A stretch of 64,000 nt of DNA from Bryobacterales bacterium (GTDB lineage Bacteria > Acidobacteriota > Terriglobia > Bryobacterales > UBA6623): NCBI GenBank assembly GCA_965248305.1, contig OZ252099.1:4785981-4849980 (forward strand), written 5' to 3'. This document shows, one piece after another, positions 1 through 64,000 of this stretch. The notes beneath the pieces are model-generated. The model was not told where the DNA came from. It searched no databases and was given only the letters and a program-made list of their open reading frames with translations. A program made the position numbers and the translations under genes. Within the stretch, counting starts at the first letter, position 1. The number at the start of each line of letters is the position of its first letter.

Positions 1-1
1 G

Positions 2-1396
2 CACGGACAGCTGCGATTCTTCCGCAATCAAGGCGGTACATTCGCCGACCATAGCGCCAGTGCCGGCCTCTCAGGCTTGTACGGCGGACTGAACATGATT
101 CAAGCCGACTACGACAACGACGGCGATTTGGACGTGTTCGTCATGCGGGGGGCGTGGCTGGAGGATGCCGGGCGGAGCTACCCCAACTCCCTGCTTAGCA
201 ACGACGGGGCCGGGCGCTTCACGGACGTGACCAAGGCGGTCGGTCTCGCCGAACGGCACTACCCGACTCAAGCCGCGGCGTGGGCGGATTACGACAACGA
301 CGGGGACATAGATCTCTTTGTAGGCAACGAGCACTTCCCGAGCCAGCTATTCCGCAATGAGGGCAATGGCTCGTTTGTCGACACCGCAGTCGAGGCTGGT
401 GTCACAAACGACGACTTTGCCAAGGCTGCAGTCTGGGGAGATTACGACAATGACGGCTTTCCGGATCTTTACGTCTCGAACTTCGACGGTCTCAACAGGC
501 TCTACCGGAACAACGGCGACGGAACATTTGAGGACGTTGCCTTCGGGCTCGGCGTGGAACTCCCGGCCAGGAGCTTTCCGGCATGGTTTTGGGACTTCGA
601 CAATGACGGGAACCTCGATCTATTCGTTTCGGGCTACGAATGGGACGTAAGGGATGTCGCCGCCGACCACCTAGGTCTCCCTGCCATGAGGACTGAGCTC
701 GATCGAATCTACCGTGGAAGCAGCGCAGGCAGATTCGAGGAGGTCGGGAAATTGGCAGGCCTGACCCGGATAACTCAGCCGATGGGCGCCAATTTCGGGG
801 ACATCGACAACGACGGCTACTTGGACTTCTACCTTGGAACCGGCTACCCGGCATACGAGGGGCTGATGCCGAACCTGCTGTTTCGCAACGAAGGCGGGCG
901 CCGGTTCGCCGACGTTACCACGTCCGCGGGAGTCGGGCACTTGCAGAAAGGACACGGCGTTGCCTTCCTAGACATCGATCACGATGGCGACCAGGACCTC
1001 TTCGTCGAGCTTGGCGGAGCGTACGCCGGCGACACCTACAGCAACGCAATGTTTGAGAACCCCGGCACTGACAACAGCTGGATCGTGGTGAAGCTGGAGG
1101 GAGTTGAATCCAACCGCTCGGCGATCGGGGCGAGGATCCGGGCGGACATCGAGGAAGGGGGCGCGAGCCGATCGATCTACAGATGGGTGAATAGCGGAGG
1201 CAGCTTCGGCGCGAACCCGCTCCGGCAGCATATCGGCCTCGGAAAAGCGTCTCGTATCGAGACACTGGAGATCCGATGGCCTGCCACTGGGGAAGCGCAG
1301 GAATTCCGCGAAATCGATGCAAGACAGTACATAGCCCTGAGAGAAGGTTCCGGAGAATACGAAGTGCTTGCATACCCTCGGGCATCCCAACCATAG
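2..1396 (+). CDS. FG-GAP/VCBS-repeat protein with ASPIC/UnbV-like C-terminus (CRTAC1 family); 5' end outside window
   Basis: The frame is open from nt 2 (GQLRFFRNQGGTFADH...). It has repeated DxDxDG Ca-binding-type blades (ADYDNDGDLDVFV, ADYDNDGDIDLFVGN, GDYDNDGFPDLYVSN, WDFDNDGNLDLFVSG, GDIDNDGYLDFYLG, LDIDHDGDQDLFVE). The tail is UnbV-like (NSWIVVKLEGVESNRSAIGARI...GGSFGANPLRQHIGLG). Confidence 0.85.
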   Translation, partial: HGQLRFFRNQGGTFADHSASAGLSGLYGGLNMIQADYDNDGDLDVFVMRGAWLEDAGRSYPNSLLSNDGAGRFTDVTKAVGLAERHYPTQAAAWADYDNDGDIDLFVGNEHFPSQLFRNEGNGSFVDTAVEAGVTNDDFAKAAVWGDYDNDGFPDLYVSNFDGLNRLYRNNGDGTFEDVAFGLGVELPARSFPAWFWDFDNDGNLDLFVSGYEWDVRDVAADHLGLPAMRTELDRIYRGSSAGRFEEVGKLAGLTRITQPMGANFGDIDNDGYLDFYLGTGYPAYEGLMPNLLFRNEGGRRFADVTTSAGVGHLQKGHGVAFLDIDHDGDQDLFVELGGAYAGDTYSNAMFENPGTDNSWIVVKLEGVESNRSAIGARIRADIEEGGASRSIYRWVNSGGSFGANPLRQHIGLGKASRIETLEIRWPATGEAQEFREIDARQYIALREGSGEYEVLAYPRASQP

Positions 1397-1812
1397 AGAA
1401 GCAGCCTGCAATCGAGTCAAAGTCGAGATACTGCGCATTCGGACTTGAATCACATCACAATCCCACCCCTACAAAGCGTTGCACGGTGAGACTTCGCGAT
1501 GCCGACTCGAGCCAACGACATGGTTACGGTCCAACGGGCTGGCCGTATGCACCGGCTTGAAGCCTTAGTCCTGGCACGGGAATCCGGCAGATGCCGGCGA
1601 AACCATTGGTGCGGTCTCTTGAGCGAGGTTTCGCCAGCAGCTATCCGATGAATTCAAAGGGTCTCGCGCGATACGGTGCTCGACCTCGTCTCTTATTTGG
1701 TGCTGCTCCACGCGGGCAGGTCTGGCCATTCGGTGCAGCCGCCAGGGTGCGACAGCAATGCTCAGGCATGCGAATCGTCGCAACGGCGACGCACAGGTAC
1801 CATCAGATAGAG

Positions 1813-2049
1813 ACGTCTTTGCCAACTGCTCAAGAAGCGCTGATTCGCGAGATGGCGGAAGCTATCGTCCAGGAGGTGGATCCTGAGCAGGCGATCCTCT
1901 TCGGCTCTCGTGCCCGCTCTGACGCGACGGCAGAGTCTGAAGTTGACCTCATCGTCGTGGAGGCCGAGCCCGTCGGAAACGGAAGAAGCGGGCTTGCCGA
2001 GGAGGCACGCCTGGACTCCCCCGACGCAAAAGGTAACTTTGGGGTGTAG
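1813..2049 (+). pseudogene. Truncated MNT-type nucleotidyltransferase (antitoxin-like) fragment
   Basis: EALIREMAEAIVQEVDPEQAILFGSRARSDATAESEVDLIVVEAEP matches the GSxAR-x-D...D-hD-hhV nucleotidyltransferase signature. Similarity is lost after about 65 aa, and there is no HEPN partner. Confidence 0.45.
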
Positions 2050-2294
2050 GGTTGCGCTGTGGCAAATCGGCAGCCGGTCTGCCCTGCGAAAGACTCACCG
2101 ATTCCGTCACCGGTATCGAATGGCGGATCGTGATCGCCCCATCGTCAACAAGCACTTCCTTGACGAGCGAGCGTAGCACCAGTTCTGGCGCTCGATGACG
2201 TCGAGTGACTCGTCATCCAGGGCAATTCAATTCTCGCTGGGAGGTTGTGAATAGGAAGGGCATGGTGAAAGGACTGGACAAACCAGTCCCGTTT

Positions 2295-2447
2295 GTGCGG
2301 GAAGTGCGGCTGCGTCCGGTGCGCGCGAGCGAGGTCCCACGCTGGAACGCCCTCATACGGGAACACCATTACTGGCGCCCGGCAGCGATCGTTGGCCAGT
2401 CCTGTCGGCGCCCAACTTTGGAGTTTTTTCGGCAGATGCAGTTGTAG
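2295..2447 (+). pseudogene. Possible DUF4338-like (DruA-like / Tn5-associated) N-terminal fragment, cut by IS insertion
   Basis: VREVRLRPVRASEVPRWNALIREHHYW resembles the motif I recall for DUF4338 proteins (..RP....E...W..L...HHYLG). The frame ends at the approximate IS1634 terminus. This is a memory-based call. Confidence 0.3.
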
Positions 2448-4505
2448 GTCATTGATTTCATTGAGTCGGATTTCCGCGAAACGGATTTGCGGTCACTACA
2501 CTTTGTGATCCTTGGCGATATCTCCTGACTGTTCCCTGAGCGCGTCCCAGTCCAGCGGAATCGTGCGCCGGTGACGCTGGAACGCGAGCCCGGCCGCCGC
2601 TGCGAGGCGCGCCTGCTCGTTGTTCGGGTCCACGTCCTGCCGCTGGCTCCAGGTCTGCCCCTCCGCCGTCCGCATCGTCGCCGTCAGGCGCACCCACGTC
2701 CGCATCCGCTCGCGGATCGAGTGCCAGCTGTAGGTCACGCCCGCGGCCCGCAGCCGGTAGCGCAGGGCGTGCACCAGGTGATAGGCCAGCACCGTAATGA
2801 ACAGGTGACCCGCCACGCGCTGGCCCAGGCTGTGGTGCAGCGGCCGCAACCCCAGCTCCTCTTTGAACGAGCGGAACGTCGCCTCGATGTCCGCCAGGCG
2901 GCAGTACTCCCGCACGATCCGCTCGTCGTCCCAGTCCGTCCGGCTGGTGCGCAGCAGGCTCGTGCCCTGCACCCGGTCCCGCTGCCCGTGACGCGGCCCC
3001 AGCTCCCACAGCACGGCCTTGGCACGGCCCTTCTCGCCGCGCTCCACACGCACCTTGTACTGGCTCGCCACCAGCTTGTGCGTCTGCTCCAAGCGACCCA
3101 ACTTGCGCAGCACCTTGTCGTACGCCTTCAGGTGGCCCTTGACACTGAGCCCCGTGTGCAGCGCCTGCAGGCACGCCTCGTAGCGCGCCCGCCGCCGCTG
3201 CAGGAATTCTTGCTCGTCCCGCTCCCGCTGCGGGCTCCACACGCACAGCCGGGCCTCCTCACCCGGATCCGGCTCCGGCCGCTCCTCCGCCGCCCCTGCC
3301 TCCAAGCCGGCCTCCGCTGTGCTGAGCCGCCAGATCTGCAGCTGATGCCCCCCGGCGCTCTGCCACAGCGTGTCCGCGGCACGCTCCGGGGCCGCCCGCC
3401 GCTGCCGCTCCACCGTGATCCAGTGCAGGCCCTGCTCGCGCAGCCAAGCCAGGTTCTCCGCGCGCACGATGCCGCCGTCGAAGACCACCGTCGGGCGCTC
3501 CCCGGCCAGCGCGCCCAGCCGCCGGACCGCTTCCTGCAGCGTGCCGGGCTCGCCGACGTTGCCCGCCAGCACTTCCGACCGCCGCGGAAAGCCCTGCCCG
3601 TCCAGCAGCAGGCCGAGCGTGACCAGCGGGCAGTCATGGCGCTTCTGCTTGGAGCGGCCGCGCGCCGCGTAGGGGTGCTTGGGCCGGCCGGTATGGAAGG
3701 TGTTGGTGAGGTCGTAGAAGATGATGCGGGGCTCGAGGCGGAACAGCTTGCGCTGGTGGGCGAAGAGGGTCGGCTCGATCTGGTCGCGGGCCTGCCAGAG
3801 GGCGTCGGAGGCGAGGTAGAGCGAGTTGGAGGAGAGGTCGGCGGGCCGCAGGCCGAGCAGTTCGGGCAGGGCGGAGTCGTGCTGCAGCCAGCGCAGGGTC
3901 TCGCGCTCGCTGGCCGGATGCAGGGCGCGGGCGAGGATCTGGGCGCAGCCGAGGCGGACGTGGCGCGGGCGCAGTCCGGCCTGCTGCAGGCACTCGCGCA
4001 GGCCCAGTTGGCCAGCGAGCAGGTCGAGCAGGCGGGCCGCGCCGGCCTCGCGCACGTCGGTCTGGCGCAGGCTGGAGGGCAGCAGCGCGAGCGCCTGCTC
4101 GCGGGGTGCAGGTGCGGGATCGTCGGCGATCTGGAAGCCGAGGTCGCAATCGCCGTCGCGCAGGCGGCGGCGGACGAGCGGGGCGACGGCGCTGGCCTCG
4201 GCGGCGATGCGCTCGGCGAGTTCGCGCTCGGCCGGATCGGGGTCGGGCAGCGGACGCTGGCCGGTCAGCTGGTCGCGGACGGCGGCGGCGAGGCGTTTCC
4301 AGTGGGGGCGGGGGACGCGCCGATCGAGGCCGGCGGGGAAATGGGCGAGGACGATCTGGCGAACCTTGGCACCGCAGCGCTGGGAGTGGACGAGGCGGTA
4401 GGCGGTGCCGCCGGCAGCGCCGTGGGGGCGGGTCTGGACGCGCCGGACGAACATAGCCCCATGCTAGCGGAAAAATCCAAGTATGTCAAACTAGGTAGTC
4501 AGCAC
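2441..4505 (-). mobile_element. IS1634-family insertion sequence (termini approximate)
   Basis: It carries a single 652-aa transposase. An imperfect inverted core lies near both ends: GGATTTCCGC (2468-2477) versus GCGGAAAAATCC (4467-4478). The downstream end sequence GGAAATCCGA recurs as GGAAATTCGA at 30221 in the decayed second copy. Confidence 0.7.
2496..4454 (-). CDS. IS1634-family (IS4-superfamily DDE) transposase
   Basis: 652 aa with N-terminus MFVRRVQTRPHG... The C-terminal block REYCRLADIEATFRSFKEELGLRP fits Y-x2-R-x3-E-x6-K. A paralogous C-terminal half is present at 29.05-30.15 kb. Confidence 0.85.
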   Translation of the reverse strand: MFVRRVQTRPHGAAGGTAYRLVHSQRCGAKVRQIVLAHFPAGLDRRVPRPHWKRLAAAVRDQLTGQRPLPDPDPAERELAERIAAEASAVAPLVRRRLRDGDCDLGFQIADDPAPAPREQALALLPSSLRQTDVREAGAARLLDLLAGQLGLRECLQQAGLRPRHVRLGCAQILARALHPASERETLRWLQHDSALPELLGLRPADLSSNSLYLASDALWQARDQIEPTLFAHQRKLFRLEPRIIFYDLTNTFHTGRPKHPYAARGRSKQKRHDCPLVTLGLLLDGQGFPRRSEVLAGNVGEPGTLQEAVRRLGALAGERPTVVFDGGIVRAENLAWLREQGLHWITVERQRRAAPERAADTLWQSAGGHQLQIWRLSTAEAGLEAGAAEERPEPDPGEEARLCVWSPQRERDEQEFLQRRRARYEACLQALHTGLSVKGHLKAYDKVLRKLGRLEQTHKLVASQYKVRVERGEKGRAKAVLWELGPRHGQRDRVQGTSLLRTSRTDWDDERIVREYCRLADIEATFRSFKEELGLRPLHHSLGQRVAGHLFITVLAYHLVHALRYRLRAAGVTYSWHSIRERMRTWVRLTATMRTAEGQTWSQRQDVDPNNEQARLAAAAGLAFQRHRRTIPLDWDALREQSGDIAKDHKV

Positions 4506-4741
4506 GTGGTCAGTACATTGAGCAGGATACGCCAAAAAACGGGAAAAGACGCAGAATCCAAGCCAGCAAGACGCTGTGCAGGCGATTGTTAGGGGAAAAT
4601 AGGCCGGTCCAAGGGCTTTCGGCAAGTGATTCTAGCTGAGAACCGGGCCAAAACTCCAAACTTGGGGGCGGCGGCCGCCATCGCCGTTGGGGTGATACTC
4701 ACCTTCGTCGTTTTCTGGTGAGCATCGCCTGACAAGCTAGA

Positions 4742-5758
4742 GTGATCTGGGTGGATACGCGGAAAATCACGGGAGTCTTCGGCGGAGGGGAATTCCGCTA
4801 CGAGGTTGACCCGGCATGGCCGCAGGTCCCCGAGGGCTGGAGCTTCCACGAGGTGGGCGGGGTCGCGACCGACTCGCACGACCGTGTGTACGTCTTCAAT
4901 CGTGGCGAGCACCCGGTGATGGTGTTTCAGGCCGACGGGACGTTCTTATTTTCCTGGGGCGAGGGGGAGTTTGTCCGTGCTCACGGGATCTGGATTGGGC
5001 CCGATGATGCAGTCTACTTGACCGATGATCTCGGTCACACCGTCAGGAAGTACACACCCACGGGTGAGCTACTTCTGATGCTCGGAACAAAGGGCTCGCC
5101 GAGTGATACGGGAGTTGAGCAGTTCGACTATCGCACCATCAAGCAGGCCGCCGGCCCATTCCACTACCCGACGAACCTCGCACTCAACTCGCAAGGGGAG
5201 ATTTACGTCTCCGACGGATACGGTAACGCGCGGGTCCACAAGTTCACGCCGGACGGACGACTACTGTTTTCCTGGGGCGAACTGGGCGATGGGCCCGGTC
5301 TGTTCCATCTGCCGCATGGGATCGCTGTGGACAGCATGGGGAGAGTCTTCGTGGCCGACCGTGAGAATGACCGGCTACAGGTCTTCTCGCCGAAGGGTGA
5401 GTTTCTGGCTGAGTGGACTACCGTCGTGCGGCCGTGCCAGGTGTTTATCGACGCTCGGGACAACGTCTTCGTCGCCGAATTGGGGCGCCGCGCGGGCCTG
5501 TTCCCGTGGATGAGGCCGGACCTGAGCGTCAGCGGTGGGCGTGTCAGCGTCTTCAACATCGATGGGGAGCTACAAGCTAGCTGGGGCGGCGGCGACCATC
5601 CTGCGGAGCCGGGCGACTTCTTCGCACCGCACGACGTCTGCGTGGATTCGCAGGGCAGTGTGTATGTTGGTGAAGTCACTTGGTCAGCAGGCGGCAACAA
5701 AGGCTTGGCCCCTCCGAATTGCCCAACCCTGCAGAAGTTCATTAGGAAGAGCGACTGA
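4742..5758 (+). CDS. NHL-repeat six-bladed beta-propeller protein (peptidyl-alpha-hydroxyglycine lyase-like)
   Basis: Repeated blades of the type DRVYVFNRG..., AVYLTDDLGHTVRKYTPTGELL, EIYVSDGYGNARVHKFTPDGRLL, RVFVADRENDRLQVFSPKGEFL and SVYVGEV. GTG start. Confidence 0.8.
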   Translation: MIWVDTRKITGVFGGGEFRYEVDPAWPQVPEGWSFHEVGGVATDSHDRVYVFNRGEHPVMVFQADGTFLFSWGEGEFVRAHGIWIGPDDAVYLTDDLGHTVRKYTPTGELLLMLGTKGSPSDTGVEQFDYRTIKQAAGPFHYPTNLALNSQGEIYVSDGYGNARVHKFTPDGRLLFSWGELGDGPGLFHLPHGIAVDSMGRVFVADRENDRLQVFSPKGEFLAEWTTVVRPCQVFIDARDNVFVAELGRRAGLFPWMRPDLSVSGGRVSVFNIDGELQASWGGGDHPAEPGDFFAPHDVCVDSQGSVYVGEVTWSAGGNKGLAPPNCPTLQKFIRKSD

Positions 5759-6106
5759 GAGCATTTGCCTTTCGGGCCGATTACGCGCGACGGAAGGCTC
5801 GGCCCACTAGCTCCCCTTTGGACACAATGCAGGATTGCGGGTCTAAGCGCGCCATCCACAAGGACTATTACTTAGCCGGTGGCCCGCTTTGTGGTGTGAG
5901 ATCATCACGCAACTTCACGGGCGCGAATTTTGTGGACAAGAAACACGTAAGCTCTTATGCTTGAGAAGTTCCGGAGAGAGGGATTGTCGCCACCGCGTCG
6001 AATTCTCTCTCCCCAGTGCCGCAGGTGGCGCAAGCCACCGCTGCGGCAGGTCGCAAATCCCCCCCGCCCAGCGGGTGGAGGCCGCTTGGGGCCGGGTGAT
6101 ACGGGA

Positions 6107-8641
6107 ATGAGCATTAGGCGCTTGATTCTGCTTCTTGTCGTGGTGGCCAGTTCAGCAGTCGCCACCACCTTCGAAGACACTGTCCAGCCGATTCTCGAAT
6201 CCAACTGCCTGCCTTGTCACGATCACTCCGCCCGCAGCAGCGGCTTCTCGGTCAAGGACGCTGAAAGCGTGATCGGCGGCGGGGCACGCTACGGCACGGC
6301 CGTCCGCGCACGGAATACGGCAGGCAGTGTTCTCATCAAAGTCCTGCGGGGAGAAGTTAGCCCCCGGATGCCCCTCGGCAAGCCAGCGCTCGCGGAAGCC
6401 GACGTGGCCGCGATTGAAGCGTGGATCCGGCAGTTGGACCCGCGGACCGCGCCGGCACCTGACAGGACGCACTGGGCCTTTGACCAACCCCTCCGGGAGG
6501 AACCACCTGCGGCAGAGAACATTCAGTGGGCCCGGAACGGCATCGACGACTTCATCCTCGCCAAGCTGGAGGAGAACGGTCTGGCTCCGGCCCAAGAGGC
6601 CAGCCGCGAGACGTTGATCCGGCGAGTTTACTTTGACTTGATCGGCCTGCCTCCTCCTTGGGAGGAGGTCCAAGCCTTCGTCCGGGACACCGCCCCCGAT
6701 GCCTACGACAAGCTGGTGGACCGCCTGCTGGCGGATCCGCGGCACGGGGAGCGCTGGGCTCGGCATTGGCTCGATCTGGCCCGCTACGCCGATACCAGCG
6801 GATATGAAGGTGACCCGGAGAACTATCACACCTGGCGATACCGCGACTACGTGGTGGACGCCTTCAACGAAGATAAGCCGTACGACCAATTCATCAAAGA
6901 GCAGATTGCCGGCGATGAGTTTGTCCGATCGTTGTCAGCCAGTCCGCTTCGCGCACCCGAACCGGAGCACGTCGTTGCGCTCACCTTCCTTCGGTTAGCG
7001 CCGTTCACCGAACCACGCGGTGAGCGAAGCCGCCACGAACTGCTCGGTGAGATGACCGCGACTGTCAGTTCCGTGTTCCTAGGGCTAACGGCGGGCTGCG
7101 CCCAGTGCCACGACCACAAGTACGACCCCATCCCGATCAGGGATTTCTATCGCCTAAAGGCTTTCTTCGCCACCGTCTATATCGCGCCGGCGCGTTCCGG
7201 GGATATCTTTCAGATTGGCGGCCCGCAGCCGGCGGAGTTCTATCGGCCCGGCGAGAAGGAATGGGCGGACGAGGAACGCGAGAAGTATCAGAGCGAACTC
7301 AAGGGAGCAGAAGCGGAGTTCGAAGCATTCCAAGCGCCACTGCTCGAAAGGCTCAAAGCCGCGAAGAAGGAGAAATCCCAGGGGGGCGCGGAAGATAAAG
7401 CCGGCGAGGAGAAGGAACTGACCCTGGGCGATCTCGCAAAGGCCATCAAAGCAGAAGAGGCGGACCGATCCGGCTCCGGTCAGCCAAGACTCTTCTCGTC
7501 GGATGAGAGACGGCGGCACGCGTTGTTCCGGAGGCGCGTTCGAGTCCTCAAAGATCAGATCCTGCGCGTCGAGCCGTCGGCAATGTCGCTCCGCACGATG
7601 GATCCGCCGCCCTATGGTCCGAGTGTGCCCACCACCTACGTGCTGAACCGCGGTCAGTGGGACCAGCCCACCGAACCTGTCGAGCCTGGGTTTCTCAGTG
7701 CCGTTGCCGGGCATTCCCGGCCAGCCCAGCTGATCCAGGTGGACCGCTACCAGCGTCACCCCGGCCACGGCCGCCGGATGACACTGGCGAACTGGATTGC
7801 GAGTCCGGAGAACCCGCTCACGGCCCGGGTAATGGTGAACCGACTCTGGCAATACCGATTTGGGCGAGGCATCGTAGAAACCTCCAGCGACTTCGGTAAG
7901 AACGGCGCGCGGCCCACCCATGCAGAGCTGTTGGACTGGCTCGCCGTGAGCTTCGTGGATGAGCAGTGGAGCCTGAAAGCGTTGCATCGGCTTATGGTGA
8001 CCTCGAGCACTTACCGTCAAGCTTCGCGCCGGCGCAACGATCGAGCCGAGGCAACGGATCCGGGGAACCTGCTCCTGTGGCACTTCCCTCGCCTGCGCCT
8101 AGAAGGGGAGTTGATCCGAGACAGCGTCTTGGCCGTGAGCGGCCGCCTGAATCCGGCCCAAGGAGGCCCGCCCATCTTTCCGCCCCTGCCTGCCGGCCTA
8201 GAGAATGAGCTGGACAGCCAATACGAGAACAATTTTTGGGAAACGTCCGACGGCGAGGAAGCACGCAAGCGCAGCCTGTATGTCTTCCAGCGGCGTTCCC
8301 TGAGTCTGCCAATCCTGCAGACTCTTGATGCACCGGCGTTGGACGCTTCCTGCGAACGGCGTCGAACGTCCGTCACGCCGCTGCAGGCGTTGTCTCTCTA
8401 CGATGGTGATTTTGTGAATGAGGAAGCACGGTACCTTGCCGCGCGGCTGCAGGAGCGAGGCGGCGGCCAGCGAGCCAGCCAGATTCGCCACGCCTTTGAG
8501 CTCGCGCTCAGCCGCAGCCCTTCCGCAGACGAGACCGCGCAGGTGATGGAGTTCCTGGCCAAGGCCGCATCGGAAGAAGAAGGGCTAGTCGGTTTGTGCC
8601 GGGTACTGCTCAATAGCAACGAGTTCGTCTATGTCAACTAG
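6107..8641 (+). CDS. PSCyt (CxxCH) / DUF1549 / DUF1553 (PSD) family protein, copy 1
   Basis: Signal peptide MSIRRLILLLVVVASSAVA, then heme-c motif CLPCH, then RRVYFDLIGLPP, HGERWARHWLDLARYADT, GCAQCHDHKYDP, and the DUF1553 block LTARVMVNRLWQYRFGRGIVETSSDFG. The ATG at 6107 is chosen inside the longer ORF that starts at 5957. Confidence 0.9.
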   Translation: MSIRRLILLLVVVASSAVATTFEDTVQPILESNCLPCHDHSARSSGFSVKDAESVIGGGARYGTAVRARNTAGSVLIKVLRGEVSPRMPLGKPALAEADVAAIEAWIRQLDPRTAPAPDRTHWAFDQPLREEPPAAENIQWARNGIDDFILAKLEENGLAPAQEASRETLIRRVYFDLIGLPPPWEEVQAFVRDTAPDAYDKLVDRLLADPRHGERWARHWLDLARYADTSGYEGDPENYHTWRYRDYVVDAFNEDKPYDQFIKEQIAGDEFVRSLSASPLRAPEPEHVVALTFLRLAPFTEPRGERSRHELLGEMTATVSSVFLGLTAGCAQCHDHKYDPIPIRDFYRLKAFFATVYIAPARSGDIFQIGGPQPAEFYRPGEKEWADEEREKYQSELKGAEAEFEAFQAPLLERLKAAKKEKSQGGAEDKAGEEKELTLGDLAKAIKAEEADRSGSGQPRLFSSDERRRHALFRRRVRVLKDQILRVEPSAMSLRTMDPPPYGPSVPTTYVLNRGQWDQPTEPVEPGFLSAVAGHSRPAQLIQVDRYQRHPGHGRRMTLANWIASPENPLTARVMVNRLWQYRFGRGIVETSSDFGKNGARPTHAELLDWLAVSFVDEQWSLKALHRLMVTSSTYRQASRRRNDRAEATDPGNLLLWHFPRLRLEGELIRDSVLAVSGRLNPAQGGPPIFPPLPAGLENELDSQYENNFWETSDGEEARKRSLYVFQRRSLSLPILQTLDAPALDASCERRRTSVTPLQALSLYDGDFVNEEARYLAARLQERGGGQRASQIRHAFELALSRSPSADETAQVMEFLAKAASEEEGLVGLCRVLLNSNEFVYVN

Positions 8642-10109
8642 GCCCAAAATGGCTCCCCCCAAGGGCTCCGTCCCCTGCTGGAGATCCCGTCGGGATTTCC
8701 TCTGCAGCGCCTGGAACGGCATCGGCAGCTTGGCCCTTGCCAACATTCTGGCCGACGAGCTAGGAGCTGGGCCGGCTGCACTGAACCCGCTCGCCCCCCG
8801 GGAGCCGCACCTGCGGAGTAAGGCAAAGCACTGCATCTTTCTCTTCATGGGCGGCGGCGTGAGTCACATCGAGTCCTTTGACTACAAACCCGCTCTTCAG
8901 AAGTACGCGGGTGACCGCCTTCCTCGTCCCGAGGGTCTGTCCGGCGAAGTGGCGACCGCGCTCGATGCGCCCCACACCGCAATGCCGTCGCTCTGGGACT
9001 TCAAGCAATATGGCGAATCTGGCCGCCATGTGTGCTCGCTCTTCCCGCACCTCGCCCAGCACGTCGATGAGATGGCGTTTGCCTACGGTATCCGGCTTGA
9101 CAACAACAATCACGGTCCGGCGACGCTGCACCTGAACACAGGTTCTCAATTCCCCGGGAGCCCCTCGGTAGGCTCTTGGATTGGCTATGGACTGGGCACC
9201 CCCAACCAGAACCTGCCTGGCTATGTGGTGATTCAGGATCCAAGAGGCGGGCCCGTCAACGGTTCGGCGGTTTGGGGCAACGGGTATCTTCCCGCCAGCT
9301 ACCAAGGGGTCCGATTCCGCTCCTCTGGCCCCTCTATTCTCGATCTAGAGCGGCCAGCCGACCTCTCCCGCGAGCAACAGCGCAGGGAGTTCGACCTGCT
9401 GAAGTGGCTCAACACCAAGCATGGCGAGCAGCAACCGGGTGCCTCCGAGCTCGAGGCCCGCATCAACGCCTATGAGTTGGCGTTTCGGATGCAGACGGCA
9501 GCCCCAGAGGTGGTGGACCTCGGCAGGGAATCAGAGGCGACTAAGAAGCTGTATGGCCTCGACAATCCTGACACCGCCGCGTTCGGGCGGCAATGTTTGC
9601 TGGCGAGGCGGTTGGTGGAACAAGGGGTCCGCTATACGCTCTTGATCCACGGCGAGAGGATCGGTCGATCCAGTTGGGACCACCATACGGACGTCAAGGG
9701 CCGCATGCCCCAAAATGCGGTGGAAGTCGACAAGCCGGTGTCAGCCCTACTCACGGATCTGAAGATCCGCGGCCTGCTCGAGGAGACACTCGTCGTTTGG
9801 GCCTCTGAGATGGGCCGCACACCGTACGTTCAGCAAAACGACGCTCCGGACCCCAAACCGGGCCGCGACCATAATCAGAACGCGCTCGTGATGTGGATGG
9901 CCGGAGGGGATGTGAAGGGCGGATCGTCGGTCGGTGCCACGGATGAATTCGGCATCGGCGGGATCAATCCTATTCCGCTCCACGACGTTCACGCCACGAT
10001 CCTGAATCTTCTCGGCTTGGACGATAAGCGGCTGACCTACCTGCATCAGGGCCGATACCGCAAGCTGACAGATATCGGTGGGCACGTACTGAGGGAGCTC
10101 GTCGCGTGA
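8631..10109 (+). CDS. DUF1501 (sulfatase-fold) protein with twin-arginine signal, copy 1
   Basis: RSRRDFLCSAWNGIGSLALA TAT-like leader, followed by IFLFMGGGVSHIESFDYKP...GRDHNQNALVMWMAGGDVKGG. Overlaps the upstream stop by 11 nt. Confidence 0.9.
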   Translation: MSTRPKMAPPKGSVPCWRSRRDFLCSAWNGIGSLALANILADELGAGPAALNPLAPREPHLRSKAKHCIFLFMGGGVSHIESFDYKPALQKYAGDRLPRPEGLSGEVATALDAPHTAMPSLWDFKQYGESGRHVCSLFPHLAQHVDEMAFAYGIRLDNNNHGPATLHLNTGSQFPGSPSVGSWIGYGLGTPNQNLPGYVVIQDPRGGPVNGSAVWGNGYLPASYQGVRFRSSGPSILDLERPADLSREQQRREFDLLKWLNTKHGEQQPGASELEARINAYELAFRMQTAAPEVVDLGRESEATKKLYGLDNPDTAAFGRQCLLARRLVEQGVRYTLLIHGERIGRSSWDHHTDVKGRMPQNAVEVDKPVSALLTDLKIRGLLEETLVVWASEMGRTPYVQQNDAPDPKPGRDHNQNALVMWMAGGDVKGGSSVGATDEFGIGGINPIPLHDVHATILNLLGLDDKRLTYLHQGRYRKLTDIGGHVLRELVA

Positions 10110-12742
10110 GCAGAGGCAGCGCCAGCGGGCCGTCTGCCATGTCTGGTGTCGGCTGGCTCGCCTGCCTGGGCCTGCTTCCCGCGCTGCTGCACATTCCGGC
10201 CTTGTGCCAGGTCGCCCTGTCGGCGCTGCCACCGGCCACCGACAGGCGCATTGACTTCGCCACCGAGGTGGCGCCCCTTCTCGAACAGCGGTGTCAGTCC
10301 TGTCACGGAGAGGCGCTCCAAAGCAGCGGGTTGCGTCTGGACAGCCGCGAGGCGGCCCTGCGGGGTGGATACTCCGGGCCTGTCATCTTGCCAGGCAATA
10401 GTCAGGAGAGCAAATTAATTCAAATGGTCGCCGGTCTGCGCAAGGATCTTGTAATGCCCATGTCCGGCGACCGGCTGGCTCCGGGGCAGGTCGGCATGCT
10501 CCGCGCTTGGATCGACCAAGGCGCCGAATGGCCGGAACCACAGGCAGCCGAGAATCCGGCAGCTATACAGCCGCAAGCCAAAACCATGCACTGGGCCTTC
10601 ATTGGACCCCGACGGCCCGCGTTGCCCGATGTTGAGAATTCCGGTTGGGTGAGGAATCCCATTGATCGATTCGTGCTTGCGAAGCTGGAAGCCCAAGGAA
10701 TCCAGCCATCTCCACAGGCGGAAAGACCGACGCTCATCCGCCGGCTTAGCCTCGACCTGATAGGGTTGCCGCCGACGCCGGAGGAGGTTGACGCATTCGT
10801 CAATGACGGCGGTCCGGAGGCCTACGAGAACCTTGTGGATCGCCTGCTCCGCTCCGCTCACTACGGGGAAAAATGGGCGCGGCACTGGCTCGATCTGGCC
10901 CGCTATGGTGACAGCGACGGCTTCGAGACGGACGCTCCGCGCCCGCACGCCTGGAGATACCGGCACTGGGTGATCAACGCGCTCAACCGAAACATGCCCT
11001 TCGATCAGTTCACCATTGAGCAACTCGCCGGAGATTTGCTACCCAACGCGACTTTGGAGCAGCGCGTGGCAACGGGTTTCAACCGCAACACCCTGACCAA
11101 TCGCGAGGGCGGCATGGATCTCGAAATGTTGCGAGTCGAGCAGATCATGGACCGCACCAACACGCTCGGGACCGTCTGGTTGGGCCTGACCACAGGCTGC
11201 GCTGCCTGCCACGATCACAAGTTTGACCCGCTTGCGCAAAGGGACTACTACCAGTTGTTCGCGTTCTTCAATCGATCCGTCGAGGAGAACCTGGAAGCGC
11301 CGCTGGCGGGTGAGATGGGGCCTTTTCTGGCGGGAAAACCTGAGTACGACCGAATGAGACGGCAACTCCTGGCGAAGTACAAAGTGTCCGAGCTTGAGCC
11401 GGAGTGGGAGCGGAAGACGCTGGAGGCCGAGACAAACTCTGAGATCGGTGACCAGTGGATTCTGGCGTGGGAAACCGTCGGGTACGACTTTGACGGGGGC
11501 CAGGAGATCCTTCGGACTCCCCGTTCCCAACGCACCCCCAAGCAACAGGATCAGCTCACCGACCACATATTGAAGTGGTACGGGATTCCATACAGCAAGC
11601 AGAGGACGGAGGAGCTAAAGATCGCGGAGTTACGTGACAAGCTCCGGAAGCTCGCAGCTGATTACCCCGCGCTCAGCGAGGCGCAGGCGATGGCGGAGAA
11701 CCCCACCCCTCCGAAGTCATTCGTCTTGATACGTGGCGATTTCCGCCAGCCGGGTATTGAAGTGGCACCAGCGACGCCCGCGTTCTTGCCGCCATTGCCG
11801 GAAGGGGTGGAGCCTAATCGGCTGAGCCTTGCACGCTGGCTTGTGTCCGGGGAGAACCCGCTTACGGCGCGTGTGACAGTCAACCGCATGTGGCAAGAAC
11901 TCTTCGGCAAAGGTCTGGTGGAAACTTCGGAAGACCTTGGTGCGCAGGGAGACACACCGTCACATCCTAGACTGTTGGACTTCCTGGCCACGGAGTTCGT
12001 GGCCAGCCGCTGGGATGTCAAGCACATGCACAAGCTGATCATCCAGTCCGCAACGTACCGGCAGTCGTCGAAGCTCCTTAAGGAACACGAGTCCAGTGAC
12101 CCGGACAACCGGCTGTTGGCCCGGCAGAGTCGAGTACGGCTCTCGGCTGAGCTGATCCGCGATTCGGTCCTGGCGGCCAGTGGTTTGCTGAATCCCGAGA
12201 TCGGTGGCAAGAGCGTGTCGCCGCCCCAGCCAAATAGCGTGAGTGAACTCGCGTACCGGGATCAGTGGAAGGAAAGCGCAGGGCGCGACCAGTACCGTCG
12301 TGGCCTCTATATCTTTCTGAAACGCACGATGCCCTATCCGCAGTTGGCAACCTTTGACGCTCCGGATTCGCTGACCTCGTGCAGCCGGCGCTCGCACTCG
12401 ACAACACCGCTGCAGGCTCTCAACCTTCTGAACGACCCTGTCTTCATCGAGGCGGCCCAGGCTCTGGCCGTTCGAGTCCTGAGGGAGCAACCGGGGGATC
12501 TCGCTGATCGAATCGACTACGCGTTTCGCCTTTGTCTAGCGCGGGGACCGACTGAATTCGAAAAGGAACGGCTCGCCGAACACTTGCGACAGCGAATGAA
12601 AAAAATGGATGCCAACCCGGATCTAGCCTCCCAAGTTTTCCCCGCCGCCGGTGTGACGGGAGTGGCCCGTGCCGAGGCCGCGGCATGGGTGAGTGCTTCC
12701 AGTGTCCTGTTGAACCTGGACGAGTTCATTGCTAGGGAATAG
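10106..12742 (+). CDS. PSCyt (CxxCH) / DUF1549 / DUF1553 (PSD) family protein, copy 2
   Basis: CQSCHG heme-c motif, RRLSLDLIGLPPTPEEV, YGEKWARHWLDLARYGDS, GCAACHDHKFDP, LTARVTVNRMWQELFGKGLVETSEDLG. The GTG start overlaps the upstream TGA (GTGA). An alternative ATG lies at 10139. Confidence 0.9.
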   Translation: MSRGSASGPSAMSGVGWLACLGLLPALLHIPALCQVALSALPPATDRRIDFATEVAPLLEQRCQSCHGEALQSSGLRLDSREAALRGGYSGPVILPGNSQESKLIQMVAGLRKDLVMPMSGDRLAPGQVGMLRAWIDQGAEWPEPQAAENPAAIQPQAKTMHWAFIGPRRPALPDVENSGWVRNPIDRFVLAKLEAQGIQPSPQAERPTLIRRLSLDLIGLPPTPEEVDAFVNDGGPEAYENLVDRLLRSAHYGEKWARHWLDLARYGDSDGFETDAPRPHAWRYRHWVINALNRNMPFDQFTIEQLAGDLLPNATLEQRVATGFNRNTLTNREGGMDLEMLRVEQIMDRTNTLGTVWLGLTTGCAACHDHKFDPLAQRDYYQLFAFFNRSVEENLEAPLAGEMGPFLAGKPEYDRMRRQLLAKYKVSELEPEWERKTLEAETNSEIGDQWILAWETVGYDFDGGQEILRTPRSQRTPKQQDQLTDHILKWYGIPYSKQRTEELKIAELRDKLRKLAADYPALSEAQAMAENPTPPKSFVLIRGDFRQPGIEVAPATPAFLPPLPEGVEPNRLSLARWLVSGENPLTARVTVNRMWQELFGKGLVETSEDLGAQGDTPSHPRLLDFLATEFVASRWDVKHMHKLIIQSATYRQSSKLLKEHESSDPDNRLLARQSRVRLSAELIRDSVLAASGLLNPEIGGKSVSPPQPNSVSELAYRDQWKESAGRDQYRRGLYIFLKRTMPYPQLATFDAPDSLTSCSRRSHSTTPLQALNLLNDPVFIEAAQALAVRVLREQPGDLADRIDYAFRLCLARGPTEFEKERLAEHLRQRMKKMDANPDLASQVFPAAGVTGVARAEAAAWVSASSVLLNLDEFIARE

Positions 12743-12747
12743 CTCGC

Positions 12748-14196
12748 ATGGACACTCACTCGTTCCAACAGATCCACCCTCGCCGTGCATTTCTCGAACG
12801 TTGCGCGGGCGGCCTGGGTTCCATGGCACTTTGGCATCTGATGGCCCAGGACGGCGTGGCAGCCGAGGCCTCGACCGGTTTTCCTGGCGCGAACCCGCTC
12901 GAGCCGCAGCCGCCGCACTTTGCGGCCACCGCGAGGAACGTCATCTTTCTCTACATGGCCGGCGGGCCGAGCCAGTTGGATCTGTTTGACCCCAAACCGG
13001 GGATGAGGAAATGGGAGGGACAGGTCCTTCCAAGGTCGCTGACCCAGCACCTGGATCTCGCGTTCATCAAACCGACGAACAAAATCTGGGCCAGCCCGCA
13101 GACCTTTCGGCCTCGCGGCGAGTGCGGCATGGAAATCTCGGACTTGCTGCCTCACACGGCCGCTTGTGCGGACGACATCTGTCTGATGCGCTCCGTAACA
13201 ACCGACCAGATCAATCATCATCCCGGTCAGCTCATGATGAACTGCGGTTCCGGCCTGGTGGGCAGGCCGTCGATGGGGGCCTGGGTTACTTATGGACTGG
13301 GCAGTGAGTCCCAGAACCTGCCTGGTTTTGTCGTGATGGGTACCGGCGGCGGGACCAGCGCGGGTAATGCCAACTGGGGCAGCGGCTTTCTCCCATCCAG
13401 TTACCAAGGGGTTCCATTTCGGAGCGCCGGAGACCCGGTGCTCTACCTGTCGAACCCGCCGGGGTTCAGCCGGGAGGACCAGAGGGAACGACTGGATGTT
13501 GTGCGCGATCTGAATGAGCGGCGTTTGCTAGACACCGGGGATGTCGAGATTGCGTCACGGATTGAGGCGTACGAGTTAGCCTTCCGGATGCAGGCGGCTG
13601 CGCCCGAGCTGATCGACTTCTCCAAAGAATCGCCAGCCACACTCGACATGTACGGTATCAACAAGGAAGCAAGCCGGGCGTTCGGAACCAACTGCTTGTT
13701 GGCACGCAGGATGGTCGAGCGGGGAGTCCGATTCGTCGAGGTGTTCCACAAGGGCTGGGACCAACACACGAGCCTAAACCGGGATCTCGCGAAGCAGTGT
13801 GAGATCACCGACCAAGCTTGCGCTGCCCTCCTGAAGGACCTAAAGCAGCGAGGCCTGCTCAACGACACTCTGGTGATCTGGGGCGGAGAGTTCGGCCGCA
13901 CGCCAATGGTGGAGAACCGCCAACCTGACCAAGCGAACAGCATCGGGCGTGACCACCACCGCCGGGCTTTCACCATGTGGATGGCGGGCGGCGGGGTTCG
14001 GCCTGGTCAGGTCGTCGGCAAGAGTGATGAACTGGGTTTCAACGTTGTGGAAGACCCGATCCATGTGCATGATCTCCACGCCACGGTCCTCCACTGCCTC
14101 GGCCTCAACCACAAGCGACTGACCTATCGGCACCAAGGCCGCGATTTCCGTCTTACGGACGTGGAAGGCAGTGTAGTAAGGAAACTGTTGGCGTGA
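12748..14196 (+). CDS. DUF1501 (sulfatase-fold) protein, copy 2
   Basis: PRRAFLERCAGGLGSMAL leader, then IFLYMAGGPSQLDLFDPKP...GRDHHRRAFTMWMAGGGVRPG. Paralogous to 8631-10109. Confidence 0.9.
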   Translation: MDTHSFQQIHPRRAFLERCAGGLGSMALWHLMAQDGVAAEASTGFPGANPLEPQPPHFAATARNVIFLYMAGGPSQLDLFDPKPGMRKWEGQVLPRSLTQHLDLAFIKPTNKIWASPQTFRPRGECGMEISDLLPHTAACADDICLMRSVTTDQINHHPGQLMMNCGSGLVGRPSMGAWVTYGLGSESQNLPGFVVMGTGGGTSAGNANWGSGFLPSSYQGVPFRSAGDPVLYLSNPPGFSREDQRERLDVVRDLNERRLLDTGDVEIASRIEAYELAFRMQAAAPELIDFSKESPATLDMYGINKEASRAFGTNCLLARRMVERGVRFVEVFHKGWDQHTSLNRDLAKQCEITDQACAALLKDLKQRGLLNDTLVIWGGEFGRTPMVENRQPDQANSIGRDHHRRAFTMWMAGGGVRPGQVVGKSDELGFNVVEDPIHVHDLHATVLHCLGLNHKRLTYRHQGRDFRLTDVEGSVVRKLLA

Positions 14197-14831
14197 CACG
14201 GGTCCTGGCCAAAGTGTGCCACACCAGAAGGTGAGGACCCACGGGCGGACATGCCTCTCTGACGGCATTGTCCAATTGACCGCCTTCAAGTCGTTTACTT
14301 GACAATGCCTTAGACCGTGTTTGTGTTTGCCGGTTTCGCCGGGGTCTGCGTCGAATGGGAGCGCACGAAAAGGTATCCCCAACTCCGTTGACGGTTTCGA
14401 CGCCGGGTCAAGTTCAGGCGCCCTGCTGCTTTTAACGTCATCCTTACTCCCCACGTCGCCAGGCATTCCCCAGAGATCGCCACGCGGCACTTGGCAGTGA
14501 TGCTCGACCATGCGAGCCGCTCCGTGCGCGGGTAGGCGCTGCGGAACGTGGTCGACAAGCAGCGCTGATTCTGAGGCATCGGCCTTACGTAGGCCGCATG
14601 ATTGCCCTGCCGCCTGCTGATCGAGGATGGCCAGCGAGCACGCCCGCCATACTGCAGGCTGGCTTGCACACAACCGTTGGTTTCGCGAGGCCCGGCTCTG
14701 TGTGGAAGGTAAAATTGAACATGGGCACGTCAACTCCCAGCGCGAGCGTGCATCACCCTGCCGACTGTCTCCGGCTGAACCGGCGCGACGAACTCGGGGG
14801 CTAGGGCTAGGAAGGTCCGGGAGGAGCGGAC

Positions 14832-15860
14832 TCAGTCTGCATGAATTTCGGTGCGGTCCGAGTAGTTGCGCTCGTAGAAACGCAAGTACTCGCCAGAGCG
14901 CACCCCCGCGACCCATCCAGGGTTCTCTCGGTACCACTCGACCGTGCGGCGCAGGCCGGCATCAAAGTCCACCGTCGGCCCCCAACCTGTCTCGCGAATG
15001 ATCTTGGCACTCGTCAATGCGTATCGCCGGTCATGGGCGGGACGGTCAGGAACGTGCTGGATCAACGATTCAGGTTTGTCGCAGCACGCCAGAACCCGCC
15101 GGGCAACCTCAATGTTGGGCAGCGGGCAGCCGCCGCCGATGTTGTAGATTTGCCCGTGCCGGCCAGCTCTGATCAAGGCATGGATCGCCCGGCAGTGGTC
15201 CTCGACGTGCAGCCAGTCGCGGACCTGCATGCCATCGCCGTACAGCGGAAGCGGCAAATCCTCTAAGGCGTTGGCGATCATCAACGGAATCAGCTTCTCG
15301 GGAAACTGGTACGGCCCATAGTTATTCGAGGCACGCGTGACGATGACTGGCAGCGAAAACGTTTCGCCGTAAGACAGCGCTAGCAGGTCAGAGCCGGCCT
15401 TCGATGCTGAATAGGGGCTGGCCGCGTGCAGGGGGTAATCCTCATCAGCCACGTACGGATCAGCAATGCTGCCATAGACCTCATCTGTCGAAACGTGCAA
15501 GAAGAGGTTGGGCCGGTGCTCCCTAGCTGCCTCCAGCAGCACAGCCGTACCCTGCACGTTTGCAGAAACGAAGTCCAATGGAGAGAAGATGCTGCGGTCC
15601 ACATGGGATTCTGCGGCGAAATGCACGACAACCTCGGGACGAAATCGCCGGAACGCGCCTTGGACGGCCTCTTCGTCACGGACGTCCGCCCGCTCGAACT
15701 GGAAGGCTGGATGGGAATCAACTGCCGCGAGATTTTCCAAGTTGCCTGCGTACGTGAGCGAATCCAGAAGGAGGACCTCGTCCCGTGCCGGGCGCGAGAG
15801 GATCCCTCGAACGAATTGCGAGCCGATGAAGCCCGCCCCACCGGTGACTAGCAGCCTCAC
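14832..15860 (-). CDS. rfbB: dTDP-glucose 4,6-dehydratase
   Basis: VRLLVTGGAGFIGS Rossmann start and YSASKAGSDLL catalytic YxxxK. Length is 342 aa. The GTG start overlaps the rfbC stop (GTGA). Confidence 0.93.
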   Translation of the reverse strand: MRLLVTGGAGFIGSQFVRGILSRPARDEVLLLDSLTYAGNLENLAAVDSHPAFQFERADVRDEEAVQGAFRRFRPEVVVHFAAESHVDRSIFSPLDFVSANVQGTAVLLEAAREHRPNLFLHVSTDEVYGSIADPYVADEDYPLHAASPYSASKAGSDLLALSYGETFSLPVIVTRASNNYGPYQFPEKLIPLMIANALEDLPLPLYGDGMQVRDWLHVEDHCRAIHALIRAGRHGQIYNIGGGCPLPNIEVARRVLACCDKPESLIQHVPDRPAHDRRYALTSAKIIRETGWGPTVDFDAGLRRTVEWYRENPGWVAGVRSGEYLRFYERNYSDRTEIHAD

Positions 15861-16429
15861 TTGTATTGCGTCTCCCAGTCGTAGGCGATTCCCGGATCGT
15901 CATACGGCAGACGGCCCTCGTCGGATGGGTCGTAGTGCCTGTCGGTGAGATAGACCAGCATCGCCGCCGACTCGCCAATGACCTTGTAGCCGTGAGCCAC
16001 GCCGGGCGGGATCAGCAACTGCCATGGCCGCAGCTCGCCAATGTAGAAAGTATTTCGCCTGCCGTGGGTTTCCGACCCATCGCGCAGGTCGCACAACGCA
16101 ACTTGCAGCATGCCCCGGCACGGCACCCACAGATCCGTCTGGGCGGTGTGGTAGTGGAATGCCTTGATGGTCGCGGGATAGCTCACGGCGGCCGATACCT
16201 GCACCGCGTCGTGCTCAAGCCCTGACGCCAATCCCTGTCCCAATCTGGCGGCCTCAAGGAAATAGCCCCGGTCGTCAGGCCAGAGCGGGAACCGCTCGGC
16301 ACGGACGCCGTCTATCAGCTGCGGCGAATCCGGCTGCAGGATGACCTCTCCAAGGCCGCGCCCGCAGTCCGGGAGGCTCAGCTGGGATGCTGTACCCTCG
16401 CCTAGCACCTGGCCGCCGGGACCCGCCAA
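15857..16429 (-). CDS. rfbC: dTDP-4-dehydrorhamnose 3,5-epimerase (cupin)
   Basis: FHYHTAQTDLWVPCRGMLQVALCDLR...LLIPPGVAHGYKVIGESAAMLVYLTDRHYDPSDEGRLPYDDPGIAYDW. The ORF opens at 16492, but I prefer the TTG at 16429. It is preceded by AAGGA and lies just after the DAHP-synthase stop. The start is uncertain. Confidence 0.8.
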   Translation of the reverse strand: MAGPGGQVLGEGTASQLSLPDCGRGLGEVILQPDSPQLIDGVRAERFPLWPDDRGYFLEAARLGQGLASGLEHDAVQVSAAVSYPATIKAFHYHTAQTDLWVPCRGMLQVALCDLRDGSETHGRRNTFYIGELRPWQLLIPPGVAHGYKVIGESAAMLVYLTDRHYDPSDEGRLPYDDPGIAYDWETQYK

Positions 16430-16442
16430 TTTCGAGGTTTCC

Positions 16443-17486
16443 TTAGGCTGGCACGCAAGCCGCTTTCGGTCGGCTGGCCTTCCAAAGCTCAATGTACGGA
16501 TCGATCTCGCGCATCATCTGGGCGAAGGCGTTGAACGTCATCGACTGAGCCCCGTCACTCCAAGCCCTTTCGGGGTCTGGGTGAATCTCAACCATCGCTC
16601 CGTCGGCACCGACGGCCACTGCAGCCCGCATCAGAGGCGGAATCAAGGCGCGCTTTCCGGTGGCGTGGGCGGGATCCAGAATGACCGGCAGGTGCGTGAG
16701 CTGGTTCAGCACGGGCACCGCGTTGATATCCAGAGTGTTGCGCGTGGCAGACTCGAAGGTCCGGATGCCGCGCTCGCACAGGAAGACGTTCGGATTTCCG
16801 TTCGTCACGATATATTCAGCCGAGAGCAGGAACTCCTGGATCGTGGCGCTTTGGCCCCGCTTCAGCATCACGGGACAGCTGGTCCTAGCACCGATCTCCT
16901 TGAGCAGCGGGAAGTTTTGCACGTTGCGGGCACCAATCTGCAGAACGTCCGCATAGTCGGCGACCAGGTCTACGTTGGTGACGGTCATGACCTCGGTGAC
17001 AGACTTGAGGCCATAGGCGTCCGCAGCCTGGCGCAGAAGCCTGAGGCCCTCCTCCTCCAAGCCCTGGAAGCTGTAGGGGCTGGTGCGAGGCTTGAAGGCA
17101 CCCCCACGCAGGAACCGGCCTCCGGCAGAGGCCACGGCCTCTGCGCACGCCATGATCTGCGCTTCGGTCTCAACCGAGCACGGGCCAGCAATGACGGCAA
17201 ACTCGTCGCCGCCAATCGAGGCCTGTCCCGCACTTACGACCGTGCGGTCACTCTTAACCTGCTTGCTCACAAGCTTGTAGGGGGCGCTGATCGGCACTCC
17301 GTTCTCAACACCTTCAACGGAGCGCAAGACTTCGATGGCGTGAGTCACATCTCCTAAGCCGACGGCGGCGATGACAACGCGCTCGTCACCTTGGATGGAG
17401 CGAACTTTGAAGTCCATCTCCTGGATCCGGTCGCAAACCCGATCAACCTGCTCGCGGGTTGCTCCCGGCTTCATCGAAATGATCAT
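16443..17486 (-). CDS. 3-deoxy-7-phosphoheptulonate (DAHP) synthase, type I-beta with N-terminal ferredoxin-like regulatory domain
   Basis: N-terminal [43 protein letters not shown], followed by a KDO8P/DAHP-type TIM barrel (GPCSVE...[17 protein letters not shown]...KRG...DPAHATGKR). Confidence 0.9.
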
Positions 17487-17850
17487 GAACCTTTCCTTGG
17501 ACTCGGAATCCTAACAAATTCCCATGCGGACAGCGCGTCCCTGTAAGTCACGCGCGCCGATCACGGAAGGTTTCTGCCGGGCTCGCTGTGGTGTGGAACA
17601 CGCTTTTCGGATTACTGCCCGGTATTGCAATCGGTCCGGGGCAGATCTAAGCGGTAGCCTTAATCTAGCACGCCATCGCCAATGAGTCCACTCCATGCTG
17701 TGGCTCTCCGCTCGTTACCTGCAGCAATCAGAGGCAACGGAGGCCCGAGCCTCAGCGCGTCGACGCCGCCCGCCTTAACATGAGAGGCGCGAGTCACGGG
17801 CAGCAAACGCACGGAGCCGGAACCCGGCTGCGCGGCGGCTTCGGCAGCAA

Positions 17851-20403
17851 TTGCGCTCTGCCGCCACGCCTCGCCAGGACAGTCCAGTGAGCGAGATCTC
17901 GGCGCAACAAACGGAGGTTGCACTGGGCGGCATGACCTGCGGCCACTGCGTGGACACGGTCGAGAAGGCATTGCTCGCAGTGGAAGGCGTGCGATCCGCG
18001 TCCGCCGACCTTGCGACCCAATCGGCGTCGGTGGAGTACGACGCCGGGGCTGTGAGTCTCACGGCGATGCAACAGGCCGTCGCAGCGGCCGGTTATGCCC
18101 CGAATCGGACGAGTGACCTCGTTTCGATCGGCGTAACCGCGCCCAAGCCTGGCGAGGCGCAGGTGCCCCCGATCCACCAGGCACCTACCACCACCTCGAA
18201 GCTTGACTCGCTCAGGCTCGAGATCGAGGGCATGACCTGCGCGAGCTGCGTGCGATCGGTCGAACAAGCCGCCCTGCGAGCGCCCGGAGTGCAACAGTGC
18301 GACGTCAGCCTCACAGAAGCGACTGCGAGGGTGGTCTACGATCCCGCGCAGAGCAGCGCCGAGGACCTCATACAAGCAATTCGCAACGCCGGATACGGCG
18401 CGGCTCTCGAGACGGCCGGTCGGCAGGGAACCGATGCCGCCGGGGCTTCGAGTACGCTCCGCCGCAGGTTGATCGTGTCGGCGGCTCTCACCGCTCCGCT
18501 GCTTGTCATGGCCATGGCGCACGGCCAGCTGGGATTCGGCGACTTGGCATGGACCCAACTGGCGCTGGCGCTGCCGGTGGTGATGTACGGAGGCGCGCCA
18601 TTCTACGCCGGGGCTTGGACTGCCGCCCGACACCTGCGCTGCGACATGAACACGCTCGTGGCGGTCGGCACGGGGACGGCATTCGGATACAGCGTTGCGG
18701 CAACTGTCGCGCCGTCCTGGGTCTCGGGAGGTGGCTCCGCGCCGGTGTACTTCGAGACGGCGGCCGCGATCCTGACCTTGGTCCTGCTAGGACGCGTCCT
18801 CGAAACCAGAGCCCGTCGAAGAACCTCGAGCGCGATCCGAAAGCTCTTGGCGCTACAGGCGGACAGCGTCTGGATCCGGCGTGACGGCCGCGAACTCGAA
18901 GTCTCGCAGGGCCAAGTCGCGATCGGAGACGAGGTGCTGGTGCGGGCCGGCGAGCGGATGCCCGTCGACGGGACGATCATCGAAGGCTCAGGCGCTGTCG
19001 ATGAATCCCCCCTCACAGGCGAGAGCGCCCCAGTTGACAAGCGGCCCGGCTCGCGAACCTTGAGTGGCTCCCTGAACAAGGATGGGTTTTTCGTCGTCCG
19101 CGCGGAGAGCGTCGGCAGTGAAACGGCCCTGGCCCGGATCATCGAATTCGTCCGGCGCGCCCAGAATTCGAAGTCTCCCGCAACGCGGCTGGCCGATCGA
19201 ATCGCAGCCGTCTTCGTACCCGCCATCCTGGCCGTGGCAGCGGTGACATTCGCCGTTTGGATGATCGCAGGACCCGACCAGGACCGCGTGCGCATGGCGA
19301 TCAACGGAGCCGTCAGCGTGCTCATCATCGCGTGTCCCTGTGCGCTGGGCCTCGCCACACCAGCTGCGCTGGCAGTGGGCGTCGGCCGGGCTGCCGAGAG
19401 CGGCATCCTAGTGCGCGACGGCGCGGCGCTTGAAGCCGCCCGTGGCATCGACACAGTTGTGTTTGACAAGACCGGCACCCTCACACTGGGCCGCTTTGGC
19501 GTGACCGACTTCCAATCATTCGAGGGCGTCGAAGACGACGAGCTACTGCGTTCGACAAGCGCGATCGAGCGTCTCAGCGAGCACCCTATCGCGCAGGCGA
19601 TAGCCTCTATGCGGCCCGCTGCCGACCTCCATGTGTCGGACTACCGCACCCTGCCGGGGACAGGTGCGAGCGGCCGGGTCGAAGGCCGGCAGTGGCTCCT
19701 AGGCAAGCCCGATCTATTCGCAGAACAAGGGATCGACATTTCCAAAGCGCAGCCAGCGCTGGATCGTTTCGCCCGCGAGGGCAAGTCAGCGGTGCTGGCG
19801 GCCAAAGGGAATCGACTGGCCGGCCTATTCGCGCTCAGGGACACCATCCATCCGGAAGCTGTCTCCGCGGTCGCCGCACTCCAGCAACGCGGGATCAGGA
19901 CGATGATGATCAGCGGCGACAACGCCCAGGCCGCGGGAGCAATCGCATCCCTGGCGGGCATCGACGAAGTGCTCGCGGATGTGCTTCCGGTCGAAAAGTC
20001 CGCCGCCATCAAGAAGCTGCAGGCCAAAGGCGCAGTCGTCGCGATGGTCGGCGACGGGATCAATGACGCCCCGGCGCTGGCACAGGCCGACCTCGGGATC
20101 GCGATCGGCGCAGGGACGGACATCGCGGTCGAATCGGCGGGCATCGTGCTGGTGCGCAACAGCCCGGCCGACGTGGGCCGCGCCATCGATCTGGCCAGGC
20201 GCGTGCAAAGAACTATCGCTCAAAACTACGTGTGGGCCTTCGGCTACAACCTTCTTGGCGTGCCGGTCGCAGCGGGGGTGTTATATCCGTGGACCGGCAT
20301 GCTACTGTCCCCGATCGTAGCTTCGGCGGCGATGGCCCTGTCCAGCGTGTCAGTCCTCGCGAACAGCCTGCGCTTGAGCCTGGCGATGGCGACCAAGCGC
20401 TGA
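17851..20403 (+). CDS. copA: Copper-translocating P1B-type ATPase with two N-terminal HMA domains
   Basis: GMTCGHCV and GMTCASCV metal-binding sites, CPC transmembrane motif (IIACPCALGLATP), DKTGTLT phosphorylation site and GDGINDAP hinge. TTG start. Confidence 0.93.
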   Translation: MRSAATPRQDSPVSEISAQQTEVALGGMTCGHCVDTVEKALLAVEGVRSASADLATQSASVEYDAGAVSLTAMQQAVAAAGYAPNRTSDLVSIGVTAPKPGEAQVPPIHQAPTTTSKLDSLRLEIEGMTCASCVRSVEQAALRAPGVQQCDVSLTEATARVVYDPAQSSAEDLIQAIRNAGYGAALETAGRQGTDAAGASSTLRRRLIVSAALTAPLLVMAMAHGQLGFGDLAWTQLALALPVVMYGGAPFYAGAWTAARHLRCDMNTLVAVGTGTAFGYSVAATVAPSWVSGGGSAPVYFETAAAILTLVLLGRVLETRARRRTSSAIRKLLALQADSVWIRRDGRELEVSQGQVAIGDEVLVRAGERMPVDGTIIEGSGAVDESPLTGESAPVDKRPGSRTLSGSLNKDGFFVVRAESVGSETALARIIEFVRRAQNSKSPATRLADRIAAVFVPAILAVAAVTFAVWMIAGPDQDRVRMAINGAVSVLIIACPCALGLATPAALAVGVGRAAESGILVRDGAALEAARGIDTVVFDKTGTLTLGRFGVTDFQSFEGVEDDELLRSTSAIERLSEHPIAQAIASMRPAADLHVSDYRTLPGTGASGRVEGRQWLLGKPDLFAEQGIDISKAQPALDRFAREGKSAVLAAKGNRLAGLFALRDTIHPEAVSAVAALQQRGIRTMMISGDNAQAAGAIASLAGIDEVLADVLPVEKSAAIKKLQAKGAVVAMVGDGINDAPALAQADLGIAIGAGTDIAVESAGIVLVRNSPADVGRAIDLARRVQRTIAQNYVWAFGYNLLGVPVAAGVLYPWTGMLLSPIVASAAMALSSVSVLANSLRLSLAMATKR

Positions 20404-20536
20404 CTGCGAGTGAAGTTCTGCGGCAGGAATCGCCGCTAGAGCGAGCAACAGCGCGGCAGCCGAACATAGCCGCGAGCAGGCCGGCGTGCCAGCGCCGGGA
20501 GTTCCGCCTCTGCGCGCGCAAGTAAAATGGAATTCT

Positions 20537-21853
20537 GTGTCAGCTGTCGGTGTCGGAATCATAGGGCTGGGCAACGTGGGCAGCGGCACGCTGCGCCTGT
20601 TGCGCCAGAACGCCTCTCAAATTGAGGCGAAGCTCGGCTTCGCGCTCCAAGTATCCGCGGTGTGCTCGCGGAGCGTCTTGGAGGATCCGGCCGAAGCAGT
20701 CGGGCTGCATCCGGGAGCGCTGCGGACAACCGACTGGAGACAGGTCGTAGCCAGCCCCGGCGTGGACATCGTCGCCGAATTGATCGGCGGCACAGATCCG
20801 GCCAAGCAGATTCTCGAAACCGCCCTTGCGGCGGGCAAGCCGGTCGTCACAGCCAACAAGGAGCTGCTCGCCGAGCACGGGCCCTCGATCTGGCAGCAGT
20901 CACAGGTGACGGGGGCGACACTCGGGATGGAGGCATCCGTTGCCGGCGGCATCCCGGTCCTGAGCGCATTGCGCGAAGGCATCGGCGGTGACCGTGTGGA
21001 TGCCCTGATCGGAATTTTGAACGGGACCTCGAACTTCATCCTGACGGAGATCGAGCGCAGGGGCGCGCCATTCGATGAAGTCTTGCGTGAAGCGCAGGAA
21101 CTGGGCTACGCCGAAGCGGACCCCTCCGCCGATATCGACGGCTACGACGCGCGATCAAAGCTTGCCATCCTGGCGGCGCTGGCCTTTGGCGAGCGGGTTA
21201 CCCCCAGCGACATCCCGCTGGAGGGGATTCGACGCATCCGCACCATTGACTTCGCCTATGCAGGCCGTCTCGGGCACACTATCCGGCTTCTAGCGACCGC
21301 GCGGCGCGGACCGGATGGGCTTCGTCTGGCAGTGCGCCCTGCACTCGTGGAAAAGAACACGATCCTAGCCGGCGTCACGGGCTCGTATAACGCTCTGTGG
21401 GTACACGGACAGGGTGGCGACACCTTCTACTACGGCAAGGGTGCGGGCCCGGCCCCGACCGGCGTGGCGGTCGTCAGCGACCTGATGGCGGCAGCGAGGG
21501 ACCTGCGGGCATCCAGCATTCGGCGCGTGCCGCCGTTCGGACACGTGTCACTGAAGGCACACTCCCCAGTATCGAGTGATACAGAGGAGCGCCAGTTCTA
21601 TCTCCGGTTCCGCGTCCGGGACCGTGCCGGGATCTTGGCGACGCTCGCGTCGAAGCTGGCCGCACAAGGCGTCAGTATTGAAGCGGTGCTGCAAGAGCCG
21701 CACTTCGACAAACAGGACCTGCCGTTTGTCACCACGCTGGAGCCGGCCAGGCGGGGGGCGCTAGAAGCCGCTCTCCAGACAATCCGAGGGCTGGACTTCT
21801 TGGTGGACGAACCACTGGCCCTGCCCTTGGAGCCCGCCTTGACAGCCGCTTGA
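20537..21853 (+). CDS. hom: Homoserine dehydrogenase with C-terminal ACT domain
   Basis: VGVGIIGLGNVGSG NAD-binding start, then LGMEASVAGGIPV...LNGTSNFILT, then an ACT-like tail (YLRFRVRDRAGILATLASKLAAQGVSIEAV). The GTG at 20537 is chosen inside the ORF that starts at 20486. Confidence 0.9.
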   Translation: MSAVGVGIIGLGNVGSGTLRLLRQNASQIEAKLGFALQVSAVCSRSVLEDPAEAVGLHPGALRTTDWRQVVASPGVDIVAELIGGTDPAKQILETALAAGKPVVTANKELLAEHGPSIWQQSQVTGATLGMEASVAGGIPVLSALREGIGGDRVDALIGILNGTSNFILTEIERRGAPFDEVLREAQELGYAEADPSADIDGYDARSKLAILAALAFGERVTPSDIPLEGIRRIRTIDFAYAGRLGHTIRLLATARRGPDGLRLAVRPALVEKNTILAGVTGSYNALWVHGQGGDTFYYGKGAGPAPTGVAVVSDLMAAARDLRASSIRRVPPFGHVSLKAHSPVSSDTEERQFYLRFRVRDRAGILATLASKLAAQGVSIEAVLQEPHFDKQDLPFVTTLEPARRGALEAALQTIRGLDFLVDEPLALPLEPALTAA

Positions 21854-21930
21854 AACAGCCCGTCAATGCCAGCGGAAGACGTGCAAAGCGATATACCAAC
21901 GTGAGCCCAGAGGCTCAGAAACGAGGAACC

Positions 21931-22737
21931 ATGCCGACACAATCTATCGGAAAGAACCTGCGCCTGCGGCGCATCTTGCGCAACGGCCGCGCTTTAGTGG
22001 TGGCAATGGATCACGGCAATGCAGCGGGCGCGGTGCGCGGACTCGAAAGCCCGGCCGAGCTGGTGAAACAGCTCGCGCCCGCCGGCGCGGACGCGATTCT
22101 GGTAACGCCCGGGATCCTGCAACAGGTCTGCGAGCACGTGGGCGACCTAGCTATCCTGCTACGCATCGATGGTTGCGTCAGCTCCTTGAGCGGCGGGCCA
22201 ATGAGACAGTTCGTGCAGGTCGAACAGGCCCTGGCGATGGGAGCCGACGCGGTTGTGATGAACGCCACGCTGGGCGCGGAATTCGAAGGGGAAGAGCTCG
22301 AAAAGGTCGGCTGTGTCGCGAGCGAGAGCCGGGACTGGGGCATGCCCGTCGTCGCCGAGATCCTGAGCCAGGGCATGATGTCGAATCACATGGACATGTC
22401 CGGCCAGGGCGTCGCCACCCTGCCCGCCGGGATCGCCGACGACATCACCCTCGCCTGTCGCATCGGCGCAGAGCTCGGCTCGGACGTGATCAAGACCCGT
22501 TACTCCGGAAACGTCCAAGAATTCCGCAAGAGCGTTGACGCGTGCGGGGTCCCCGTGTTGGTGGCGGGCGGCCCCCGGCGCAGCGCAGGACTCGAGGGGA
22601 CTCTGGAAACCGTGACCGAAGTCTTGGCGGCGGGCGCATCCGGAGTCATTTTCGGCCGTCAGATCTGGCAGCACACCGATCCGGCAGAAGCTGTTGCAGC
22701 AGTCTCGGCGCTGGTCCACGGCAACAGCGGCTCGTAA
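21931..22737 (+). CDS. Class I aldolase of the DhnA/LsrF/AroA' family
   Basis: LRLRRILRNGRALVVAMDHG..., ADAILVTPG, DVIKTRYSG (putative Schiff-base Lys) and VPVLVAGGP. The ATG at 21931 is preceded by GAGGAA. Confidence 0.75.
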   Translation: MPTQSIGKNLRLRRILRNGRALVVAMDHGNAAGAVRGLESPAELVKQLAPAGADAILVTPGILQQVCEHVGDLAILLRIDGCVSSLSGGPMRQFVQVEQALAMGADAVVMNATLGAEFEGEELEKVGCVASESRDWGMPVVAEILSQGMMSNHMDMSGQGVATLPAGIADDITLACRIGAELGSDVIKTRYSGNVQEFRKSVDACGVPVLVAGGPRRSAGLEGTLETVTEVLAAGASGVIFGRQIWQHTDPAEAVAAVSALVHGNSGS

Positions 22738-22767
22738 CAGTCCGGGCGAGCGCTACAATCTCGAATC

Positions 22768-24843
22768 GTGCGCTCGAACCTGATTAGCCGACGCGATCTG
22801 CTGGCGCTAGCTGCTGCCAGCGCAGTCTCTAGGGCGTCAGGACAGACACAATTCGGCACGATGCTCTGGGAGTACGTGCGGGAGTACATTCGTCTGCTCG
22901 ACGAGCGCCGTGCCGAAGCACTCACGAAGCTGGAGTCGGAAGGCGACTTCTCAGCGCTGCGTGACAGAGTGCGCAACGAACTGGTGCGCAGCTGGGGCGC
23001 ATTCCCGCCCCGCTCGCAGCTCAACCCGAAGCACGTCGGGACGGTCGAGGCGGGAGACCATCTGATCGAGAAGATCGTCTTCGAGAGCCGGCCGGGCTTT
23101 CATGTCACGGCCAACCTGTACCGCCCCCGCGAGTCGGCGGGGCGGCTGCCCGCGATCATCTTCCCGTGCGGTCACGGCAAGGGCGGTAAGGCCGCCGAGA
23201 GCTACCAGTCGTTCTCGTCGCTGATGGCTCGGCACGGCATCGCCGTACTGACCTGGGATCCGCTCGGACAGGGCGAGCGCCATCAGTATGTGGATCCGAA
23301 CACCGGCATGACGAGCTTCTCGCCGGGTACCGGGGAGCACCGAATCTTGGGCGACCGGTGCTACTTGCTCGGCGAGAACCTGATGCAGTACCGGGCTTGG
23401 GACGCCACCCGCGCGCTGGACTACTTGGAATCGCGCCCCGAATTCGACCCCGCGCGGGTCGGCATCGCCGGCCAGTCCGGCGGAGGCATGGTGACGCTGC
23501 AGTTCGCATGCTTCGACGACCGGATCAAGGCCGCTTTTGCCAGTTGTGCGGTGGCAAGCTTCCGAGCCAAGACCGAGGCGCTGCTCATGGCCGATCCGGA
23601 ACAGGTCCTGTACGGCACGCTGCGAGCCGGAATCGACCATCCCGAACTGCTCGCGGCCTTTGCCCCGAAGCCGCTGTTGATCGGAGCGGCGCTCAGGGAT
23701 TTCGTCCCTATCGAGGGCGCTAGGCGGACGCATGCGGAGCTGCAGTCTGTCTATGAAAGGCTCGGCGCTGAGAACAACCTCGAGCTGGCGGAAACCGACG
23801 CCACTCACGGACTGAACCGGGAGCTCCGCGAAGCCGCCTGCTCGTTCTTCCTGCGGAAGCTCGCGGGGCGCGAGCAAACGGTCTCCGAGGCGCAAGCCGA
23901 AATCCGGCCGGAGCAAGAGCTGGCCTGCACTGCCGCCGGCCAGGTCGCGATTTCACTTGGGGCCAAGAGTGTCGCCGATCTCAGCGCGGAGCGGGCGGAC
24001 GCGATCACGCCGACGTTTGAAACGCCTCGCAGTGCAAGCGAATTCGGTGTCTACCAGAGCGTCATCGCCAACCGGATCCGCGAGGTCACGCGGGTCGGCT
24101 CGTTCAAGGCAGAATCCGGGATCGACGTGCCTTCCCGGTTCCTCGACGCCGGCGTGTATGCCAAGGGGGCGGTGTTCTTGGTCGCGGACCAGGGCAAGGA
24201 CCACCCGCTCGTGCAGCGCTACCTCATCGATGCCGTGGTGGCGTCGAACCATAGCGTGTACGGTCTCGACGTGCGCGGCTGGGGAGCAACCAAACCCGCG
24301 ATGCCGTCCTTGGACGTGGGCTTCGATTGGGACGACTTTCTCGCCTACCGCAGCCTTGAGTTGGGGCGCCCGCTGTTCGGCCAGCGCCTCAAAGACCTGC
24401 TCGCAACCGCTCCGAAGCTGACCCAGAGACGTGAATGGATCGTAGCGGGCGTTGGTATCGGTGGCCTCATCGCGGCACACGCGGCAGCCCTCGATGCACG
24501 CATCGTGGGCGTTGTGAGCATCCAAGCGCCCATTTCCTACCGGTCGATCCTGGATGACCCAGAGGCGACGCAGCCGGTGAGCTGTCTACTTCCCGGAGTT
24601 CTGGGAGCGTACGAGATCCGCGATCTATACGCGAGTCTCGCTCCCCGGCCGCTACTGATCATCAATCCACAGGACTCGCGACGCCGGACGGTGGAATCGG
24701 AAGCTGCGAAGTCAGCATTCACCTGGGCGCGCGACGTCTACGATGCACTCGAAGCGACTGACTCGCTGCGAATCGAGACTGGATTGGGGCGGACTGATGT
24801 CCGGGAGCTTGTCGGCGAATGGCTGGGCTCCGCCTCGGCCTGA
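22768..24843 (+). CDS. Secreted alpha/beta hydrolase (acetyl-xylan-esterase / dienelactone-hydrolase-like)
   Basis: TAT-like leader SRRDLLALAAASAVS, nucleophile elbow GIAGQSGGG (GxSxG), 691 aa. Confidence 0.7.
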   Translation: MRSNLISRRDLLALAAASAVSRASGQTQFGTMLWEYVREYIRLLDERRAEALTKLESEGDFSALRDRVRNELVRSWGAFPPRSQLNPKHVGTVEAGDHLIEKIVFESRPGFHVTANLYRPRESAGRLPAIIFPCGHGKGGKAAESYQSFSSLMARHGIAVLTWDPLGQGERHQYVDPNTGMTSFSPGTGEHRILGDRCYLLGENLMQYRAWDATRALDYLESRPEFDPARVGIAGQSGGGMVTLQFACFDDRIKAAFASCAVASFRAKTEALLMADPEQVLYGTLRAGIDHPELLAAFAPKPLLIGAALRDFVPIEGARRTHAELQSVYERLGAENNLELAETDATHGLNRELREAACSFFLRKLAGREQTVSEAQAEIRPEQELACTAAGQVAISLGAKSVADLSAERADAITPTFETPRSASEFGVYQSVIANRIREVTRVGSFKAESGIDVPSRFLDAGVYAKGAVFLVADQGKDHPLVQRYLIDAVVASNHSVYGLDVRGWGATKPAMPSLDVGFDWDDFLAYRSLELGRPLFGQRLKDLLATAPKLTQRREWIVAGVGIGGLIAAHAAALDARIVGVVSIQAPISYRSILDDPEATQPVSCLLPGVLGAYEIRDLYASLAPRPLLIINPQDSRRRTVESEAAKSAFTWARDVYDALEATDSLRIETGLGRTDVRELVGEWLGSASA

Positions 24844-24862
24844 TCCGGTGCCAGCCCGCCGC

Positions 24863-26737
24863 TCATTCCCACTCGATCGTGGACGGCGGCTTGTTTGAGA
24901 TGTCGTACACGACGGCGTCTACGCCGTCCATCGCCAGCAAGCGGTCGGCTAGGGCGCGCAGCCCGCTAACGGCAAGTTCCGCAACGGACGCCGTCATGCC
25001 GTCAACCGAGATGACGGGCCGCAGGGCGACGGTCTCGCCGCCGTTGCAGCCCCACGGCAGCGACACCACCGGGCACTGCCAGACACTGCTGTAGAGATTC
25101 TCTGCGCGGAGGTATTCGGTCACCGCGTGGTCGACCTGCCGCAGTAGCCGCACTCGTTCTGGGGTCAGCGTGGCGGGCTTGATGTGCCACTCCTCTGGCC
25201 TGATCTCGCGCGGTGCGAGGCAGGCCACAATGCGGTTGGTCTGGCGGAATTCGTTCGTAATCGCAGTGGAGAGCGGCAACAGCCGGGCGTAGTCGAAGTC
25301 ACCGCCGTGCAGCACGGTCAAGTGCGCGTAGCTGCGACTGTCCCCCTGAACGCCCACGCTGCGCACTGGCAGCAGGAATGCCGAGTAGCCGGCCCGCTCG
25401 GCCAGCGCCGCGATTCCCTGGTCGGGGACCGCAGGCTCGGCCTCCGCTGAGCACAGGCAGCGGATCGCAAGTCCGGGCCCAGGAAACGGGTGCCGGTCGA
25501 GCAGTCTGTCGGGAAGCCCGATCACTCGACCAATCTCGCGAACTTCATCCTTGTAGAACTCACTCAAGGGCTCGAGCACGCGGCCAGCATCCAGCAGCTC
25601 CTGGATGCGTTCCACGCGATTGTGGTGTGTCTTGATCACCTCGGCGGCGTTCGTTCCGCCGGACTCGATCGTGTCGGGATAAATGGTGCCCTGCCCCAGC
25701 ATCCAGTCTTGGCCTGCATAGCGCTCGTCGCGGAGGATCTCGTCTTGAACGTCCACGAAAGCCTGGCCGATGATCGCCCGCTTGGTTTCGGGGTCGGCCA
25801 CGCCCCGCAGGCGATCCATGAACAGATCCGCGGCCGCAAACACGCGCAACTCGCCAAGTTCCATCTCGCGGAAGGCCGCTTCGATCTCTGCGGTCTCTCC
25901 CTCGCGCATGAACCCGGTGTCCACATAGACCGCCTCGACATGATCAGAGCCCAGAGCGCGAACCGCCAGAGCATAGGCCACGGTCGAGTCCACACCGCCG
26001 CTGAGGAAGAGCAGCACCGGCCGGTCGCCCGCCGCAGCCCTGATCTGCCCCAGCAGGCCCTCGACGCGATCCTTGGGATGCCAGTCCATTTCGCATGCGC
26101 AGGCATTGCGGAGGAAATTGCCGAGAATCTTGGATCCGTTGGGTGTGTGGACCACCTCGGGATGGAACTGTAGCCCGTAGACCCTGCGCCCCTCGTCGCC
26201 CATAGCCGCGACAGAGCACTCGGTCGTGTCTCCCAGCACCGCGAAGCCTGCGGGCAGGATAGCGACATGGTCGCCATGGCTCATCCAGACGCGCTGCTCG
26301 GCCGCCATGCCGTCAAACAGCCCGGCGGAGCCGTGCAGGCCCAGCGTCTGGTCGCCATGGCTCATCCAGACGCCCTGCTCGGCCACCATGCCGTCAAACA
26401 GCCCGGCGGAGCCGTGCAGGCGCAGCGTCGCGCTACCGAATTCCTGAGCCTGGCCGCGCTCGACCACGCCGCCGAGATGGCGAGCGATCAACTGGTGGCC
26501 GTAGCAGATGCCCAGCATGGGCTTGCCGAGCTTGAACAGTCCCGGATCGGGCTGCGGGCTGGCCTTGTCGAACACGCTCGATGGACCGCCAGACAGAACA
26601 ATGCCTGCGTGCTCGCTGACCCGCTCAGGGGAGACCCCAACGGGCAGAATCTCGGCATAAACGCCGAGCTCGCGAATCTTGCGAGCGATCAGGTGGCAGT
26701 ACTGCCCCCCGGAGTCGAGAACTGCGATTCTCTCCAT
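24863..26737 (-). CDS. guaA: GMP synthase (glutamine-hydrolysing), long form, carrying an internal 27-aa tandem duplication
   Basis: GATase domain (IAVLDSGGQYCHLIARKIRELGV, GICYGHQL, FHPEVVHT), ATP-PPase P-loop (FLSGGVDSTV) and C-terminal IEWE. The duplicated segment is described as a separate repeat feature. Confidence 0.93.
   Translation of the reverse strand: MERIAVLDSGGQYCHLIARKIRELGVYAEILPVGVSPERVSEHAGIVLSGGPSSVFDKASPQPDPGLFKLGKPMLGICYGHQLIARHLGGVVERGQAQEFGSATLRLHGSAGLFDGMVAEQGVWMSHGDQTLGLHGSAGLFDGMAAEQRVWMSHGDHVAILPAGFAVLGDTTECSVAAMGDEGRRVYGLQFHPEVVHTPNGSKILGNFLRNACACEMDWHPKDRVEGLLGQIRAAAGDRPVLLFLSGGVDSTVAYALAVRALGSDHVEAVYVDTGFMREGETAEIEAAFREMELGELRVFAAADLFMDRLRGVADPETKRAIIGQAFVDVQDEILRDERYAGQDWMLGQGTIYPDTIESGGTNAAEVIKTHHNRVERIQELLDAGRVLEPLSEFYKDEVREIGRVIGLPDRLLDRHPFPGPGLAIRCLCSAEAEPAVPDQGIAALAERAGYSAFLLPVRSVGVQGDSRSYAHLTVLHGGDFDYARLLPLSTAITNEFRQTNRIVACLAPREIRPEEWHIKPATLTPERVRLLRQVDHAVTEYLRAENLYSSVWQCPVVSLPWGCNGGETVALRPVISVDGMTASVAELAVSGLRALADRLLAMDGVDAVVYDISNKPPSTIEWE
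26268..26429. repeat. 81-bp x2 in-frame tandem duplication inside guaA
   Basis: Copy 26268-26348 and copy 26349-26429 are identical at 78 of 81 positions. Mismatches are at 26293/26374, 26304/26385 and 26341/26422. They encode TLRLHGSAGLFDGMVAEQGVWMSHGDQ and TLGLHGSAGLFDGMAAEQRVWMSHGDH. Confidence 0.95.
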
Positions 26738-26821
26738 CTAACACAGGGTGGCCGGCACGAACGGATCCCGGATAGCGCCCGGCGCAATCCCAGCAATCCA
26801 TTGTCGCATTCTGACGCCGTG

Positions 26822-26867
26822 CCAGCCTACAAGCGGCCCGCTACCACGCGAGCCGCTTGTAGGCTGG
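26822..26867. repeat. Perfect 16-bp inverted repeat (hairpin) in the guaA upstream region
   Basis: CCAGCCTACAAGCGGC (26822-26837), a 14-nt loop, then GCCGCTTGTAGGCTGG (26852-26867). There is no flanking T-run on either strand. Confidence 0.9.
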
Positions 26868-27260
26868 GTTGAGGCTATCCCATGCCATCTGGTCGCATGG
26901 AGCAACTATTGAATCTACGGTTGCGCGCTCTGGGCAAGGCCAGAAGGGTTACTGGAGTTCATTCCGTCACGCAGACCGAGCTCCTGCAGCGAACGTGCCC
27001 CGGCGGATTCGGGGACAGGCTGCAACGCTGCGTGCGTGTTGGTTCCGCGGCGGACGCCTCGTCGGACTGAACGTGCCCGGCCACGGCATGCTGCCCGACG
27101 AATATCGCGGGCAAGTAGCTGGACGGTGAATGCCACGACCGGGCTCAAGGCACCCGGCTTGCGCGGCACCCCGAAGACGAGTTGCACGGGCTTGGAACGA
27201 ATACCGTCTATTTCTCTTTATAAAAAGGATGAGTTCTACTAGAAGTCTCTTTATGAGAAG

Positions 27261-28619
27261 GTGAGATTAGCGAAGATGGTTGTGCCTCGGCCAAGATTGA
27301 AGCAGGTCGTCAGCGACCTGCTCACCGATTCCGCCCGGAAGCCGCTGCCGGCCTTGACGGCTCGGAACGTTCACGGACGAATCGACTTCTCTGGCAAGGC
27401 CACGGCCGTCGTCGGGGTTCGGCGCGCCGGCAAGACCACGTTCCTCCATCAACTGCGAGCCGGGAAAGTCCGCGAGGGCACTCCGCTACGCCTCCTGCCG
27501 TTCGTCTCGTTCGAAGACGAGCGACTGGTCGGTTTGGACGCTTCCGATCTTGGCCTGGTGGTTGACGAGTACCGTCGGCTGTTCCCGGATTCGAACCCGG
27601 CGGGGACTGTGACATGGCATTTCGACGAAATCCAATTGGTCAGTGGGTGGGAGCGATTCGTTCGACGGCTGCTGGAAACAGAGGGAGACAAGGTCCTTGT
27701 CACAGGCTCCTCAGCAGGCTTGCTCTCCCAGGAAATCGCGACGGCGTTGCGTGGCAGAGGGTGGCGCGTCCTCCTGCACCCGTTCAGCTTCGAAGAGGCT
27801 CTGCGGCACAGCGGAACTGAGCTCCCGTCGGAAGGAAGTCGCCTGTCGGCTAGGGACAGGCTGGGGATGGAGCGGGCCTACATGGACTGGCTCCGGACGG
27901 GAGGCTTTCCGGAGGCCCAAGGGCTGGAGTCCTCCGAGCGACGGCAGTTGTTACGAGACTACGTGGATGTGGCGATGTTTCGCGATGTGGTCGAGCGCCA
28001 CAACGTGCGGAACGTAACTGGCCTCCGCTGGCTGGTCCGGCAGATGCTCGGCAACGCTGGGTCGCTCTTCAGCGTCGAGAAGTTCTTCGGGGCCCTGAAG
28101 TCGCAGGGGATTGCGATCGGCAAGAATTCCGTGCATCAGTTGCTCGGCTACCTCGATGACTGCTTCTTGGTGCGCTTGATCTGGATGGAATCCGGGTCGG
28201 AGCGCCAGCGGATGGTAAATCCGCGCAAGGCGTATCCGGTGGACACAGGCCTGATTCCTGTCTTCGACAGGACGGGCAAGGCTAATCTCGGCCACGCTCT
28301 CGAAACAGCGGTGCTCATCGAACTCGAGCGGAGAGGATGCGAAATCACTTATGTTCGGACTCCGGACGGGTTCGAAGTGGATTTCCTGGCCCGCGGTCCG
28401 GGTGACCAAGCGGTTCTCATCCAGGCCTGCGCCGACCTGTCAGACCCGGTCACTGCCAATCGGGAGATTCGCGCCTTGCAGCGGGCGGGCGCTGCGATGC
28501 CGGGGGCCGGCAAGCTTATCCTGACGCTGACCGCCGACGGAATTCCGAGCGACCCGCCGACCGGCGTGTCCGTTCAGACGGCGTGGGAATGGTCGCTGGG
28601 TCTGCCGCCGGCCGCATGA
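27261..28619 (+). CDS. AAA+ ATPase of the AAA_14 / DUF4143 type
   Basis: Walker A GVRRAGKTTFLHQL and Walker B-like VTWHFDEIQ. The C-terminal part is DUF4143-like (YLDDCFLVRLI...NPRKAYPVDTGL). The gene is preceded by an AT-rich stretch (27190-27260). Confidence 0.85.
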   Translation: MRLAKMVVPRPRLKQVVSDLLTDSARKPLPALTARNVHGRIDFSGKATAVVGVRRAGKTTFLHQLRAGKVREGTPLRLLPFVSFEDERLVGLDASDLGLVVDEYRRLFPDSNPAGTVTWHFDEIQLVSGWERFVRRLLETEGDKVLVTGSSAGLLSQEIATALRGRGWRVLLHPFSFEEALRHSGTELPSEGSRLSARDRLGMERAYMDWLRTGGFPEAQGLESSERRQLLRDYVDVAMFRDVVERHNVRNVTGLRWLVRQMLGNAGSLFSVEKFFGALKSQGIAIGKNSVHQLLGYLDDCFLVRLIWMESGSERQRMVNPRKAYPVDTGLIPVFDRTGKANLGHALETAVLIELERRGCEITYVRTPDGFEVDFLARGPGDQAVLIQACADLSDPVTANREIRALQRAGAAMPGAGKLILTLTADGIPSDPPTGVSVQTAWEWSLGLPPAA

Positions 28620-29049
28620 GGGCCACTCCACCGATCTCTGCGCCTGCTGGGCTCTCCCCGACCCTACAGCCCTGCGCTACTCAACGCTGTGGGCAAATCG
28701 TCTTCGCCTGCGGCATCGAGCCGATCTTCGAGGAGCGGTGTTCCGCCTACCAGGATGAGCGGCTAAGCAAACAGGGCTGGCAGCGCGATTCCCATGACCT
28801 CACGAGGTGATCCTGCCGCTCGGAGCTGGCCCAGTGCCGGACGTGGTCCTGCAGTTACTGATGTCGCCAGCCGGACCTCGCAGTGTCTGGCGGCAGAAGG
28901 CCCAAGGGCGGGCAGAATCTGTCCGGCGCGGCACCACGCACACAGAACCAAGACCAGCCTAATATCAGGCTGCCAACACGCGATCTGGCACGTACGTCGC
29001 GACGCTGCCGGATCGGACTCCGGCTCATTGCGCTGGCAGGTATTGGGGA

Positions 29050-30150
29050 GATGACCGAGGGATTGACTCGGTTCAGGATGGCGGTAGCTGCGACGGCCTC
29101 CGGAGCGCTGGCAGCAGCATGGGGTCCCGGCTCGGTCGCGGTCGAACGGAGCCGCACCCCGCCAGCAGTGCCGGCAGTGAGAGTAGGGCCGTCGCAGGCT
29201 CACTGCACCGAACAGGCTGACCAGCGGCGTGGGCCGCGGCCTCTCGCAGTGCATGGGGCTGCCGAAGGCGCACGGCGGTGGCTGGCCCCCGTTCGAGACG
29301 CGCAAGCACCCGCTGGCAAAGGTCTGGAAGCTGGCCAGCGACAACGACAGCGACAGCGCCGAAACGCGTCTGTGCGTGTGGAGCGATGGCCGCCAGGCGA
29401 AAGAGGACAGCATGCTCGCACAGCGTCGGGAACGCTTCGAGCAGGAACTGCGCCAGCTGCATGCCGGGCTGTCCAAAGCGGGTTGCACCAAGCGCTATGC
29501 ACGCGTCTTGGAGCGCCTCGGGCGCATCAAGGAGCGCCACAAAGCCGTGGCGGGCCAATATCACATCACGGTCACCCAGAAAGCTCCCGAAACCACTGCA
29601 GCAGACGCAGCCAAACCGCAGCCGGCCGCGCCAAACCAAGCCGGCGCTGGCCGCCGCCGTCGCGTGGCAGCGCAACGCCAAACACGCCCAGCGCTCGGCC
29701 ACGGCGGGGACCTATCTGTTGCGCACCAGTCACTGCGACTGGGACCTGGAGCGCGTGGTGCGCACGTATTGGCAGCTCAGCGACATTGAGGCGACCTTCC
29801 GCAGCCTGAAGGGCGAACTGGGCCCGCGCCCGATCTACCACAGCAAGCGGGACCGCATTCGGGCGCACCTGTTCGTGGCGGTTTTGGCGTACCATGCGAT
29901 CCACCTCGTGCGGCAGCGCTTGGCCGCGGCCGGCAACCATGACAGTTGGACCACCCTGCGGCACAAGCTGGCCAATTGGGTGCGCCAGACGACGACCCTG
30001 CAACGCGAGGACGGGCGTTGGATCGAGACGCGGCAGGACGCGCGCCCGACACCGCAGGCGGCCCACCTCGCCAGCGCCTTGGGCTGGCCGCCCCAACTGC
30101 ATCGGCAGAGGCGGGTGACGCCGGAGCCGGTGGCTGCCCGGGAGCACTGA
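29050..30150 (+). pseudogene. Decayed IS1634-family transposase (C-terminal ~55%, at least 2 frameshifts)
   Basis: Pieces in three frames align to the 2496-4454 protein: VAVERSRTPPA ~ ITVERQRRAAP; ETRLCVWSDGRQAKEDSMLAQRRERFEQELRQLHAGLSK ~ EARLCVWSPQRERDEQEFLQRRRARYEACLQALHTGLSV; GTYLLRTSHCDWDLERVVRTYWQLSDIEATFRSLKGELGPRPIYH ~ GTSLLRTSRTDWDDERIVREYCRLADIEATFRSFKEELGLRPLHH. Confidence 0.8.
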
Positions 30151-30262
30151 ACAATTCCAATCGTGTGGTGCCATACTGAATTCCGAGGTGCCCATAAGTC
30201 ATGTCGTTGCAACTACTTATGGAAATTCGATTTTCAAAAACGGTGAACTCGGGCTGGGACAC
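29050..30262 (+). mobile_element. IS1634-family remnant (5' part deleted), including right terminus
   Basis: The transposase pseudogene plus the terminal sequence GGAAATTCGATTTTCAAAAACGGTGAACT (30221-30249). That terminus is related to the end of the intact copy. Confidence 0.65.
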
Positions 30263-30302
30263 TCAGCTGCTCTTTAGCTCGACGAGTGTACCGAGACCCC
30301 CT

Positions 30303-31889
30303 CTACAGCGGGGGAGGGACGTACGCCGGGTTGGGGCTATGTCGAATCGGGACGTTGGCCTCGATCCACGCTGCCAGCTTGGCCTGCAGTTCTTCCGCAA
30401 TCCGCGGGAACTGGCCCGAAAGCTCCGCGCGCTCGCCAATATCGTCATCGAGGCGATACAGCTCGACATGCGGCGGATCGTAGAACTCGAGCAACTTGTA
30501 GCCGCCCGATAGGATCGCTGCCCCGGGAGCCCTGGCCTGCGGGCTGTAGTGCGGGTAGTACCAGACCAAGTCGCGCGAGTCCCACTCGCCGCGCTCGATC
30601 AGCGAGGCGAGACTCCTGCCGTCAAGCGCCGGCAAGCTGTGCGGATCGACGCCCCCGACCTCCGCAATGAACGGATACAGGTCGGCGTTCGTAACCGGCT
30701 CGCCCTCGATGGTGCCAGGCACGCCCCGACCCGGCCACCGAACAATCAGAGGAACCCGGATGCCCCCTTCATAGAGGTGGCCCTTGCCCGCCCGCAGCGG
30801 CGCGTTGTCGGTCACCGTGTCGAGGCCGCCATTGTCCGAGGCCACGATCACGACGGTGCGATCGTCAATCCCAAGTGCCTCCAGCGCATCGAGGATCCGC
30901 CCCACGCTGTCATCCACCGTTTCGACCATCGCGGCATAGACGGCATTCTTGCCAGAGTCTGAGGCAGCCATCTTCGATTCGTACTTGCGCACGAGATGCT
31001 CGGGAGCCTGCAACGGCGTATGCACCGCGTAATGCGACAGGTACAGAAAGAACTGGCGGTCTTTGTTCGCCTCGATGAACTTCAGTGACTCGTCCGTGAG
31101 GCGATCCGTCAAGTACTCCCCTGCGCTGCTGCGGGCAAGATCCAGATTGGGCATGTCCGGGTTCCACGCCTGCTCCGGCTGTTGGTACGGGAAGAAATAG
31201 CTCGCGGGGCTGCCGTGGGTGTGCCCGGCAACATTGATGTCAAAGCCGTGCTCGCGGGGCCAGTACGGCTCGTGCCCAAGATGCCACTTGCCGATGCTGG
31301 CCGAGACATACCCCACTCCCCTGAGGACTTCAGCGAGGGAGTTGAATTCGTGCCGCAGGTACATGAAGTCCTCGGGCGGCACGATCGCTCCCCGCTCGGG
31401 ATAACGATGGCGACCAATCGCGGTGATGTGCCCCGTGAATCCCACCCGACCCGGATTCTGGCCGGTGATCAGAGCAGCGCGGCTCGGTGAACAAACCGGG
31501 CAGTTCGAATACGCCTGGGAAAAGCGCACGCCCTCGGCCGCAAGCGCGTCGATTCGCGGAGTCTCGTAGAACTGCGACCCTTGGCAGCCGAGATCCATCC
31601 AGCCCAGGTCATCGACCAGCACCAACACCACGTTTGGCGGGCCGGGCTGTGCCTGCCGGCCCCAGTCACACGCCAACAGCGACAGCACGGCAGACAATGC
31701 TGCGACGACCGCCCGAGCGAAGAGCCCCGCACGAGCAGAACTAATTCCGCCGCCCGGGGCTTGCGCTGGGCCACCAGTTTGGGCAATACTGGAACTTCGG
31801 GGTGAATACCCCGAACATCTCGGTCGCGCTGACCGACCAATTGGTTTGGTTTGCGCGCCCCCCTCTTCAGGCTGAACAGGAAACTGCAT
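30303..31889 (-). CDS. Arylsulfatase-family sulfatase (formylglycine type), probable lipoprotein
   Basis: NVVLVLVDDLGWMDLG and the CSPSRAALITG (C-x-P-S-R) active-site motif. A LLAC lipobox-like leader is present. The ORF opens at 31955; the ATG at 31889 is preferred, and the start is uncertain. Confidence 0.88.
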   Translation of the reverse strand: MQFPVQPEEGGAQTKPIGRSARPRCSGYSPRSSSIAQTGGPAQAPGGGISSARAGLFARAVVAALSAVLSLLACDWGRQAQPGPPNVVLVLVDDLGWMDLGCQGSQFYETPRIDALAAEGVRFSQAYSNCPVCSPSRAALITGQNPGRVGFTGHITAIGRHRYPERGAIVPPEDFMYLRHEFNSLAEVLRGVGYVSASIGKWHLGHEPYWPREHGFDINVAGHTHGSPASYFFPYQQPEQAWNPDMPNLDLARSSAGEYLTDRLTDESLKFIEANKDRQFFLYLSHYAVHTPLQAPEHLVRKYESKMAASDSGKNAVYAAMVETVDDSVGRILDALEALGIDDRTVVIVASDNGGLDTVTDNAPLRAGKGHLYEGGIRVPLIVRWPGRGVPGTIEGEPVTNADLYPFIAEVGGVDPHSLPALDGRSLASLIERGEWDSRDLVWYYPHYSPQARAPGAAILSGGYKLLEFYDPPHVELYRLDDDIGERAELSGQFPRIAEELQAKLAAWIEANVPIRHSPNPAYVPPPL

Positions 31890-31890
31890 C

Positions 31891-31933
31891 GCTTGCTTTG
31901 CGGGCCGGGTGCGTAAGCACAGGCTTGCTTTGC
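31891..31933. repeat. Two 11-bp direct repeats GCTTGCTTTGC in the sulfatase/groES divergent region
   Basis: GCTTGCTTTGC occurs at 31891-31901 and 31923-31933, with starts 32 bp apart. The second copy ends 28 nt upstream of the groES GTG. No CIRCE-like TTAGCACTC-N9-GAGTGCTAA was seen. Confidence 0.85.
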
Positions 31934-31961
31934 CCACCCAAATCGGAGGAATCATACCACT

Positions 31962-33934
<1,973 letters not shown>

Positions 33935-33947
33935 GGCAGCCGACCCC

Positions 33948-33989
33948 AAGCGGGCGCGCACGGGCCAAGTGCCCATTCCGCGCCCGCTT
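33948..33989 (+). terminator. Stem-loop after groEL (terminator-like, no U-tract)
   Basis: AAGCGGGCGCG (33948-33958) pairs perfectly with CGCGCCCGCTT (33979-33989). The 20-nt loop contains a GGGC/GCCC substem. The hairpin starts 14 nt after the groEL stop. Confidence 0.55.
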
Positions 33990-34337
33990 AGCTTCCAATG
34001 GAAGCCCAACAGCAAGACCAAACTCTTCGCGGGGAAGCACTTTCCCAAGCCCGTCGGGGTGTGCCGGACTGGATGGATTGGTGATCGGGCCCTCCCTTGC
34101 TACGCATTCGCTCGCTGGCCGCTCAGCAGGGCACCGATCCACAGGTCCGCACCGCTCTACGCGGTAAGCAGCTCCCAGCACGGCAAGGCTTATCGGCAGG
34201 GTCAGCAGCAGCTTGATCAACGCCGGCACTGGCCGCCCACCGACCAGCCTTTGCAGGGCCGATCACCTGCGGCACGCGTTTCGAGTAGAGCCAGTACGAA
34301 GCCTCAGAAGCCTAGCGAAGCGCAGCGCGCTCGCGAG

Positions 34338-34703
34338 CTAGGACTGCCCGGAACATGCCGCTGTGCCAGTTGTCCGCCAAGCTGGTTTCATAGGCAGCTG
34401 ATTGGAACTCGTCCCCGATGGTCGGCTCGCGCAGGGCGATCCTGGCAAGCGCATGGATCTCGTCGAGGAGATCTCAGGCTGAGTGATCGCCCCTATGCGG
34501 TGTGGATTTCGCCCGGTCAGCAAGGCCGCCCGGGCCGCGGCGCAGAGCGGGAGATGCCGGGGAATGCTGGCGGAGGCAAGTACCCGCGGCGATGTGGCGA
34601 TCCAGGTGCGGAGTGCGGACGATGCCGTCGCTGAAGCAACCAAATCGCCGTACCCCATGTCGTTTGCCACAATCAGAATCATGATGGGTCGGCTTGCGCC
34701 CAT
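34338..34703 (-). pseudogene. N-terminal sulfatase fragment (truncated, degenerate active site)
   Basis: IMILIVANDMGYGDL...LPLCAAARAALLTGRNPHRIG mirrors the sulfatase N-terminus, but the C-x-P-x-R motif reads CAAAR. The ORF is only 121 aa, and under 400 bp remains before groEL. Confidence 0.55.
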
Positions 34704-34786
34704 CGCTTAATTCACTCACCTCGCAACGGCAATGCGCCTTAGGGGTGATGGGTATGATACAGACACCCCATTCAAGGAGACTCGCT

Positions 34787-36139
34787 ATGTCGCAATCACT
34801 CCCCAATCGACGGAATTTCTTAGGAGCCGCAGCCGGCAGCTGGCTCTTGGTGCCCGGCGCGCGCGCGGCGACTTCGCCGCGCAAAGTTGGCATCATCGGT
34901 TCCGGCTGGTACGGCAAGGTCGACCTCTTCCGCTTGATCCAAGTCGATCCGGTCGAGGTCGTCGCAATCTGCGACGTCGACAGCAAGACCCTCAAGGCGG
35001 CCGCAGAGATGACTGCCACGCGCCAGCAGTCCGGCAAGGTGCCCCAGACCTACGCAGACTACCGGGAGATGCTGAAACAAGAAGAGTTTGACCTCGTCTT
35101 GGTCGGGACCCCTGACCACTGGCACGCACTTGCCATGATCGAGGCCTGCAAGGCCGGCGCGGACGTGTACTGCCAAAAGCCAATCGGCGTCGACATCCAA
35201 GAATGCCAAGCGATGCTCGCTGCCGCCCGCAAGTACGACCGGGTTGTGCAAATCGGGCTGCAGCGGCGCTCGACACCGCACCTTGCCGACGCGAAAAAAC
35301 GCATCGTCGAAAGCGGCATGCTGGGAGAGATCGGCCACGCGGAAGTCTGCTGCTACTACCACATGCGTGCGCGGAACAACCCGCCTGACATCGAGGCTCC
35401 AGCCCACCTTGACTACGACATGTGGACCGGTCCGGCACCCATGCGTCCCTACAACGAACTGGTCCATCCGCGCAGGTGGCGCGCATTCATGGAGTACGGC
35501 AATGGAATCATGGGCGACATGTGCGTCCATATGCTGGACGCCGTGCGCTGGATGACGGGACTGGGATGGCTGAACAAGGTATCGTCCACCGGCGGGATCC
35601 AGATCCAGAAGGACAGCAAGGCGAACATCGCCGACTCCCAGGTCGCCACGTTTGAATTCGACGAATTCCCCGTGGTGTGGACCCACCGCAGTTGGGGCAC
35701 GGCGCCAGATCCGGCTTACCCATGGGCGTTCTTCATCTACGGCTCTAAGGGCACGCTGAAGGGCAGCGTGCACGGCTGGACGTTCACGCCGGTCGACAGG
35801 CAAGCAAACTCCTTGGAAAGCAAGGTCACGCTCGAACTTGAGCAGTACCCGGAAGACGAGACCGAGCCGGATCTGGAACTGCATTCCGCACCGGCAGTGC
35901 GGCACCACATGATGGACTGGCTGAGGGCGGTCGACGAGCGTTCCCGCCCTGTGGCAGACATCGAAGAGGGGCATATGTCCACGACGGCCTGCATCCTCGC
36001 GAATCTGTCCATGCAACTCGGCCGCGGACTGGAATGGGACGCCGAGCGAGGCGAGGTGCGCAACGATCCCGCGGCCAACAAATTGCTCGCCCGGCCGTAC
36101 CGCAAGCCCTGGGTGCATCCCGATCCTGCCACTGTCTGA
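34787..36139 (+). CDS. Gfo/Idh/MocA-family oxidoreductase with twin-arginine signal
   Basis: MSQSLPNRRNFLGAAAGSWLLVPGARA TAT leader and a KVGIIGSGWYG Rossmann motif. AAGGAGA lies 6 nt upstream of the ATG at 34787. Confidence 0.88.
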   Translation: MSQSLPNRRNFLGAAAGSWLLVPGARAATSPRKVGIIGSGWYGKVDLFRLIQVDPVEVVAICDVDSKTLKAAAEMTATRQQSGKVPQTYADYREMLKQEEFDLVLVGTPDHWHALAMIEACKAGADVYCQKPIGVDIQECQAMLAAARKYDRVVQIGLQRRSTPHLADAKKRIVESGMLGEIGHAEVCCYYHMRARNNPPDIEAPAHLDYDMWTGPAPMRPYNELVHPRRWRAFMEYGNGIMGDMCVHMLDAVRWMTGLGWLNKVSSTGGIQIQKDSKANIADSQVATFEFDEFPVVWTHRSWGTAPDPAYPWAFFIYGSKGTLKGSVHGWTFTPVDRQANSLESKVTLELEQYPEDETEPDLELHSAPAVRHHMMDWLRAVDERSRPVADIEEGHMSTTACILANLSMQLGRGLEWDAERGEVRNDPAANKLLARPYRKPWVHPDPATV

Positions 36140-36254
36140 GATTGGGCTCAAAATCGACGGGCCACACGCCGGATCGGTCTGCTAGAATCCCAAGGCAAAC
36201 CAACAGTGGCCCTGCCCCGCGCAGTGCCACATGAATCAAGAGAGGACTACAACG

Positions 36255-36902
36255 ATGAGACACACAGTCGCGATTGCGTGCGCCATTGCGCTCGCCTGCC
36301 TGGCATTGCCAGTCGCTGCCCAGGACATGAGCTTCTTCATCACGAGCACGGGCTCGGGAGACGGTGCCAACCTAGGCGGGCTCATGGGGGCGGACGCCCA
36401 CTGCCAAAACCTCGCCAAAGCAGCCGGGGGCGGGGGCAAGACATGGAAGGCGTACCTGAGCGCGGAGGCGATGGACGGCAAGCCGGCCATCAACGCACGC
36501 GACCGCATCGGCTCGGGCCCTTGGTTCAATGCCAAGGGCGTCCAGGTCGCTGCCAACGTGGACGACCTCCATTCTGAGAACACCAAGCTCGGCAAGGAAA
36601 ACTCCCTGAACGAGATGGGCAAGGTCGTGAACGGCCGTGGTGACTCGCCCAACCAGCACGACATCCTGACGGGGTCTCAGCTGGACGGCACGGCGCTCTC
36701 GGATGGCGAGAACCACAGCTGCGGCCATTGGATGAGCAACACTGACGGCTCGGGCAGTGCTCAGGTTGGGCATCATGATCGCCAAGGCGGCGGCGCGAAT
36801 CCCAATTCGTGGAACTCGGCTCACGGCTCGCGCGGCTGCAGCCAAGCGAATCTGGTGGCCACAGGCGGCAACGGCTACTTCTACTGCTTCGCTACAAACT
36901 AA
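36255..36902 (+). CDS. Secreted protein with endostatin-like / DUF1554-like (C-type-lectin-fold) domain
   Basis: Signal peptide MRHTVAIACAIALACLALPVAAQ. FFITSTGSGDGANLGGLMGADAHCQNLAKAAG...TWKAYLSA...HDILTGSQLDG...SCGHWMSN...GNGYFYCFA parallels the endostatin pattern ([21 protein letters not shown]...FRAFLSS...VWHGSDPNG...YCETWRT...AYIVLCIE). The comparison is from memory. Confidence 0.55.
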   Translation: MRHTVAIACAIALACLALPVAAQDMSFFITSTGSGDGANLGGLMGADAHCQNLAKAAGGGGKTWKAYLSAEAMDGKPAINARDRIGSGPWFNAKGVQVAANVDDLHSENTKLGKENSLNEMGKVVNGRGDSPNQHDILTGSQLDGTALSDGENHSCGHWMSNTDGSGSAQVGHHDRQGGGANPNSWNSAHGSRGCSQANLVATGGNGYFYCFATN

Positions 36903-36946
36903 GGGTGCCGGACCTGCTCGATCCGGACGGATTGGCGCCCTGCCGC

Positions 36947-38860
36947 ATGCGTGGCGGGGCGTCTGCATTCCTTGCCTGGGAGCGACACAATCCGCGACTG
37001 CGGCTAACGCTGCTGCTGTTGACGCTCTCCGCCCCTTGGCTGGAGGCAGAAGAGTGGCCGAATTACGGCAACGATCCTGGCGGGACACGGTACTCTGCCC
37101 TAGAGCAAATCAACCGCCAAAACGTAGCCGCACTCGAGGTCGCTTGGGAATTCGACAGCCCGGACTTCGCGGACGGCCAGACGGGGACGCCGACCCGATC
37201 TGCCTTTGAAGCGACTCCGCTGATGATCGACGGCACGCTGTACGTGCCCACGCCGCTGGACCGGCTGCTGGCTCTCGATGCGGCAACTGGCCGCAAGCTG
37301 TGGGAGTTCGACACGAAGCTGGACCGCTCGCTCCGGCGCAACCTATTCATCAACCGAGGCCTTGGCTACTGGAAGCAGGGGCAGACCGAACGCTTGGTGC
37401 TCGGCGGCCAGAGCGGCCTGGTCTACTCGATCGACCGCAAAACAGGCAAGCTTGATCCGGCATTCGCGAACGGCGGGATCCTCGACATCACTCCGAGCGC
37501 GCTAGAACACGGTGTCGAGGGGCGTTACTCGCTCACGTCGCCGATCCAGCAATGCGCGAGCACGTTGGTCGTGGGCGGCCTCGTCACGGACGGATTGCCC
37601 AAGGGCCCGAACGGCGACATCCGAGGCTACGACGTCCACACCGGCGACCTGCGCTGGCGGTTCCACACTGTCCCCCGCCCCGGAGAATTCGGACACGAGA
37701 CATGGGGCGGGGATTCCTGGAAGCTGCGGGGCGGCACAAATCTGTGGACCATCGCAAGCGTAGACGAGGAACTCGGCCTGGCTTACGTGGCGTTGGGATC
37801 GCCGTCGCACGACTACTACGGCGGGGACCGACCTGGAGCGAACCTGTTTGGCAACAGCCTAGTGGCGATCGACTGCCGCACGGGCAGCCGGCGGTGGCAC
37901 TTCCAAAGCATTCACCACGACATCTGGGATTGGGACCTGCCGTCCCAGCCGTCGCTGATCGAGGTTGTGCGGGACGGCAAGCCCGTCAAGGCTGTGGCGA
38001 TTGCCACCAAGACGGGGTTCGTGTTCGTCTTCAACCGAGCGACTGGCGAGCCTCTCTTTGACATCGAAGAGCACGCCGTGCCGGCCGGCGACCTGCCTGG
38101 CGAGTACTACCACCCGACCCAGCCCAAGCCCGTGCTGCCCAAACCATTCATCCGCCAGTCAATGCGCGAGGGCGAGATCACCACCGTGACCGAGGAATCT
38201 CGCACGGAATGCATGGAGATGCTTGAGGGGGCTTCGATCGAAGGGCCTCTCTTCCGCCCTCGATTGCGCCAGAAAACCGTGTTCTTTCCGGGCACCAATG
38301 GCGGCTCCAACTGGGGCGGTGGGGCGTTCGATCCCGAGACCGACACGTTCTACATCAACTCCATGGATGTCGGCTCACTGGCAGCGATGGTATCCCGCGG
38401 CGAAGACGCCGAACTCCCCTGGCGCAGCCGCTCAGTGCCGCAAGGGCGGTTCTGGGACTCGAACCTGTACCCTTGCCAGCCGCCGCCCTGGGGGCATTTG
38501 ACGGCCATCGACCTCAATACCGGCGCGTTCCGCTGGCGCAAGGTGCTCGGCGAGTACGACGAGCTCACGAAGCGTGGTGTGCCGCCGACCGGTGCTGCGA
38601 ACCTAGGCGGCCCGATTGTCACCAAGGGTGGGCTGGTGTTCATCGCTGCCACCAACGACAAACGCTTCAGGGCTTTCGACAAGGACAGCGGCGACTTGCT
38701 GTGGGAATACCGCCTGCCAGCCAGTGCGCACGCGACCCCCATGACCTACGTGGCGGGCGGTCAACAGTACATCGCGATCGCGGTGGGCGGAGGCAACAAG
38801 TACAACCCTGGCAGTTTCATGGCCAAGGTAATGGCGTTCCGGCTACCGGCCCAGCAATAG
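36947..38860 (+). CDS. PQQ-dependent dehydrogenase (quinoprotein, 8-bladed propeller)
   Basis: EEWPNYGNDPGGTRYSALEQINRQNVAALEVAWEF N-terminal signature, recurrent W-motif blades, and GGPIVTKGGLVFIAATNDKRFRAFDKDSGDLLWE. The ATG at 36947 is chosen inside the ORF that starts at 36809. Confidence 0.85.
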   Translation: MRGGASAFLAWERHNPRLRLTLLLLTLSAPWLEAEEWPNYGNDPGGTRYSALEQINRQNVAALEVAWEFDSPDFADGQTGTPTRSAFEATPLMIDGTLYVPTPLDRLLALDAATGRKLWEFDTKLDRSLRRNLFINRGLGYWKQGQTERLVLGGQSGLVYSIDRKTGKLDPAFANGGILDITPSALEHGVEGRYSLTSPIQQCASTLVVGGLVTDGLPKGPNGDIRGYDVHTGDLRWRFHTVPRPGEFGHETWGGDSWKLRGGTNLWTIASVDEELGLAYVALGSPSHDYYGGDRPGANLFGNSLVAIDCRTGSRRWHFQSIHHDIWDWDLPSQPSLIEVVRDGKPVKAVAIATKTGFVFVFNRATGEPLFDIEEHAVPAGDLPGEYYHPTQPKPVLPKPFIRQSMREGEITTVTEESRTECMEMLEGASIEGPLFRPRLRQKTVFFPGTNGGSNWGGGAFDPETDTFYINSMDVGSLAAMVSRGEDAELPWRSRSVPQGRFWDSNLYPCQPPPWGHLTAIDLNTGAFRWRKVLGEYDELTKRGVPPTGAANLGGPIVTKGGLVFIAATNDKRFRAFDKDSGDLLWEYRLPASAHATPMTYVAGGQQYIAIAVGGGNKYNPGSFMAKVMAFRLPAQQ

Positions 38861-38887
38861 CGCAACGTATCTGAGCGCCGGAGACCG

Positions 38888-40270
38888 TCAGGAAGCGGTG
38901 CCGAGCGGGGCGCGCTGCAGCCCGGGCCAGATCCGCACCACTCCTAGAACCGCTCGACTCGTGGTCCACACCGCGAAGGCCCACCAAACGGCGTCCAGCG
39001 CCCAAGGCGCTGCCGGATCGGCCCACAGCACAATCGCCCCAGCAGCCACCAGCGCCGACAGAACCGCGTTGCGCAGATAGCGAAAGTCACCGCTGCCAAA
39101 GTGTATGCCGTCCGTCGCAAACGTCAGGCCGCTGACCGGCTGACTCGCGGCTGCAATGCGCCACGGCACCGCGAAGATCGCAGCTGCTTGCGCTGGGATG
39201 TAGATTCGGTGCACCCAAGACTCCGTGGCCAGCATCGCCAGGCAGATGGCGACGCCGCACGCACACGACCACTGGCACACGACCAGCGCCACTTGGCGGG
39301 CCTGACGCCGGTCCCCGTTCCCGAGGAAATAGGCGACCAGGCTCTGGGCCAGGATCGCAAACGAGTCCAAGAAGAGCGCGTTGAAGAACCAGATGCTGCG
39401 GATCACTTGGTGGACGGCGCCGGCACCCGCGCCAATCATGGTGGCCTTGCGCGTACCGAGAATCAAGAAACCGTTCAATGCGGCGGCGCGCAGGAACAAG
39501 TTCACGCCCGCCGACAACAGACTGCCTGCGTGGTGCCAGTCAAATGCATCCGGGCGGCCAAGCCGCCGGAAAGCGGCAGTCACCGCCCATGCCGCGCCAA
39601 GCCACTGGCTGAGCGTGGTTGCTATCGCCGCGCCCGCGACACCCAATGCCGGCACTGCCCCGAATCCAAAGATCAGCAGCGGATCCAGTATCACGTTCAG
39701 GGCGTTCATGCCGACCGCGACCCACAGTGGAGTGCGCATGTCCTGCGCGCCGCGCATCGCGCCAATCGCGGCATAGCTGGCCAGCATTGCGGGCGCGCCG
39801 ACGAGCCGCCAGCCGAGGTAATCAACCGTGAGATCAGCCACCAACCCCTCGGCCCCCATCGCAACGGCAATCGCTCCGCACAGCGGCAAGCCGACAGCCG
39901 CCAATCCAACACCGACCAACAGAGCTACCGAAACGGCGATGAGGCACATCCGGGCCGCGCCGCGGTCAGACACACCCGCCTGCGCGCCCTCTCCGTAGAG
40001 AGTGGCGACGCTAGTCTGCGTTGCCACTCCCAAAAAGCTGAACGCCCAGAACATCGCCGAGAGCACCATCGTCCCGACGCCGAGCGCGGCCAAGGACTCC
40101 GCTCCGAGCCGGGCCACGAATGCGGTGTCGATCAGCCCGGTCAGCGGCTCCGCCACCAGCGAGCCTAGGATCGGAACGCTAAGCGCAGCCACGGTGCGGT
40201 GCGGTTGCGTCACAAAGGGATGCGGGGAGTTCAACCTCCATTCTGCCAAGTTGGCGTCAGGCCCATGCAA
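38888..40270 (-). CDS. MATE-family efflux transporter (DinF/NorM-like)
   Basis: About 12 hydrophobic segments. The N-terminal motif is ILGSLVAEPLTGLIDTAFVARLGAESLAALGV. 460 aa, TTG start. Confidence 0.88.
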   Translation of the reverse strand: MHGPDANLAEWRLNSPHPFVTQPHRTVAALSVPILGSLVAEPLTGLIDTAFVARLGAESLAALGVGTMVLSAMFWAFSFLGVATQTSVATLYGEGAQAGVSDRGAARMCLIAVSVALLVGVGLAAVGLPLCGAIAVAMGAEGLVADLTVDYLGWRLVGAPAMLASYAAIGAMRGAQDMRTPLWVAVGMNALNVILDPLLIFGFGAVPALGVAGAAIATTLSQWLGAAWAVTAAFRRLGRPDAFDWHHAGSLLSAGVNLFLRAAALNGFLILGTRKATMIGAGAGAVHQVIRSIWFFNALFLDSFAILAQSLVAYFLGNGDRRQARQVALVVCQWSCACGVAICLAMLATESWVHRIYIPAQAAAIFAVPWRIAAASQPVSGLTFATDGIHFGSGDFRYLRNAVLSALVAAGAIVLWADPAAPWALDAVWWAFAVWTTSRAVLGVVRIWPGLQRAPLGTAS

Positions 40271-40286
40271 GAATGGAGCTTTCGGC

Positions 40287-40934
40287 GTGGCTGGAATCCT
40301 TTACCTGCACGGATTCTGTTCGAGCTCCAAGTCCGCCAAGGGGGTATTCCTAGCGGCGAAGTTCGCGGCTTTCGGCGTGAGTGTCAACCTGCCGGATCTT
40401 GACGAAGGGGACTTCCGCAATACCACGCTCACCAAGCAGCTCGCCCTAGTCTCGCGCCTAGCCGATGACATCCAACCGGAGTTGCTGATCGGCTCGAGCC
40501 TCGGCGGCTATCTGGCCGCGCTCCACGCAGCTCGACAACCGCGGGCGGTCCCGGCCTTGGTGCTGCTTGCGCCCGCTTTCGACTTCGCGGAGCGGCTTGC
40601 TGCGCTCTTGGGTCCCGCGATGCAAGAGTGGCAACGTCGTGGCCAGCACGAGTTCTTCCACTACGGATTCCAGCGCGAGATCCCGCTGGCCTACGCTTTC
40701 ATCGAGGACGCCAGACGATACGGGCCGTTTCCGGACGTTTGCGCATCAACCAAAATCCTGCACGGGATCCACGACGAAAGTGTCCCGGCGGATCTGTCAG
40801 TGCGCTTCGCCGGTGCGCGCCCCAACGTGGACCTCGAATTGCTCGACACAGACCACCAGATGCTCGACAAGACTGAAGAGATCTGGGCGAGCATCAAGCG
40901 CTTCTACGAAGAAACGCGGTCGGCATCGCTTTGA
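40287..40934 (+). CDS. YqiA-like (UPF0227) alpha/beta esterase
   Basis: ILYLHGFCSSSKSAKG and LIGSSLGGYLAA match the E. coli YqiA pattern LYLHGFNSSPRSAK / VGSSLGGYYA. The GTG at 40287 is chosen; the upstream part of the listed ORF overlaps the MATE gene. Confidence 0.7.
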   Translation: MAGILYLHGFCSSSKSAKGVFLAAKFAAFGVSVNLPDLDEGDFRNTTLTKQLALVSRLADDIQPELLIGSSLGGYLAALHAARQPRAVPALVLLAPAFDFAERLAALLGPAMQEWQRRGQHEFFHYGFQREIPLAYAFIEDARRYGPFPDVCASTKILHGIHDESVPADLSVRFAGARPNVDLELLDTDHQMLDKTEEIWASIKRFYEETRSASL

Positions 40935-40944
40935 GCGGGCGCTT

Positions 40945-41520
40945 TCAGCTGAGGAAGTTCGCCAGCAGCTGCTTGCCGGACGCAGTCAGGATTGATTCGG
41001 GGTGAAACTGCACGCCCTCCACCGGTAGCGTCCGGTGTCGGAGACCCATGATGATGCCGTCGTCGGTCCAAGCCGAGACTTCCAGCTCTGGGGGAAGGGA
41101 CTCGCGCTCAACAATCAGCGAGTGGTACCGAGTCGCAACGAAGTCTTGGTCTAGGCCTTTGAAAACGGTCCGTCCGTCATGCTTGACCAAGCTGGTCTTC
41201 CCATGCATCAGATACGGTGCGCGGACAACCTTCCCGCCAAATGCTTGCCCAATCGACTGATGCCCGAGGCAGACACCCAAGATCGGCACGGTGCCAGCCA
41301 TTTGCCGGATCAGGTCGACTGAGATGCCAGCTTCCGTCGGCGTGCATGGGCCGGGTGAGATGAGTATTCGATCCGGCTTCATCTCCCGGATCTCCCGCAC
41401 CGTGACTTTGTCGTTGCGCCGCACGGTGAGCGAGGCGCCTAGATCACCCAAATACTGCACCAGATTGAAGGTGAACGAGTCGTAGTTGTCAACGACGAAG
41501 ACCATCCCCTTTATTCTCAC
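40945..41520 (-). CDS. trpG: Anthranilate/aminodeoxychorismate synthase glutamine amidotransferase component
   Basis: [29 protein letters not shown] (catalytic Cys) and [10 protein letters not shown]. The start is either the GTG at 41520 or the ATG at 41505. Confidence 0.92.
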
Positions 41521-41593
41521 CCGTTCGAGCGGGAGTGGCGGAATCGGCCTAGCTGGCGATTACAATGGACTGCCAAGACCAGCGGAGTATCCC

Positions 41594-42688
41594 ATGAACC
41601 GAAGATCCTTTGTCACCGCAGCGGCGCTAGGCACCGCAGTCGGCTCCTGCTCCGTAGAGCGGCCGGAGCCAAAGCCCACGTATCCGCCGATGCGCATGCA
41701 CGTCGGCGCGCAGCGCAGCCCTACCAACAAGGAAATTCTGCAGTTCCTCAAGCGTCACGGAGTGAACCACTGCTGCGGATATCCGCCGCGTCCCGGGGAA
41801 CGCGGTCACTGGCTGCGCGAGGAGCTGGAGATGACGCGCGAACTCTGCGAGTCCGAGGGCGTGGCGCTCGACATGGTCGCTCTGCCGTTCTTGGCCTCGT
41901 CGCATATCGACCGAGAGAGACGCGGCGCGATCATGCTGGGCGAATCCCCCCAGCGGGATCGTGACATTGATGACATCCACAAGATGATCCAGGGCTGCGC
42001 AGAGGCCGGCATCCCAGCGTTCAAGTACAACATGAGCATCCTGGGCGTGCTCAGGACCGAGCCGACTCCCGGACGGGGAGGATCACTGTATTCGACTTGG
42101 CGCCTTGACGAGGCGGTTCCGGACCCGCCCCTCACTAGAGCTGGACGCGTGGACGAGGACACCGCTTGGGAGCGCATCACCTACTTTCTCGACCGAGTGA
42201 TCCCAGTCGCGAACGAATACAAGGTGCGCGCCGCTTGCCACCCGCACGACCCCGGCGTCCCACCCGAGGGGTATCAGGGCGTCGCCCGAGTGCTCGGCAC
42301 GACGGAAGGCTTGTACAAGTTCATGGGGATCCAAGAGAGCCCGTACCACGGGTTCAACCTCTGCCTCGGGACCACTTCGGAAATGCTGCAGGATCCGGCT
42401 ACCGAGATTCACGACGTGGTTCGCCGCATAGGCGGGCAGAAGAAGCTCTTCAACATCCATTTCCGCAACATCATCGGGAAGCGAGACAGCTTCCAGGAAG
42501 TCTATCCCGACGAGGGCGACATGAACATGGTGGAGGTGGCCCGAACCCTGTGGGAAGTCGACTACCCCTACATGCTGATGCCGGATCACATGCCAAGGCA
42601 CGAGGACGATCCGGACAACCGCCAAGGATTTGCATACGGTTTTGGGTACATCAAGGGAATCTTGCAGGCGTTGCGGCAGACCGCCTAA
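41594..42688 (+). CDS. Mannonate-dehydratase (UxuA)-family TIM-barrel protein with TAT-like leader
   Basis: MNRRSFVTAAALGTAVGSCS leader. The C-terminal block NIHFRNIIGKRDSFQEVYPDEGDMNMVEVARTLWEVDYPYMLMPDHMP matches the UxuA pattern HFRNV..F.E.F.DEG..DM...PDH.P. Confidence 0.72.
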   Translation: MNRRSFVTAAALGTAVGSCSVERPEPKPTYPPMRMHVGAQRSPTNKEILQFLKRHGVNHCCGYPPRPGERGHWLREELEMTRELCESEGVALDMVALPFLASSHIDRERRGAIMLGESPQRDRDIDDIHKMIQGCAEAGIPAFKYNMSILGVLRTEPTPGRGGSLYSTWRLDEAVPDPPLTRAGRVDEDTAWERITYFLDRVIPVANEYKVRAACHPHDPGVPPEGYQGVARVLGTTEGLYKFMGIQESPYHGFNLCLGTTSEMLQDPATEIHDVVRRIGGQKKLFNIHFRNIIGKRDSFQEVYPDEGDMNMVEVARTLWEVDYPYMLMPDHMPRHEDDPDNRQGFAYGFGYIKGILQALRQTA

Positions 42689-42776
42689 GGGGCGGGCGGC
42701 AAGCTGATCACCGCCTCGCAAGCTCCGCACAAGGGCTCCGATCACCTGTGCTACCGTCGAATCAGTAGCCGCTGAA

Positions 42777-43727
42777 GTGTCTGTGATTCCCGCAGTTGAA
42801 GTATCTTGTTGCAGCTACAGCTACAACAAGACCCGAGCCTTGGACGACGTGAGCTTCGAGGTGAAAGCGCGCGAGATCTTCGGTCTGCTCGGCCCGAACG
42901 GCAGTGGCAAGACAACGCTGTTCCGCATCCTGTCCACCTTGCTCGCTCCCGAAAGCGGCAGTGCCCGGGTATTCGGTATCGATGTCACCGAGCGGCCGGT
43001 CGACGTACGCAGGCAGATGGGCGTCGTCTTCCAGTCGCAAAGCCTTGACCCGAGGTTGACGATTGAGGAAAACCTGATCCACCAAGGCCATATGTACGGC
43101 ATCAGAGGACGCGCACTCACCGACCGTCTCAGGGAAGCGCTGAGGAAGGTCAACCTAGATGACCGCCGGAAAGATCGCGTAGAGACCTTGTCGGGCGGCC
43201 TTCGCCGCAGGGCAGATCTCGCCAAAGGACTGCTCCACAACCCGAGACTGTTATTGCTCGATGAGCCGAGCACGGGAGTCGACCCCGCCGCCCGCCTGGC
43301 CTTCTGGCGGTATCTGGAGCATCTGCGCAGCTCTGAGGGGGTGACGGTCCTACTTACGACCCACTTGCTCGAGGAAGCGGACTGTTGCGATCAGTTGGCG
43401 ATCCTTGATCGCGGACGGTTGATCCGCCAAGGGACGCCGTCCGAATTGAAGTCGGAGATTGGCGGTGAAGTCGTGACGCTCTCCACGAGCGGTGGGGACG
43501 AGATTGCTGCTGCGTTGGCCAGTGAGTTTTCCGTACAAGACACGCGCGTTAGCGGCAACGAGGTTCGCTTCGAGCAACCCGAGGGATCCCAGTGGACGGC
43601 GCGCCTGATGGCGCGGTTTGGTACACAGATCGATTCTGTCAAAGTGTCCCGGCCGAACCTAGAGGACGTATTCCTCCGCCATGCCGGGTATGGTTTCAAC
43701 GCCGAGGGCGACTCGCGGCAGCAGTAG
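42777..43727 (+). CDS. ABC transporter ATP-binding protein (ABC-2/DrrA-like)
   Basis: Walker A GLLGPNGSGKTT, signature LSGGLRRR, Walker B LLLLDEP, H-loop TTHLLEEA. No permease gene follows. Confidence 0.9.
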   Translation: MSVIPAVEVSCCSYSYNKTRALDDVSFEVKAREIFGLLGPNGSGKTTLFRILSTLLAPESGSARVFGIDVTERPVDVRRQMGVVFQSQSLDPRLTIEENLIHQGHMYGIRGRALTDRLREALRKVNLDDRRKDRVETLSGGLRRRADLAKGLLHNPRLLLLDEPSTGVDPAARLAFWRYLEHLRSSEGVTVLLTTHLLEEADCCDQLAILDRGRLIRQGTPSELKSEIGGEVVTLSTSGGDEIAAALASEFSVQDTRVSGNEVRFEQPEGSQWTARLMARFGTQIDSVKVSRPNLEDVFLRHAGYGFNAEGDSRQQ

Positions 43728-44115
43728 TCGACCTGCCGGTCTCTGAGACCCAGCCATTCGGCAGCCTCGCACTGCTCCATGCGTTTTCCATTTTCATTGC
43801 CAGCGAGATCATCTGCTCGAGGAATTCTGCTTGGACGTGGAGGAGCCGCTCGCTGGAACCGGAATCCGGTCGACCGTGGATATCGTTGCAACCTGACGGT
43901 CGGGTTCAGGCATGAGGAGATGACAGTTCTCGTCAGGCTTGCGCCACCGGCGTAGTTGATCGAGCCGACCGGCCTGATCGAGACACCGGCAGCGTGGGTT
44001 CGCGGACCGCCCCGGCGGTACGGCCGGACGCTGCGACGCTATCCGACGGGGCCTCCTTGCTAGCGATTAGCCAAGGCGCAGATTCCGCCGGAGCCGCCCT
44101 CCGTGAGGCAGGCCG

Positions 44116-45324
44116 CTACTGGGCCTTAACGGTGTAGGAGTAGAGTCGGTCCTGGTCGCGCAGGTAAAGCTTGCCGCCAGCGATGACTGGCAGCGTCCAA
44201 GTCGGGAAGTCGCGGCGCTCTATCTCGAAGCGCGAAATCTCCCGGTACTCGCCAGGATCAGGATCTACCAGTCCGACCACGCCGTCCTCGCTCAGGATGT
44301 AGAACCGGCCGTCCGCATGAATCACCTGGCCCTTGCCAACAGAACGGTCGCGCCACGCGACCTCGCCCGTTTCGAACTTCATCGCTGTCAGAATCGCGCC
44401 CGAGAAGCCGTACAAGTGCTCACCGAGGAGCACCGCGGTGCTGTAGTGATTCCTCATGTCTCGATTGAAGTAGACCTCTGACGCAGTGGTGGAGCCATTG
44501 GCGTTCTCCAGTCGAAGCAACGCGCATCCGGTGCCGTAGGAGGAAGAGAAGAAGGCCAAGTTGTCGCGCACCACCGGCGTGGCGACATTGGCTGTCGTGT
44601 TGCTGACAGGGGTGTAGCGCCAAAGCAACTCGCCGTTCGTAGCCAGGACGCCGACTGCCGCTTCCCCGGTGAAGAGAATATATTGGCGTACGCCGTCGAT
44701 GTCGGCGGGCACGGCGGAGGAATAGCCGGCCTCGTCACTCTGAGTTTTCCAAATTTCCTTGCCAGTCGCCTTGTTCAGCGCGACGATCGAGGCACCGGGA
44801 CCTCCGGCGTTGACGATGAGTCGGTCTCCGTCAACCAGGGGAGACTCGCTGATGCCCCATTTGATGTTCCTTCCTCCATAGGTCTTGAGTAGGTGCCGTT
44901 CCCAAATCTTGGCACCCGTCGACGAGTCCGCGCAGATAAGGTTCCCATCGCCACCGAGCGCGTAGATCCGGTCGCCATCGACTGTGGGGGTCCCCCGGGG
45001 CCCGTCCCCGCGTCCATTGGAGTATGGTTTGCCGTGCTCTGTTTCCCAGACGATCTCGCCTGTTTCGGCATCCAGGGCGATCAAGAATTGCTTGCCGCGC
45101 TTGACGCCTTGAGTGAAGAGGGTGCCGTCGCTAACGGCGAGAGAGGAGTAACCCGCCCCGAGGGACTCTATTATCCAAACTCGCTCGGGGCCAGCGTCCG
45201 GCCACTCGGCGAGCAACCCGGATTCAGGCGACTTCCCGTCACGATTGGGGCCGCGCCACTGATCCCACTCTGCGGAGGCGGACGGTAGGATGAGGACACA
45301 CACGACAAGACAGGCTAAGCGCAT
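44116..45324 (-). CDS. PQQ-like (BamB-type) beta-propeller repeat protein, secreted
   Basis: Signal peptide MRLACLVVCVLILPSASA followed by WDQWRGPNRDGKS. Repeated blades include TGEIVWE, GAKIWER, GKEIWK, GELLWRY and GEVAWRD. The ATG at 45324 is chosen. Confidence 0.8.
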   Translation of the reverse strand: MRLACLVVCVLILPSASAEWDQWRGPNRDGKSPESGLLAEWPDAGPERVWIIESLGAGYSSLAVSDGTLFTQGVKRGKQFLIALDAETGEIVWETEHGKPYSNGRGDGPRGTPTVDGDRIYALGGDGNLICADSSTGAKIWERHLLKTYGGRNIKWGISESPLVDGDRLIVNAGGPGASIVALNKATGKEIWKTQSDEAGYSSAVPADIDGVRQYILFTGEAAVGVLATNGELLWRYTPVSNTTANVATPVVRDNLAFFSSSYGTGCALLRLENANGSTTASEVYFNRDMRNHYSTAVLLGEHLYGFSGAILTAMKFETGEVAWRDRSVGKGQVIHADGRFYILSEDGVVGLVDPDPGEYREISRFEIERRDFPTWTLPVIAGGKLYLRDQDRLYSYTVKAQ

Positions 45325-46318
45325 TGGACTTGGGGGCTTCGGGGGGTACTGATGAAGACGGCGCTCAGGGAAGAGGAAGCCTTCGACCTCGCCTGTCATT
45401 ATCGCAGGCCCTTGCCGATGATCGATCGCCTCGCGGTTCCCTTCGCTTCTCCGCTTGGTCAGCGGTCGCACTGGGCTGTCGCGCTGCTCCCGCAGCGCAA
45501 GCTGACTTGATCAACACCAGTTCGCGGCTCGTTCCGAATCCGAAACCATCACCGCAAGGCGATCTATCTTCGATTCCGCGGGGGGCTGGCCAGCGCGGCC
45601 TGGATCGCGCTGACGTATATTCTCGCTGCGACGACAGGGGCAGCAAGACTCACCGCTGATTCTATTGGGATGTAAGTAGTGGGCTGCTCACTAGGTGCCT
45701 GAACACGGGTACCGCGGCGGTCTGATGAGAGAAATCGGGCCATAGAGGCGTGTTCGGGGACGCCGGGCGGGGCGGCAGGCATTCGCAGCGGGCGCGCAGT
45801 GCGACCGCCCGGCAGCCCGCTCCCGACCGGCACCCGAGTCGAGCGGAGAGACGGGATGATGATGAATCGATTCCCGAGGATGGGCAGGGTACCCTAGCGC
45901 CCTCCGCAGCGACTCTAGAAGGTATCATTCCTAAATCCATAAGATAGGGAAGTCCGGCCTAACCAAGCACAGTGGCCGGCCTGTTAGCCTGGTGGGCGCG
46001 AGCGTACGGGGCATTATTGTCAGCAAGCCACCCCGGACGACTCGGTGGGCAGGCAGCAGATGGCTCGCGAGCTTCGTCAGCGGCATTTCCGGTCCTGCGT
46101 TCTGCGGGCCCGGCGGTCGCAGGCAGCGAAGATCGCATCGTCCTATCCAGACTTCGCAGCGCCTGGCAATCGTCTTGCGGCCCTCGCGCCAGGCAAACGT
46201 CCATCGGTATTCCCCGGGCCATCGAGACACGGAAGACAGCTTACAATCAAATATTTGCATAGTGGCCCTGGAGACGCGTGGACCTCTAGATTCTGTTCCG
46301 CCTCAAAGGAGAAAGTAG

Positions 46319-48013
46319 GTGAAAACCGTGTCGAATTCCCCGTTCAAGACCGATATCGAAATCGCGCGCCTGGCGAAACTCCAGCCGATTCAGGATGTGG
46401 GTGCAAGGCTTGGGATTCCAAGCGAGCACCTTCTGCCGTTCAGACATGACAAGGGCAAGGTCTCGGGCGAGTTCATTGATTCACTCGAAGGGCGGCCCGA
46501 CGGCAAGCTGATCCTGATTACAGCGATCACCCCAACGCCGGGCGGCGAGGGCAAGACCACGACCACGATCGGTCTGGGCGACAGCTTGAACCGGATCGGC
46601 AAGAGCACGGCGATCTGCTTGCGCGAACCGTCGCTGGGCCCCTGCTTCGGGATGAAGGGCGGCGCGACGGGGGGCGGTCGCTCTCAGGTAATTCCCATGG
46701 GCGACATCAACCTCCATTTCACTGGGGACATGCATGCCATCACGGCCGCCCACAACTTGCTCAGCGCGATGGTCGACAACAGCGTCTTCTGGGGCAACAA
46801 GGCTGGTATCGACGTGCGACGTGTGGTTTGGCGCCGTGTGCTCGATATGAACGACCGCGCGCTGCGCCAGATCAACTGCGCGCTTGGGGGTGTCTCCAGT
46901 GGATTCCCGCGCGAGAGCGGGTTCGATATCACGGCCGCCTCCGAGGTCATGACCGTCTTGTGCCTGGCTCACGACGTGAGAGACTTGGAGCGGCGGCTCG
47001 GTGACATCATCGTTGCCTATCGACGCGACCGCACCCCGGTGCTTTGCCGCGACCTCAAAGCCGACGGCGCGATGACCGTCCTGTTGCGGGACGCGATGTT
47101 ACCAAATCTGGTGCAAACGCTCGAGAACAACCCTGCATTCATCCATGGCGGGCCATTCGCAAACATCGCCCATGGCTGCAACTCTGTTATCGCGACCAAG
47201 ACCGCGCTCAAGCTCGCCGACTACGTCGTCACGGAAGCTGGGTTCGGCGCGGATCTCGGTGCCGAGAAGTTCTTCAACATCAAATGCCGCAAGGCCGGCC
47301 TGAAGCCGGATGGCGCGGTGATTGTCGCGACAGTACGAGCGCTGAAGATGGACGGCGGAATCAGCGCGCAAGATCTTGGCGCAGAGAATGTTGGCGCGGT
47401 CGAACGGGGCTGCGCCAATCTCGGCCGCCATATCGAGAACGTCAGCCAATTCGGGGTACCGGCGGTAGTCGCGATCAACCACTTCGCCACCGATACCGAC
47501 GACGAGATCGCCGCCATCCAGGCCTACACGAAAACCAAGGGCACCGAGGCGGTGCTGTGCAGGCATTGGGCCGAGGGCTCGGCTGGAGCCGAAGCGCTCG
47601 CGCATCATGTCGTTGGCATGGTGGAGCGTGGCGCGGCCCGGTTCACTACGCTCTATCCCGACGACCTGCCGTTGTTCGAAAAAATGCAGACTGTCGCGCG
47701 GCGAATTTACCGTGCAGCTGATGTTGCCGCCAGCCAACCCATCCGAAACCAACTGCACAGATGGACCGATGCCGGTTACGGGGATTTTCCGGTTTGCATG
47801 GCAAAGACCCAGTACAGTTTTTCGAGCGAACCTAAGCTGCGCGGCACGCCAACCGGCCACATCATACCCGTGCGCGAAGTTCGCATGTCTGCTGGTGCCG
47901 GCTTCGTGGTGGCAATCTGCGGTGCCATCATGACCATGCCGGGTCTGCCGAGGGTACCCTCTGCGGAAGGCATGGGGCTCACCGACGACGGCTTGGTCGA
48001 TGGTCTCGGCTAG
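46319..48013 (+). CDS. fhs: Formate--tetrahydrofolate ligase
   Basis: [60 protein letters not shown]. 564 aa. AAAGGAG lies upstream of the GTG. Confidence 0.95.
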
Positions 48014-48314
48014 GGTCAGACCAAGTAGGATCGCGAATAGGCCACGCAGGACGGTGCACCGTTTTGGTGCCAACTTCCCCGGCGCGGTGTGTGGATCCAC
48101 ACGCGCCCGCCAACGGGCTGCCGAATCGATACCTGATTCCTTACTTCCCCATCCAAGACCGACCTAACCGGGGCTGGCCAAGGCGGCCCAGCGGCCGGTC
48201 CGCCAGTCTGACTCCGTCCCTCATTGGACAGCATCTCCTTAGCCTTGAATTGCGAGTGTTGTTCGTATTAAATCGCTGATACTATTGACTTTTAGCGAAG
48301 ATCTTGCGATAATC

Positions 48315-48850
48315 ATGGCTAGAAAACCCTCTGCTATGCCCAAGAACAAAGTCCAGTTCCAAAAAGGCCTCAGCCTGACCCAGTTCCTCCAGGACTACGG
48401 CTCCGAGGCGCAGTGCGAGCAGGCCCTCTTCGACGCCCGCTGGCCCGACGGCCTCAACTGCCCCCGCTGCGGCGGCGCCCGCTTCTGCCGCCTCTCCAGC
48501 CGCCGGGCCACCTTCCAGTGCAACCACTGCAAGCGCCAGCTCTCCCTGCTTGCCGGCACCGTCTTCCAGGCCACCAAGCTGCCGCTGACCATTTGGTTCC
48601 TCGCCATCTACTCCCTCTCCCAGACCAAGAGCGGCATCTCGGCCCTGGAGTTGGGGCGCAAGCTGGGCGTCAACGACAACACCGCCTGGCTGCTCAAGCA
48701 CAAGCTCATGCAGGCCATGCGGGAGCGTGACCAGCGCTACCGGCTGGCGGGCACGGTGCAGCTCGACGACGCCTATCTGGGCGGCGAGTACCCCGGCGGC
48801 AAGCGCGGGCGGGGCTCGCAGAAGAAGACGCCGATGCTGGCGGCCGTGCA
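48315..48850 (+). pseudogene. IS1595-family (ISXO2-like) transposase, 3'-truncated
   Basis: Zinc-ribbon CPRCGG...FQCNHCKRQ, then LPLTIWFLAIYSLSQTKSGISALELGRKLGV, then the first catalytic region VQLDDAYLGG...KTPMLAAVQ. The remaining ~150 aa of the DDE domain are absent. Confidence 0.8.
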
Positions 48851-49291
48851 GAACGCATGGGGTGAGACGGTCCGATCGTGAATCTCGTATCCGGAAGCTT
48901 GGATACGCTGTTTGATGCTCGTCCAAGTCTTTCCCTCATTGGGCCGCACCAGATTCGGGACGTTCTCGACAATGAACAAAGCGGACTTCCGGTACCTCAG
49001 GATGCGGATCACATAGTCGATAAGGTCGCCCCAGTGTGGGCATTCGAGCCCACGCTGGCCGCCCGCTTTGGAGAAGGGTTGACACGGGAAACCGGCACAC
49101 AGGATCTCGTGAGGAGGAACGTTGTCAAGCTCGATGCCGCGTAGGTCGCCGACCGGCTTCAGGCCGAAGTTCCTCTCGTAGAGTGCGGCGAGGTCAGGGT
49201 CAATCTCAGAAACCATGACGCATTCGTGCCCGAGGTTCGACAGTGCGAGGTGGAAGCCCCCCAAGCCTGTGAAGAGATCAACGAACCTCAT
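48848..49291 (-). pseudogene. DNA (cytosine-5) methyltransferase, 3'-truncated (N-terminal ~148 aa only)
   Basis: Motif I DLFTGLGGF, motif IV GFPCQPFS and motif VI-like FIVENVPNL are present. Similarity ends at ...HDRTVSPHAFC (~48850), where the IS1595 fragment abuts on the other strand. The TRD and motifs IX-X are missing. Confidence 0.8.
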
Positions 49292-49506
49292 TAAAGGCGA
49301 TTCCGTGCGTTTCGGCGGAGTCCAATGTGGGAGTAGCCAAGCGAGCGCTTGGCACGCGAGGCACCGCCAGTGCCGACCCTATACGATCCGGTCCGGTTCG
49401 CGCGAGAGGCAAGTTTCGGGAAATCCTACTGCGGGCGGCCATCCAGCATAGGCATTTCGGGTGCAGATAGCGGTCGTCCCCGAGATTGAGTCTCCAGATT
49501 CCCATG

Positions 49507-49911
49507 TCATCGCCAGTCCTCAATTACGAGATCCGGCACGCGGCTGAACTCGCGGACGTTTCTGGTCACGAGCGTTGCGCTGAGCGCCCTCGCATGAGCA
49601 GCGATTAGCAGGTCGTTGCGACCTATGGGACGGCCGACCCGCTCCAATTCGGCACGGATCAAACCGTAGTGTACGTCCGCCGGCGCGGACATTGGGAGCG
49701 TGGCAATAACAGAAAGGACAGCTTCGAGTTGGCTGGTAAGTCGGGGCGATCTACGCCGTTCCGCGCCGTAGCGGAGTTCAGCCGCGACGATGATGCTGAT
49801 CGCAATCGAGCCAGGTTCCAGCGCGGTCGCTCGTTGCGCGATGTCTCCCGACGGCCGACGAACCAATTCGGACACGATATTCGTGTCCAGCATGTAGCGG
49901 AGATCGGGCAC
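49507..49911 (-). CDS. vapC: PIN-domain toxin VapC
   Basis: MLDTNIVSEL... (first acidic residue), AAELRYG, NDLLIAAHA, LVTRNVREF. The GTG at 49911 lies 1 nt after the vapB stop; an alternative ATG is at 49893. Confidence 0.9.
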   Translation of the reverse strand: MPDLRYMLDTNIVSELVRRPSGDIAQRATALEPGSIAISIIVAAELRYGAERRRSPRLTSQLEAVLSVIATLPMSAPADVHYGLIRAELERVGRPIGRNDLLIAAHARALSATLVTRNVREFSRVPDLVIEDWR

Positions 49912-49912
49912 C

Positions 49913-50212
49913 TCAGAGGATGTCTTCCGGCTCGGATGGAGGATCGGCGATCATTGGGAAGTCCTCTTCGAGCGGTGCCAATGTCGATAGCACCTCTGCC
50001 AGAGAAGGAGTGCGCCTGACCGGTTCGACGACGAGGCGATCATTTTCGCTGTAAATGATGACCTCGTCGGCGGCCAGTTCGAACTCGCGTGGAATTCGTA
50101 GAGCTTGGTTCCGCCCGTTCCGAAACAGGCGTGCGCGGCGTGCCGATTCTGGTCTCTCGGATTCGCACGTTAGCATATGCCCAGCATATGTCGACGAAGG
50201 CTCCGATGTCAA
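49913..50212 (-). CDS. vapB: AbrB/SpoVT-fold antitoxin VapB
   Basis: ARLFRNGRNQALRIPREFELAADEVIIYSENDRLVVEPV. The true start is possibly the ATG at 50176. Confidence 0.8.
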   Translation of the reverse strand: MTSEPSSTYAGHMLTCESERPESARRARLFRNGRNQALRIPREFELAADEVIIYSENDRLVVEPVRRTPSLAEVLSTLAPLEEDFPMIADPPSEPEDIL

Positions 50213-50220
50213 GTGGTTGC

Positions 50221-50229
50221 CTTTGAGGG
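50221..50229. repeat. Target-site duplication, left copy (CTTTGAGGG)
   Basis: Identical 9-mer immediately outside both IS termini (50221-50229 and 51932-51940). Confidence 0.9.
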
Positions 50230-51931
50230 CAGCAATTCTCAGGATGGCGGGTCTGGCTCGTGTGGGATGGAATTGGCGGGCGTTTGTGCGTGCCCTAGGG
50301 AGGCAGTTGCGGCAGGGCTAGGGCGGCTCGGAACGCGGGCCGGGGTGGCCGGGCTGCCCTGCACTGGCAGTGGCGCGTGCGCGGGCCTGGCGAGGCGCAC
50401 CCTCGCCGCTGGGTTCCGGAGGAGCCCGCCGCTGGCCGCATGGCTTGCGCGTTGCGTTATGATGGCGCGCTCGCAGCCGCCCGGGGAGCGGGCGGTGGCG
50501 GGCACTGGCGTAGCAGGGTCTCGAACAGGGCAGTCCAGTTGCAGAAGCAGAACCACTCCGTGAGAAAGCTCAGGGTCGCGAAGAAGTTGCGCCGCGTGCC
50601 GGCCTGCGCCCGGCCTTGCCGCCACAGGTCGGAGACGCAGTCCTGGACCGCATGCAGCGCAAAGGCGAACAGGTTCAGCGTGGCGAGCAGGTTGGCCAGG
50701 CCTTGGCTGCCGTGCCCGAAGTTGCGCTGGATGTTGTCGCCGGGGCGGGCCAGGCAGTTGAACCCCTCATGCTCGATCTTCCAGCGGGCTCGTCCGGCCC
50801 GTGCAATGTCCGCCACGTTGTCAGCCGTGACCTCCAGGCTGGTGAAGAACGTGTTCGTGTAGGTGCGCTCGCCGTTGCGCTCGATCGCGAACTCGACCCA
50901 GGCCCCTTGCACGGCGTCGGCGCCGTCGCGGACCGGCAGCCCGTGCATCCAGCGGAAGCGCTGCCGTTCGACCCGCTTGTGCCGGTTGCGGGTCTTGATC
51001 CAGCCGCTGGAATGGATGAAGTCGTCGTGCAGCAGTTCGTACAAACGCTTGTGGGAACTGGGCTGACAGACGAACAGGAAGTCCGCCCCGAGCTTGAGGA
51101 CCAGCTGGCACAGGGGCTGGCAGCAGTACAGGTCATCGCCGAGAAAGACTGGCCGGTAGGGGCGTAGCTCGGCGCTGTGGGCGGGCAGCCAGCGCTTGGC
51201 GGCGTTGCGCTCGCAGTCCTGTTTGCGTTGCTCCTCGGACAGTTCCGGCTGGTCTGCCGCCGGGTCCTGCTGGGGCTGCACGAACTCCGGCATCAGCGGC
51301 AGGACGCGGTTGTGGCCGTCGGCGACGACCGTCGCCGAGAGCATCGTATGGAAGTACTGCTCGGTCTTGTGGGCCCCGACATGGCGGACGGAGCACTGCG
51401 CGCAGCGGATCGCGTCCGAGCAGTGGATCTGGAGGCCGTCGAGCGCGACCAGCAGGCGGCCGCCGAGGCGCTCGAAGGCAGCTAGGGCACCCTGCTCGCG
51501 GACGGTGCCGAGGCAAAGCGGGAACAGTTCGGCGAAGTGGGCGGGGTCCAGGCCGTCGAGCAGATCGCGGATCCGGTTGTCGCAGGGGATCTTCTGCACG
51601 CCGAAGAGCGTGTGGCAATTGGAGCGGGAGGTTGCCTGCTGCATGCGCCGCTGGAATTCGAGGAAGGAGGGGGTGCTTGCAAGAAGAACACCGCGAGGGC
51701 GCAGGAAGCAGCGTCGGCGGGGGCGTAGCGCGTGTTGGTGCCGCGGCGGGAATCCGGCAGCGCAGCGCCGGCCCGGCGGAAGGCGTCCAGCAGACCGTCC
51801 AAAACATTGTCCATTCTTCATGTATTGAACAATGCGAGTCGCTGTGTTAACTCTGACCACCCTAGAATCAGTTGCCCATCAATCTGGAGACCCAAAAATC
51901 GACCCCCGAATCCCTAAAATGAGAATTGCTG
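50230..51931 (-). mobile_element. IS4-superfamily insertion sequence, 1702 bp, with 12-bp terminal IRs and 9-bp TSD
   Basis: The left terminus CAGCAATTCTCA (50230-50241) is the exact reverse complement of the right terminus TGAGAATTGCTG (51920-51931). The element is flanked by the direct repeat CTTTGAGGG. Confidence 0.9.
50457..51814 (-). pseudogene. IS4-superfamily DDE transposase with one frameshift
   Basis: The N-terminal 48 aa (MDNVLDGLLDAFRRAG...ALAVFFLQ) are in one frame. The rest (..PSFLEFQRRMQQATSRSNCHTLFGVQKIPCDNRIRDLLD...GRARWKIEHEGFNCL..) reads with codon boundaries 1 nt earlier. The switch occurs at or near a C5 run (minus-strand GCACCCCCTCC, ~51665-51675). Confidence 0.8.
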
Positions 51932-51940
51932 CTTTGAGGG
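51932..51940. repeat. Target-site duplication, right copy (CTTTGAGGG)
   Basis: See the left copy. Confidence 0.9.
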
Positions 51941-52600
51941 GCATGCGGACACGGCGACTTTGTTTGCTGCGGCGATCGTGACTGCTCTCTGCAACGGCGC
52001 CACCAGAGGCTCGTCGAGGTGGCACCAGCGCCCGGACTGTCGAGTGCTGTACGGAGCGGGATGGTCAACGCGCCAGCGTCACTGGCGCAAGCCGCGGGGT
52101 ATCGCAGGTTCGATCATTTTGAGCTCTTGGTCGATGGTGAAGAGTACTTCTTAATAGAGGCCCGCGCCCGGCTGCAGGTTGAACACACGCTCACGGAGGA
52201 AGCCAGCGGGCTAGATCTATTGCAAATTCAATCTTGGCTGGCTCAAGGGCAATCGATGCAGGCCGTGGACGCACAGCACGGCAGCCTCGGCTCGGCCAAG
52301 GATGCGGCCGTACAAGTTCGCGCGAACATGGAGACCATGCAGGCCGACGGCTCGGCCAATCCCAGCGGCGGCACTCTCGGATACGCCGGTTTTCGCCCGA
52401 GTTCAAACTTCGACTCGCTGCTGACGAAGGTCGTCGGCTATGCCTCAGCGGGTGGTCTCGAAGCCGCGATGCGACGCACGGCACGAGCGTTGAGCGACTT
52501 CAGAATCGTTGGCGTCGACACCAATATTCCGTTCCGCCAGGCGCTGCTTGCGCACTGAGAGGTTCGCGCTTAGAACGTGCGCACCCGATTCGTCGACGAG
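51932..52600 (+). pseudogene. Decayed biotin-carboxylase (ATP-grasp) domain gene, split by the IS; small left part at ~50165-50229
   Basis: GHGDFVCCGDRDCSLQRRHQRLVEVAPAP...YFLIEARARLQVEHTLTEEASGLDLL...FDSLLTKVVGYA...IVGVDTNIPFRQALLAH parallels AccC (ERDCSMQRRHQKVVEEAP, FIEMNTRIQVEHPVTE, YDSMIGKLI, IDGIKTNV). In-frame stops occur at 52556, 52571 and 52601. The left flank reads ..AYVDEGSDVK / CQVVAFEG. Confidence 0.75.
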
Positions 52601-53075
52601 TAGATTGAAGAGTCGGTAGCCGCCCAGCCCCGGGGGAGGACGATTCTTCCCCGTCCAGCCACAGCCGGCCCCGCAGGCTGGAATGGCCGGAGCGAGGGGC
52701 GATCCGAACGGTCCGTTGGCGGTGCTCTCGCACGGCAAGTGGGCGGCCAAGGCAAGACCGTCAATGCTGGCGTTGCCTTCGCCTTTGATGACCTGATGGA
52801 TCCGGCTGACAGCCTTCGTTGAATTATGGGGGCCCGTGCGTCCGGACCGCTTCCGTCCGCCCGACCTGGCTAGAAGCGACCCTACGTCGGCGCGTGGTGG
52901 CAACTCTTGGACGGGCTCGCCGGTCGCCCGCCCGTGATTAAACCGGTGGCTGGCGCTAGCCCCATACGCGCTGGTTGAAAGAGTGCCTCTCGAATAGCAG
53001 CGGCAAGAGCCGCATCGTAGGCGGTCCCGTTTCGGTCTCTCCGCCGAACTTGGCCGACGATGGCACGGCTGTGCC

Positions 53076-54563
53076 CTAGGGCAGGGCGTTCCTCCATCCG
53101 CCGCGAAGTTGAGCCGCCAGCGAGTCTACGAGGGCCACGGCCTCGCGACGATCGGCGAGATTTATCGCTTCAATCGGAGACCTCTCCAAGTCGTACAGCT
53201 CTCGGGCCACTACCGTTCTGTCACGGTCTAACCACTCGGTAAACCGAAACTGCTGCGTGCGCATGCTGTAGCCCATGTGAACCCAGTCCTGATCCGCCAG
53301 ATAGGGGCGCGGGATCTGACTGAATGCCGCCTTCTTCCAGTGGCGGCCCGGATCGTCCAGCAACGGGAGCATCGAAATCCCTTCCAAGCCTTCGGGTGCT
53401 TCGATGCCGCACGCTGCGCACAGCGTTGGGTACATGTCGACGAATTCGACGAGTCCCGCACAATTCTTACCGCCAGCAAGCATCCCCGGGACCCTCAGCA
53501 TCATCGGGGCGCGGGCGTCGAGTTCGAAGTTCGTGGTCTTGGCCCACGACGCTTGCTCCCCCAAGTGCCAACCGTGGTCGCCAAACAGGATTATCACGGT
53601 CCTGTCGGCTAGGCCGAGGTTCTCGAGCTCTCGCAACACGCGGCCGACTTGTGCGTCCATATAGCTGGTGGCCGCGTAATACCCGTGGATCAGTTCGCGG
53701 ACCTTGCCCGGTGGGACTGGCCCGTCGGCGGGGATGTCTGTGTACCCGCGCAACTCTTGAAAGCGGGTGAAGGCCACCGCCGGGGCGTCCGCGGGGCGCT
53801 GGGCATCTTCAGGCACCGGCAGCGCGGCGCGATCGTACAAGTCGAAGTATCGCTTTGGCGCCGTAAAGGGCAGGTGGGGCTTTTGAAACCCAACGGCAAG
53901 AAAGAATCGATCGTCTCGCAGGCGGCGCAGCGCGCCCACCGCCCGATCTGCCACCTGGCCGTCTTGCAGGGCATTGTCGGGCACCTCCGGTGCCTGCCAA
54001 GAGGCCAGCTTCTTCCACTCCAGCGTCGGGATGTCGTCACCTGACCATTGCCGGTTGGGATTCTCCCGCCGCATTGCGGCGAAGCGGTCCTCATCGACGT
54101 ACTGCATGCCGGCCTGCCGGCCTCCTGTCGGCCACGCCGGCACGCTCCATGACGGTTGGTCGGCCTTGTTGCCGTGCAGCACTTTGCCGATTGCCTGGGT
54201 GTAGTATCCCGACTGCTTGAAGCGTTGCGGCAGTGTGACCAAATCAGGCATCGTCTCGCGGAAGTGCGTGCGGTTGCCCCACACTCTCGTGGTGTCCGGC
54301 CTCAGCCCCGTAAGCAAGGACGCCCTAGACGGCCCGCAGACCGCTGACTGGCAGTAGGCCCGCTGAAACACTAAGCTGCTGGAAGCGAATCTGTCCAGAT
54401 TCGGCGCCAGGACAAGGTCGTTGCCGTAGCAGCTCAATTCGGGCCGCAAATCGTCCACAGCTAGGAACAGCACGTTGAGGCCGTTGCCAGCTGCCTCGGC
54501 AGGCTGCGCGCCCAAGCCTGTTGAGGCGATGGCGCCCGCGAGGAATCCGCGGCGGTCGATCAT
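53076..54563 (-). CDS. Sulfatase (iduronate-2-sulfatase-like) with TAT leader
   Basis: MIDRRGFLAGAIASTGLGA leader, NVLFLAVDDLRPELSCYG, and the CGPSRASLLTGLRPDTT (C-x-P-S-R) motif. Its ATG overlaps the upstream TGA (ATGA at 54560-54563). Confidence 0.9.
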   Translation of the reverse strand: MIDRRGFLAGAIASTGLGAQPAEAAGNGLNVLFLAVDDLRPELSCYGNDLVLAPNLDRFASSSLVFQRAYCQSAVCGPSRASLLTGLRPDTTRVWGNRTHFRETMPDLVTLPQRFKQSGYYTQAIGKVLHGNKADQPSWSVPAWPTGGRQAGMQYVDEDRFAAMRRENPNRQWSGDDIPTLEWKKLASWQAPEVPDNALQDGQVADRAVGALRRLRDDRFFLAVGFQKPHLPFTAPKRYFDLYDRAALPVPEDAQRPADAPAVAFTRFQELRGYTDIPADGPVPPGKVRELIHGYYAATSYMDAQVGRVLRELENLGLADRTVIILFGDHGWHLGEQASWAKTTNFELDARAPMMLRVPGMLAGGKNCAGLVEFVDMYPTLCAACGIEAPEGLEGISMLPLLDDPGRHWKKAAFSQIPRPYLADQDWVHMGYSMRTQQFRFTEWLDRDRTVVARELYDLERSPIEAINLADRREAVALVDSLAAQLRGGWRNALP

Positions 54564-55999
54564 TGAGTTCGCCCCTCTGGGCGGCGCTGCCATGTGTAAG
54601 TTTCAGGGTCGAAGTCGAAAGCCCTCTTAAGCGGTGCCTGCGGCGCATTCACCCTGGGTAGCCACTGTGCATGCTCTGCGATAACCGCCGCGTTGGCAGC
54701 GTCGCTCGCCAGGTTTGTCCATTCATCGGGATCCGCGCTGTGGTCATAGAGTTCCTCTTCGCCGGAGGCATAGCGGATATAGCGGTAGCGCTCCGAGCGG
54801 ACCGCGTGGTTGTTGCGGCCAAAGGTCATCACTGCAGGACGTTTCCATTCCGCTTCCGGATGCTCGAGCAGTGGTCGCAGGCTCACTCCTTCAAGCTCTT
54901 CCCGCACGGGCAGATCGCACAGATCCACCAGGGTCGGATATAGGCTGATCAGGCTCACCGGTCGGCCGGAGCGCCCACCCGGCGTGCTGACGCCGGGCGC
55001 GATGATCGCTAGCGGCACGTGCGACGATCGCTCCCACAGTGTGTTTTTCGTCAAGTGGTATTTCTCGCCGAAGTGATAGCCATGGTCGGACCAGAGCACG
55101 ACGACAGTGTTTCGCGCGTAAACGCTAGCGTCCAGCGCGTCGAGCACGCGACCGATCAGCGCATCGGCGTGTCGGATGCCGGCCGTGTAGCTGCGCACGA
55201 CGTCGTCCATGTCGCCGTGCTCTAGGATCAGTTCGAGATCGGCGACGCGATAATCGGCCATCTTGCGGCCGGCCGCCGGTATGTCGTCTAGATCGCCGGG
55301 ATTGTCCAACGGGACTGGAGCATCGTCCGCACTCACCGAGTCGTACCACGCCCGCGGAGCGTAGAACGGTAGGTGCGGCTGGAACAGCCCGACCGCCAGG
55401 AAGAACGGACGATCGTGATCCCGAGCCAGAAATTCTTCGGCCCAGCGCACAGTTGCGCCATCGCCCATCTCCATGTCGGTCTTGTCCAATGGGCCCCAGT
55501 CGAAGCTGCTGAGGTGGTCCGGGCGACGATAGGGGATTAGGAAGCCGTCAGTCTTCAAGTCGGTGACGAGGTCGAAGTATTCGTCCCACGACTCGGGAGG
55601 ATTGAAGCCCGGCGTGTGGTGGAAGACTTTGCCGCCGCCCGCCGCATAGTAGCCGTTGTCCTTGAAATAGCGCGGCAGCATCACGACATCCGGCAGGTTT
55701 GGCTTCCACCATTCGCCGTTGGCATAGACGCCCGTCGTCGATGGCCGCAAACCGGACAGGATCGCCGTTCGGGACGGATTGCACTTGGGCGATGGAGCAT
55801 GCGCGTTGGTGAAGAGCGTCCCCCGCTCGCTGAGTCGGTCGATGTGAGGCGTCTTGGCGACCTCGTAGCCGAGAGCGCCGACCCAATCGTTCATGTCGTC
55901 AACGCTCAGGAAGAGCACGTTGGGTTGTGGCAGGGGCGTGGCGGAGCATGCCGCAAATGCCAAGGCAAGCACCGCCATGGTGAATTCAAGAATCCGCAT
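54560..55999 (-). CDS. Sulfatase, probable lipoprotein
   Basis: MRILEFTMAVLALAFAACS lipobox, NVLFLSVDDMNDW, and the CNPSRTAILSGLRPSTTG motif. The ATG at 55999 is chosen inside the ORF that starts at 56059. Confidence 0.9.
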   Translation of the reverse strand: MRILEFTMAVLALAFAACSATPLPQPNVLFLSVDDMNDWVGALGYEVAKTPHIDRLSERGTLFTNAHAPSPKCNPSRTAILSGLRPSTTGVYANGEWWKPNLPDVVMLPRYFKDNGYYAAGGGKVFHHTPGFNPPESWDEYFDLVTDLKTDGFLIPYRRPDHLSSFDWGPLDKTDMEMGDGATVRWAEEFLARDHDRPFFLAVGLFQPHLPFYAPRAWYDSVSADDAPVPLDNPGDLDDIPAAGRKMADYRVADLELILEHGDMDDVVRSYTAGIRHADALIGRVLDALDASVYARNTVVVLWSDHGYHFGEKYHLTKNTLWERSSHVPLAIIAPGVSTPGGRSGRPVSLISLYPTLVDLCDLPVREELEGVSLRPLLEHPEAEWKRPAVMTFGRNNHAVRSERYRYIRYASGEEELYDHSADPDEWTNLASDAANAAVIAEHAQWLPRVNAPQAPLKRAFDFDPETYTWQRRPEGRTQ

Positions 56000-56055
56000 G
56001 CTCTGCTCAAGCCGCTCAGACTGCGGCCGCATCGTGAGTGTACTCAGGGTTGCCA

Positions 56056-57588
56056 TCACCGTTCTACGCTCATGGCCGAGGCTGGCTGGTCTGGGGCAAG
56101 GTATGCGGTGTAGTTCCAGCCCTCGGGCCGCTCGTACTTGCCGTTCTTGAGTGTCGACTCAATCTCGGCCTTCAGCCGGGCGGTGTTGGCCGGATCGAGA
56201 AACGGATCCTCAGTCTGCACACGCCACTGCTGCAGTTTCGCCTTCAAGCGCCGGAAGGTACCCTCGTAGGCCGGGCCGGTAGCGATGTTCGTGAACTCGT
56301 ACGGATCGACGGCTAGGTCGTACAGTTCGTACTCCGGGGGGCTGGCCATGGCTTCGTATGCCATGCGCACTCGCTCGGGCGCGCGGCCCAGCGCTTGCAG
56401 CAGCTCCGCCTCGCCGACAAACTTGTCGATCGTGAAGGCATGGCCGGGGTTGACCGTGTTCGGCATCAGGTTGCGGATCAATTTGTGCCGTCCGTCGCGG
56501 ACAGTGCGTTGCGGGAAGTAGTTGTGGTTCGAGTGCAGGTGAAATTCAGTGAACAGATACTCCCGCCATGCAGTAGTCTGGCCGGCCAGCAGCGGGGTCA
56601 GCGAGCGGCCTGCCAGCCCGGTAACCCCTCGGGCAGCGGCCACTTCCAAGAAGGTCGGCATCAGGTCGAGCGTCGAGACCAGTTCCTCGCGTACTTGACC
56701 CGCCTGCTGTAGGCCCGGCCAGCGGGCGATCAGCGGAATCCGCACTCCGCCCTCATAGGATGTCCGCTTGCCGCGCAGCAGGTCTGCACCGTGATCGCCG
56801 AGATAGACCACCAGCGTGTCGTCGGACTTGCCCGAGGCCGTGAGAGCTTGCAGCAGGTCGCCCACGAACCGATCCAGTCTGCTGACGGAGTTGTAGTAGT
56901 CCGCTGTATCCTTTCGCAGTACCTGAGAGTCGAGCGCCATGTATTCCAGCGGCTCGACATTCGCTCCTTGCAGCGGCCACTCTGGGATGCCGTCCACCTG
57001 TGGCATGAATGGCCGGTGGGCGTCGGGGTAATTCACCGACAGGAAGAACGGCTGCTCTGCCTGCCCCATGAATTCGGCTGCAAGGGCGGCGTAGCGTTCC
57101 ATGCCCTCGCGCTGGAAGTTGGCCGAAGGGATCTTGGCGAAGTCGAAGGGGAACGCGTCGGGTGGGTTGACGTGCAATTTGCCAATGATGCCAGTGCGGT
57201 AGCCGGCTTGCTTGAGGCTGCTCACAATGTTGGGGGTATCGCTGCGATACAGGCCGAATTTCCACGTAGCTAGTCCGATCTGGCCGTTTTGGTGGGGATA
57301 AAGCCCGGTCAACAAGGCTGCCCGCGACTGGCTGCAGCCGGCTTGCGGCACATAGGCATTCTTAAAGCGAACCCCGCCAGCCGCCAGCGCGTCCAAGTGG
57401 GGGGTCGACACGTAGGGCGTGCCGTACGCTCCGATTTCCGGCCCGTTGTCTTCAGAGACGATCAGGAGGATATTAGGCCTCACCGCGAAGCCTGAGCTGT
57501 CGACCTGGCCTGGAATGGAGCAGCTTGCAAGGGCGATGAGAGCGGCCGCCCCGGCGCAAGTACGGGGTGTCATCTCGGAACGCTCCAA
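56056..57588 (-). CDS. Sulfatase (N-sulfoglucosamine-sulfohydrolase-like) with atypical CSQSR active-site motif
   Basis: LIALASCS lipobox, NILLIVSEDNGPEIGAYG, GCSQSRAALLTGLYPHQNG. The Cys codon is at 57334-57336, and the position normally occupied by Pro is Gln. Confidence 0.88.
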   Translation of the reverse strand: MERSEMTPRTCAGAAALIALASCSIPGQVDSSGFAVRPNILLIVSEDNGPEIGAYGTPYVSTPHLDALAAGGVRFKNAYVPQAGCSQSRAALLTGLYPHQNGQIGLATWKFGLYRSDTPNIVSSLKQAGYRTGIIGKLHVNPPDAFPFDFAKIPSANFQREGMERYAALAAEFMGQAEQPFFLSVNYPDAHRPFMPQVDGIPEWPLQGANVEPLEYMALDSQVLRKDTADYYNSVSRLDRFVGDLLQALTASGKSDDTLVVYLGDHGADLLRGKRTSYEGGVRIPLIARWPGLQQAGQVREELVSTLDLMPTFLEVAAARGVTGLAGRSLTPLLAGQTTAWREYLFTEFHLHSNHNYFPQRTVRDGRHKLIRNLMPNTVNPGHAFTIDKFVGEAELLQALGRAPERVRMAYEAMASPPEYELYDLAVDPYEFTNIATGPAYEGTFRRLKAKLQQWRVQTEDPFLDPANTARLKAEIESTLKNGKYERPEGWNYTAYLAPDQPASAMSVER

Positions 57589-57998
57589 TCCGATGGTGGC
57601 TGCCAGCCTTCTGGTGCAGGCACCGGCAGGGCCATAGCGCCCTTGGGCTTGAACTGGCGAGAACGTACGGCCTCCGCGAGCATCTCGGCCAAGATGTCGG
57701 GATGAGAGACGTTCACGTCAGAGGCCTCGTATGGGTCGTTTGAGATACGCACCAGCCCCAGTTTCGCACCTTGATGGGGATCCGCGGTGTGACCCAGATC
57801 CGGCCCCACGCGAGTGAACCTCCATTCGTTCGTGACGGTAGTGTTGCGCTCGCGGCGCTCCGCGTCGGGCACCGTGCAATTGCCCGGAATTGTCTGGACG
57901 GTGAAGTACGAGTGGGACGTAAAGTCATCGCGACCGGCCTTTTCGCCGCACCAGTGGTGCTTTGGACGCACAACACCGGCACTTGGGTTGGAATCCAT
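57570..57998 (-). pseudogene. C-terminal sulfatase fragment (5' part lost at the Tn5-like IS)
   Basis: ...LGLVRISNDPYEASDVNVSHPDILAEMLAEAV matches the usual sulfatase C-terminal LYDL..DP.E..NL...P......L pattern. No catalytic N-terminal half is present; the IS lies upstream. Confidence 0.6.
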
Positions 57999-58095
57999 GC
58001 CAGCGCACTCGTTTTGTGGCTACCCTAGCTGCCGCCACCACCCTGTAGTCGAAAAAAGTGGCCATTCTCGGTCAAGATAGATTGAGGACTAACAC

Positions 58096-59482
58096 TTGGA
58101 CAGTGCAGTGTGGGCGGAGAACGAGTTCTGAGGGGCGGAGTTGGCAGACAAGCGACTGACGGCCCGGCTGGTGCGCGGCGCGGCCTTGCTGGCGGAGTTT
58201 CCGGGGCGCGCGCTCAGCGACGCGGCGGCGGTGGAGGGGTACTACCGCTTCATCGAGGAGCCGGAGGTCAGCGCGGTCACGGAGGAGAGCATCCTGGCAC
58301 CCCACCGGGAGCGGAGCATCCAGCGCATGCGCGGCCAGTCGGTGGTGCTGTGCATCCAAGACGGCAGCGACCTGAACTTCGCGACGCGGCCGGGTTCCGA
58401 GGGGCCGGAGGTGATCGGCCGCAACCAGACGCGCGGCAAAGCGCTGAGGCTGCATTTGCACCTGACCCTGGCGACGACCGCGCAGGGGCTGCCGCTGGGC
58501 GTGCTGCGCTACGGCTTCGGCACGTCGGCCAAGGGCCGCTAGCGGCAAGTCGCGGCGCTGGATCGAGGGCTACCGCGACATCGCGGAGGCGGGGCGCGCG
58601 CTGACGCGCCAGACGCGGCTGATTGCGGTGATGGATCGGGAAGGGGAGTTCTTCGAGTTGTTCGACGAGCAGCGCCGGAACGGCCGGGTTGACATCCTCG
58701 TGCGCGCGAAGCACGATCGCAAGCTCGGGCAGCCAGACGAGAAGCTGTTCGCCGCGATGGCCAGCGGCACCGCCGACGGGCACGTTGAAGTCGAGATTGC
58801 CGGTCTGAGTGCGCGTCCGAAGTCGAGCGGCGAGCAGGCCCGCCCGCCGCGCCTGAAGCGCATGGCGGTGTGTGCACTGCGGCGCCGGCGGCTGACGCTG
58901 CCGGCCACGCGCGCGGGCCAGCAGCCGGTCTGCCTGTGGGGCGTGCATATCGTGGAGAGCGAGCCGCCCGCAGGCGAGGCGGCGATGCAGTGGCACCTGC
59001 TGACGAGCCTGCCGGTCGCCGACGCCGCCTCGGCCGCGGAGATCGTGCGGCACTACCTGCAGCGCTGGCGGGTGGAGGACTTCTTCCGCGTGCTCAAGGC
59101 CGGTTGCCGGGTGGAGCACCTCATCTTCCGCACGGCGGACCGACTGCAGCGCGCGATCGCGATCAACAGCGTGATCGCGTGGCGCATCATGGTGATGACG
59201 CTGCTGGGACGACAGGTTCCCGACTGTGCCGCGGCCCTGATGTTCACGGATCACGAGCTGGGATTTCTCAGCGACTACGCCCGCAAATTCAGCTTGCCCG
59301 GTCCGGACAGCCTCGGCCCGGCGGTGCGCTTGGTGGCCCATCTCGGCGGCTATCGGGATCGGAAACATGACCCTGAACCCGGCAGCCAGCTCATGTGGCA
59401 CGGCTTCGACACCCTGACCAAAGCGACCCTAGGACATCAGATCGGACTAGAAAGCGCTGGGAATCATGCCATCGAACACTAA
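58096..59482 (+). pseudogene. IS4-family Tn5/IS50-like transposase, inactivated (in-frame TGA + frameshift)
   Basis: (TTG 58096) DSAVWAENEF-TGA(58129)-GAELADKRLTARLV... parallels the Tn5 sequence ADWAKSVFSSAALGDPRRTARLV. The frame changes by +1 at ~58535-58544 (..GTSAKGR* then GKSRRWIEGYRDIAEAGRALTRQTRLIAVMDREGEFFELF). The downstream block YLQRWRVEDFFRVLK fits Y-x2-R-x3-E-x6-K. IS termini are not resolved. Confidence 0.85.
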
Positions 59483-59578
59483 GGCGAAATCACGTTGTTC
59501 CGTTAGATTGATGGCTATACGGTAGCGTTCATCGTCGGGTCTGTCTCACAATCGCAGCTGCACATGGCTTTCCACGAC

Positions 59579-59633
59579 CTGACTACCTGTGCCTCTTAGC
59601 CCATAACCATGGTTGCGAGTCACAGGTAGTCAG
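59579..59633. repeat. Perfect 13-bp inverted repeat CTGACTACCTGTG / CACAGGTAGTCAG
   Basis: Arms at 59579-59591 and 59621-59633. The 29-nt loop contains CCATGG. The repeat lies between the Tn5-like pseudogene and the stop (59708) of the small minus-strand ORFs. Confidence 0.9.
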
Positions 59634-59707
59634 GCACCCATTTACGTTGCCTATCAGCTTCGGAGCCAGTCGAGAGGCAACGAGGCGGGCCGAACCGATC
59701 GCTATAT

Positions 59708-59896
59708 TCAGGAGCCAAAGATGAAACTCAGAACACCAGCGAGCACGGCCACAGAAATTGTGCCGAAGAGCGAAATGAACATCCAAAGCATTCTCCTGTT
59801 TGAAGTTTCGTAGGCTTTGAGCGTCGCGTCGATTCGGACGATAGCGATTTTGTTCTCAGCAACAGTCGTCTTGAGTGCATCCAAGGCGGCCATCAT
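59708..59896 (-). CDS. Small protein with C-terminal transmembrane helix (62 aa), in frame with the upstream ORF across a TAG
   Basis: MMAALDALKTTVAENKIAIVRIDATLKAYETSNRRMLWMFISLFGTISVAVLAGVLSFIFGS. The hydrophobic tail is ~23 aa. No family was recognised. Confidence 0.45.
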   Translation of the reverse strand: MMAALDALKTTVAENKIAIVRIDATLKAYETSNRRMLWMFISLFGTISVAVLAGVLSFIFGS

Positions 59897-59902
59897 GGTG
59901 TT

Positions 59903-60151
59903 CTAGGTGGCCTTGAGGGCACCCAGAGTGGCGTGGAGGGCGTCCAGAGCGGCCATCATGGTGTTCTGAGCGGCCTTATTCTCGACCTGCATCGCCTCGA
60001 TCTTGGAGATGATGTTCTCTCCGGCCATGGCCCGTACCTCTTCCACCGCAGTATACGCCAAGGCACTCTCCGAATCGACCTTTCGCAAGAGGCGGTAGAG
60101 CCCGGCTAGGGCTTCGGTATCGTTCTTCGTGATTCCTTGTTTCGTGGGCAT
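59903..60151 (-). CDS. Small predicted coiled-coil protein (82 aa)
   Basis: The ATG at 60151 is preceded by GGAGG at 5-nt spacing. The protein is MPTKQGITKNDTEALAGLYRLLRKVDSESALAYTAVEEVRAMAGENIISKIEAMQVENKAAQNTMMAALDALHATLGALKAT and ends at a TAG (59903-59905). No family was recognised. Confidence 0.45.
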   Translation of the reverse strand: MPTKQGITKNDTEALAGLYRLLRKVDSESALAYTAVEEVRAMAGENIISKIEAMQVENKAAQNTMMAALDALHATLGALKAT

Positions 60152-60609
60152 GTTGTCCTCCTGCCGCCCTGTCCTTGCTTCATTTGAACGACGGACCGTG
60201 TACCTTCTATTGATATTCGTATATGAACTGATATAGATCAACAAACTTGCTGCAATAATTTCGCAAACAGGTCAGGCCAAGCGACTCCTTAGCTCGTGAT
60301 TGCGCGGTGAGCGACAAGCTCGGGCTTCGGAATCAAGCTGGTGGCAAGACGATCACGGCGTGGGAGCATGTGAGCTGACTATGCCCGATGATGTTGCGCG
60401 GTACGTGATGAAAATCCACCGATCACGCGCTGTGTGGCCCACAACAGACAGCAACCACAATATTTTCGATGATTTAACAACTTCGATCTAGTTGACAGGC
60501 AGTTGCTGGAAAGTCGAGTTCGGACTGATATCAACCGACGCGGCTGCGAATGAATGGGGAATTACACCGAATAGTGACTATTTGCCCCTTGACACCGGCG
60601 GCAACACAC

Positions 60610-60780
60610 CTACTTCGCGGACTTCTTGCAGTCCCATTCGTCAAGCTTCGTCTTCTTGGGCGTTGACCTCACAAGCGCCTTCAGCACGTTCTCGAACGTG
60701 TCAGGGATCGGGTCCGGCGTGCGGTACTTCACGGGGCGGCCACGCTTGCGCTTAGATGCTGTTGGCTTCTGCTCTTTCAC
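60610..60780 (-). CDS. Possible 56-aa basic AT-hook-like protein (not in supplied ORF track)
   Basis: My own translation gives (GTG 60780) VKEQKPTASKRKRGRPVKYRTPDPIPDTFENVLKALVRSTPKKTKLDEWDCKKSAK, ending in TAG at 60610-60612. It is in the same frame as the 944-aa gene, starting 12 codons after that gene's TGA. Confidence 0.4.
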   Translation of the reverse strand: MKEQKPTASKRKRGRPVKYRTPDPIPDTFENVLKALVRSTPKKTKLDEWDCKKSAK

Positions 60781-60816
60781 TACCGTCGCCTTATCGTCGT
60801 GCGTGTCATCTTGTTC

Positions 60817-63651
60817 TCACGGTACATCGATTCGCGTACGCTTCCCGCCGTGGACGGAGGGTTCGGCGCACCACTGCTGGCGCAGCAGGTCTAGCCCCTC
60901 CTGCAGGCCGAGATCGAGTTGCAGCAGACTCGTGACTCCGAACAGCAAGTCACGGTCGAGGGCCTTGCGCGTCTCGTCGTGCCACGCCTCATTGGCGGGC
61001 AGGAACTCGCGATTCTGCAAGTTGTCGAAGATCGCACGGCAGTGATCCAGCTGCTGATCTGTCAGCGTGCGGGGGTCGAGCACAGGAAGGTCGGGAATCG
61101 CTGTGATCGTCATATTTGAACGGCCCATCTGCTGGCGCGTGCCCTTCCACCAGTGCATGAGCAGACCCAATGTCGAATTGCACCATAGCAGCAGCGGAAT
61201 CTCGTAACGCTCGTCCCTGGGCACAATGTTCGGCCATGCCCTGCCCCCGAGGCATTTCTCCGGCGTGAGGCACATGCCGAGGCTCTGGGAGTTCAACCGG
61301 AAGTCCAAGTTGGCGTGCAGGCGGGATGCCGTGCGATTCCAGCGCTCGGCGGCTCGCGTTTCGTCACCCGGGCGCGGATCTCCGCAGGAGTCGGCCTGCA
61401 CGACGAACTGGCGCTCCCGGTCGGCGGAATGGGCCCAGAGCAGCGGGTAGGTCGGCACCTCGCCCGAGCGGATGGCACGCACGACGAAAGGGCCTCGGGC
61501 CAGTCCTGTCCCATCGTGACGCGTGAAACCGCCGTTGATGTCCCTATGGACCAGGCCTCGCGCCGCTACGGTGCCCAGAGTTACCACGGGCAATCCGATC
61601 GCTTGCGCCTGCCGCGGCAGGCGCAGACTCCCCGCCTCCAGACCACGAGCGGCCTCGATGACGCTTATGGATCGGACGCCCGCTACGCCGCCGTCGAGAA
61701 TGTCGCCCGGCACGGCTCGGCACCTTGCGTCCGTAGCGCCTACGGCTGCTTCCAGCAGGGACGCGGGTCTTGCCGCCAGATTGGAGTATGCCGCGCGGGA
61801 GTTGGCGCCGCTTCGCTTCGTGGCCACGACAAGGCACTCGGCCATGCCTGTGTCTGCGGAGAATGCGCGTGCCGTCGAGCCGGTAGTGGCAATGGACGTG
61901 ACATGAATGTCGCTGTAGTGAGCCTTCAGTGCTTGCCGCGCTCGTTCCCATGACCTGCCTTGGACAAACGCGAACGGAAGCACAAGGGCTAGCACGCCGC
62001 CGTCTTTCAGCTTGCGGTGTCCCAGGTCCATGAAGTTCGACGCGAGGCCGGCGTTGCCGCTGCTGAACGCAGCGGCGGCTTTCTTGAGCTTCCGCCCCAT
62101 CTCTTGCTGCTCGTCATGCGACGTGTTGAAGCCCGCGAACGATGGAACCGGTATCTGGGCATGACCGGCCTCGTGGTTCGTGGGCCTCGTGAACGGGGGG
62201 TTCATGATGACCAGATCGCAGGACGTGTGCTTGATCTTGACGATGTGCCCGCTACGGCTGTCCGACTGCCTGCCGACCATGGACTCGCCCGTGGCGAACA
62301 GGGAGTGGGAATTCTCGGAATCGAGCAGATCGAGTGCTCCGATGTGAGTCCCGGCATTATCGATCCCGTAGGGCATTGTGTGGATCTGGGATTCCCCGTA
62401 GGCGAGCGAGGGGTGGGAACTGGACAGCATGGAGCAAGTGAGATGGGTTGCGGCGGGCATCACGTCCAGCCCGGTCAGAACGCGCTCCATCAGGGTTCGA
62501 TGCAAGTCCTTGTCATCGCCTCCAGCCCTGCGGTAGCGCCGGTAGACTGCACGCTGCGCGGCGGAGAGCAAGGCCCCTGTGCCGCAGGCGAAGTCCGCAA
62601 TCCGCAGGCCTTCGATAGCGGCCCTGTCCGCCCAATCCACATCCAGCCGCTCGACCGCCAGTTCCGCGAGCAAGCAGGCAGATTCAGGCAATGTGTAGAA
62701 GGTGGCGAGGAACTTGCGGTCTGAGATGAGGGTCTGAAACATCCGCCCCGTGAGGTCGTGATAGGTCGTCGCGCCCAGCTGGGCCAAGGCCGAGATGGAC
62801 TCCGCGATGCAGTTCATGACCGGCGGCACGGCTCTGATGGGCAATTCTTCCACGAGGGCGCGGGCAATGCTAAAGATCGGCCAGTAGTTGATTTCCAAGA
62901 TGGCGTTCCATGTCAGCAGAAGCCCCCCCTTGTCGATGGAGCCCGCTAACGGAACAGGAGGGATGTCTGCCTGCCCTTCGATCGCCACGTGAAATACGAA
63001 GGCAGAGACGCAGATAGCCGCTGCCATGCGCTCAGTTTGCTCGCCCGCTGCCTGGTGCAGGTCCTTTGCGATCCGCGCCAGAGGGCCTTCTTCGACGTGC
63101 TTGGCCAGCAGTCCCGCTGCGTTCCGCACCACTTGTTCGAGGGCTTCCGTCCCTCGTGCCAGTTGCCGTTCCGAGAGGGACAGGTACTCGATGGCATCCG
63201 CGAGATCGTCCACGCCCCCTTCAAGCCACTCCGGCCGTGAAGGCCAGCGGATGCTCTCTCCCTTGGCGCCCAGGTAGTGCGTGGCGTAGCGGAACTTGGC
63301 ACTCTCGACGGTTTCGAGGTCGTCTGTCTTGAGGCTCTCCGGCAGAACAACGGACAGCACGCCTTCAATGTCCTCTCCGGTGCTATGCAAGCTCGTTCCC
63401 AGCCTGGCGGTCGCGTCTTGCTCGACTGTGTGAGCAGGTGCGAACTCTGTCTCCACGATCACTGGCTGTCGGCGAGGAGGAGCGATGAGAATATCCGGCC
63501 TCTTGCCTGTACCCGTGCCTGGCAGGGCGTGTTGAATCACCTGGGTCTTCTCGGCGTGGACAGTCCCGTCGTTCCAGTCGGGATTTCGTCGTCTCAGCGC
63601 ACGAGCCAGCGCACCGTTCGCTAACGGTTCGGTGTTGCGCGGGCCACTCAT
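60817..63651 (-). CDS. 944-aa fusion: HsdR-N/PD-(D/E)xK-like N-terminus + gamma-class N6-adenine DNA methyltransferase + TRD-like C-terminus (Type IIG/IIL-like)
   Basis: N-terminus GKRPDILIAPPRRQPVIVETEF (D-x13-E-x-E). The block HDLTGRMFQTLISDRKFLATFYTLPESACLLAELA resembles the FYTP block of amino-MTases. Motif I is IADFACGTGALL and motif IV is VIMNPPFTRP. The tail LLLWCNSTLGLLMHWW...ITAIPDLPVLD resembles the LNS...LPI end of Eco57I/TaqI-C-type TRDs. Confidence 0.8.
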   Translation of the reverse strand: MSGPRNTEPLANGALARALRRRNPDWNDGTVHAEKTQVIQHALPGTGTGKRPDILIAPPRRQPVIVETEFAPAHTVEQDATARLGTSLHSTGEDIEGVLSVVLPESLKTDDLETVESAKFRYATHYLGAKGESIRWPSRPEWLEGGVDDLADAIEYLSLSERQLARGTEALEQVVRNAAGLLAKHVEEGPLARIAKDLHQAAGEQTERMAAAICVSAFVFHVAIEGQADIPPVPLAGSIDKGGLLLTWNAILEINYWPIFSIARALVEELPIRAVPPVMNCIAESISALAQLGATTYHDLTGRMFQTLISDRKFLATFYTLPESACLLAELAVERLDVDWADRAAIEGLRIADFACGTGALLSAAQRAVYRRYRRAGGDDKDLHRTLMERVLTGLDVMPAATHLTCSMLSSSHPSLAYGESQIHTMPYGIDNAGTHIGALDLLDSENSHSLFATGESMVGRQSDSRSGHIVKIKHTSCDLVIMNPPFTRPTNHEAGHAQIPVPSFAGFNTSHDEQQEMGRKLKKAAAAFSSGNAGLASNFMDLGHRKLKDGGVLALVLPFAFVQGRSWERARQALKAHYSDIHVTSIATTGSTARAFSADTGMAECLVVATKRSGANSRAAYSNLAARPASLLEAAVGATDARCRAVPGDILDGGVAGVRSISVIEAARGLEAGSLRLPRQAQAIGLPVVTLGTVAARGLVHRDINGGFTRHDGTGLARGPFVVRAIRSGEVPTYPLLWAHSADRERQFVVQADSCGDPRPGDETRAAERWNRTASRLHANLDFRLNSQSLGMCLTPEKCLGGRAWPNIVPRDERYEIPLLLWCNSTLGLLMHWWKGTRQQMGRSNMTITAIPDLPVLDPRTLTDQQLDHCRAIFDNLQNREFLPANEAWHDETRKALDRDLLFGVTSLLQLDLGLQEGLDLLRQQWCAEPSVHGGKRTRIDVP

Positions 63652-63820
63652 GGGTTCTCGTCCTTCGCCAGCTGATCCTCTGCCGAGGTGCCGTGCTCGG
63701 CCAGCTATTCGCTACCAAGCCAGCGATCAGTCCCATTCTCGCAGGACTTGGCCCAGAACTCAGTTGATGGCCGGCTCGCCGGTTCCCAACATCCCGATTC
63801 CGCCTTCCGGCGACTCCCTC

Positions 63821-64000
63821 TCATGCCCCCAAGTCCCGATACTTGAGCCGTTTTCCGACCATGCCAAGAACGATCGCCCGCGTCTGCTCCGGCGTGTCGA
63901 TCTGCCTGTCGTTGCGCCGTCCATCGGGACCGCCAAGACCTAGTTCGTCCCTCGGTCCTAGATGCCGACTCCAGCCGCCTTCCAGACAGGGCCGCGGCCG
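63821..64000 (-). CDS. 3' end of an unidentified gene continuing beyond the window (last 59 codons)
   Basis: My own translation of the minus strand, open from nt 64000, gives RPRPCLEGGWSRHLGPRDELGLGGPDGRRNDRQIDTPEQTRAIVLGMVGKRLKYRDLGA, ending in TGA at 63821-63823. It is too short for the supplied ORF track and lies 169 nt upstream of the 944-aa gene. Confidence 0.5.
   Translation of the reverse strand, partial: RPRPCLEGGWSRHLGPRDELGLGGPDGRRNDRQIDTPEQTRAIVLGMVGKRLKYRDLGA

Follow-up and report, generated by a model that had tools for sequence, protein, structure and literature searches.

An in-frame tandem duplication in guaA of a Bryobacterales bacterium: a probable within-species length polymorphism of GMP synthase

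Background

In T4 lysozyme variants carrying tandem duplications engineered in the Matthews laboratory, one copy of the duplicated segment reportedly stays in its native place and the second copy loops out. In-frame tandem repeats have been described in the penA gene of Burkholderia, where they were formed at same-strand complementary sequences (SCSs) and proved to be reversible, with reversion at 1e-6 to 4e-5 (PMC4169377). GMP synthetase of Plasmodium falciparum has a lineage-specific insertion of 32 residues in its glutamine amidotransferase (GATase) domain (review PMC10526850). For PhGATase, the loop joining the two strands that are of interest here has been described, and the strands of this hairpin touch the catalytic His/Glu loop (PMC5052720), so that an insert at this place might not be harmless. 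No report of an in-frame tandem duplication in GMP synthase came up in a search of the literature.

Here we describe such a duplication in a 64-kb stretch of DNA (the window) of a soil/sponge-type Bryobacterales bacterium. We consider it likely that the duplication is genuine, vertically inherited and segregating in one Bryobacterales species-level population, with the origin, the looping-out and the relaxed fate of the insert that are proposed below.

Results

The original prediction had assigned the gene as guaA, and the assignment is borne out by the score of the whole protein with the NCBIfam equivalog NF000848 (PRK00074, glutamine-hydrolysing GMP synthase), which at 536.8 bits exceeds the cutoff of 400. 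The Pfam domains found are GATase, NAD_synthase-like PPase and GMP_synt_C; the class-I GATase domain (PF00117) covers residues 6-210 (E = 1.5e-39) and GMP_synt_C (PF00958) matches with E = 1.1e-21. The coding sequence and its catalytic codons are located as follows.

24863..26737, minus strand: guaA, encoding a 624-aa glutamine-hydrolysing GMP synthase (ORF list, NF000848, Pfam)
26504..26506, minus strand: codon of catalytic Cys78 (GICYGHQ), single copy, intact
26156..26164, minus strand: codons of catalytic His192 and Glu194 (QFHPEV), single copy, intact

C78, H192 and E194 occupy invariant columns of the alignment and are all present in the window protein. The P-loop SGGVDS is found at residues 246-251 and the lid motif IKTHHN at residues 368-373, and the C-terminal KPPSTIEWE is intact. 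As judged by family score, domains and motifs, the gene product is a glutamine-hydrolysing GMP synthase, which would be expected to catalyse XMP + ATP + Gln -> GMP. It exceeds the 597-aa type of Bryobacterales by 27 residues. Compared with bacterial enzymes of 503-525 aa, GuaA of Bryobacterales has approximately 70-90 additional residues in the C-terminal region, and BLASTP detected no mutual sequence similarity between the two halves of this extended region.

Tandem Repeats Finder (TRF) detected a single 81-bp array at 26268..26429 (2.0 copies, 96% matches, 0 indels, score 303), and no other substantial tandem repeat was found across the whole 64-kb window. The 81-bp unit is in frame within guaA on the minus strand, and direct comparison of the units showed 78/81 identity with mismatches at window positions 26293/26374, 26304/26385 and 26341/26422. 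The predicted in-frame duplication covering the VWMSHGD strand is confirmed.

26349..26429, minus strand: repeat unit 1 (gene order, TRF phase), approximately residues 104-130, TLRLHGSAGLFDGMVAEQGVWMSHGDQ
26268..26348, minus strand: repeat unit 2 (gene order), approximately residues 131-157, TLGLHGSAGLFDGMAAEQRVWMSHGDH

All three differences between the copies change an amino acid, as had been stated before (R/G, V/A, G/R); the codons in copy 1/copy 2 are CGC/GGC (R106/G133), GTG/GCG (V118/A145) and GGC/CGC (G122/R149). If single bases in these codons are changed at random, 76 per cent of the changes are non-synonymous, and three of three would be obtained by chance with p = 0.45; a reading of selection from this pattern was therefore rejected.

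A repeat of this kind could be an artefact of assembly or consensus calling (stutter) with no biological counterpart, and the evidence does come from metagenome assemblies, possibly from related projects. Against this, the copies differ at three sites, the 64 kb contain no comparable second repeat, and the same junction is present in at least two further assemblies, which derive from other ENA analyses, differ in contig naming style and have private changes. Contig names point to long-read assemblies of 142-169x. An artefact is thus highly improbable, and the earlier argument against stutter, which relied on copy divergence, is now joined by that of independent assemblies sharing the junction.

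The window protein is identical to the database protein P0121, which is encoded on three NCBI/ENA contigs, possibly re-depositions of one assembly. The window shares its junction and the C45T change (Ala->Val) in unit 1 with two other assemblies, L001 (ERZ26694896; 2.5-Mb contig, 142x) and L002 (ERZ25068817), in both of which unit 1 has also lost 18 bp in frame and unit 2 has acquired the changes G7A/C8T/T12C. L001 and L002 differ from each other at 8 positions, thus they are not copies of one consensus. In contrast to these duplicated alleles, assembly L003 (ERZ25072854) has a single-copy guaA of 597 aa, which otherwise shows 0 mismatches to the window guaA; identity between L003 and the window is approximately 99.85% over 21.8 kb. 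Relative to the single-copy allele, the derived changes in the window are C45T (Ala->Val) and C56G (Arg->Gly) in unit 1 and C8G (Arg->Gly) in unit 2. There are, accordingly, three allelic states: 624 aa (window), 618 aa (decayed, L001 and L002) and 597 aa (single copy, L003).

An origin of the duplication de novo in the lineage of the window, once this had separated from L003, was rejected, as the probability of a duplication plus three substitutions would be 5.6e-4; such an origin is also opposed by the junction and the C45T change that the window has in common with L001. The L003 allele, with 0 other differences in guaA in a strain approximately 99.85% identical, is consistent with collapse of the repeat. 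It could be a product of collapse, for which the crossover would be expected between unit nt 8 and 45, or an ancestral allele kept in a recombining population. Comparison of the window with the sister assemblies showed that the guaA region is a recombination mosaic, which complicates dating.

The repeat is head-to-tail, its unit length is a multiple of 3, it lies inside a coding sequence, and it is without counterpart in orthologues outside the 90%-identity cluster. A single-copy guaA was present in 21/21 species representatives of Bryobacterales/Terriglobia and in 118/120 proteins among the matches listed; the closest species representatives in the contig scan were at most 76% identical. The junction 25-mer was not found in JGI metagenomes, and a relaxed junction pattern retrieved from them only unrelated guaA genes, with one match each. 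In an exhaustive search of representatives with a 40-aa query, which had low power, the top matches were leucine-rich-repeat proteins with chance likeness to GLFDG...LP.GF; the only candidates besides were P0134, a plausible further GuaA fragment whose GATase domain has an internal duplication, and P0133, a fragment that looks like an artefact. Since the insert is polymorphic in one 90%-identity cluster and missing from the 21 species representatives, it is not a fixed lineage-specific GATase insertion, and the suggestion of a lineage-specific structural elaboration was not upheld: no other Bryobacterales GuaA examined has it. The alignment of GuaA orthologues likewise showed that the close relatives do not all have the insert and that it is not a known family feature. 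As far as these sequences indicate, the duplication is a within-species polymorphism.

A tandem duplication can be read in more than one register. The assignment that is best compatible with the data takes its two native elements from different copies.

26417..26428, minus strand: strand beta-a, TLRL, residues 104-107, from copy 1; unchanged in all three alleles
26336..26416, minus strand: inferred dispensable insert, residues 108-134, HGSAGLFDGMVAEQGVWMSHGDQTLGL, a phase-shifted unit (MAFFT gap, AF2, profile scores, mutation positions)
26267..26335, minus strand: native loop and strand beta-b, residues 135-157, HGSAGLFDGMAAEQRVWMSHGDH, from copy 2; unchanged in all three alleles

In the MAFFT alignment, residues 104-107 and 135-157 are matched by 73 homologues, whose gap falls on residues 108-134. 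Residues 135-157 hold the invariant F141, W151, S153, H154, G155 and D156. R106, A145 and R149 are family consensus, whereas G133, V118 and G122 are not. The hybrid register gave the highest profile score both for the window (1119.4 vs 1116.3 and 1113.8 bits) and for L001 (1117.1 vs 1110.9 and 1094.7 bits). In L001, copy 1 lacks the invariant Leu-Phe and copy 2 has a proline in strand beta-a; with damage in both copies, only the hybrid register can be native in this allele. Every post-duplication substitution, as well as the 18-bp deletion of the sister allele, maps within residues 108-134. The AlphaFold (AF2) model (pTM 0.83) has the native strands at residues 102-107 and 147-151 and can be superposed on solved structures of GMP synthases, with TMt 0.84 for 2ywb and 0.89 for the 2d7j GATase. 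Its pLDDT is below 50 for residues 111-137, and low confidence is expected there because homologues carry no information on the insert and the model is alignment-biased.

Family alignment, profile scoring, the AlphaFold model and the positions of later mutations agree on the hybrid arrangement, and we infer that the enzyme uses the TLRL strand of copy 1 and the loop and VWMSHGD strand of copy 2. The duplicated unit would encode a strand-loop-strand hairpin of the class-I GATase domain, in which copy 1 supplies strand beta-a (TLRL) and copy 2 supplies both the LFDG loop and the VWMSHGD strand. The 27 residues 108-134 would loop out and lengthen the hairpin loop by a largely disordered stretch, with catalysis preserved; the duplication most likely adds a floppy 27-residue loop. 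To speak of a duplicated core beta-strand, as had been done originally, overstated the structural difficulty: the insertion appears to fall in a beta-hairpin loop, and one native copy of each strand is used.

The strands of the hairpin pack against the catalytic loop, and a 27-residue insertion between them might still cripple glutamine-dependent activity. The allele would then be compromised or decaying, and cells would rely on ammonia-dependent activity, on purine salvage or on another guaA, for which only about 20 kb around the gene were searched; the further damage accrued in the sister allele would fit such a course. However, the reading frame is intact in all alleles and was kept by the later 18-bp deletion, the catalytic triad, the P-loop, IKTHHN and KPPSTIEWE are intact, and one full native copy of each strand is unchanged in every allele. 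The pN/pS ratio is 0.22 over the whole guaA, indistinguishable from the 0.27 of neighbouring genes. A compromised allele, one of the possibilities raised originally, is on this evidence not favoured and appears decidedly unlikely, whereas the 'tolerated insertion' raised alongside it is supported.

Within guaA, the ratio of non-synonymous to synonymous changes is 5:1 in the insert vs 11:20 in the rest of the gene (one-sided Fisher p = 0.043). The statistics are modest (p = 0.04-0.07) and point to relaxed constraint on the insert, which would evolve by amino-acid changes and one in-frame deletion. The same 5:1 excess could be taken as a sign of an adaptive duplication that selection maintains, the longer hairpin loop altering activation of the GATase, stability or regulation, or serving as a reversible toggle. 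Contact of the hairpin strands with the catalytic His/Glu loop in PhGATase is compatible with such a role. Selection would also explain how the duplication persists, despite the instability of tandem repeats, on two diverged guaA backgrounds that differ at pS of approximately 0.045, a long persistence for repeats of a type that reverts at 1e-6 to 4e-5 in Burkholderia. Yet the excess is marginally significant and equally expected under relaxed constraint, and the changes resemble decay rather than refinement: the invariant Leu-Phe is lost from one copy, a proline has entered a strand, and substitutions are to residues absent from the family. Moreover, the near-identical strain L003 has the single-copy allele, and the insert is in no other lineage examined. 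Divergence of the copies by itself stabilises a tandem repeat against slippage (diverged repeats, mismatch repair). Adaptive maintenance is, in our opinion, unlikely, and relaxed constraint is the reading adopted here.

The unit boundaries and the junction were inspected for traces of the event that created the repeat.

26344..26351, minus strand: novel junction 8-mer CCA/GACGC (gene strand; slash, unit boundary), made by the duplication
26366..26373, minus strand: internal GCGTCTGG in unit 1, candidate same-strand complementary sequence, with a twin in unit 2 at 26285..26292

When direct-repeat microhomology was sought, no shared base was found at either boundary (GC/GACGCT...GACCA/TGTCGC), and slippage between bordering direct repeats was rejected as the origin. 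Read as its reverse complement, the junction 8-mer CCAGACGC is identical to the internal GCGTCTGG; this was noticed post hoc, and the positions of SCSs vary in PMC4169377. Of random pseudo-duplications, 1.25% had an inverted repeat of 8 nt or more at the junction (empirical p of approximately 0.0125). The complementarity is suggestive of an origin by fold-back or template switching, of the type that involves a 'same-strand complementary sequence'. Slippage or unequal exchange between the units could then delete the insert precisely and restore the 597-aa enzyme, and the length polymorphism is probably reversible.

Discussion

The duplication is a real but ordinary microevolutionary event, with no new enzyme, pathway or mechanism; by all sequence indications it represents a tolerated length polymorphism of an ordinary kind and not a new enzyme design. 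Its value lies in that one natural population shows three stages (intact duplicate, decayed duplicate and single copy) in an essential enzyme, and that the later mutations reveal which residues are needed, one native copy of each strand, as opposed to the dispensable phase-shifted loop unit. It can serve as a worked example of how a protein tolerates duplication of a core element, and of the way in which loop indels may arise. It also cautions that such repeats in long-read metagenome-assembled genomes can be real.

It is quite unlikely that the 597-aa and 624-aa forms constitute a reversible length switch, maintained by selection in this essential enzyme of purine biosynthesis. Expansion of the loop beside the catalytic His/Glu loop would then tune glutaminase activation or stability, and toggling would occur by template-switch duplication and slippage loss. 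If true, the switch would parallel, in nature and in a housekeeping gene, the toggling of the penA tandem repeats.

Compared with the canonical GuaA of E. coli (1GPM) and T. thermophilus (2YWB), the window enzyme has the same order of domains (class-I GATase, ATP pyrophosphatase, dimerisation domain) and shares the Cys-His-Glu triad, the SGGVDS P-loop and the IKTHHN lid motif, but has 27 extra residues in the GATase hairpin loop. The P. falciparum enzyme provides a precedent for a functional GMP synthase that tolerates a GATase insertion of about 30 residues. That insertion, described between beta5 and beta6, is fixed and does not consist of a tandem duplicate, whereas the guaA insert is polymorphic and decaying. 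In T4 lysozyme an engineered helix of a different protein was involved; for guaA the same behaviour is likely, with the difference that the native arrangement appears to be a hybrid of both copies.

A close parallel in form is offered by the penA beta-lactamase repeats of Burkholderia thailandensis (Yi et al. 2014, PMC4169377), where, as in guaA, a head-to-tail in-frame duplication enlarges a loop of the enzyme. Some penA repeats are without bordering direct repeats and are tied to same-strand complementary sequences, to which the junction-spanning 8-mer complement of guaA may correspond. The penA repeats revert precisely to the single copy, whereas in guaA a single-copy sister allele was found and reversion would be its possible source. 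Finally, the penA repeats were obtained under antibiotic selection in the laboratory and changed the substrate spectrum; in contrast, the guaA event is natural, is old enough for the copies to have diverged, and took place in a housekeeping gene.

The repeat and its gene

The duplication lies in frame within guaA, and its original description as an 81-bp repeat with three amino acid changes was exact, as shown by TRF (period 81, 2.0 copies, 96% matches, 0 indels, score 303), direct comparison of the units (78/81 identical) and the reading frame.

26268..26429, minus strand: two head-to-tail 81-bp units in guaA
24863..26737, minus strand: guaA ORF, 624 aa, containing the repeat
Residues 104-130: copy 1, TLRLHGSAGLFDGMVAEQGVWMSHGDQ
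Residues 131-157: copy 2, TLGLHGSAGLFDGMAAEQRVWMSHGDH

The ORF product scored 536.8 bits against NF000848 (glutamine-hydrolysing GMP synthase; cutoff 400), and Pfam found GATase at residues 6-210, the PPase P-loop region and GMP_synt_C. The protein is predicted to be a glutamine-hydrolysing GMP synthase and, with every sequence-defined feature present, is an ordinary family member. The copies differ at R106/G133, V118/A145 and G122/R149. It is true that 3/3 differences are non-synonymous, as noted in the original prediction, but this carries little weight, chance alone giving that outcome in 45% of cases.

The 64 kb holds no second substantial tandem repeat; three short weak ones occur at 3797..3838, 43957..43990 and 59907..59954 (periods 21, 18 and 21; ~2 copies; 77-88% matches). 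Antisense to guaA, positions 26267..26872 (plus strand) contain a 201-aa ORF that likewise includes the repeat (MVAMAHPDALLG..., twice), which we take to be a typical spurious ORF of a 63% G+C genome and no gene.

Distribution among relatives

In a search of 5.8 billion proteins, this GuaA type of Bryobacterales and other Acidobacteriota was almost always 597 aa long (624 - 27), and the longer entries inspected had N-terminal extensions or an inter-domain insert instead of this repeat. In the genome collection, 21/21 species representatives of Bryobacterales/Terriglobia were single-copy, the repeat being absent. The exception was the query's own 90%-identity cluster, with three length classes.

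P0121: 624 aa, the same protein as in the window, with NCBI and ENA records
P0001: 618 aa, on loci L001 (ERZ26694896, 2.5-Mb contig) and L002 (ERZ25068817, 29-kb contig, different analysis)
P0122: 597 aa, on locus L003 (ERZ25072854, 350-kb contig)

Judged by these comparisons the duplication is no lineage-wide elaboration: neither a lineage-specific structural elaboration nor an insert common to all close relatives agrees with a single-copy form found nearly everywhere, including the query's own cluster.

A 40-aa query run exhaustively against 1.84 billion representatives, a search of low power, returned one further GuaA fragment with an internal duplication (P0134) and an artefact-like fragment. 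P0134, a partial, unrelated GuaA of 312 aa from another organism, has a different in-frame tandem duplication of ~75 residues (LTVTDGSGLF...RHFLHH, twice) spanning the hairpin duplicated here as well as the catalytic HPE loop, and could be genuine or an artefact of a contig end. Such events in GuaA are therefore rare, though not unique. The same search was topped by multi-repeat leucine-rich-repeat proteins (lowest E 1.6e-16, as a sum over 5-10 repeats). GuaA residues 138-165 (~26243..26326), AGLFDGMAAEQRVWMSHGDHVAILPAGF, resemble the consensus LPEGLFDGLTSLQxLxLSxNQLxxLPxGxF, most likely by chance or convergence, and these matches are a warning for searches with short queries.

A single inherited event

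The junction in L001 and L002 is identical to that of the window (GGCGACCA/GACGCT, the slash marking the junction), and all three loci have C45T (Ala to Val) in unit 1. L001 and L002 have further changes: unit 1 has lost 18 bp in frame (AGLFDG), and in unit 2 the substitutions G7A, C8T and T12C convert TLRL to TLCP. These two loci differ at 8 positions in a 6.5-kb alignment, which excludes a double deposition of one consensus. A junction and a derived substitution in common, together with private changes, mean that the duplication arose in a single event and was inherited. The same observations rule out assembly stutter, already considered unlikely in the original prediction, as far as assemblies alone allow.

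Residues probably used by the enzyme

In MAFFT alignments 73/73 single-copy homologues paired first with copy 1 at TL(R)L and next with residues 135-157 of copy 2, leaving a gap at 108-134. This hybrid register takes strand TLRL from copy 1, and the loop and VWMSHGD strand from copy 2. The retained R106, A145 and R149 are the family consensus; G133, V118 and G122 are not among the family's commonest residues. When the three possible 597-aa readings were scored with a profile derived from single-copy homologues, the hybrid register obtained 1119.4 bits vs 1116.3 and 1113.8 for the window, and 1117.1 vs 1110.9 and 1094.7 for L001. Copy 1 of L001 has lost a nearly invariant Leu and an invariant Phe, and copy 2 has Pro where the family always has Val, Ile or Leu; with both copies damaged, only the hybrid register can be native in L001.

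In the AlphaFold2 model (pTM 0.83) strands 102-107 and 147-151 are built into the GATase sheet and residues 111-137 form the only long low-confidence segment. Because the alignment biases the model, this result is taken as consistent with the hybrid register rather than as proof of it. Outside that segment the model superposes on known GMP synthase structures (TMt 0.84 to 2ywb; TMt 0.89, 1.8 A rmsd to the 2d7j GATase). Alignment, consensus residues, profile scores and predicted structure thus agree that the hybrid register would be the one used.

Probable decay of the insert

All post-duplication events of both lineages (C45T, C56G, the 18-bp deletion, C8G and G7A/C8T/T12C) lie inside one phase-shifted unit, from unit-1 nt 22 to unit-2 nt 12 (chance of such clustering 0.03-0.07), and the non-synonymous:synonymous ratio was 5:1 in the insert vs 11:20 elsewhere in guaA (one-sided Fisher p = 0.043), both statistics being modest. 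Gene-wide pN/pS was 0.22, similar to the 0.27 of neighbouring genes. Catalytic Cys78, His192 and Glu194, the SGGVDS P-loop and the IKTHHN lid motif are intact, and no sign of pseudogenisation was found in the ORF, catalytic motifs or pN/pS. Taken together, the clustering, the non-synonymous excess, pN/pS and the intact motifs indicate a presumably functional enzyme whose 27-residue loop is dispensable and decaying. This favours the tolerated insertion among the original suggestions and argues against a compromised allele. A reversible switch, with the insert kept by selection, is unlikely, because its changes resemble erosion rather than refinement.

The single-copy allele and recombination

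The L003 gene lacks exactly one unit relative to the window gene and shows 0 other differences in 1794 nt, the loci being ~99.85% identical over 21.8 kb. Its unit reads R...A...R...H; this sequence would result if the two units of the window crossed over at any point in unit nt 8-45, and it also equals the inferred ancestral sequence. A duplication that arose de novo after the window and L003 separated, and then gained three substitutions, is highly improbable (Poisson P = 5.6e-4), and an origin after the split is incompatible with the junction and C45T common to L001. With such an origin excluded, L003 is either a precise secondary collapse or the ancestral allele kept in a recombining population.

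Comparison of the window with L001 gives 0 mismatches for groEL/ES and for ~10 kb on the downstream side of guaA, 35 for guaA itself and 74 for the adjoining AAA_14/DUF4143 gene; still further upstream the two have non-homologous cassettes. The locus is clearly a mosaic produced by recombination. The duplication occurs on two guaA backgrounds differing at pS ~0.045 and predates the most recent strain divergence.

27261..28619, plus strand: AAA_14 + DUF4143 gene adjoining guaA, 452 aa, matching PADLOC candidate defence family PDC-S01 (E = 5.8e-85)
Roughly 28640..30440: swapped cassette upstream of that gene
29229..29789 and ~29758..30150: two small cassette genes of the window and L003 without Pfam match, the second with a weak Avs3a-like PADLOC match (E = 3e-05)
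Cassette site in L001 and L002: MNT/HEPN pair (NTP_transf_2 + HEPN)

Strain divergence is centred on the cassette/AAA_14 region and reaches into guaA (74 + 35 mismatches vs 0 in the 10 kb downstream), which looks like a defence-island recombination hotspot.

Origin of the duplication

No direct repeat borders the unit at its boundaries.

26344..26351: new junction CCA/GACGC, which is exactly the reverse complement of a unit-internal 8-mer, GCGTCTGG
26366..26373 and 26285..26292: the two occurrences of GCGTCTGG, one per unit

A junction-spanning inverted match of at least 8 nt occurred in 1.25% of 20,000 random 81-bp pseudo-duplications from the window; because the pattern was noticed post hoc, the inverted repeat is treated only as a lead to a template-switch origin. 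Along this plausible path the nascent 3' end ...CCA would fold back on TGG, copy GACGC from GCGTC and re-anneal at the GACGC starting the unit, which would then be replicated a second time. The proposed path matches the 'same-strand complementary sequence' formation class of the penA tandem repeats, for which precise reversion was reported at 9.3e-7 to 3.6e-5 (PMC4169377).

Comparison with known GMP synthases

Throughout the Bryobacterales GuaA family (597 aa) the protein exceeds the 503-525-aa bacterial enzymes by ~70-90 residues, the extra length lying in the C-terminal dimerisation region. In the window the extended C-terminal third occupies 24863..25450 (residues ~430-624) and has two Pfam GMP_synt_C stretches; in HMMER, query stretches ending at 473 and spanning 524-624 match regions of T. 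thermophilus GuaA that overlap each other (394-447 and 394-503). BLASTP between the two halves of this region revealed no similarity. By Foldseek E-value the best match was human GMPS (2vxo), an enzyme with a second dimerisation sub-domain inserted.

In the P. horikoshii GATase the loop corresponding to the enlarged one joins two strands bearing Tyr101 and Trp125, residues that touch the loop carrying the catalytic His and Glu (PMC5052720). The LFDG-to-VWMSH distance varies naturally among GuaA proteins, being a dozen residues longer in Coxiella and E. coli, and the GATase domain of P. falciparum GMPS accommodates 32 inserted residues (PMC10526850). As an event, the duplication is a further case of a known kind, loop enlargement by an in-frame tandem duplication that is able to revert; unsurprising to the specialist, it provides a clean, well-documented microevolutionary example.

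Follow-up and report, generated by a model that had tools for sequence, protein, structure and literature searches.

A predicted single-chain restriction-modification enzyme with a conserved E-x-E nuclease site in a Bryobacterales genome

The stretch of DNA analysed here (64,000 nucleotides, further called the window) encodes a 944-aa protein in which a nuclease-like N-terminal module is fused to an NPPF methyltransferase, while the lysine usual in such nucleases is replaced by glutamate. Is this a complete restriction-modification (RM) enzyme, or a methyltransferase carrying a dead nuclease? The probable answer in our view is a stand-alone single-polypeptide RM enzyme of the Type IIG/IIL kind with a putative BamHI-type nuclease site. 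The direct results behind it are the architecture, the fold class, motif conservation, the lack of conserved partner genes and the exchange of cassettes; from these we infer an active nuclease, its cleavage geometry, strand-specific methylation and a role in defence.

Gene and domain layout

The open reading frame proposed in the earlier note at 60817-63651 is real: it lies on the minus strand, starts with ATG, carries conserved motifs and has more than 6000 full-length homologs. Promoter and terminator scans around the gene gave signals at chance level only. The features are listed below.

60817..63651, minus strand: whole ORF, complete, ATG start, 944 aa, stop codon at 60817-60819; nuclease, connector, methyltransferase and TRD
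63661..63666, minus strand: putative SD-like GAAGGA, 9 nt 5' of the ATG
63178..63651, minus strand: PD-(D/E)xK-type nuclease domain, aa 1-158 (predicted topology, weak fold matches)
63445..63498, minus strand: catalytic motif P52-D53-x13-E67-T68-E69, near-invariant; the conserved auxiliary residues E8, E34 and R83 are found elsewhere in the domain
62722..63177, minus strand: all-helical connector from nuclease to methyltransferase, aa 159-310 (helices 161-310 in the AF2 model)
61816..62721, minus strand: methyltransferase region (partial Eco57I, PglX, mad2 and MTase_II matches; motif invariance; HsdM, CamA, M.BseCI and BrxX structures)
62575..62595, minus strand: motif I, D353-F-A-C-G-T-G359, SAM binding (sequence and conservation)
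62191..62202, minus strand: motif IV, N484-P-P-F487, catalytic, N6-adenine type (sequence and conservation)
60820..61815, minus strand: C-terminal alpha/beta region, aa 613-944, presumed TRD (model secondary structure, structural alignment, variable cassette)
61492..61761, minus strand: candidate specificity determinant, aa ~631-720 (least conserved part of the C-terminal half, insertion hot spot)

The nuclease domain and its E-x-E site

In the AF2 model of the N-terminal domain (pLDDT 89.5) a helix at 8-20, strands at 31-33, 54-56 and 64-70, a helix at 76-81, a strand at 97-103 and further strands form a PD-(D/E)xK topology. Structure searches, which the earlier note had put forward as a check for nuclease-fold similarity, did find it: PD-(D/E)xK nucleases account for 13 of the 15 top PDB matches and for most of the named BFVD matches, each of them weak (E 0.007-0.5). 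A Pfam scan of 24 isolated N-terminal domains (E<=10) returned scattered single matches only, and given this lack of a Pfam match we regard the domain as a new sequence family. The topology, the aligned E-x-K relatives and the weak fold matches thus place a nuclease domain within the methyltransferase polypeptide, as in Type IIG/IIL enzymes, and on sequence grounds this domain may well be active.

Among 79 homologs (42-85% identity) D53 is retained in 78, E67 in all 79 and E69 in 77. Both in these homologs and in 150 representatives of clusters at 50% identity, E8, E34, D53, E67, E69 and R83 are near-invariant. E-x-E prevails in the family (132/150 representatives); lysine occupies position 69, giving E-x-K, in nine of the 150, and the remaining frame is common to the two forms. 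Since E-x-E is the norm and E-x-K occurs in some relatives, we conclude that this is a conserved variant site and not decay; judged from the alignments, it is probably of the BamHI kind. The earlier note had left open an inactive nuclease or a variant active site, and the second option agrees with this conservation and with the near-invariant acidic set. A local inactivating mutation is ruled out by the family norm. The change of lysine to glutamate is rare and is otherwise known from BamHI.

It might still be argued that the K-to-E change killed cleavage in the family as a whole. The N-terminal domain would then be a DNA-binding, regulatory or oligomerisation module, and the protein an orphan adenine methyltransferase that sets epigenetic marks or protects DNA. 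Cleavage by EcoRV and EcoRI is indeed abolished by Lys-to-Glu swaps (PMC3025578), N-truncated variants without the catalytic core exist (P0087, P0088 and P0107), NCBI labels a relative 'N-6 DNA methylase', and the pure methyltransferases CamA and M.BseCI align well to the methyltransferase plus the C-terminal part (TMt ~0.6). However, a dead site is expected to drift, whereas four acidic residues and R83 stay near-invariant over no fewer than 150 clusters (50% identity); moreover, the all-acidic constellation is close to the active BamHI/OkrAI pattern, and E-x-K and E-x-E forms occur in one remaining frame. We therefore consider a methylase-only protein rather improbable.

Methyltransferase and C-terminal region

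The helical connector is followed by a gamma-class N6-adenine methyltransferase with motifs X, I and IV (NPPY/F), which is again the Type IIG/IIL arrangement: among the 79 aligned homologs DFACGTG (353-359) and NPPF (484-487) do not vary, and FLATFYTLP (314-322) varies little if at all. All residues singled out by the earlier note (D53, E67-T-E69, FACGTG and NPPF) are thus present and conserved. Conservation extends to its 'LNS...LP-like block' (DFRLNSQSL, aa 783-791), which, however, does not end the protein but lies ~150 aa before the C-terminus. The Eco57I signal that it suggested looking for in Pfam is found below threshold (PF07669, 21.2 bits against a gathering threshold of 25.3 bits, E 3.4e-4, aa 474-583, from motif IV onwards), and some homologs carry a precomputed PF07669 match. 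The 944-aa protein scores below the cutoff of every Pfam and NCBIfam model.

The C-terminal 330 aa have a confident fold, closed by a helical bundle at aa ~865-934 in the AF2 model, and align within the full-length BpuSI and DrdV matches as well as to CamA and M.BseCI (as parts of larger alignments). Identity among homologs falls to 0.36-0.45 at aa ~631-720, with insertions after aa 614 and 643. The tandem copies at locus L016 show 50% identity in this stretch against ~80%, and the tandem paralogs at L039 have a swapped cassette (aa ~650-850). As far as can be read from these sequences, the paralogs of tandem arrays swap a cassette within the presumed TRD, and aa ~631-720 are a candidate specificity determinant.

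Family distribution

At 50% identity the family falls into 904 or more clusters, and it is present in MAGs of sponge symbionts from at least five phyla, with multiple copies per genome. Source annotations call its members "hypothetical" and the names of cluster members are blank; an exact-sequence look-up of the 944-aa protein gave no match, and no description of the family was found in the literature on sponges and Type IIG enzymes. Published work reports an enrichment of RM genes in sponge symbionts and their lateral transfer between these bacteria (PMC8163846, PMC5649159).

Three proteins from elsewhere are true but distant homologs, known from annotations alone, which share length, architecture and the placement of PD...ExK/E. 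The Aminobacter pUSP4 protein WP_108610813 ('N-6 DNA methylase') matches over its full length (27% identity, E 2e-62) with E-G-K aligned, and gp094 of Halorubrum virus HRTV-10 ('type IIG restriction modification enzyme', 24% identity) has E-A-K. An unannotated ORF on Nitrosospira pNRS527-2 (37% identity) carries E-T-E, like the window protein.

Genomic context

Over 77 loci, no family of neighbouring genes recurs at more than 12, and those that do recur are housekeeping genes; these loci show no conserved companion methyltransferase or partner gene, as in Type IIL. Locus L001 is the same locus as the window (98.4% DNA identity over window positions 59794-64000), and upstream it holds a 98-aa ORF and VWA, CvpA, methyltransferase, TPR and GH2 genes only. 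The earlier statement that no separate restriction or specificity subunit is visible in the window consequently holds beyond the window end too, as read in L001. A small downstream ORF as partner in a conserved two-gene system was rejected: the 113-aa and 62-aa ORFs are common only to L001.

DNA homology among ~85% relatives begins ~29 nt upstream of the ATG and stops 30-90 bp from the ORF, on which ground a transposon with a defined backbone was rejected. No terminal inverted or direct repeats were found flanking the gene, and the 64-kb window contains no second copy of it.

Family members are often located beside IS or conjugation genes, yet most of the 77 loci have ordinary chromosomal neighbours. 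IS elements flank the gene in the window and in L001; it adjoins TraG/VirD4, VirB11, ParA and SNase genes at L002 and T4SS genes on pNRS527-2, and on pUSP4 it has DUF5710 on one side and a zincin-like (ArdC-type) gene on the other. Together with the cross-phylum spread and the multiple copies per genome, this setting favours a cargo gene that serves its mobile element, by premethylating or shielding the DNA in transfer (an anti-restriction 'passport') or, on ICEs and plasmids, as an addiction module, with anti-phage defence of the host a secondary matter. Against this stand the chromosomal majority of loci, the end of homology at the ORF borders without terminal repeats or a common element backbone, and the argument that a protective methylase would not need a conserved nuclease site. 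Since RM systems are commonly MGE-borne, a mobile context does not discriminate, and we think it unlikely that the gene chiefly serves an element.

Proposed mechanism and significance

For the single-chain RM enzyme that we favour, the C-terminal region would recognise a short, probably asymmetric DNA motif. The gamma-class methyltransferase (FACGTG, NPPF) would flip out and N6-methylate the motif adenine on host DNA with SAM as donor, while the N-terminal nuclease, tethered via the helical connector, would cut unmethylated foreign DNA away from the motif. Its metal site is predicted to be all-acidic and BamHI-type (E34, D53, E67 and E69, aided by E8 and R83), replacing the Asp-Glu-Lys triad. 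With one reader domain for both activities a partner gene would be unnecessary, and exchange of the reader cassette between paralogs would alter restriction and protection together.

If active, the family would represent a large untapped store of restriction and methylation specificities in its 904 or more clusters, and since a single reader domain determines both activities, single-chain RM enzymes are the class easiest to engineer. The family would moreover form a second, independent nuclease lineage that works with glutamate for the catalytic lysine. Natural E and K forms in one homologous frame offer a ready system for interconversion of the two chemistries. Point swaps at the E/K position abolish activity in BamHI, EcoRV and EcoRI. 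For ecology, an active enzyme would provide a concrete, trackable gene behind the reported RM enrichment and lateral transfer in sponge microbiomes, and long-read sponge metagenomes could tie each paralog to a methylation motif. With a dead nuclease, this would be an ordinary orphan methylase family.

A wider picture, which we put forward tentatively and regard as somewhat doubtful, is that of a so far overlooked and very large clade of single-chain RM enzymes that stand alone and have an all-carboxylate BamHI-type nuclease. Its tandem paralogs would diversify specificity by exchanging cassettes in a 'shufflon-like' manner, and single genes would circulate among sponge-sharing phyla, shaping DNA exchange between symbionts.

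Comparison with known systems

For the full-length AF2 model (pLDDT 84.7, pTM 0.87) the best structural matches are BpuSI (3s1s, E 5e-16, full length) and DrdV (E 2.5e-14), followed by BrxX/PglX and Type ISP enzymes, LlaBIII/LlaGI, BsaXI, CamA and HsdM, with M.BseCI also among the matches. It could be asked whether the protein is the methyltransferase of a multi-gene defence system (BREX PglX, MADS MAD2 or DISARM DrmMI) with its partners elsewhere. Like PglX/BrxX, it is a large gamma-class N6A methyltransferase whose N-terminal part is helical and which has a recognition domain at the C-terminus; TM scores are highest with BrxX/PglX (0.43-0.46), which also supplies the sole PDB sequence match, in the motif I region, and weak partial matches over the methyltransferase core are obtained for PglX (NCBIfam E 2.8e-5, PADLOC E 3.6e-6), mad2 (PADLOC E 5.8e-11, core only) and DrmMI (E 0.07). 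Nonetheless, the scores are far under the cutoffs (22.1 bits against 500 for PglX NF033452, 11.4 against 720 for MAD2 NF047738), no BREX, MADS, DISARM or other conserved genes lie beside family members in the 77 loci, and an N-terminal PD-(D/E)xK nuclease is absent from PglX, MAD2 and DrmMI. PglX is moreover longer, at ~1200 aa, and depends for its function on a BREX operon of six genes. A component of these systems was therefore rejected, and we hold this origin to be extremely improbable.

The MmeI-type likeness in size and domain order drawn by the earlier note is borne out by near-equal boundaries and by BpuSI and DrdV as top structures. MmeI enzymes consist of a nuclease (~1-155), a helical spacer (~156-300), a gamma N6A methyltransferase (~301-620), a TRD and a C-terminal helical bundle (PMC4833311). 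As in MmeI, NmeAIII and DrdV (Type IIL), one chain of ~920-1010 aa with near-identical domain order and boundaries stands without a companion methylase. The TRD common to both activities in the MmeI family favours specificity change, which fits the cassette exchange seen here. However, the protein carries E-x-E where PD-(D/E)xK-type domains usually have E-x-K, and it has no detectable sequence similarity to the MmeI family. MmeI-specific Pfam domains exist (N, helical, MTase, TRD and C). A Pfam scan at E<=1 returned just Eco57I, MTS and DUF1771 and no MmeI domains, and a PDB search with the family profile (E<=10) recovered neither MmeI nor DrdV chains; membership of the MmeI family by sequence was rejected on this basis.

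BpuSI and Eco57I-type IIG enzymes share the N-terminal PD-x(13-15)-ExK-type nuclease, the helical connector, the gamma methyltransferase with NPPY/F and the TRD (PMC3185434). Cloning of the BpuSI system yielded three genes (M1, M2 and an RM fusion; PMC3185434), whereas our protein has no conserved partner gene, ~11% identity to BpuSI and E69 in place of the catalytic lysine.

At this position glutamate is catalytically competent in BamHI and OkrAI, whose sites are spaced E77-x16-D94-x16-E111-x-E113 and E71-x14-D86-x12-E99-x-E101, respectively (PMC3025578). The set found here, E34-x18/19-D53-x13-E67-x-E69, is likewise all-acidic and similarly spaced. BamHI itself, a Type IIP endonuclease, is a small homodimer without a methyltransferase, and apart from the superfamily fold it has no sequence or family relationship to the 944-aa protein. 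Overall, this is a large family without a name, new by sequence, with an active-site variant of a known enzyme kind.

Gene and conserved motifs

The earlier note had placed the reading frame exactly: the RM gene (restriction-modification, 944 aa) occupies window positions 60817 to 63651 on the minus strand and begins with an ATG, with a GAAGGA element 9 nt 5' of it. All motifs named there are found (P52-D53, E67-T68-E69, D353-FACGTG-359 and N484-PPF-487), and more than 6000 database homologs exist. Among 79 full-length homologs from named genomes (42-85% identical to the window protein), 78 retain D53, 79 E67 and 77 E69, E8 and E34 are found in 76 each and R83 in all 79; methyltransferase (MTase) motifs I and IV show no variation in the same set. 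The motifs are not due to chance. The 'LNS' block (DFRLNSQSL, residues 783-791) is conserved as well, but it does not lie at the very C-terminal end, where it had been put.

Predicted architecture

We built an AlphaFold2 model from a 128-sequence alignment (identity range 45-97%). The full-length model is confident (mean pLDDT 84.7, pTM 0.87) and resolves four parts.

Parts of the window protein in the AlphaFold2 model (residue numbers)
1-158: alpha/beta domain (helix 8-20, strands 31-33, 54-56 and 64-70, helix 76-81, strand 97-103, further strands)
159-310: all-helical connector
311-612: Rossmann-type MTase with the gamma-class motif order FxTFYTxP, DFACGTG, NPPF
613-944: mixed alpha/beta region with a helical bundle at its end

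Searching the full model against the PDB with Foldseek gives BpuSI as top match, aligned over the whole length (E 5e-16), and DrdV as second (E 2.5e-14), followed by BrxX/PglX, the Type ISP enzymes LlaBIII/LlaGI, BsaXI, CamA, M.BseCI and Type I HsdM subunits.

The N-terminal domain

The nuclease fold proposed for the N-terminal module is supported by its topology and by homology bridges between E and K forms; the structural matches are individually weak. In the models E8 lies on the first core helix, D53 at the start of the second strand and E67 and E69 in the third strand, a predicted topology and residue placement that are canonical for PD-(D/E)xK nucleases (described in PMC3424549). With a separate model of residues 1-160 (pLDDT 89.5), Foldseek finds no statistically significant match in the PDB (best E 0.085). 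PD-(D/E)xK nucleases account for 13 of the 15 top matches, none of them significant (MGME1, the Cas4-family ACE1 and SSO0001, EXO5, AdnAB and a splicing endonuclease), with SfsA, NucS and McrC lower in the same list. In a viral library the named matches are overwhelmingly 'PD-(D/E)XK nuclease' (best E 0.007). A Pfam scan of the domain in 24 diverse members (E<=10) matched no family.

Using the N-terminal 300 aa as query, position 69 is E in 132 and K in 9 of 150 representatives of 50%-identity clusters, the K forms reading 'VEAKF/R' at the E-x-K site. The frame of E8, N12, E34, D53, E67, R83, E96 and R135 is the same in both forms. Aminobacter plasmid pUSP4 encodes a full-length relative (BLASTP E 2e-62) in which 'RPDVLI...VAIEGKF' aligns to 'RPDILI...VIVETEF', and 'QPDFQI...FVGEAKW' is read in a haloarchaeal-virus relative annotated by its depositors as 'type IIG restriction modification enzyme'. 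Such relatives bridge the family to canonical PD-(D/E)xK sites.

The E-x-E site

The K-to-E state is the norm of the family and no lesion of this one gene. Four carboxylates and R83 are near-invariant in no fewer than 150 clusters formed at 50% identity, a pattern unlike that of a decaying site. An exact precedent exists: BamHI (E77, D94, E111, E113) and OkrAI (E71, D86, E99, E101) are both active with Glu at the 'Lys' position, and beyond the BamHI isoschizomers BtsCI was the sole other enzyme then known with Glu there (PMC3025578); the spacing of E34, D53, E67 and E69 in the window protein is very similar to that of BamHI and OkrAI. Activity is severely reduced by E113K in BamHI and by K-to-E in EcoRV and EcoRI (PMC3025578). 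Because such point swaps are crippling, it is of interest that a single homologous frame comes with either E or K, and this coexistence gives some room for one of the two forms being impaired. We consider the predicted nuclease of the window protein somewhat more probably active than dead.

Paralog arrays and cassette exchange

Tandem family copies occur in about 8 of 77 loci compared. Where three copies stand in a row (locus L039), the DNA of copies 1 and 3 is 91-99% identical over alignment nt 150-1800 against only 75-83% over nt ~1950-2550 (aa ~650-850), whereas copies 2 and 3 show the opposite pattern (73-85% first, then 89-95%). The tandem copies of locus L016 are 50% identical over aa 613-720 against ~80% elsewhere, and across the family conservation within the C-terminal half is lowest at aa 631-720, which is also a hot spot for insertions. 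A recombinational swap of a target-recognition cassette would give these patterns, and they support the C-terminal region as the presumed target-recognition domain (TRD). It has been argued in print that sharing one TRD makes specificity changes safe for Type IIG/IIL enzymes (PMC4833311), and such exchange is in line with this.

Variant family members

In three members of 1188 aa (P0178, P0185, P0192) the nuclease domain is preceded, in frame, by a ~220-aa 'DarT1-associated NADAR antitoxin' domain at the N-terminus (PF22397, E 8e-81), which is either a real ADP-ribosylation-antitoxin/RM fusion or a recurrent gene-call read-through. Four others of 1115-1121 aa (P0240, P0245, P0246, P0247) have a ~155-aa N-terminal extension, 'MTMHRL..IRTE.DHERAMARIDELWGS...', for which there is no Pfam match; P0245 stands for 63 member sequences and P0246 for 64. 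P0087, P0088 and P0107 (846-847 aa) begin only at the equivalent of residue 98, without D53, E67 and E69, and the second copy of locus L072 (13054-15687) has no PD motif; these truncated forms may be derivatives with methylase function only, or else artefacts of gene calling. In a Bryobacterales MAG (L008), a very divergent second paralog (19929-22820, minus strand; 21-36% identity in each domain) is found ~7 kb away from the main copy and carries 'VDV...IEAEF' and 'NPPY', so that it represents a further subfamily that is also E-x-E. Copies broken by a stop codon (L034, 10001-12928) and by a ~1 kb insertion (L014, 10001-13979) show that pseudogenisation takes place in some genomes.

Genomic neighbourhood

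Upstream of the RM gene ATG only 349 bp remain in the window. A metagenome contig (L001; 98.4% identity over window 59794-64000) reaches further upstream and shows ordinary genes only (98-aa ORF, VWA, CvpA, methyltransferase, TPR, GH2). On the downstream side the window has two small ORFs, a split transposase and then three sulfatases. The window looks chromosomal, with GroEL, GuaA, FTHFS and a copper ATPase besides the PSCyt/PSD1/DUF1501, sulfatase and esterase genes listed here.

Window features (positions, strand where assigned)
5957-14196: PSCyt/PSD1/DUF1501 gene pairs
22768-24843: acetyl-xylan-esterase-like gene
30303-31955, minus: fourth sulfatase gene
53076-57588, minus: three tandem sulfatase genes
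58141-59482, plus: split Tn5/IS4-type transposase, 133-aa ORF (Tnp_DNA_bind) and 284-aa ORF (DDE_Tnp_1, Dimer_Tnp_Tn5)
59708-60244, minus: two adjoining small ORFs (62 and 113 aa) without informative Pfam match

Being split into two ORFs, the transposase is probably a pseudogene. In L001 (11512-16339) further IS66 and IS4 insertions lie between the transposase and the RM gene, which makes the spot an insertion hot spot. The small ORFs have in common an imperfect direct repeat of 58 nt (59857-59914 and 59920-59977) coding for a repeated 'MMAALDAL' and may be a single interrupted coiled-coil gene; the pair is conserved only in L001, i.e. the same locus. A 652-aa DDE_Tnp_1 transposase ORF (2496-4454, minus strand), overlapping a long opposite-strand ORF (2571-4592), is the second IS element of the window.

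Clustering all flanking ORFs of the 77 loci from named genomes yielded no neighbour family in more than 12 loci, the recurrent neighbours being housekeeping genes (ABC ATPase, FAD oxidase, DnaE etc.). DNA homology to ~85%-identical relatives stops 30-90 bp outside the ORF, and no terminal repeats were found around the RM gene. The RM gene thus behaves as a unit of one gene, sufficient in itself, as is the pattern for Type IIL. Conjugative surroundings are seen for some copies: TraG/VirD4, VirB11, ParA and SNase genes are near the copy in locus L002, on Nitrosospira pNRS527-2 the copy comes after T4SS genes, and on pUSP4 it is flanked by DUF5710 and a zincin-like gene. These contexts keep alive the rival explanation that a family copy serves a mobile element.

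Distribution

The N-terminal query returns 904 clusters at 50% identity, and in matches of ~950-1000 aa the queried region is at or near the N-terminus. Genome matches include Acidobacteriota, Chloroflexota, Gemmatimonadota, Alpha- and Gammaproteobacteria, Cyanobacteria (Ca. Synechococcus spongiarum), Ca. Poriferihabitaceae, Spirochaetales and others, several genomes having two or three copies. Five MAG names among the family-bearing genomes (CAR3_bin_5, COS2_bin_4, COS4_bin_16, RHO1_bin_72, RHO3_bin_12) match the sponge-derived MAGs in the supplement of PMC8163846. Sponge symbionts are reported to be enriched in RM genes and in arylsulfatases of the sort present in the window, with lateral transfer between phyla (PMC8163846, PMC5649159), and the sulfatase, PSCyt/PSD1/DUF1501 and esterase content of the window matches the reported enrichment (PMC5649159, PMC8163846). 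The only name of the family in the sources is 'hypothetical protein'.

Comparison with known systems

Membership in the MmeI sequence family was rejected, since no MmeI Pfam domain was matched and a family profile run against the PDB returned no MmeI or DrdV chain; the scores for Eco57I (Pfam; 21.2 bits), PglX (22 bits) and MAD2 (11 bits) lie below the curated thresholds of 25.3, 500 and 720. In architecture the window protein does belong with the Type IIG/IIL class, and it is predicted to work like such an enzyme. What the earlier note observed is confirmed, and its reading, a nuclease-MTase fusion resembling Type IIG/IIL enzymes, is supported. The most fitting description is a new sequence family inside this class that carries a rare catalytic variant. 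Enzymes of this kind are familiar, but the family itself is large and unnamed, and it spans several phyla within a defined habitat. It has a rare all-acidic predicted nuclease site, of which E and K versions occur naturally, and tandem arrays with cassette exchange. The domain order is the same as in BpuSI (PD-x15-ExK nuclease, helical connector, M.TaqI-like MTase, TRD; PMC3185434), and the modelled domain boundaries are nearly those published for MmeI (1-155, 156-300, 301-620, 621-825 and 826-919; PMC4833311).
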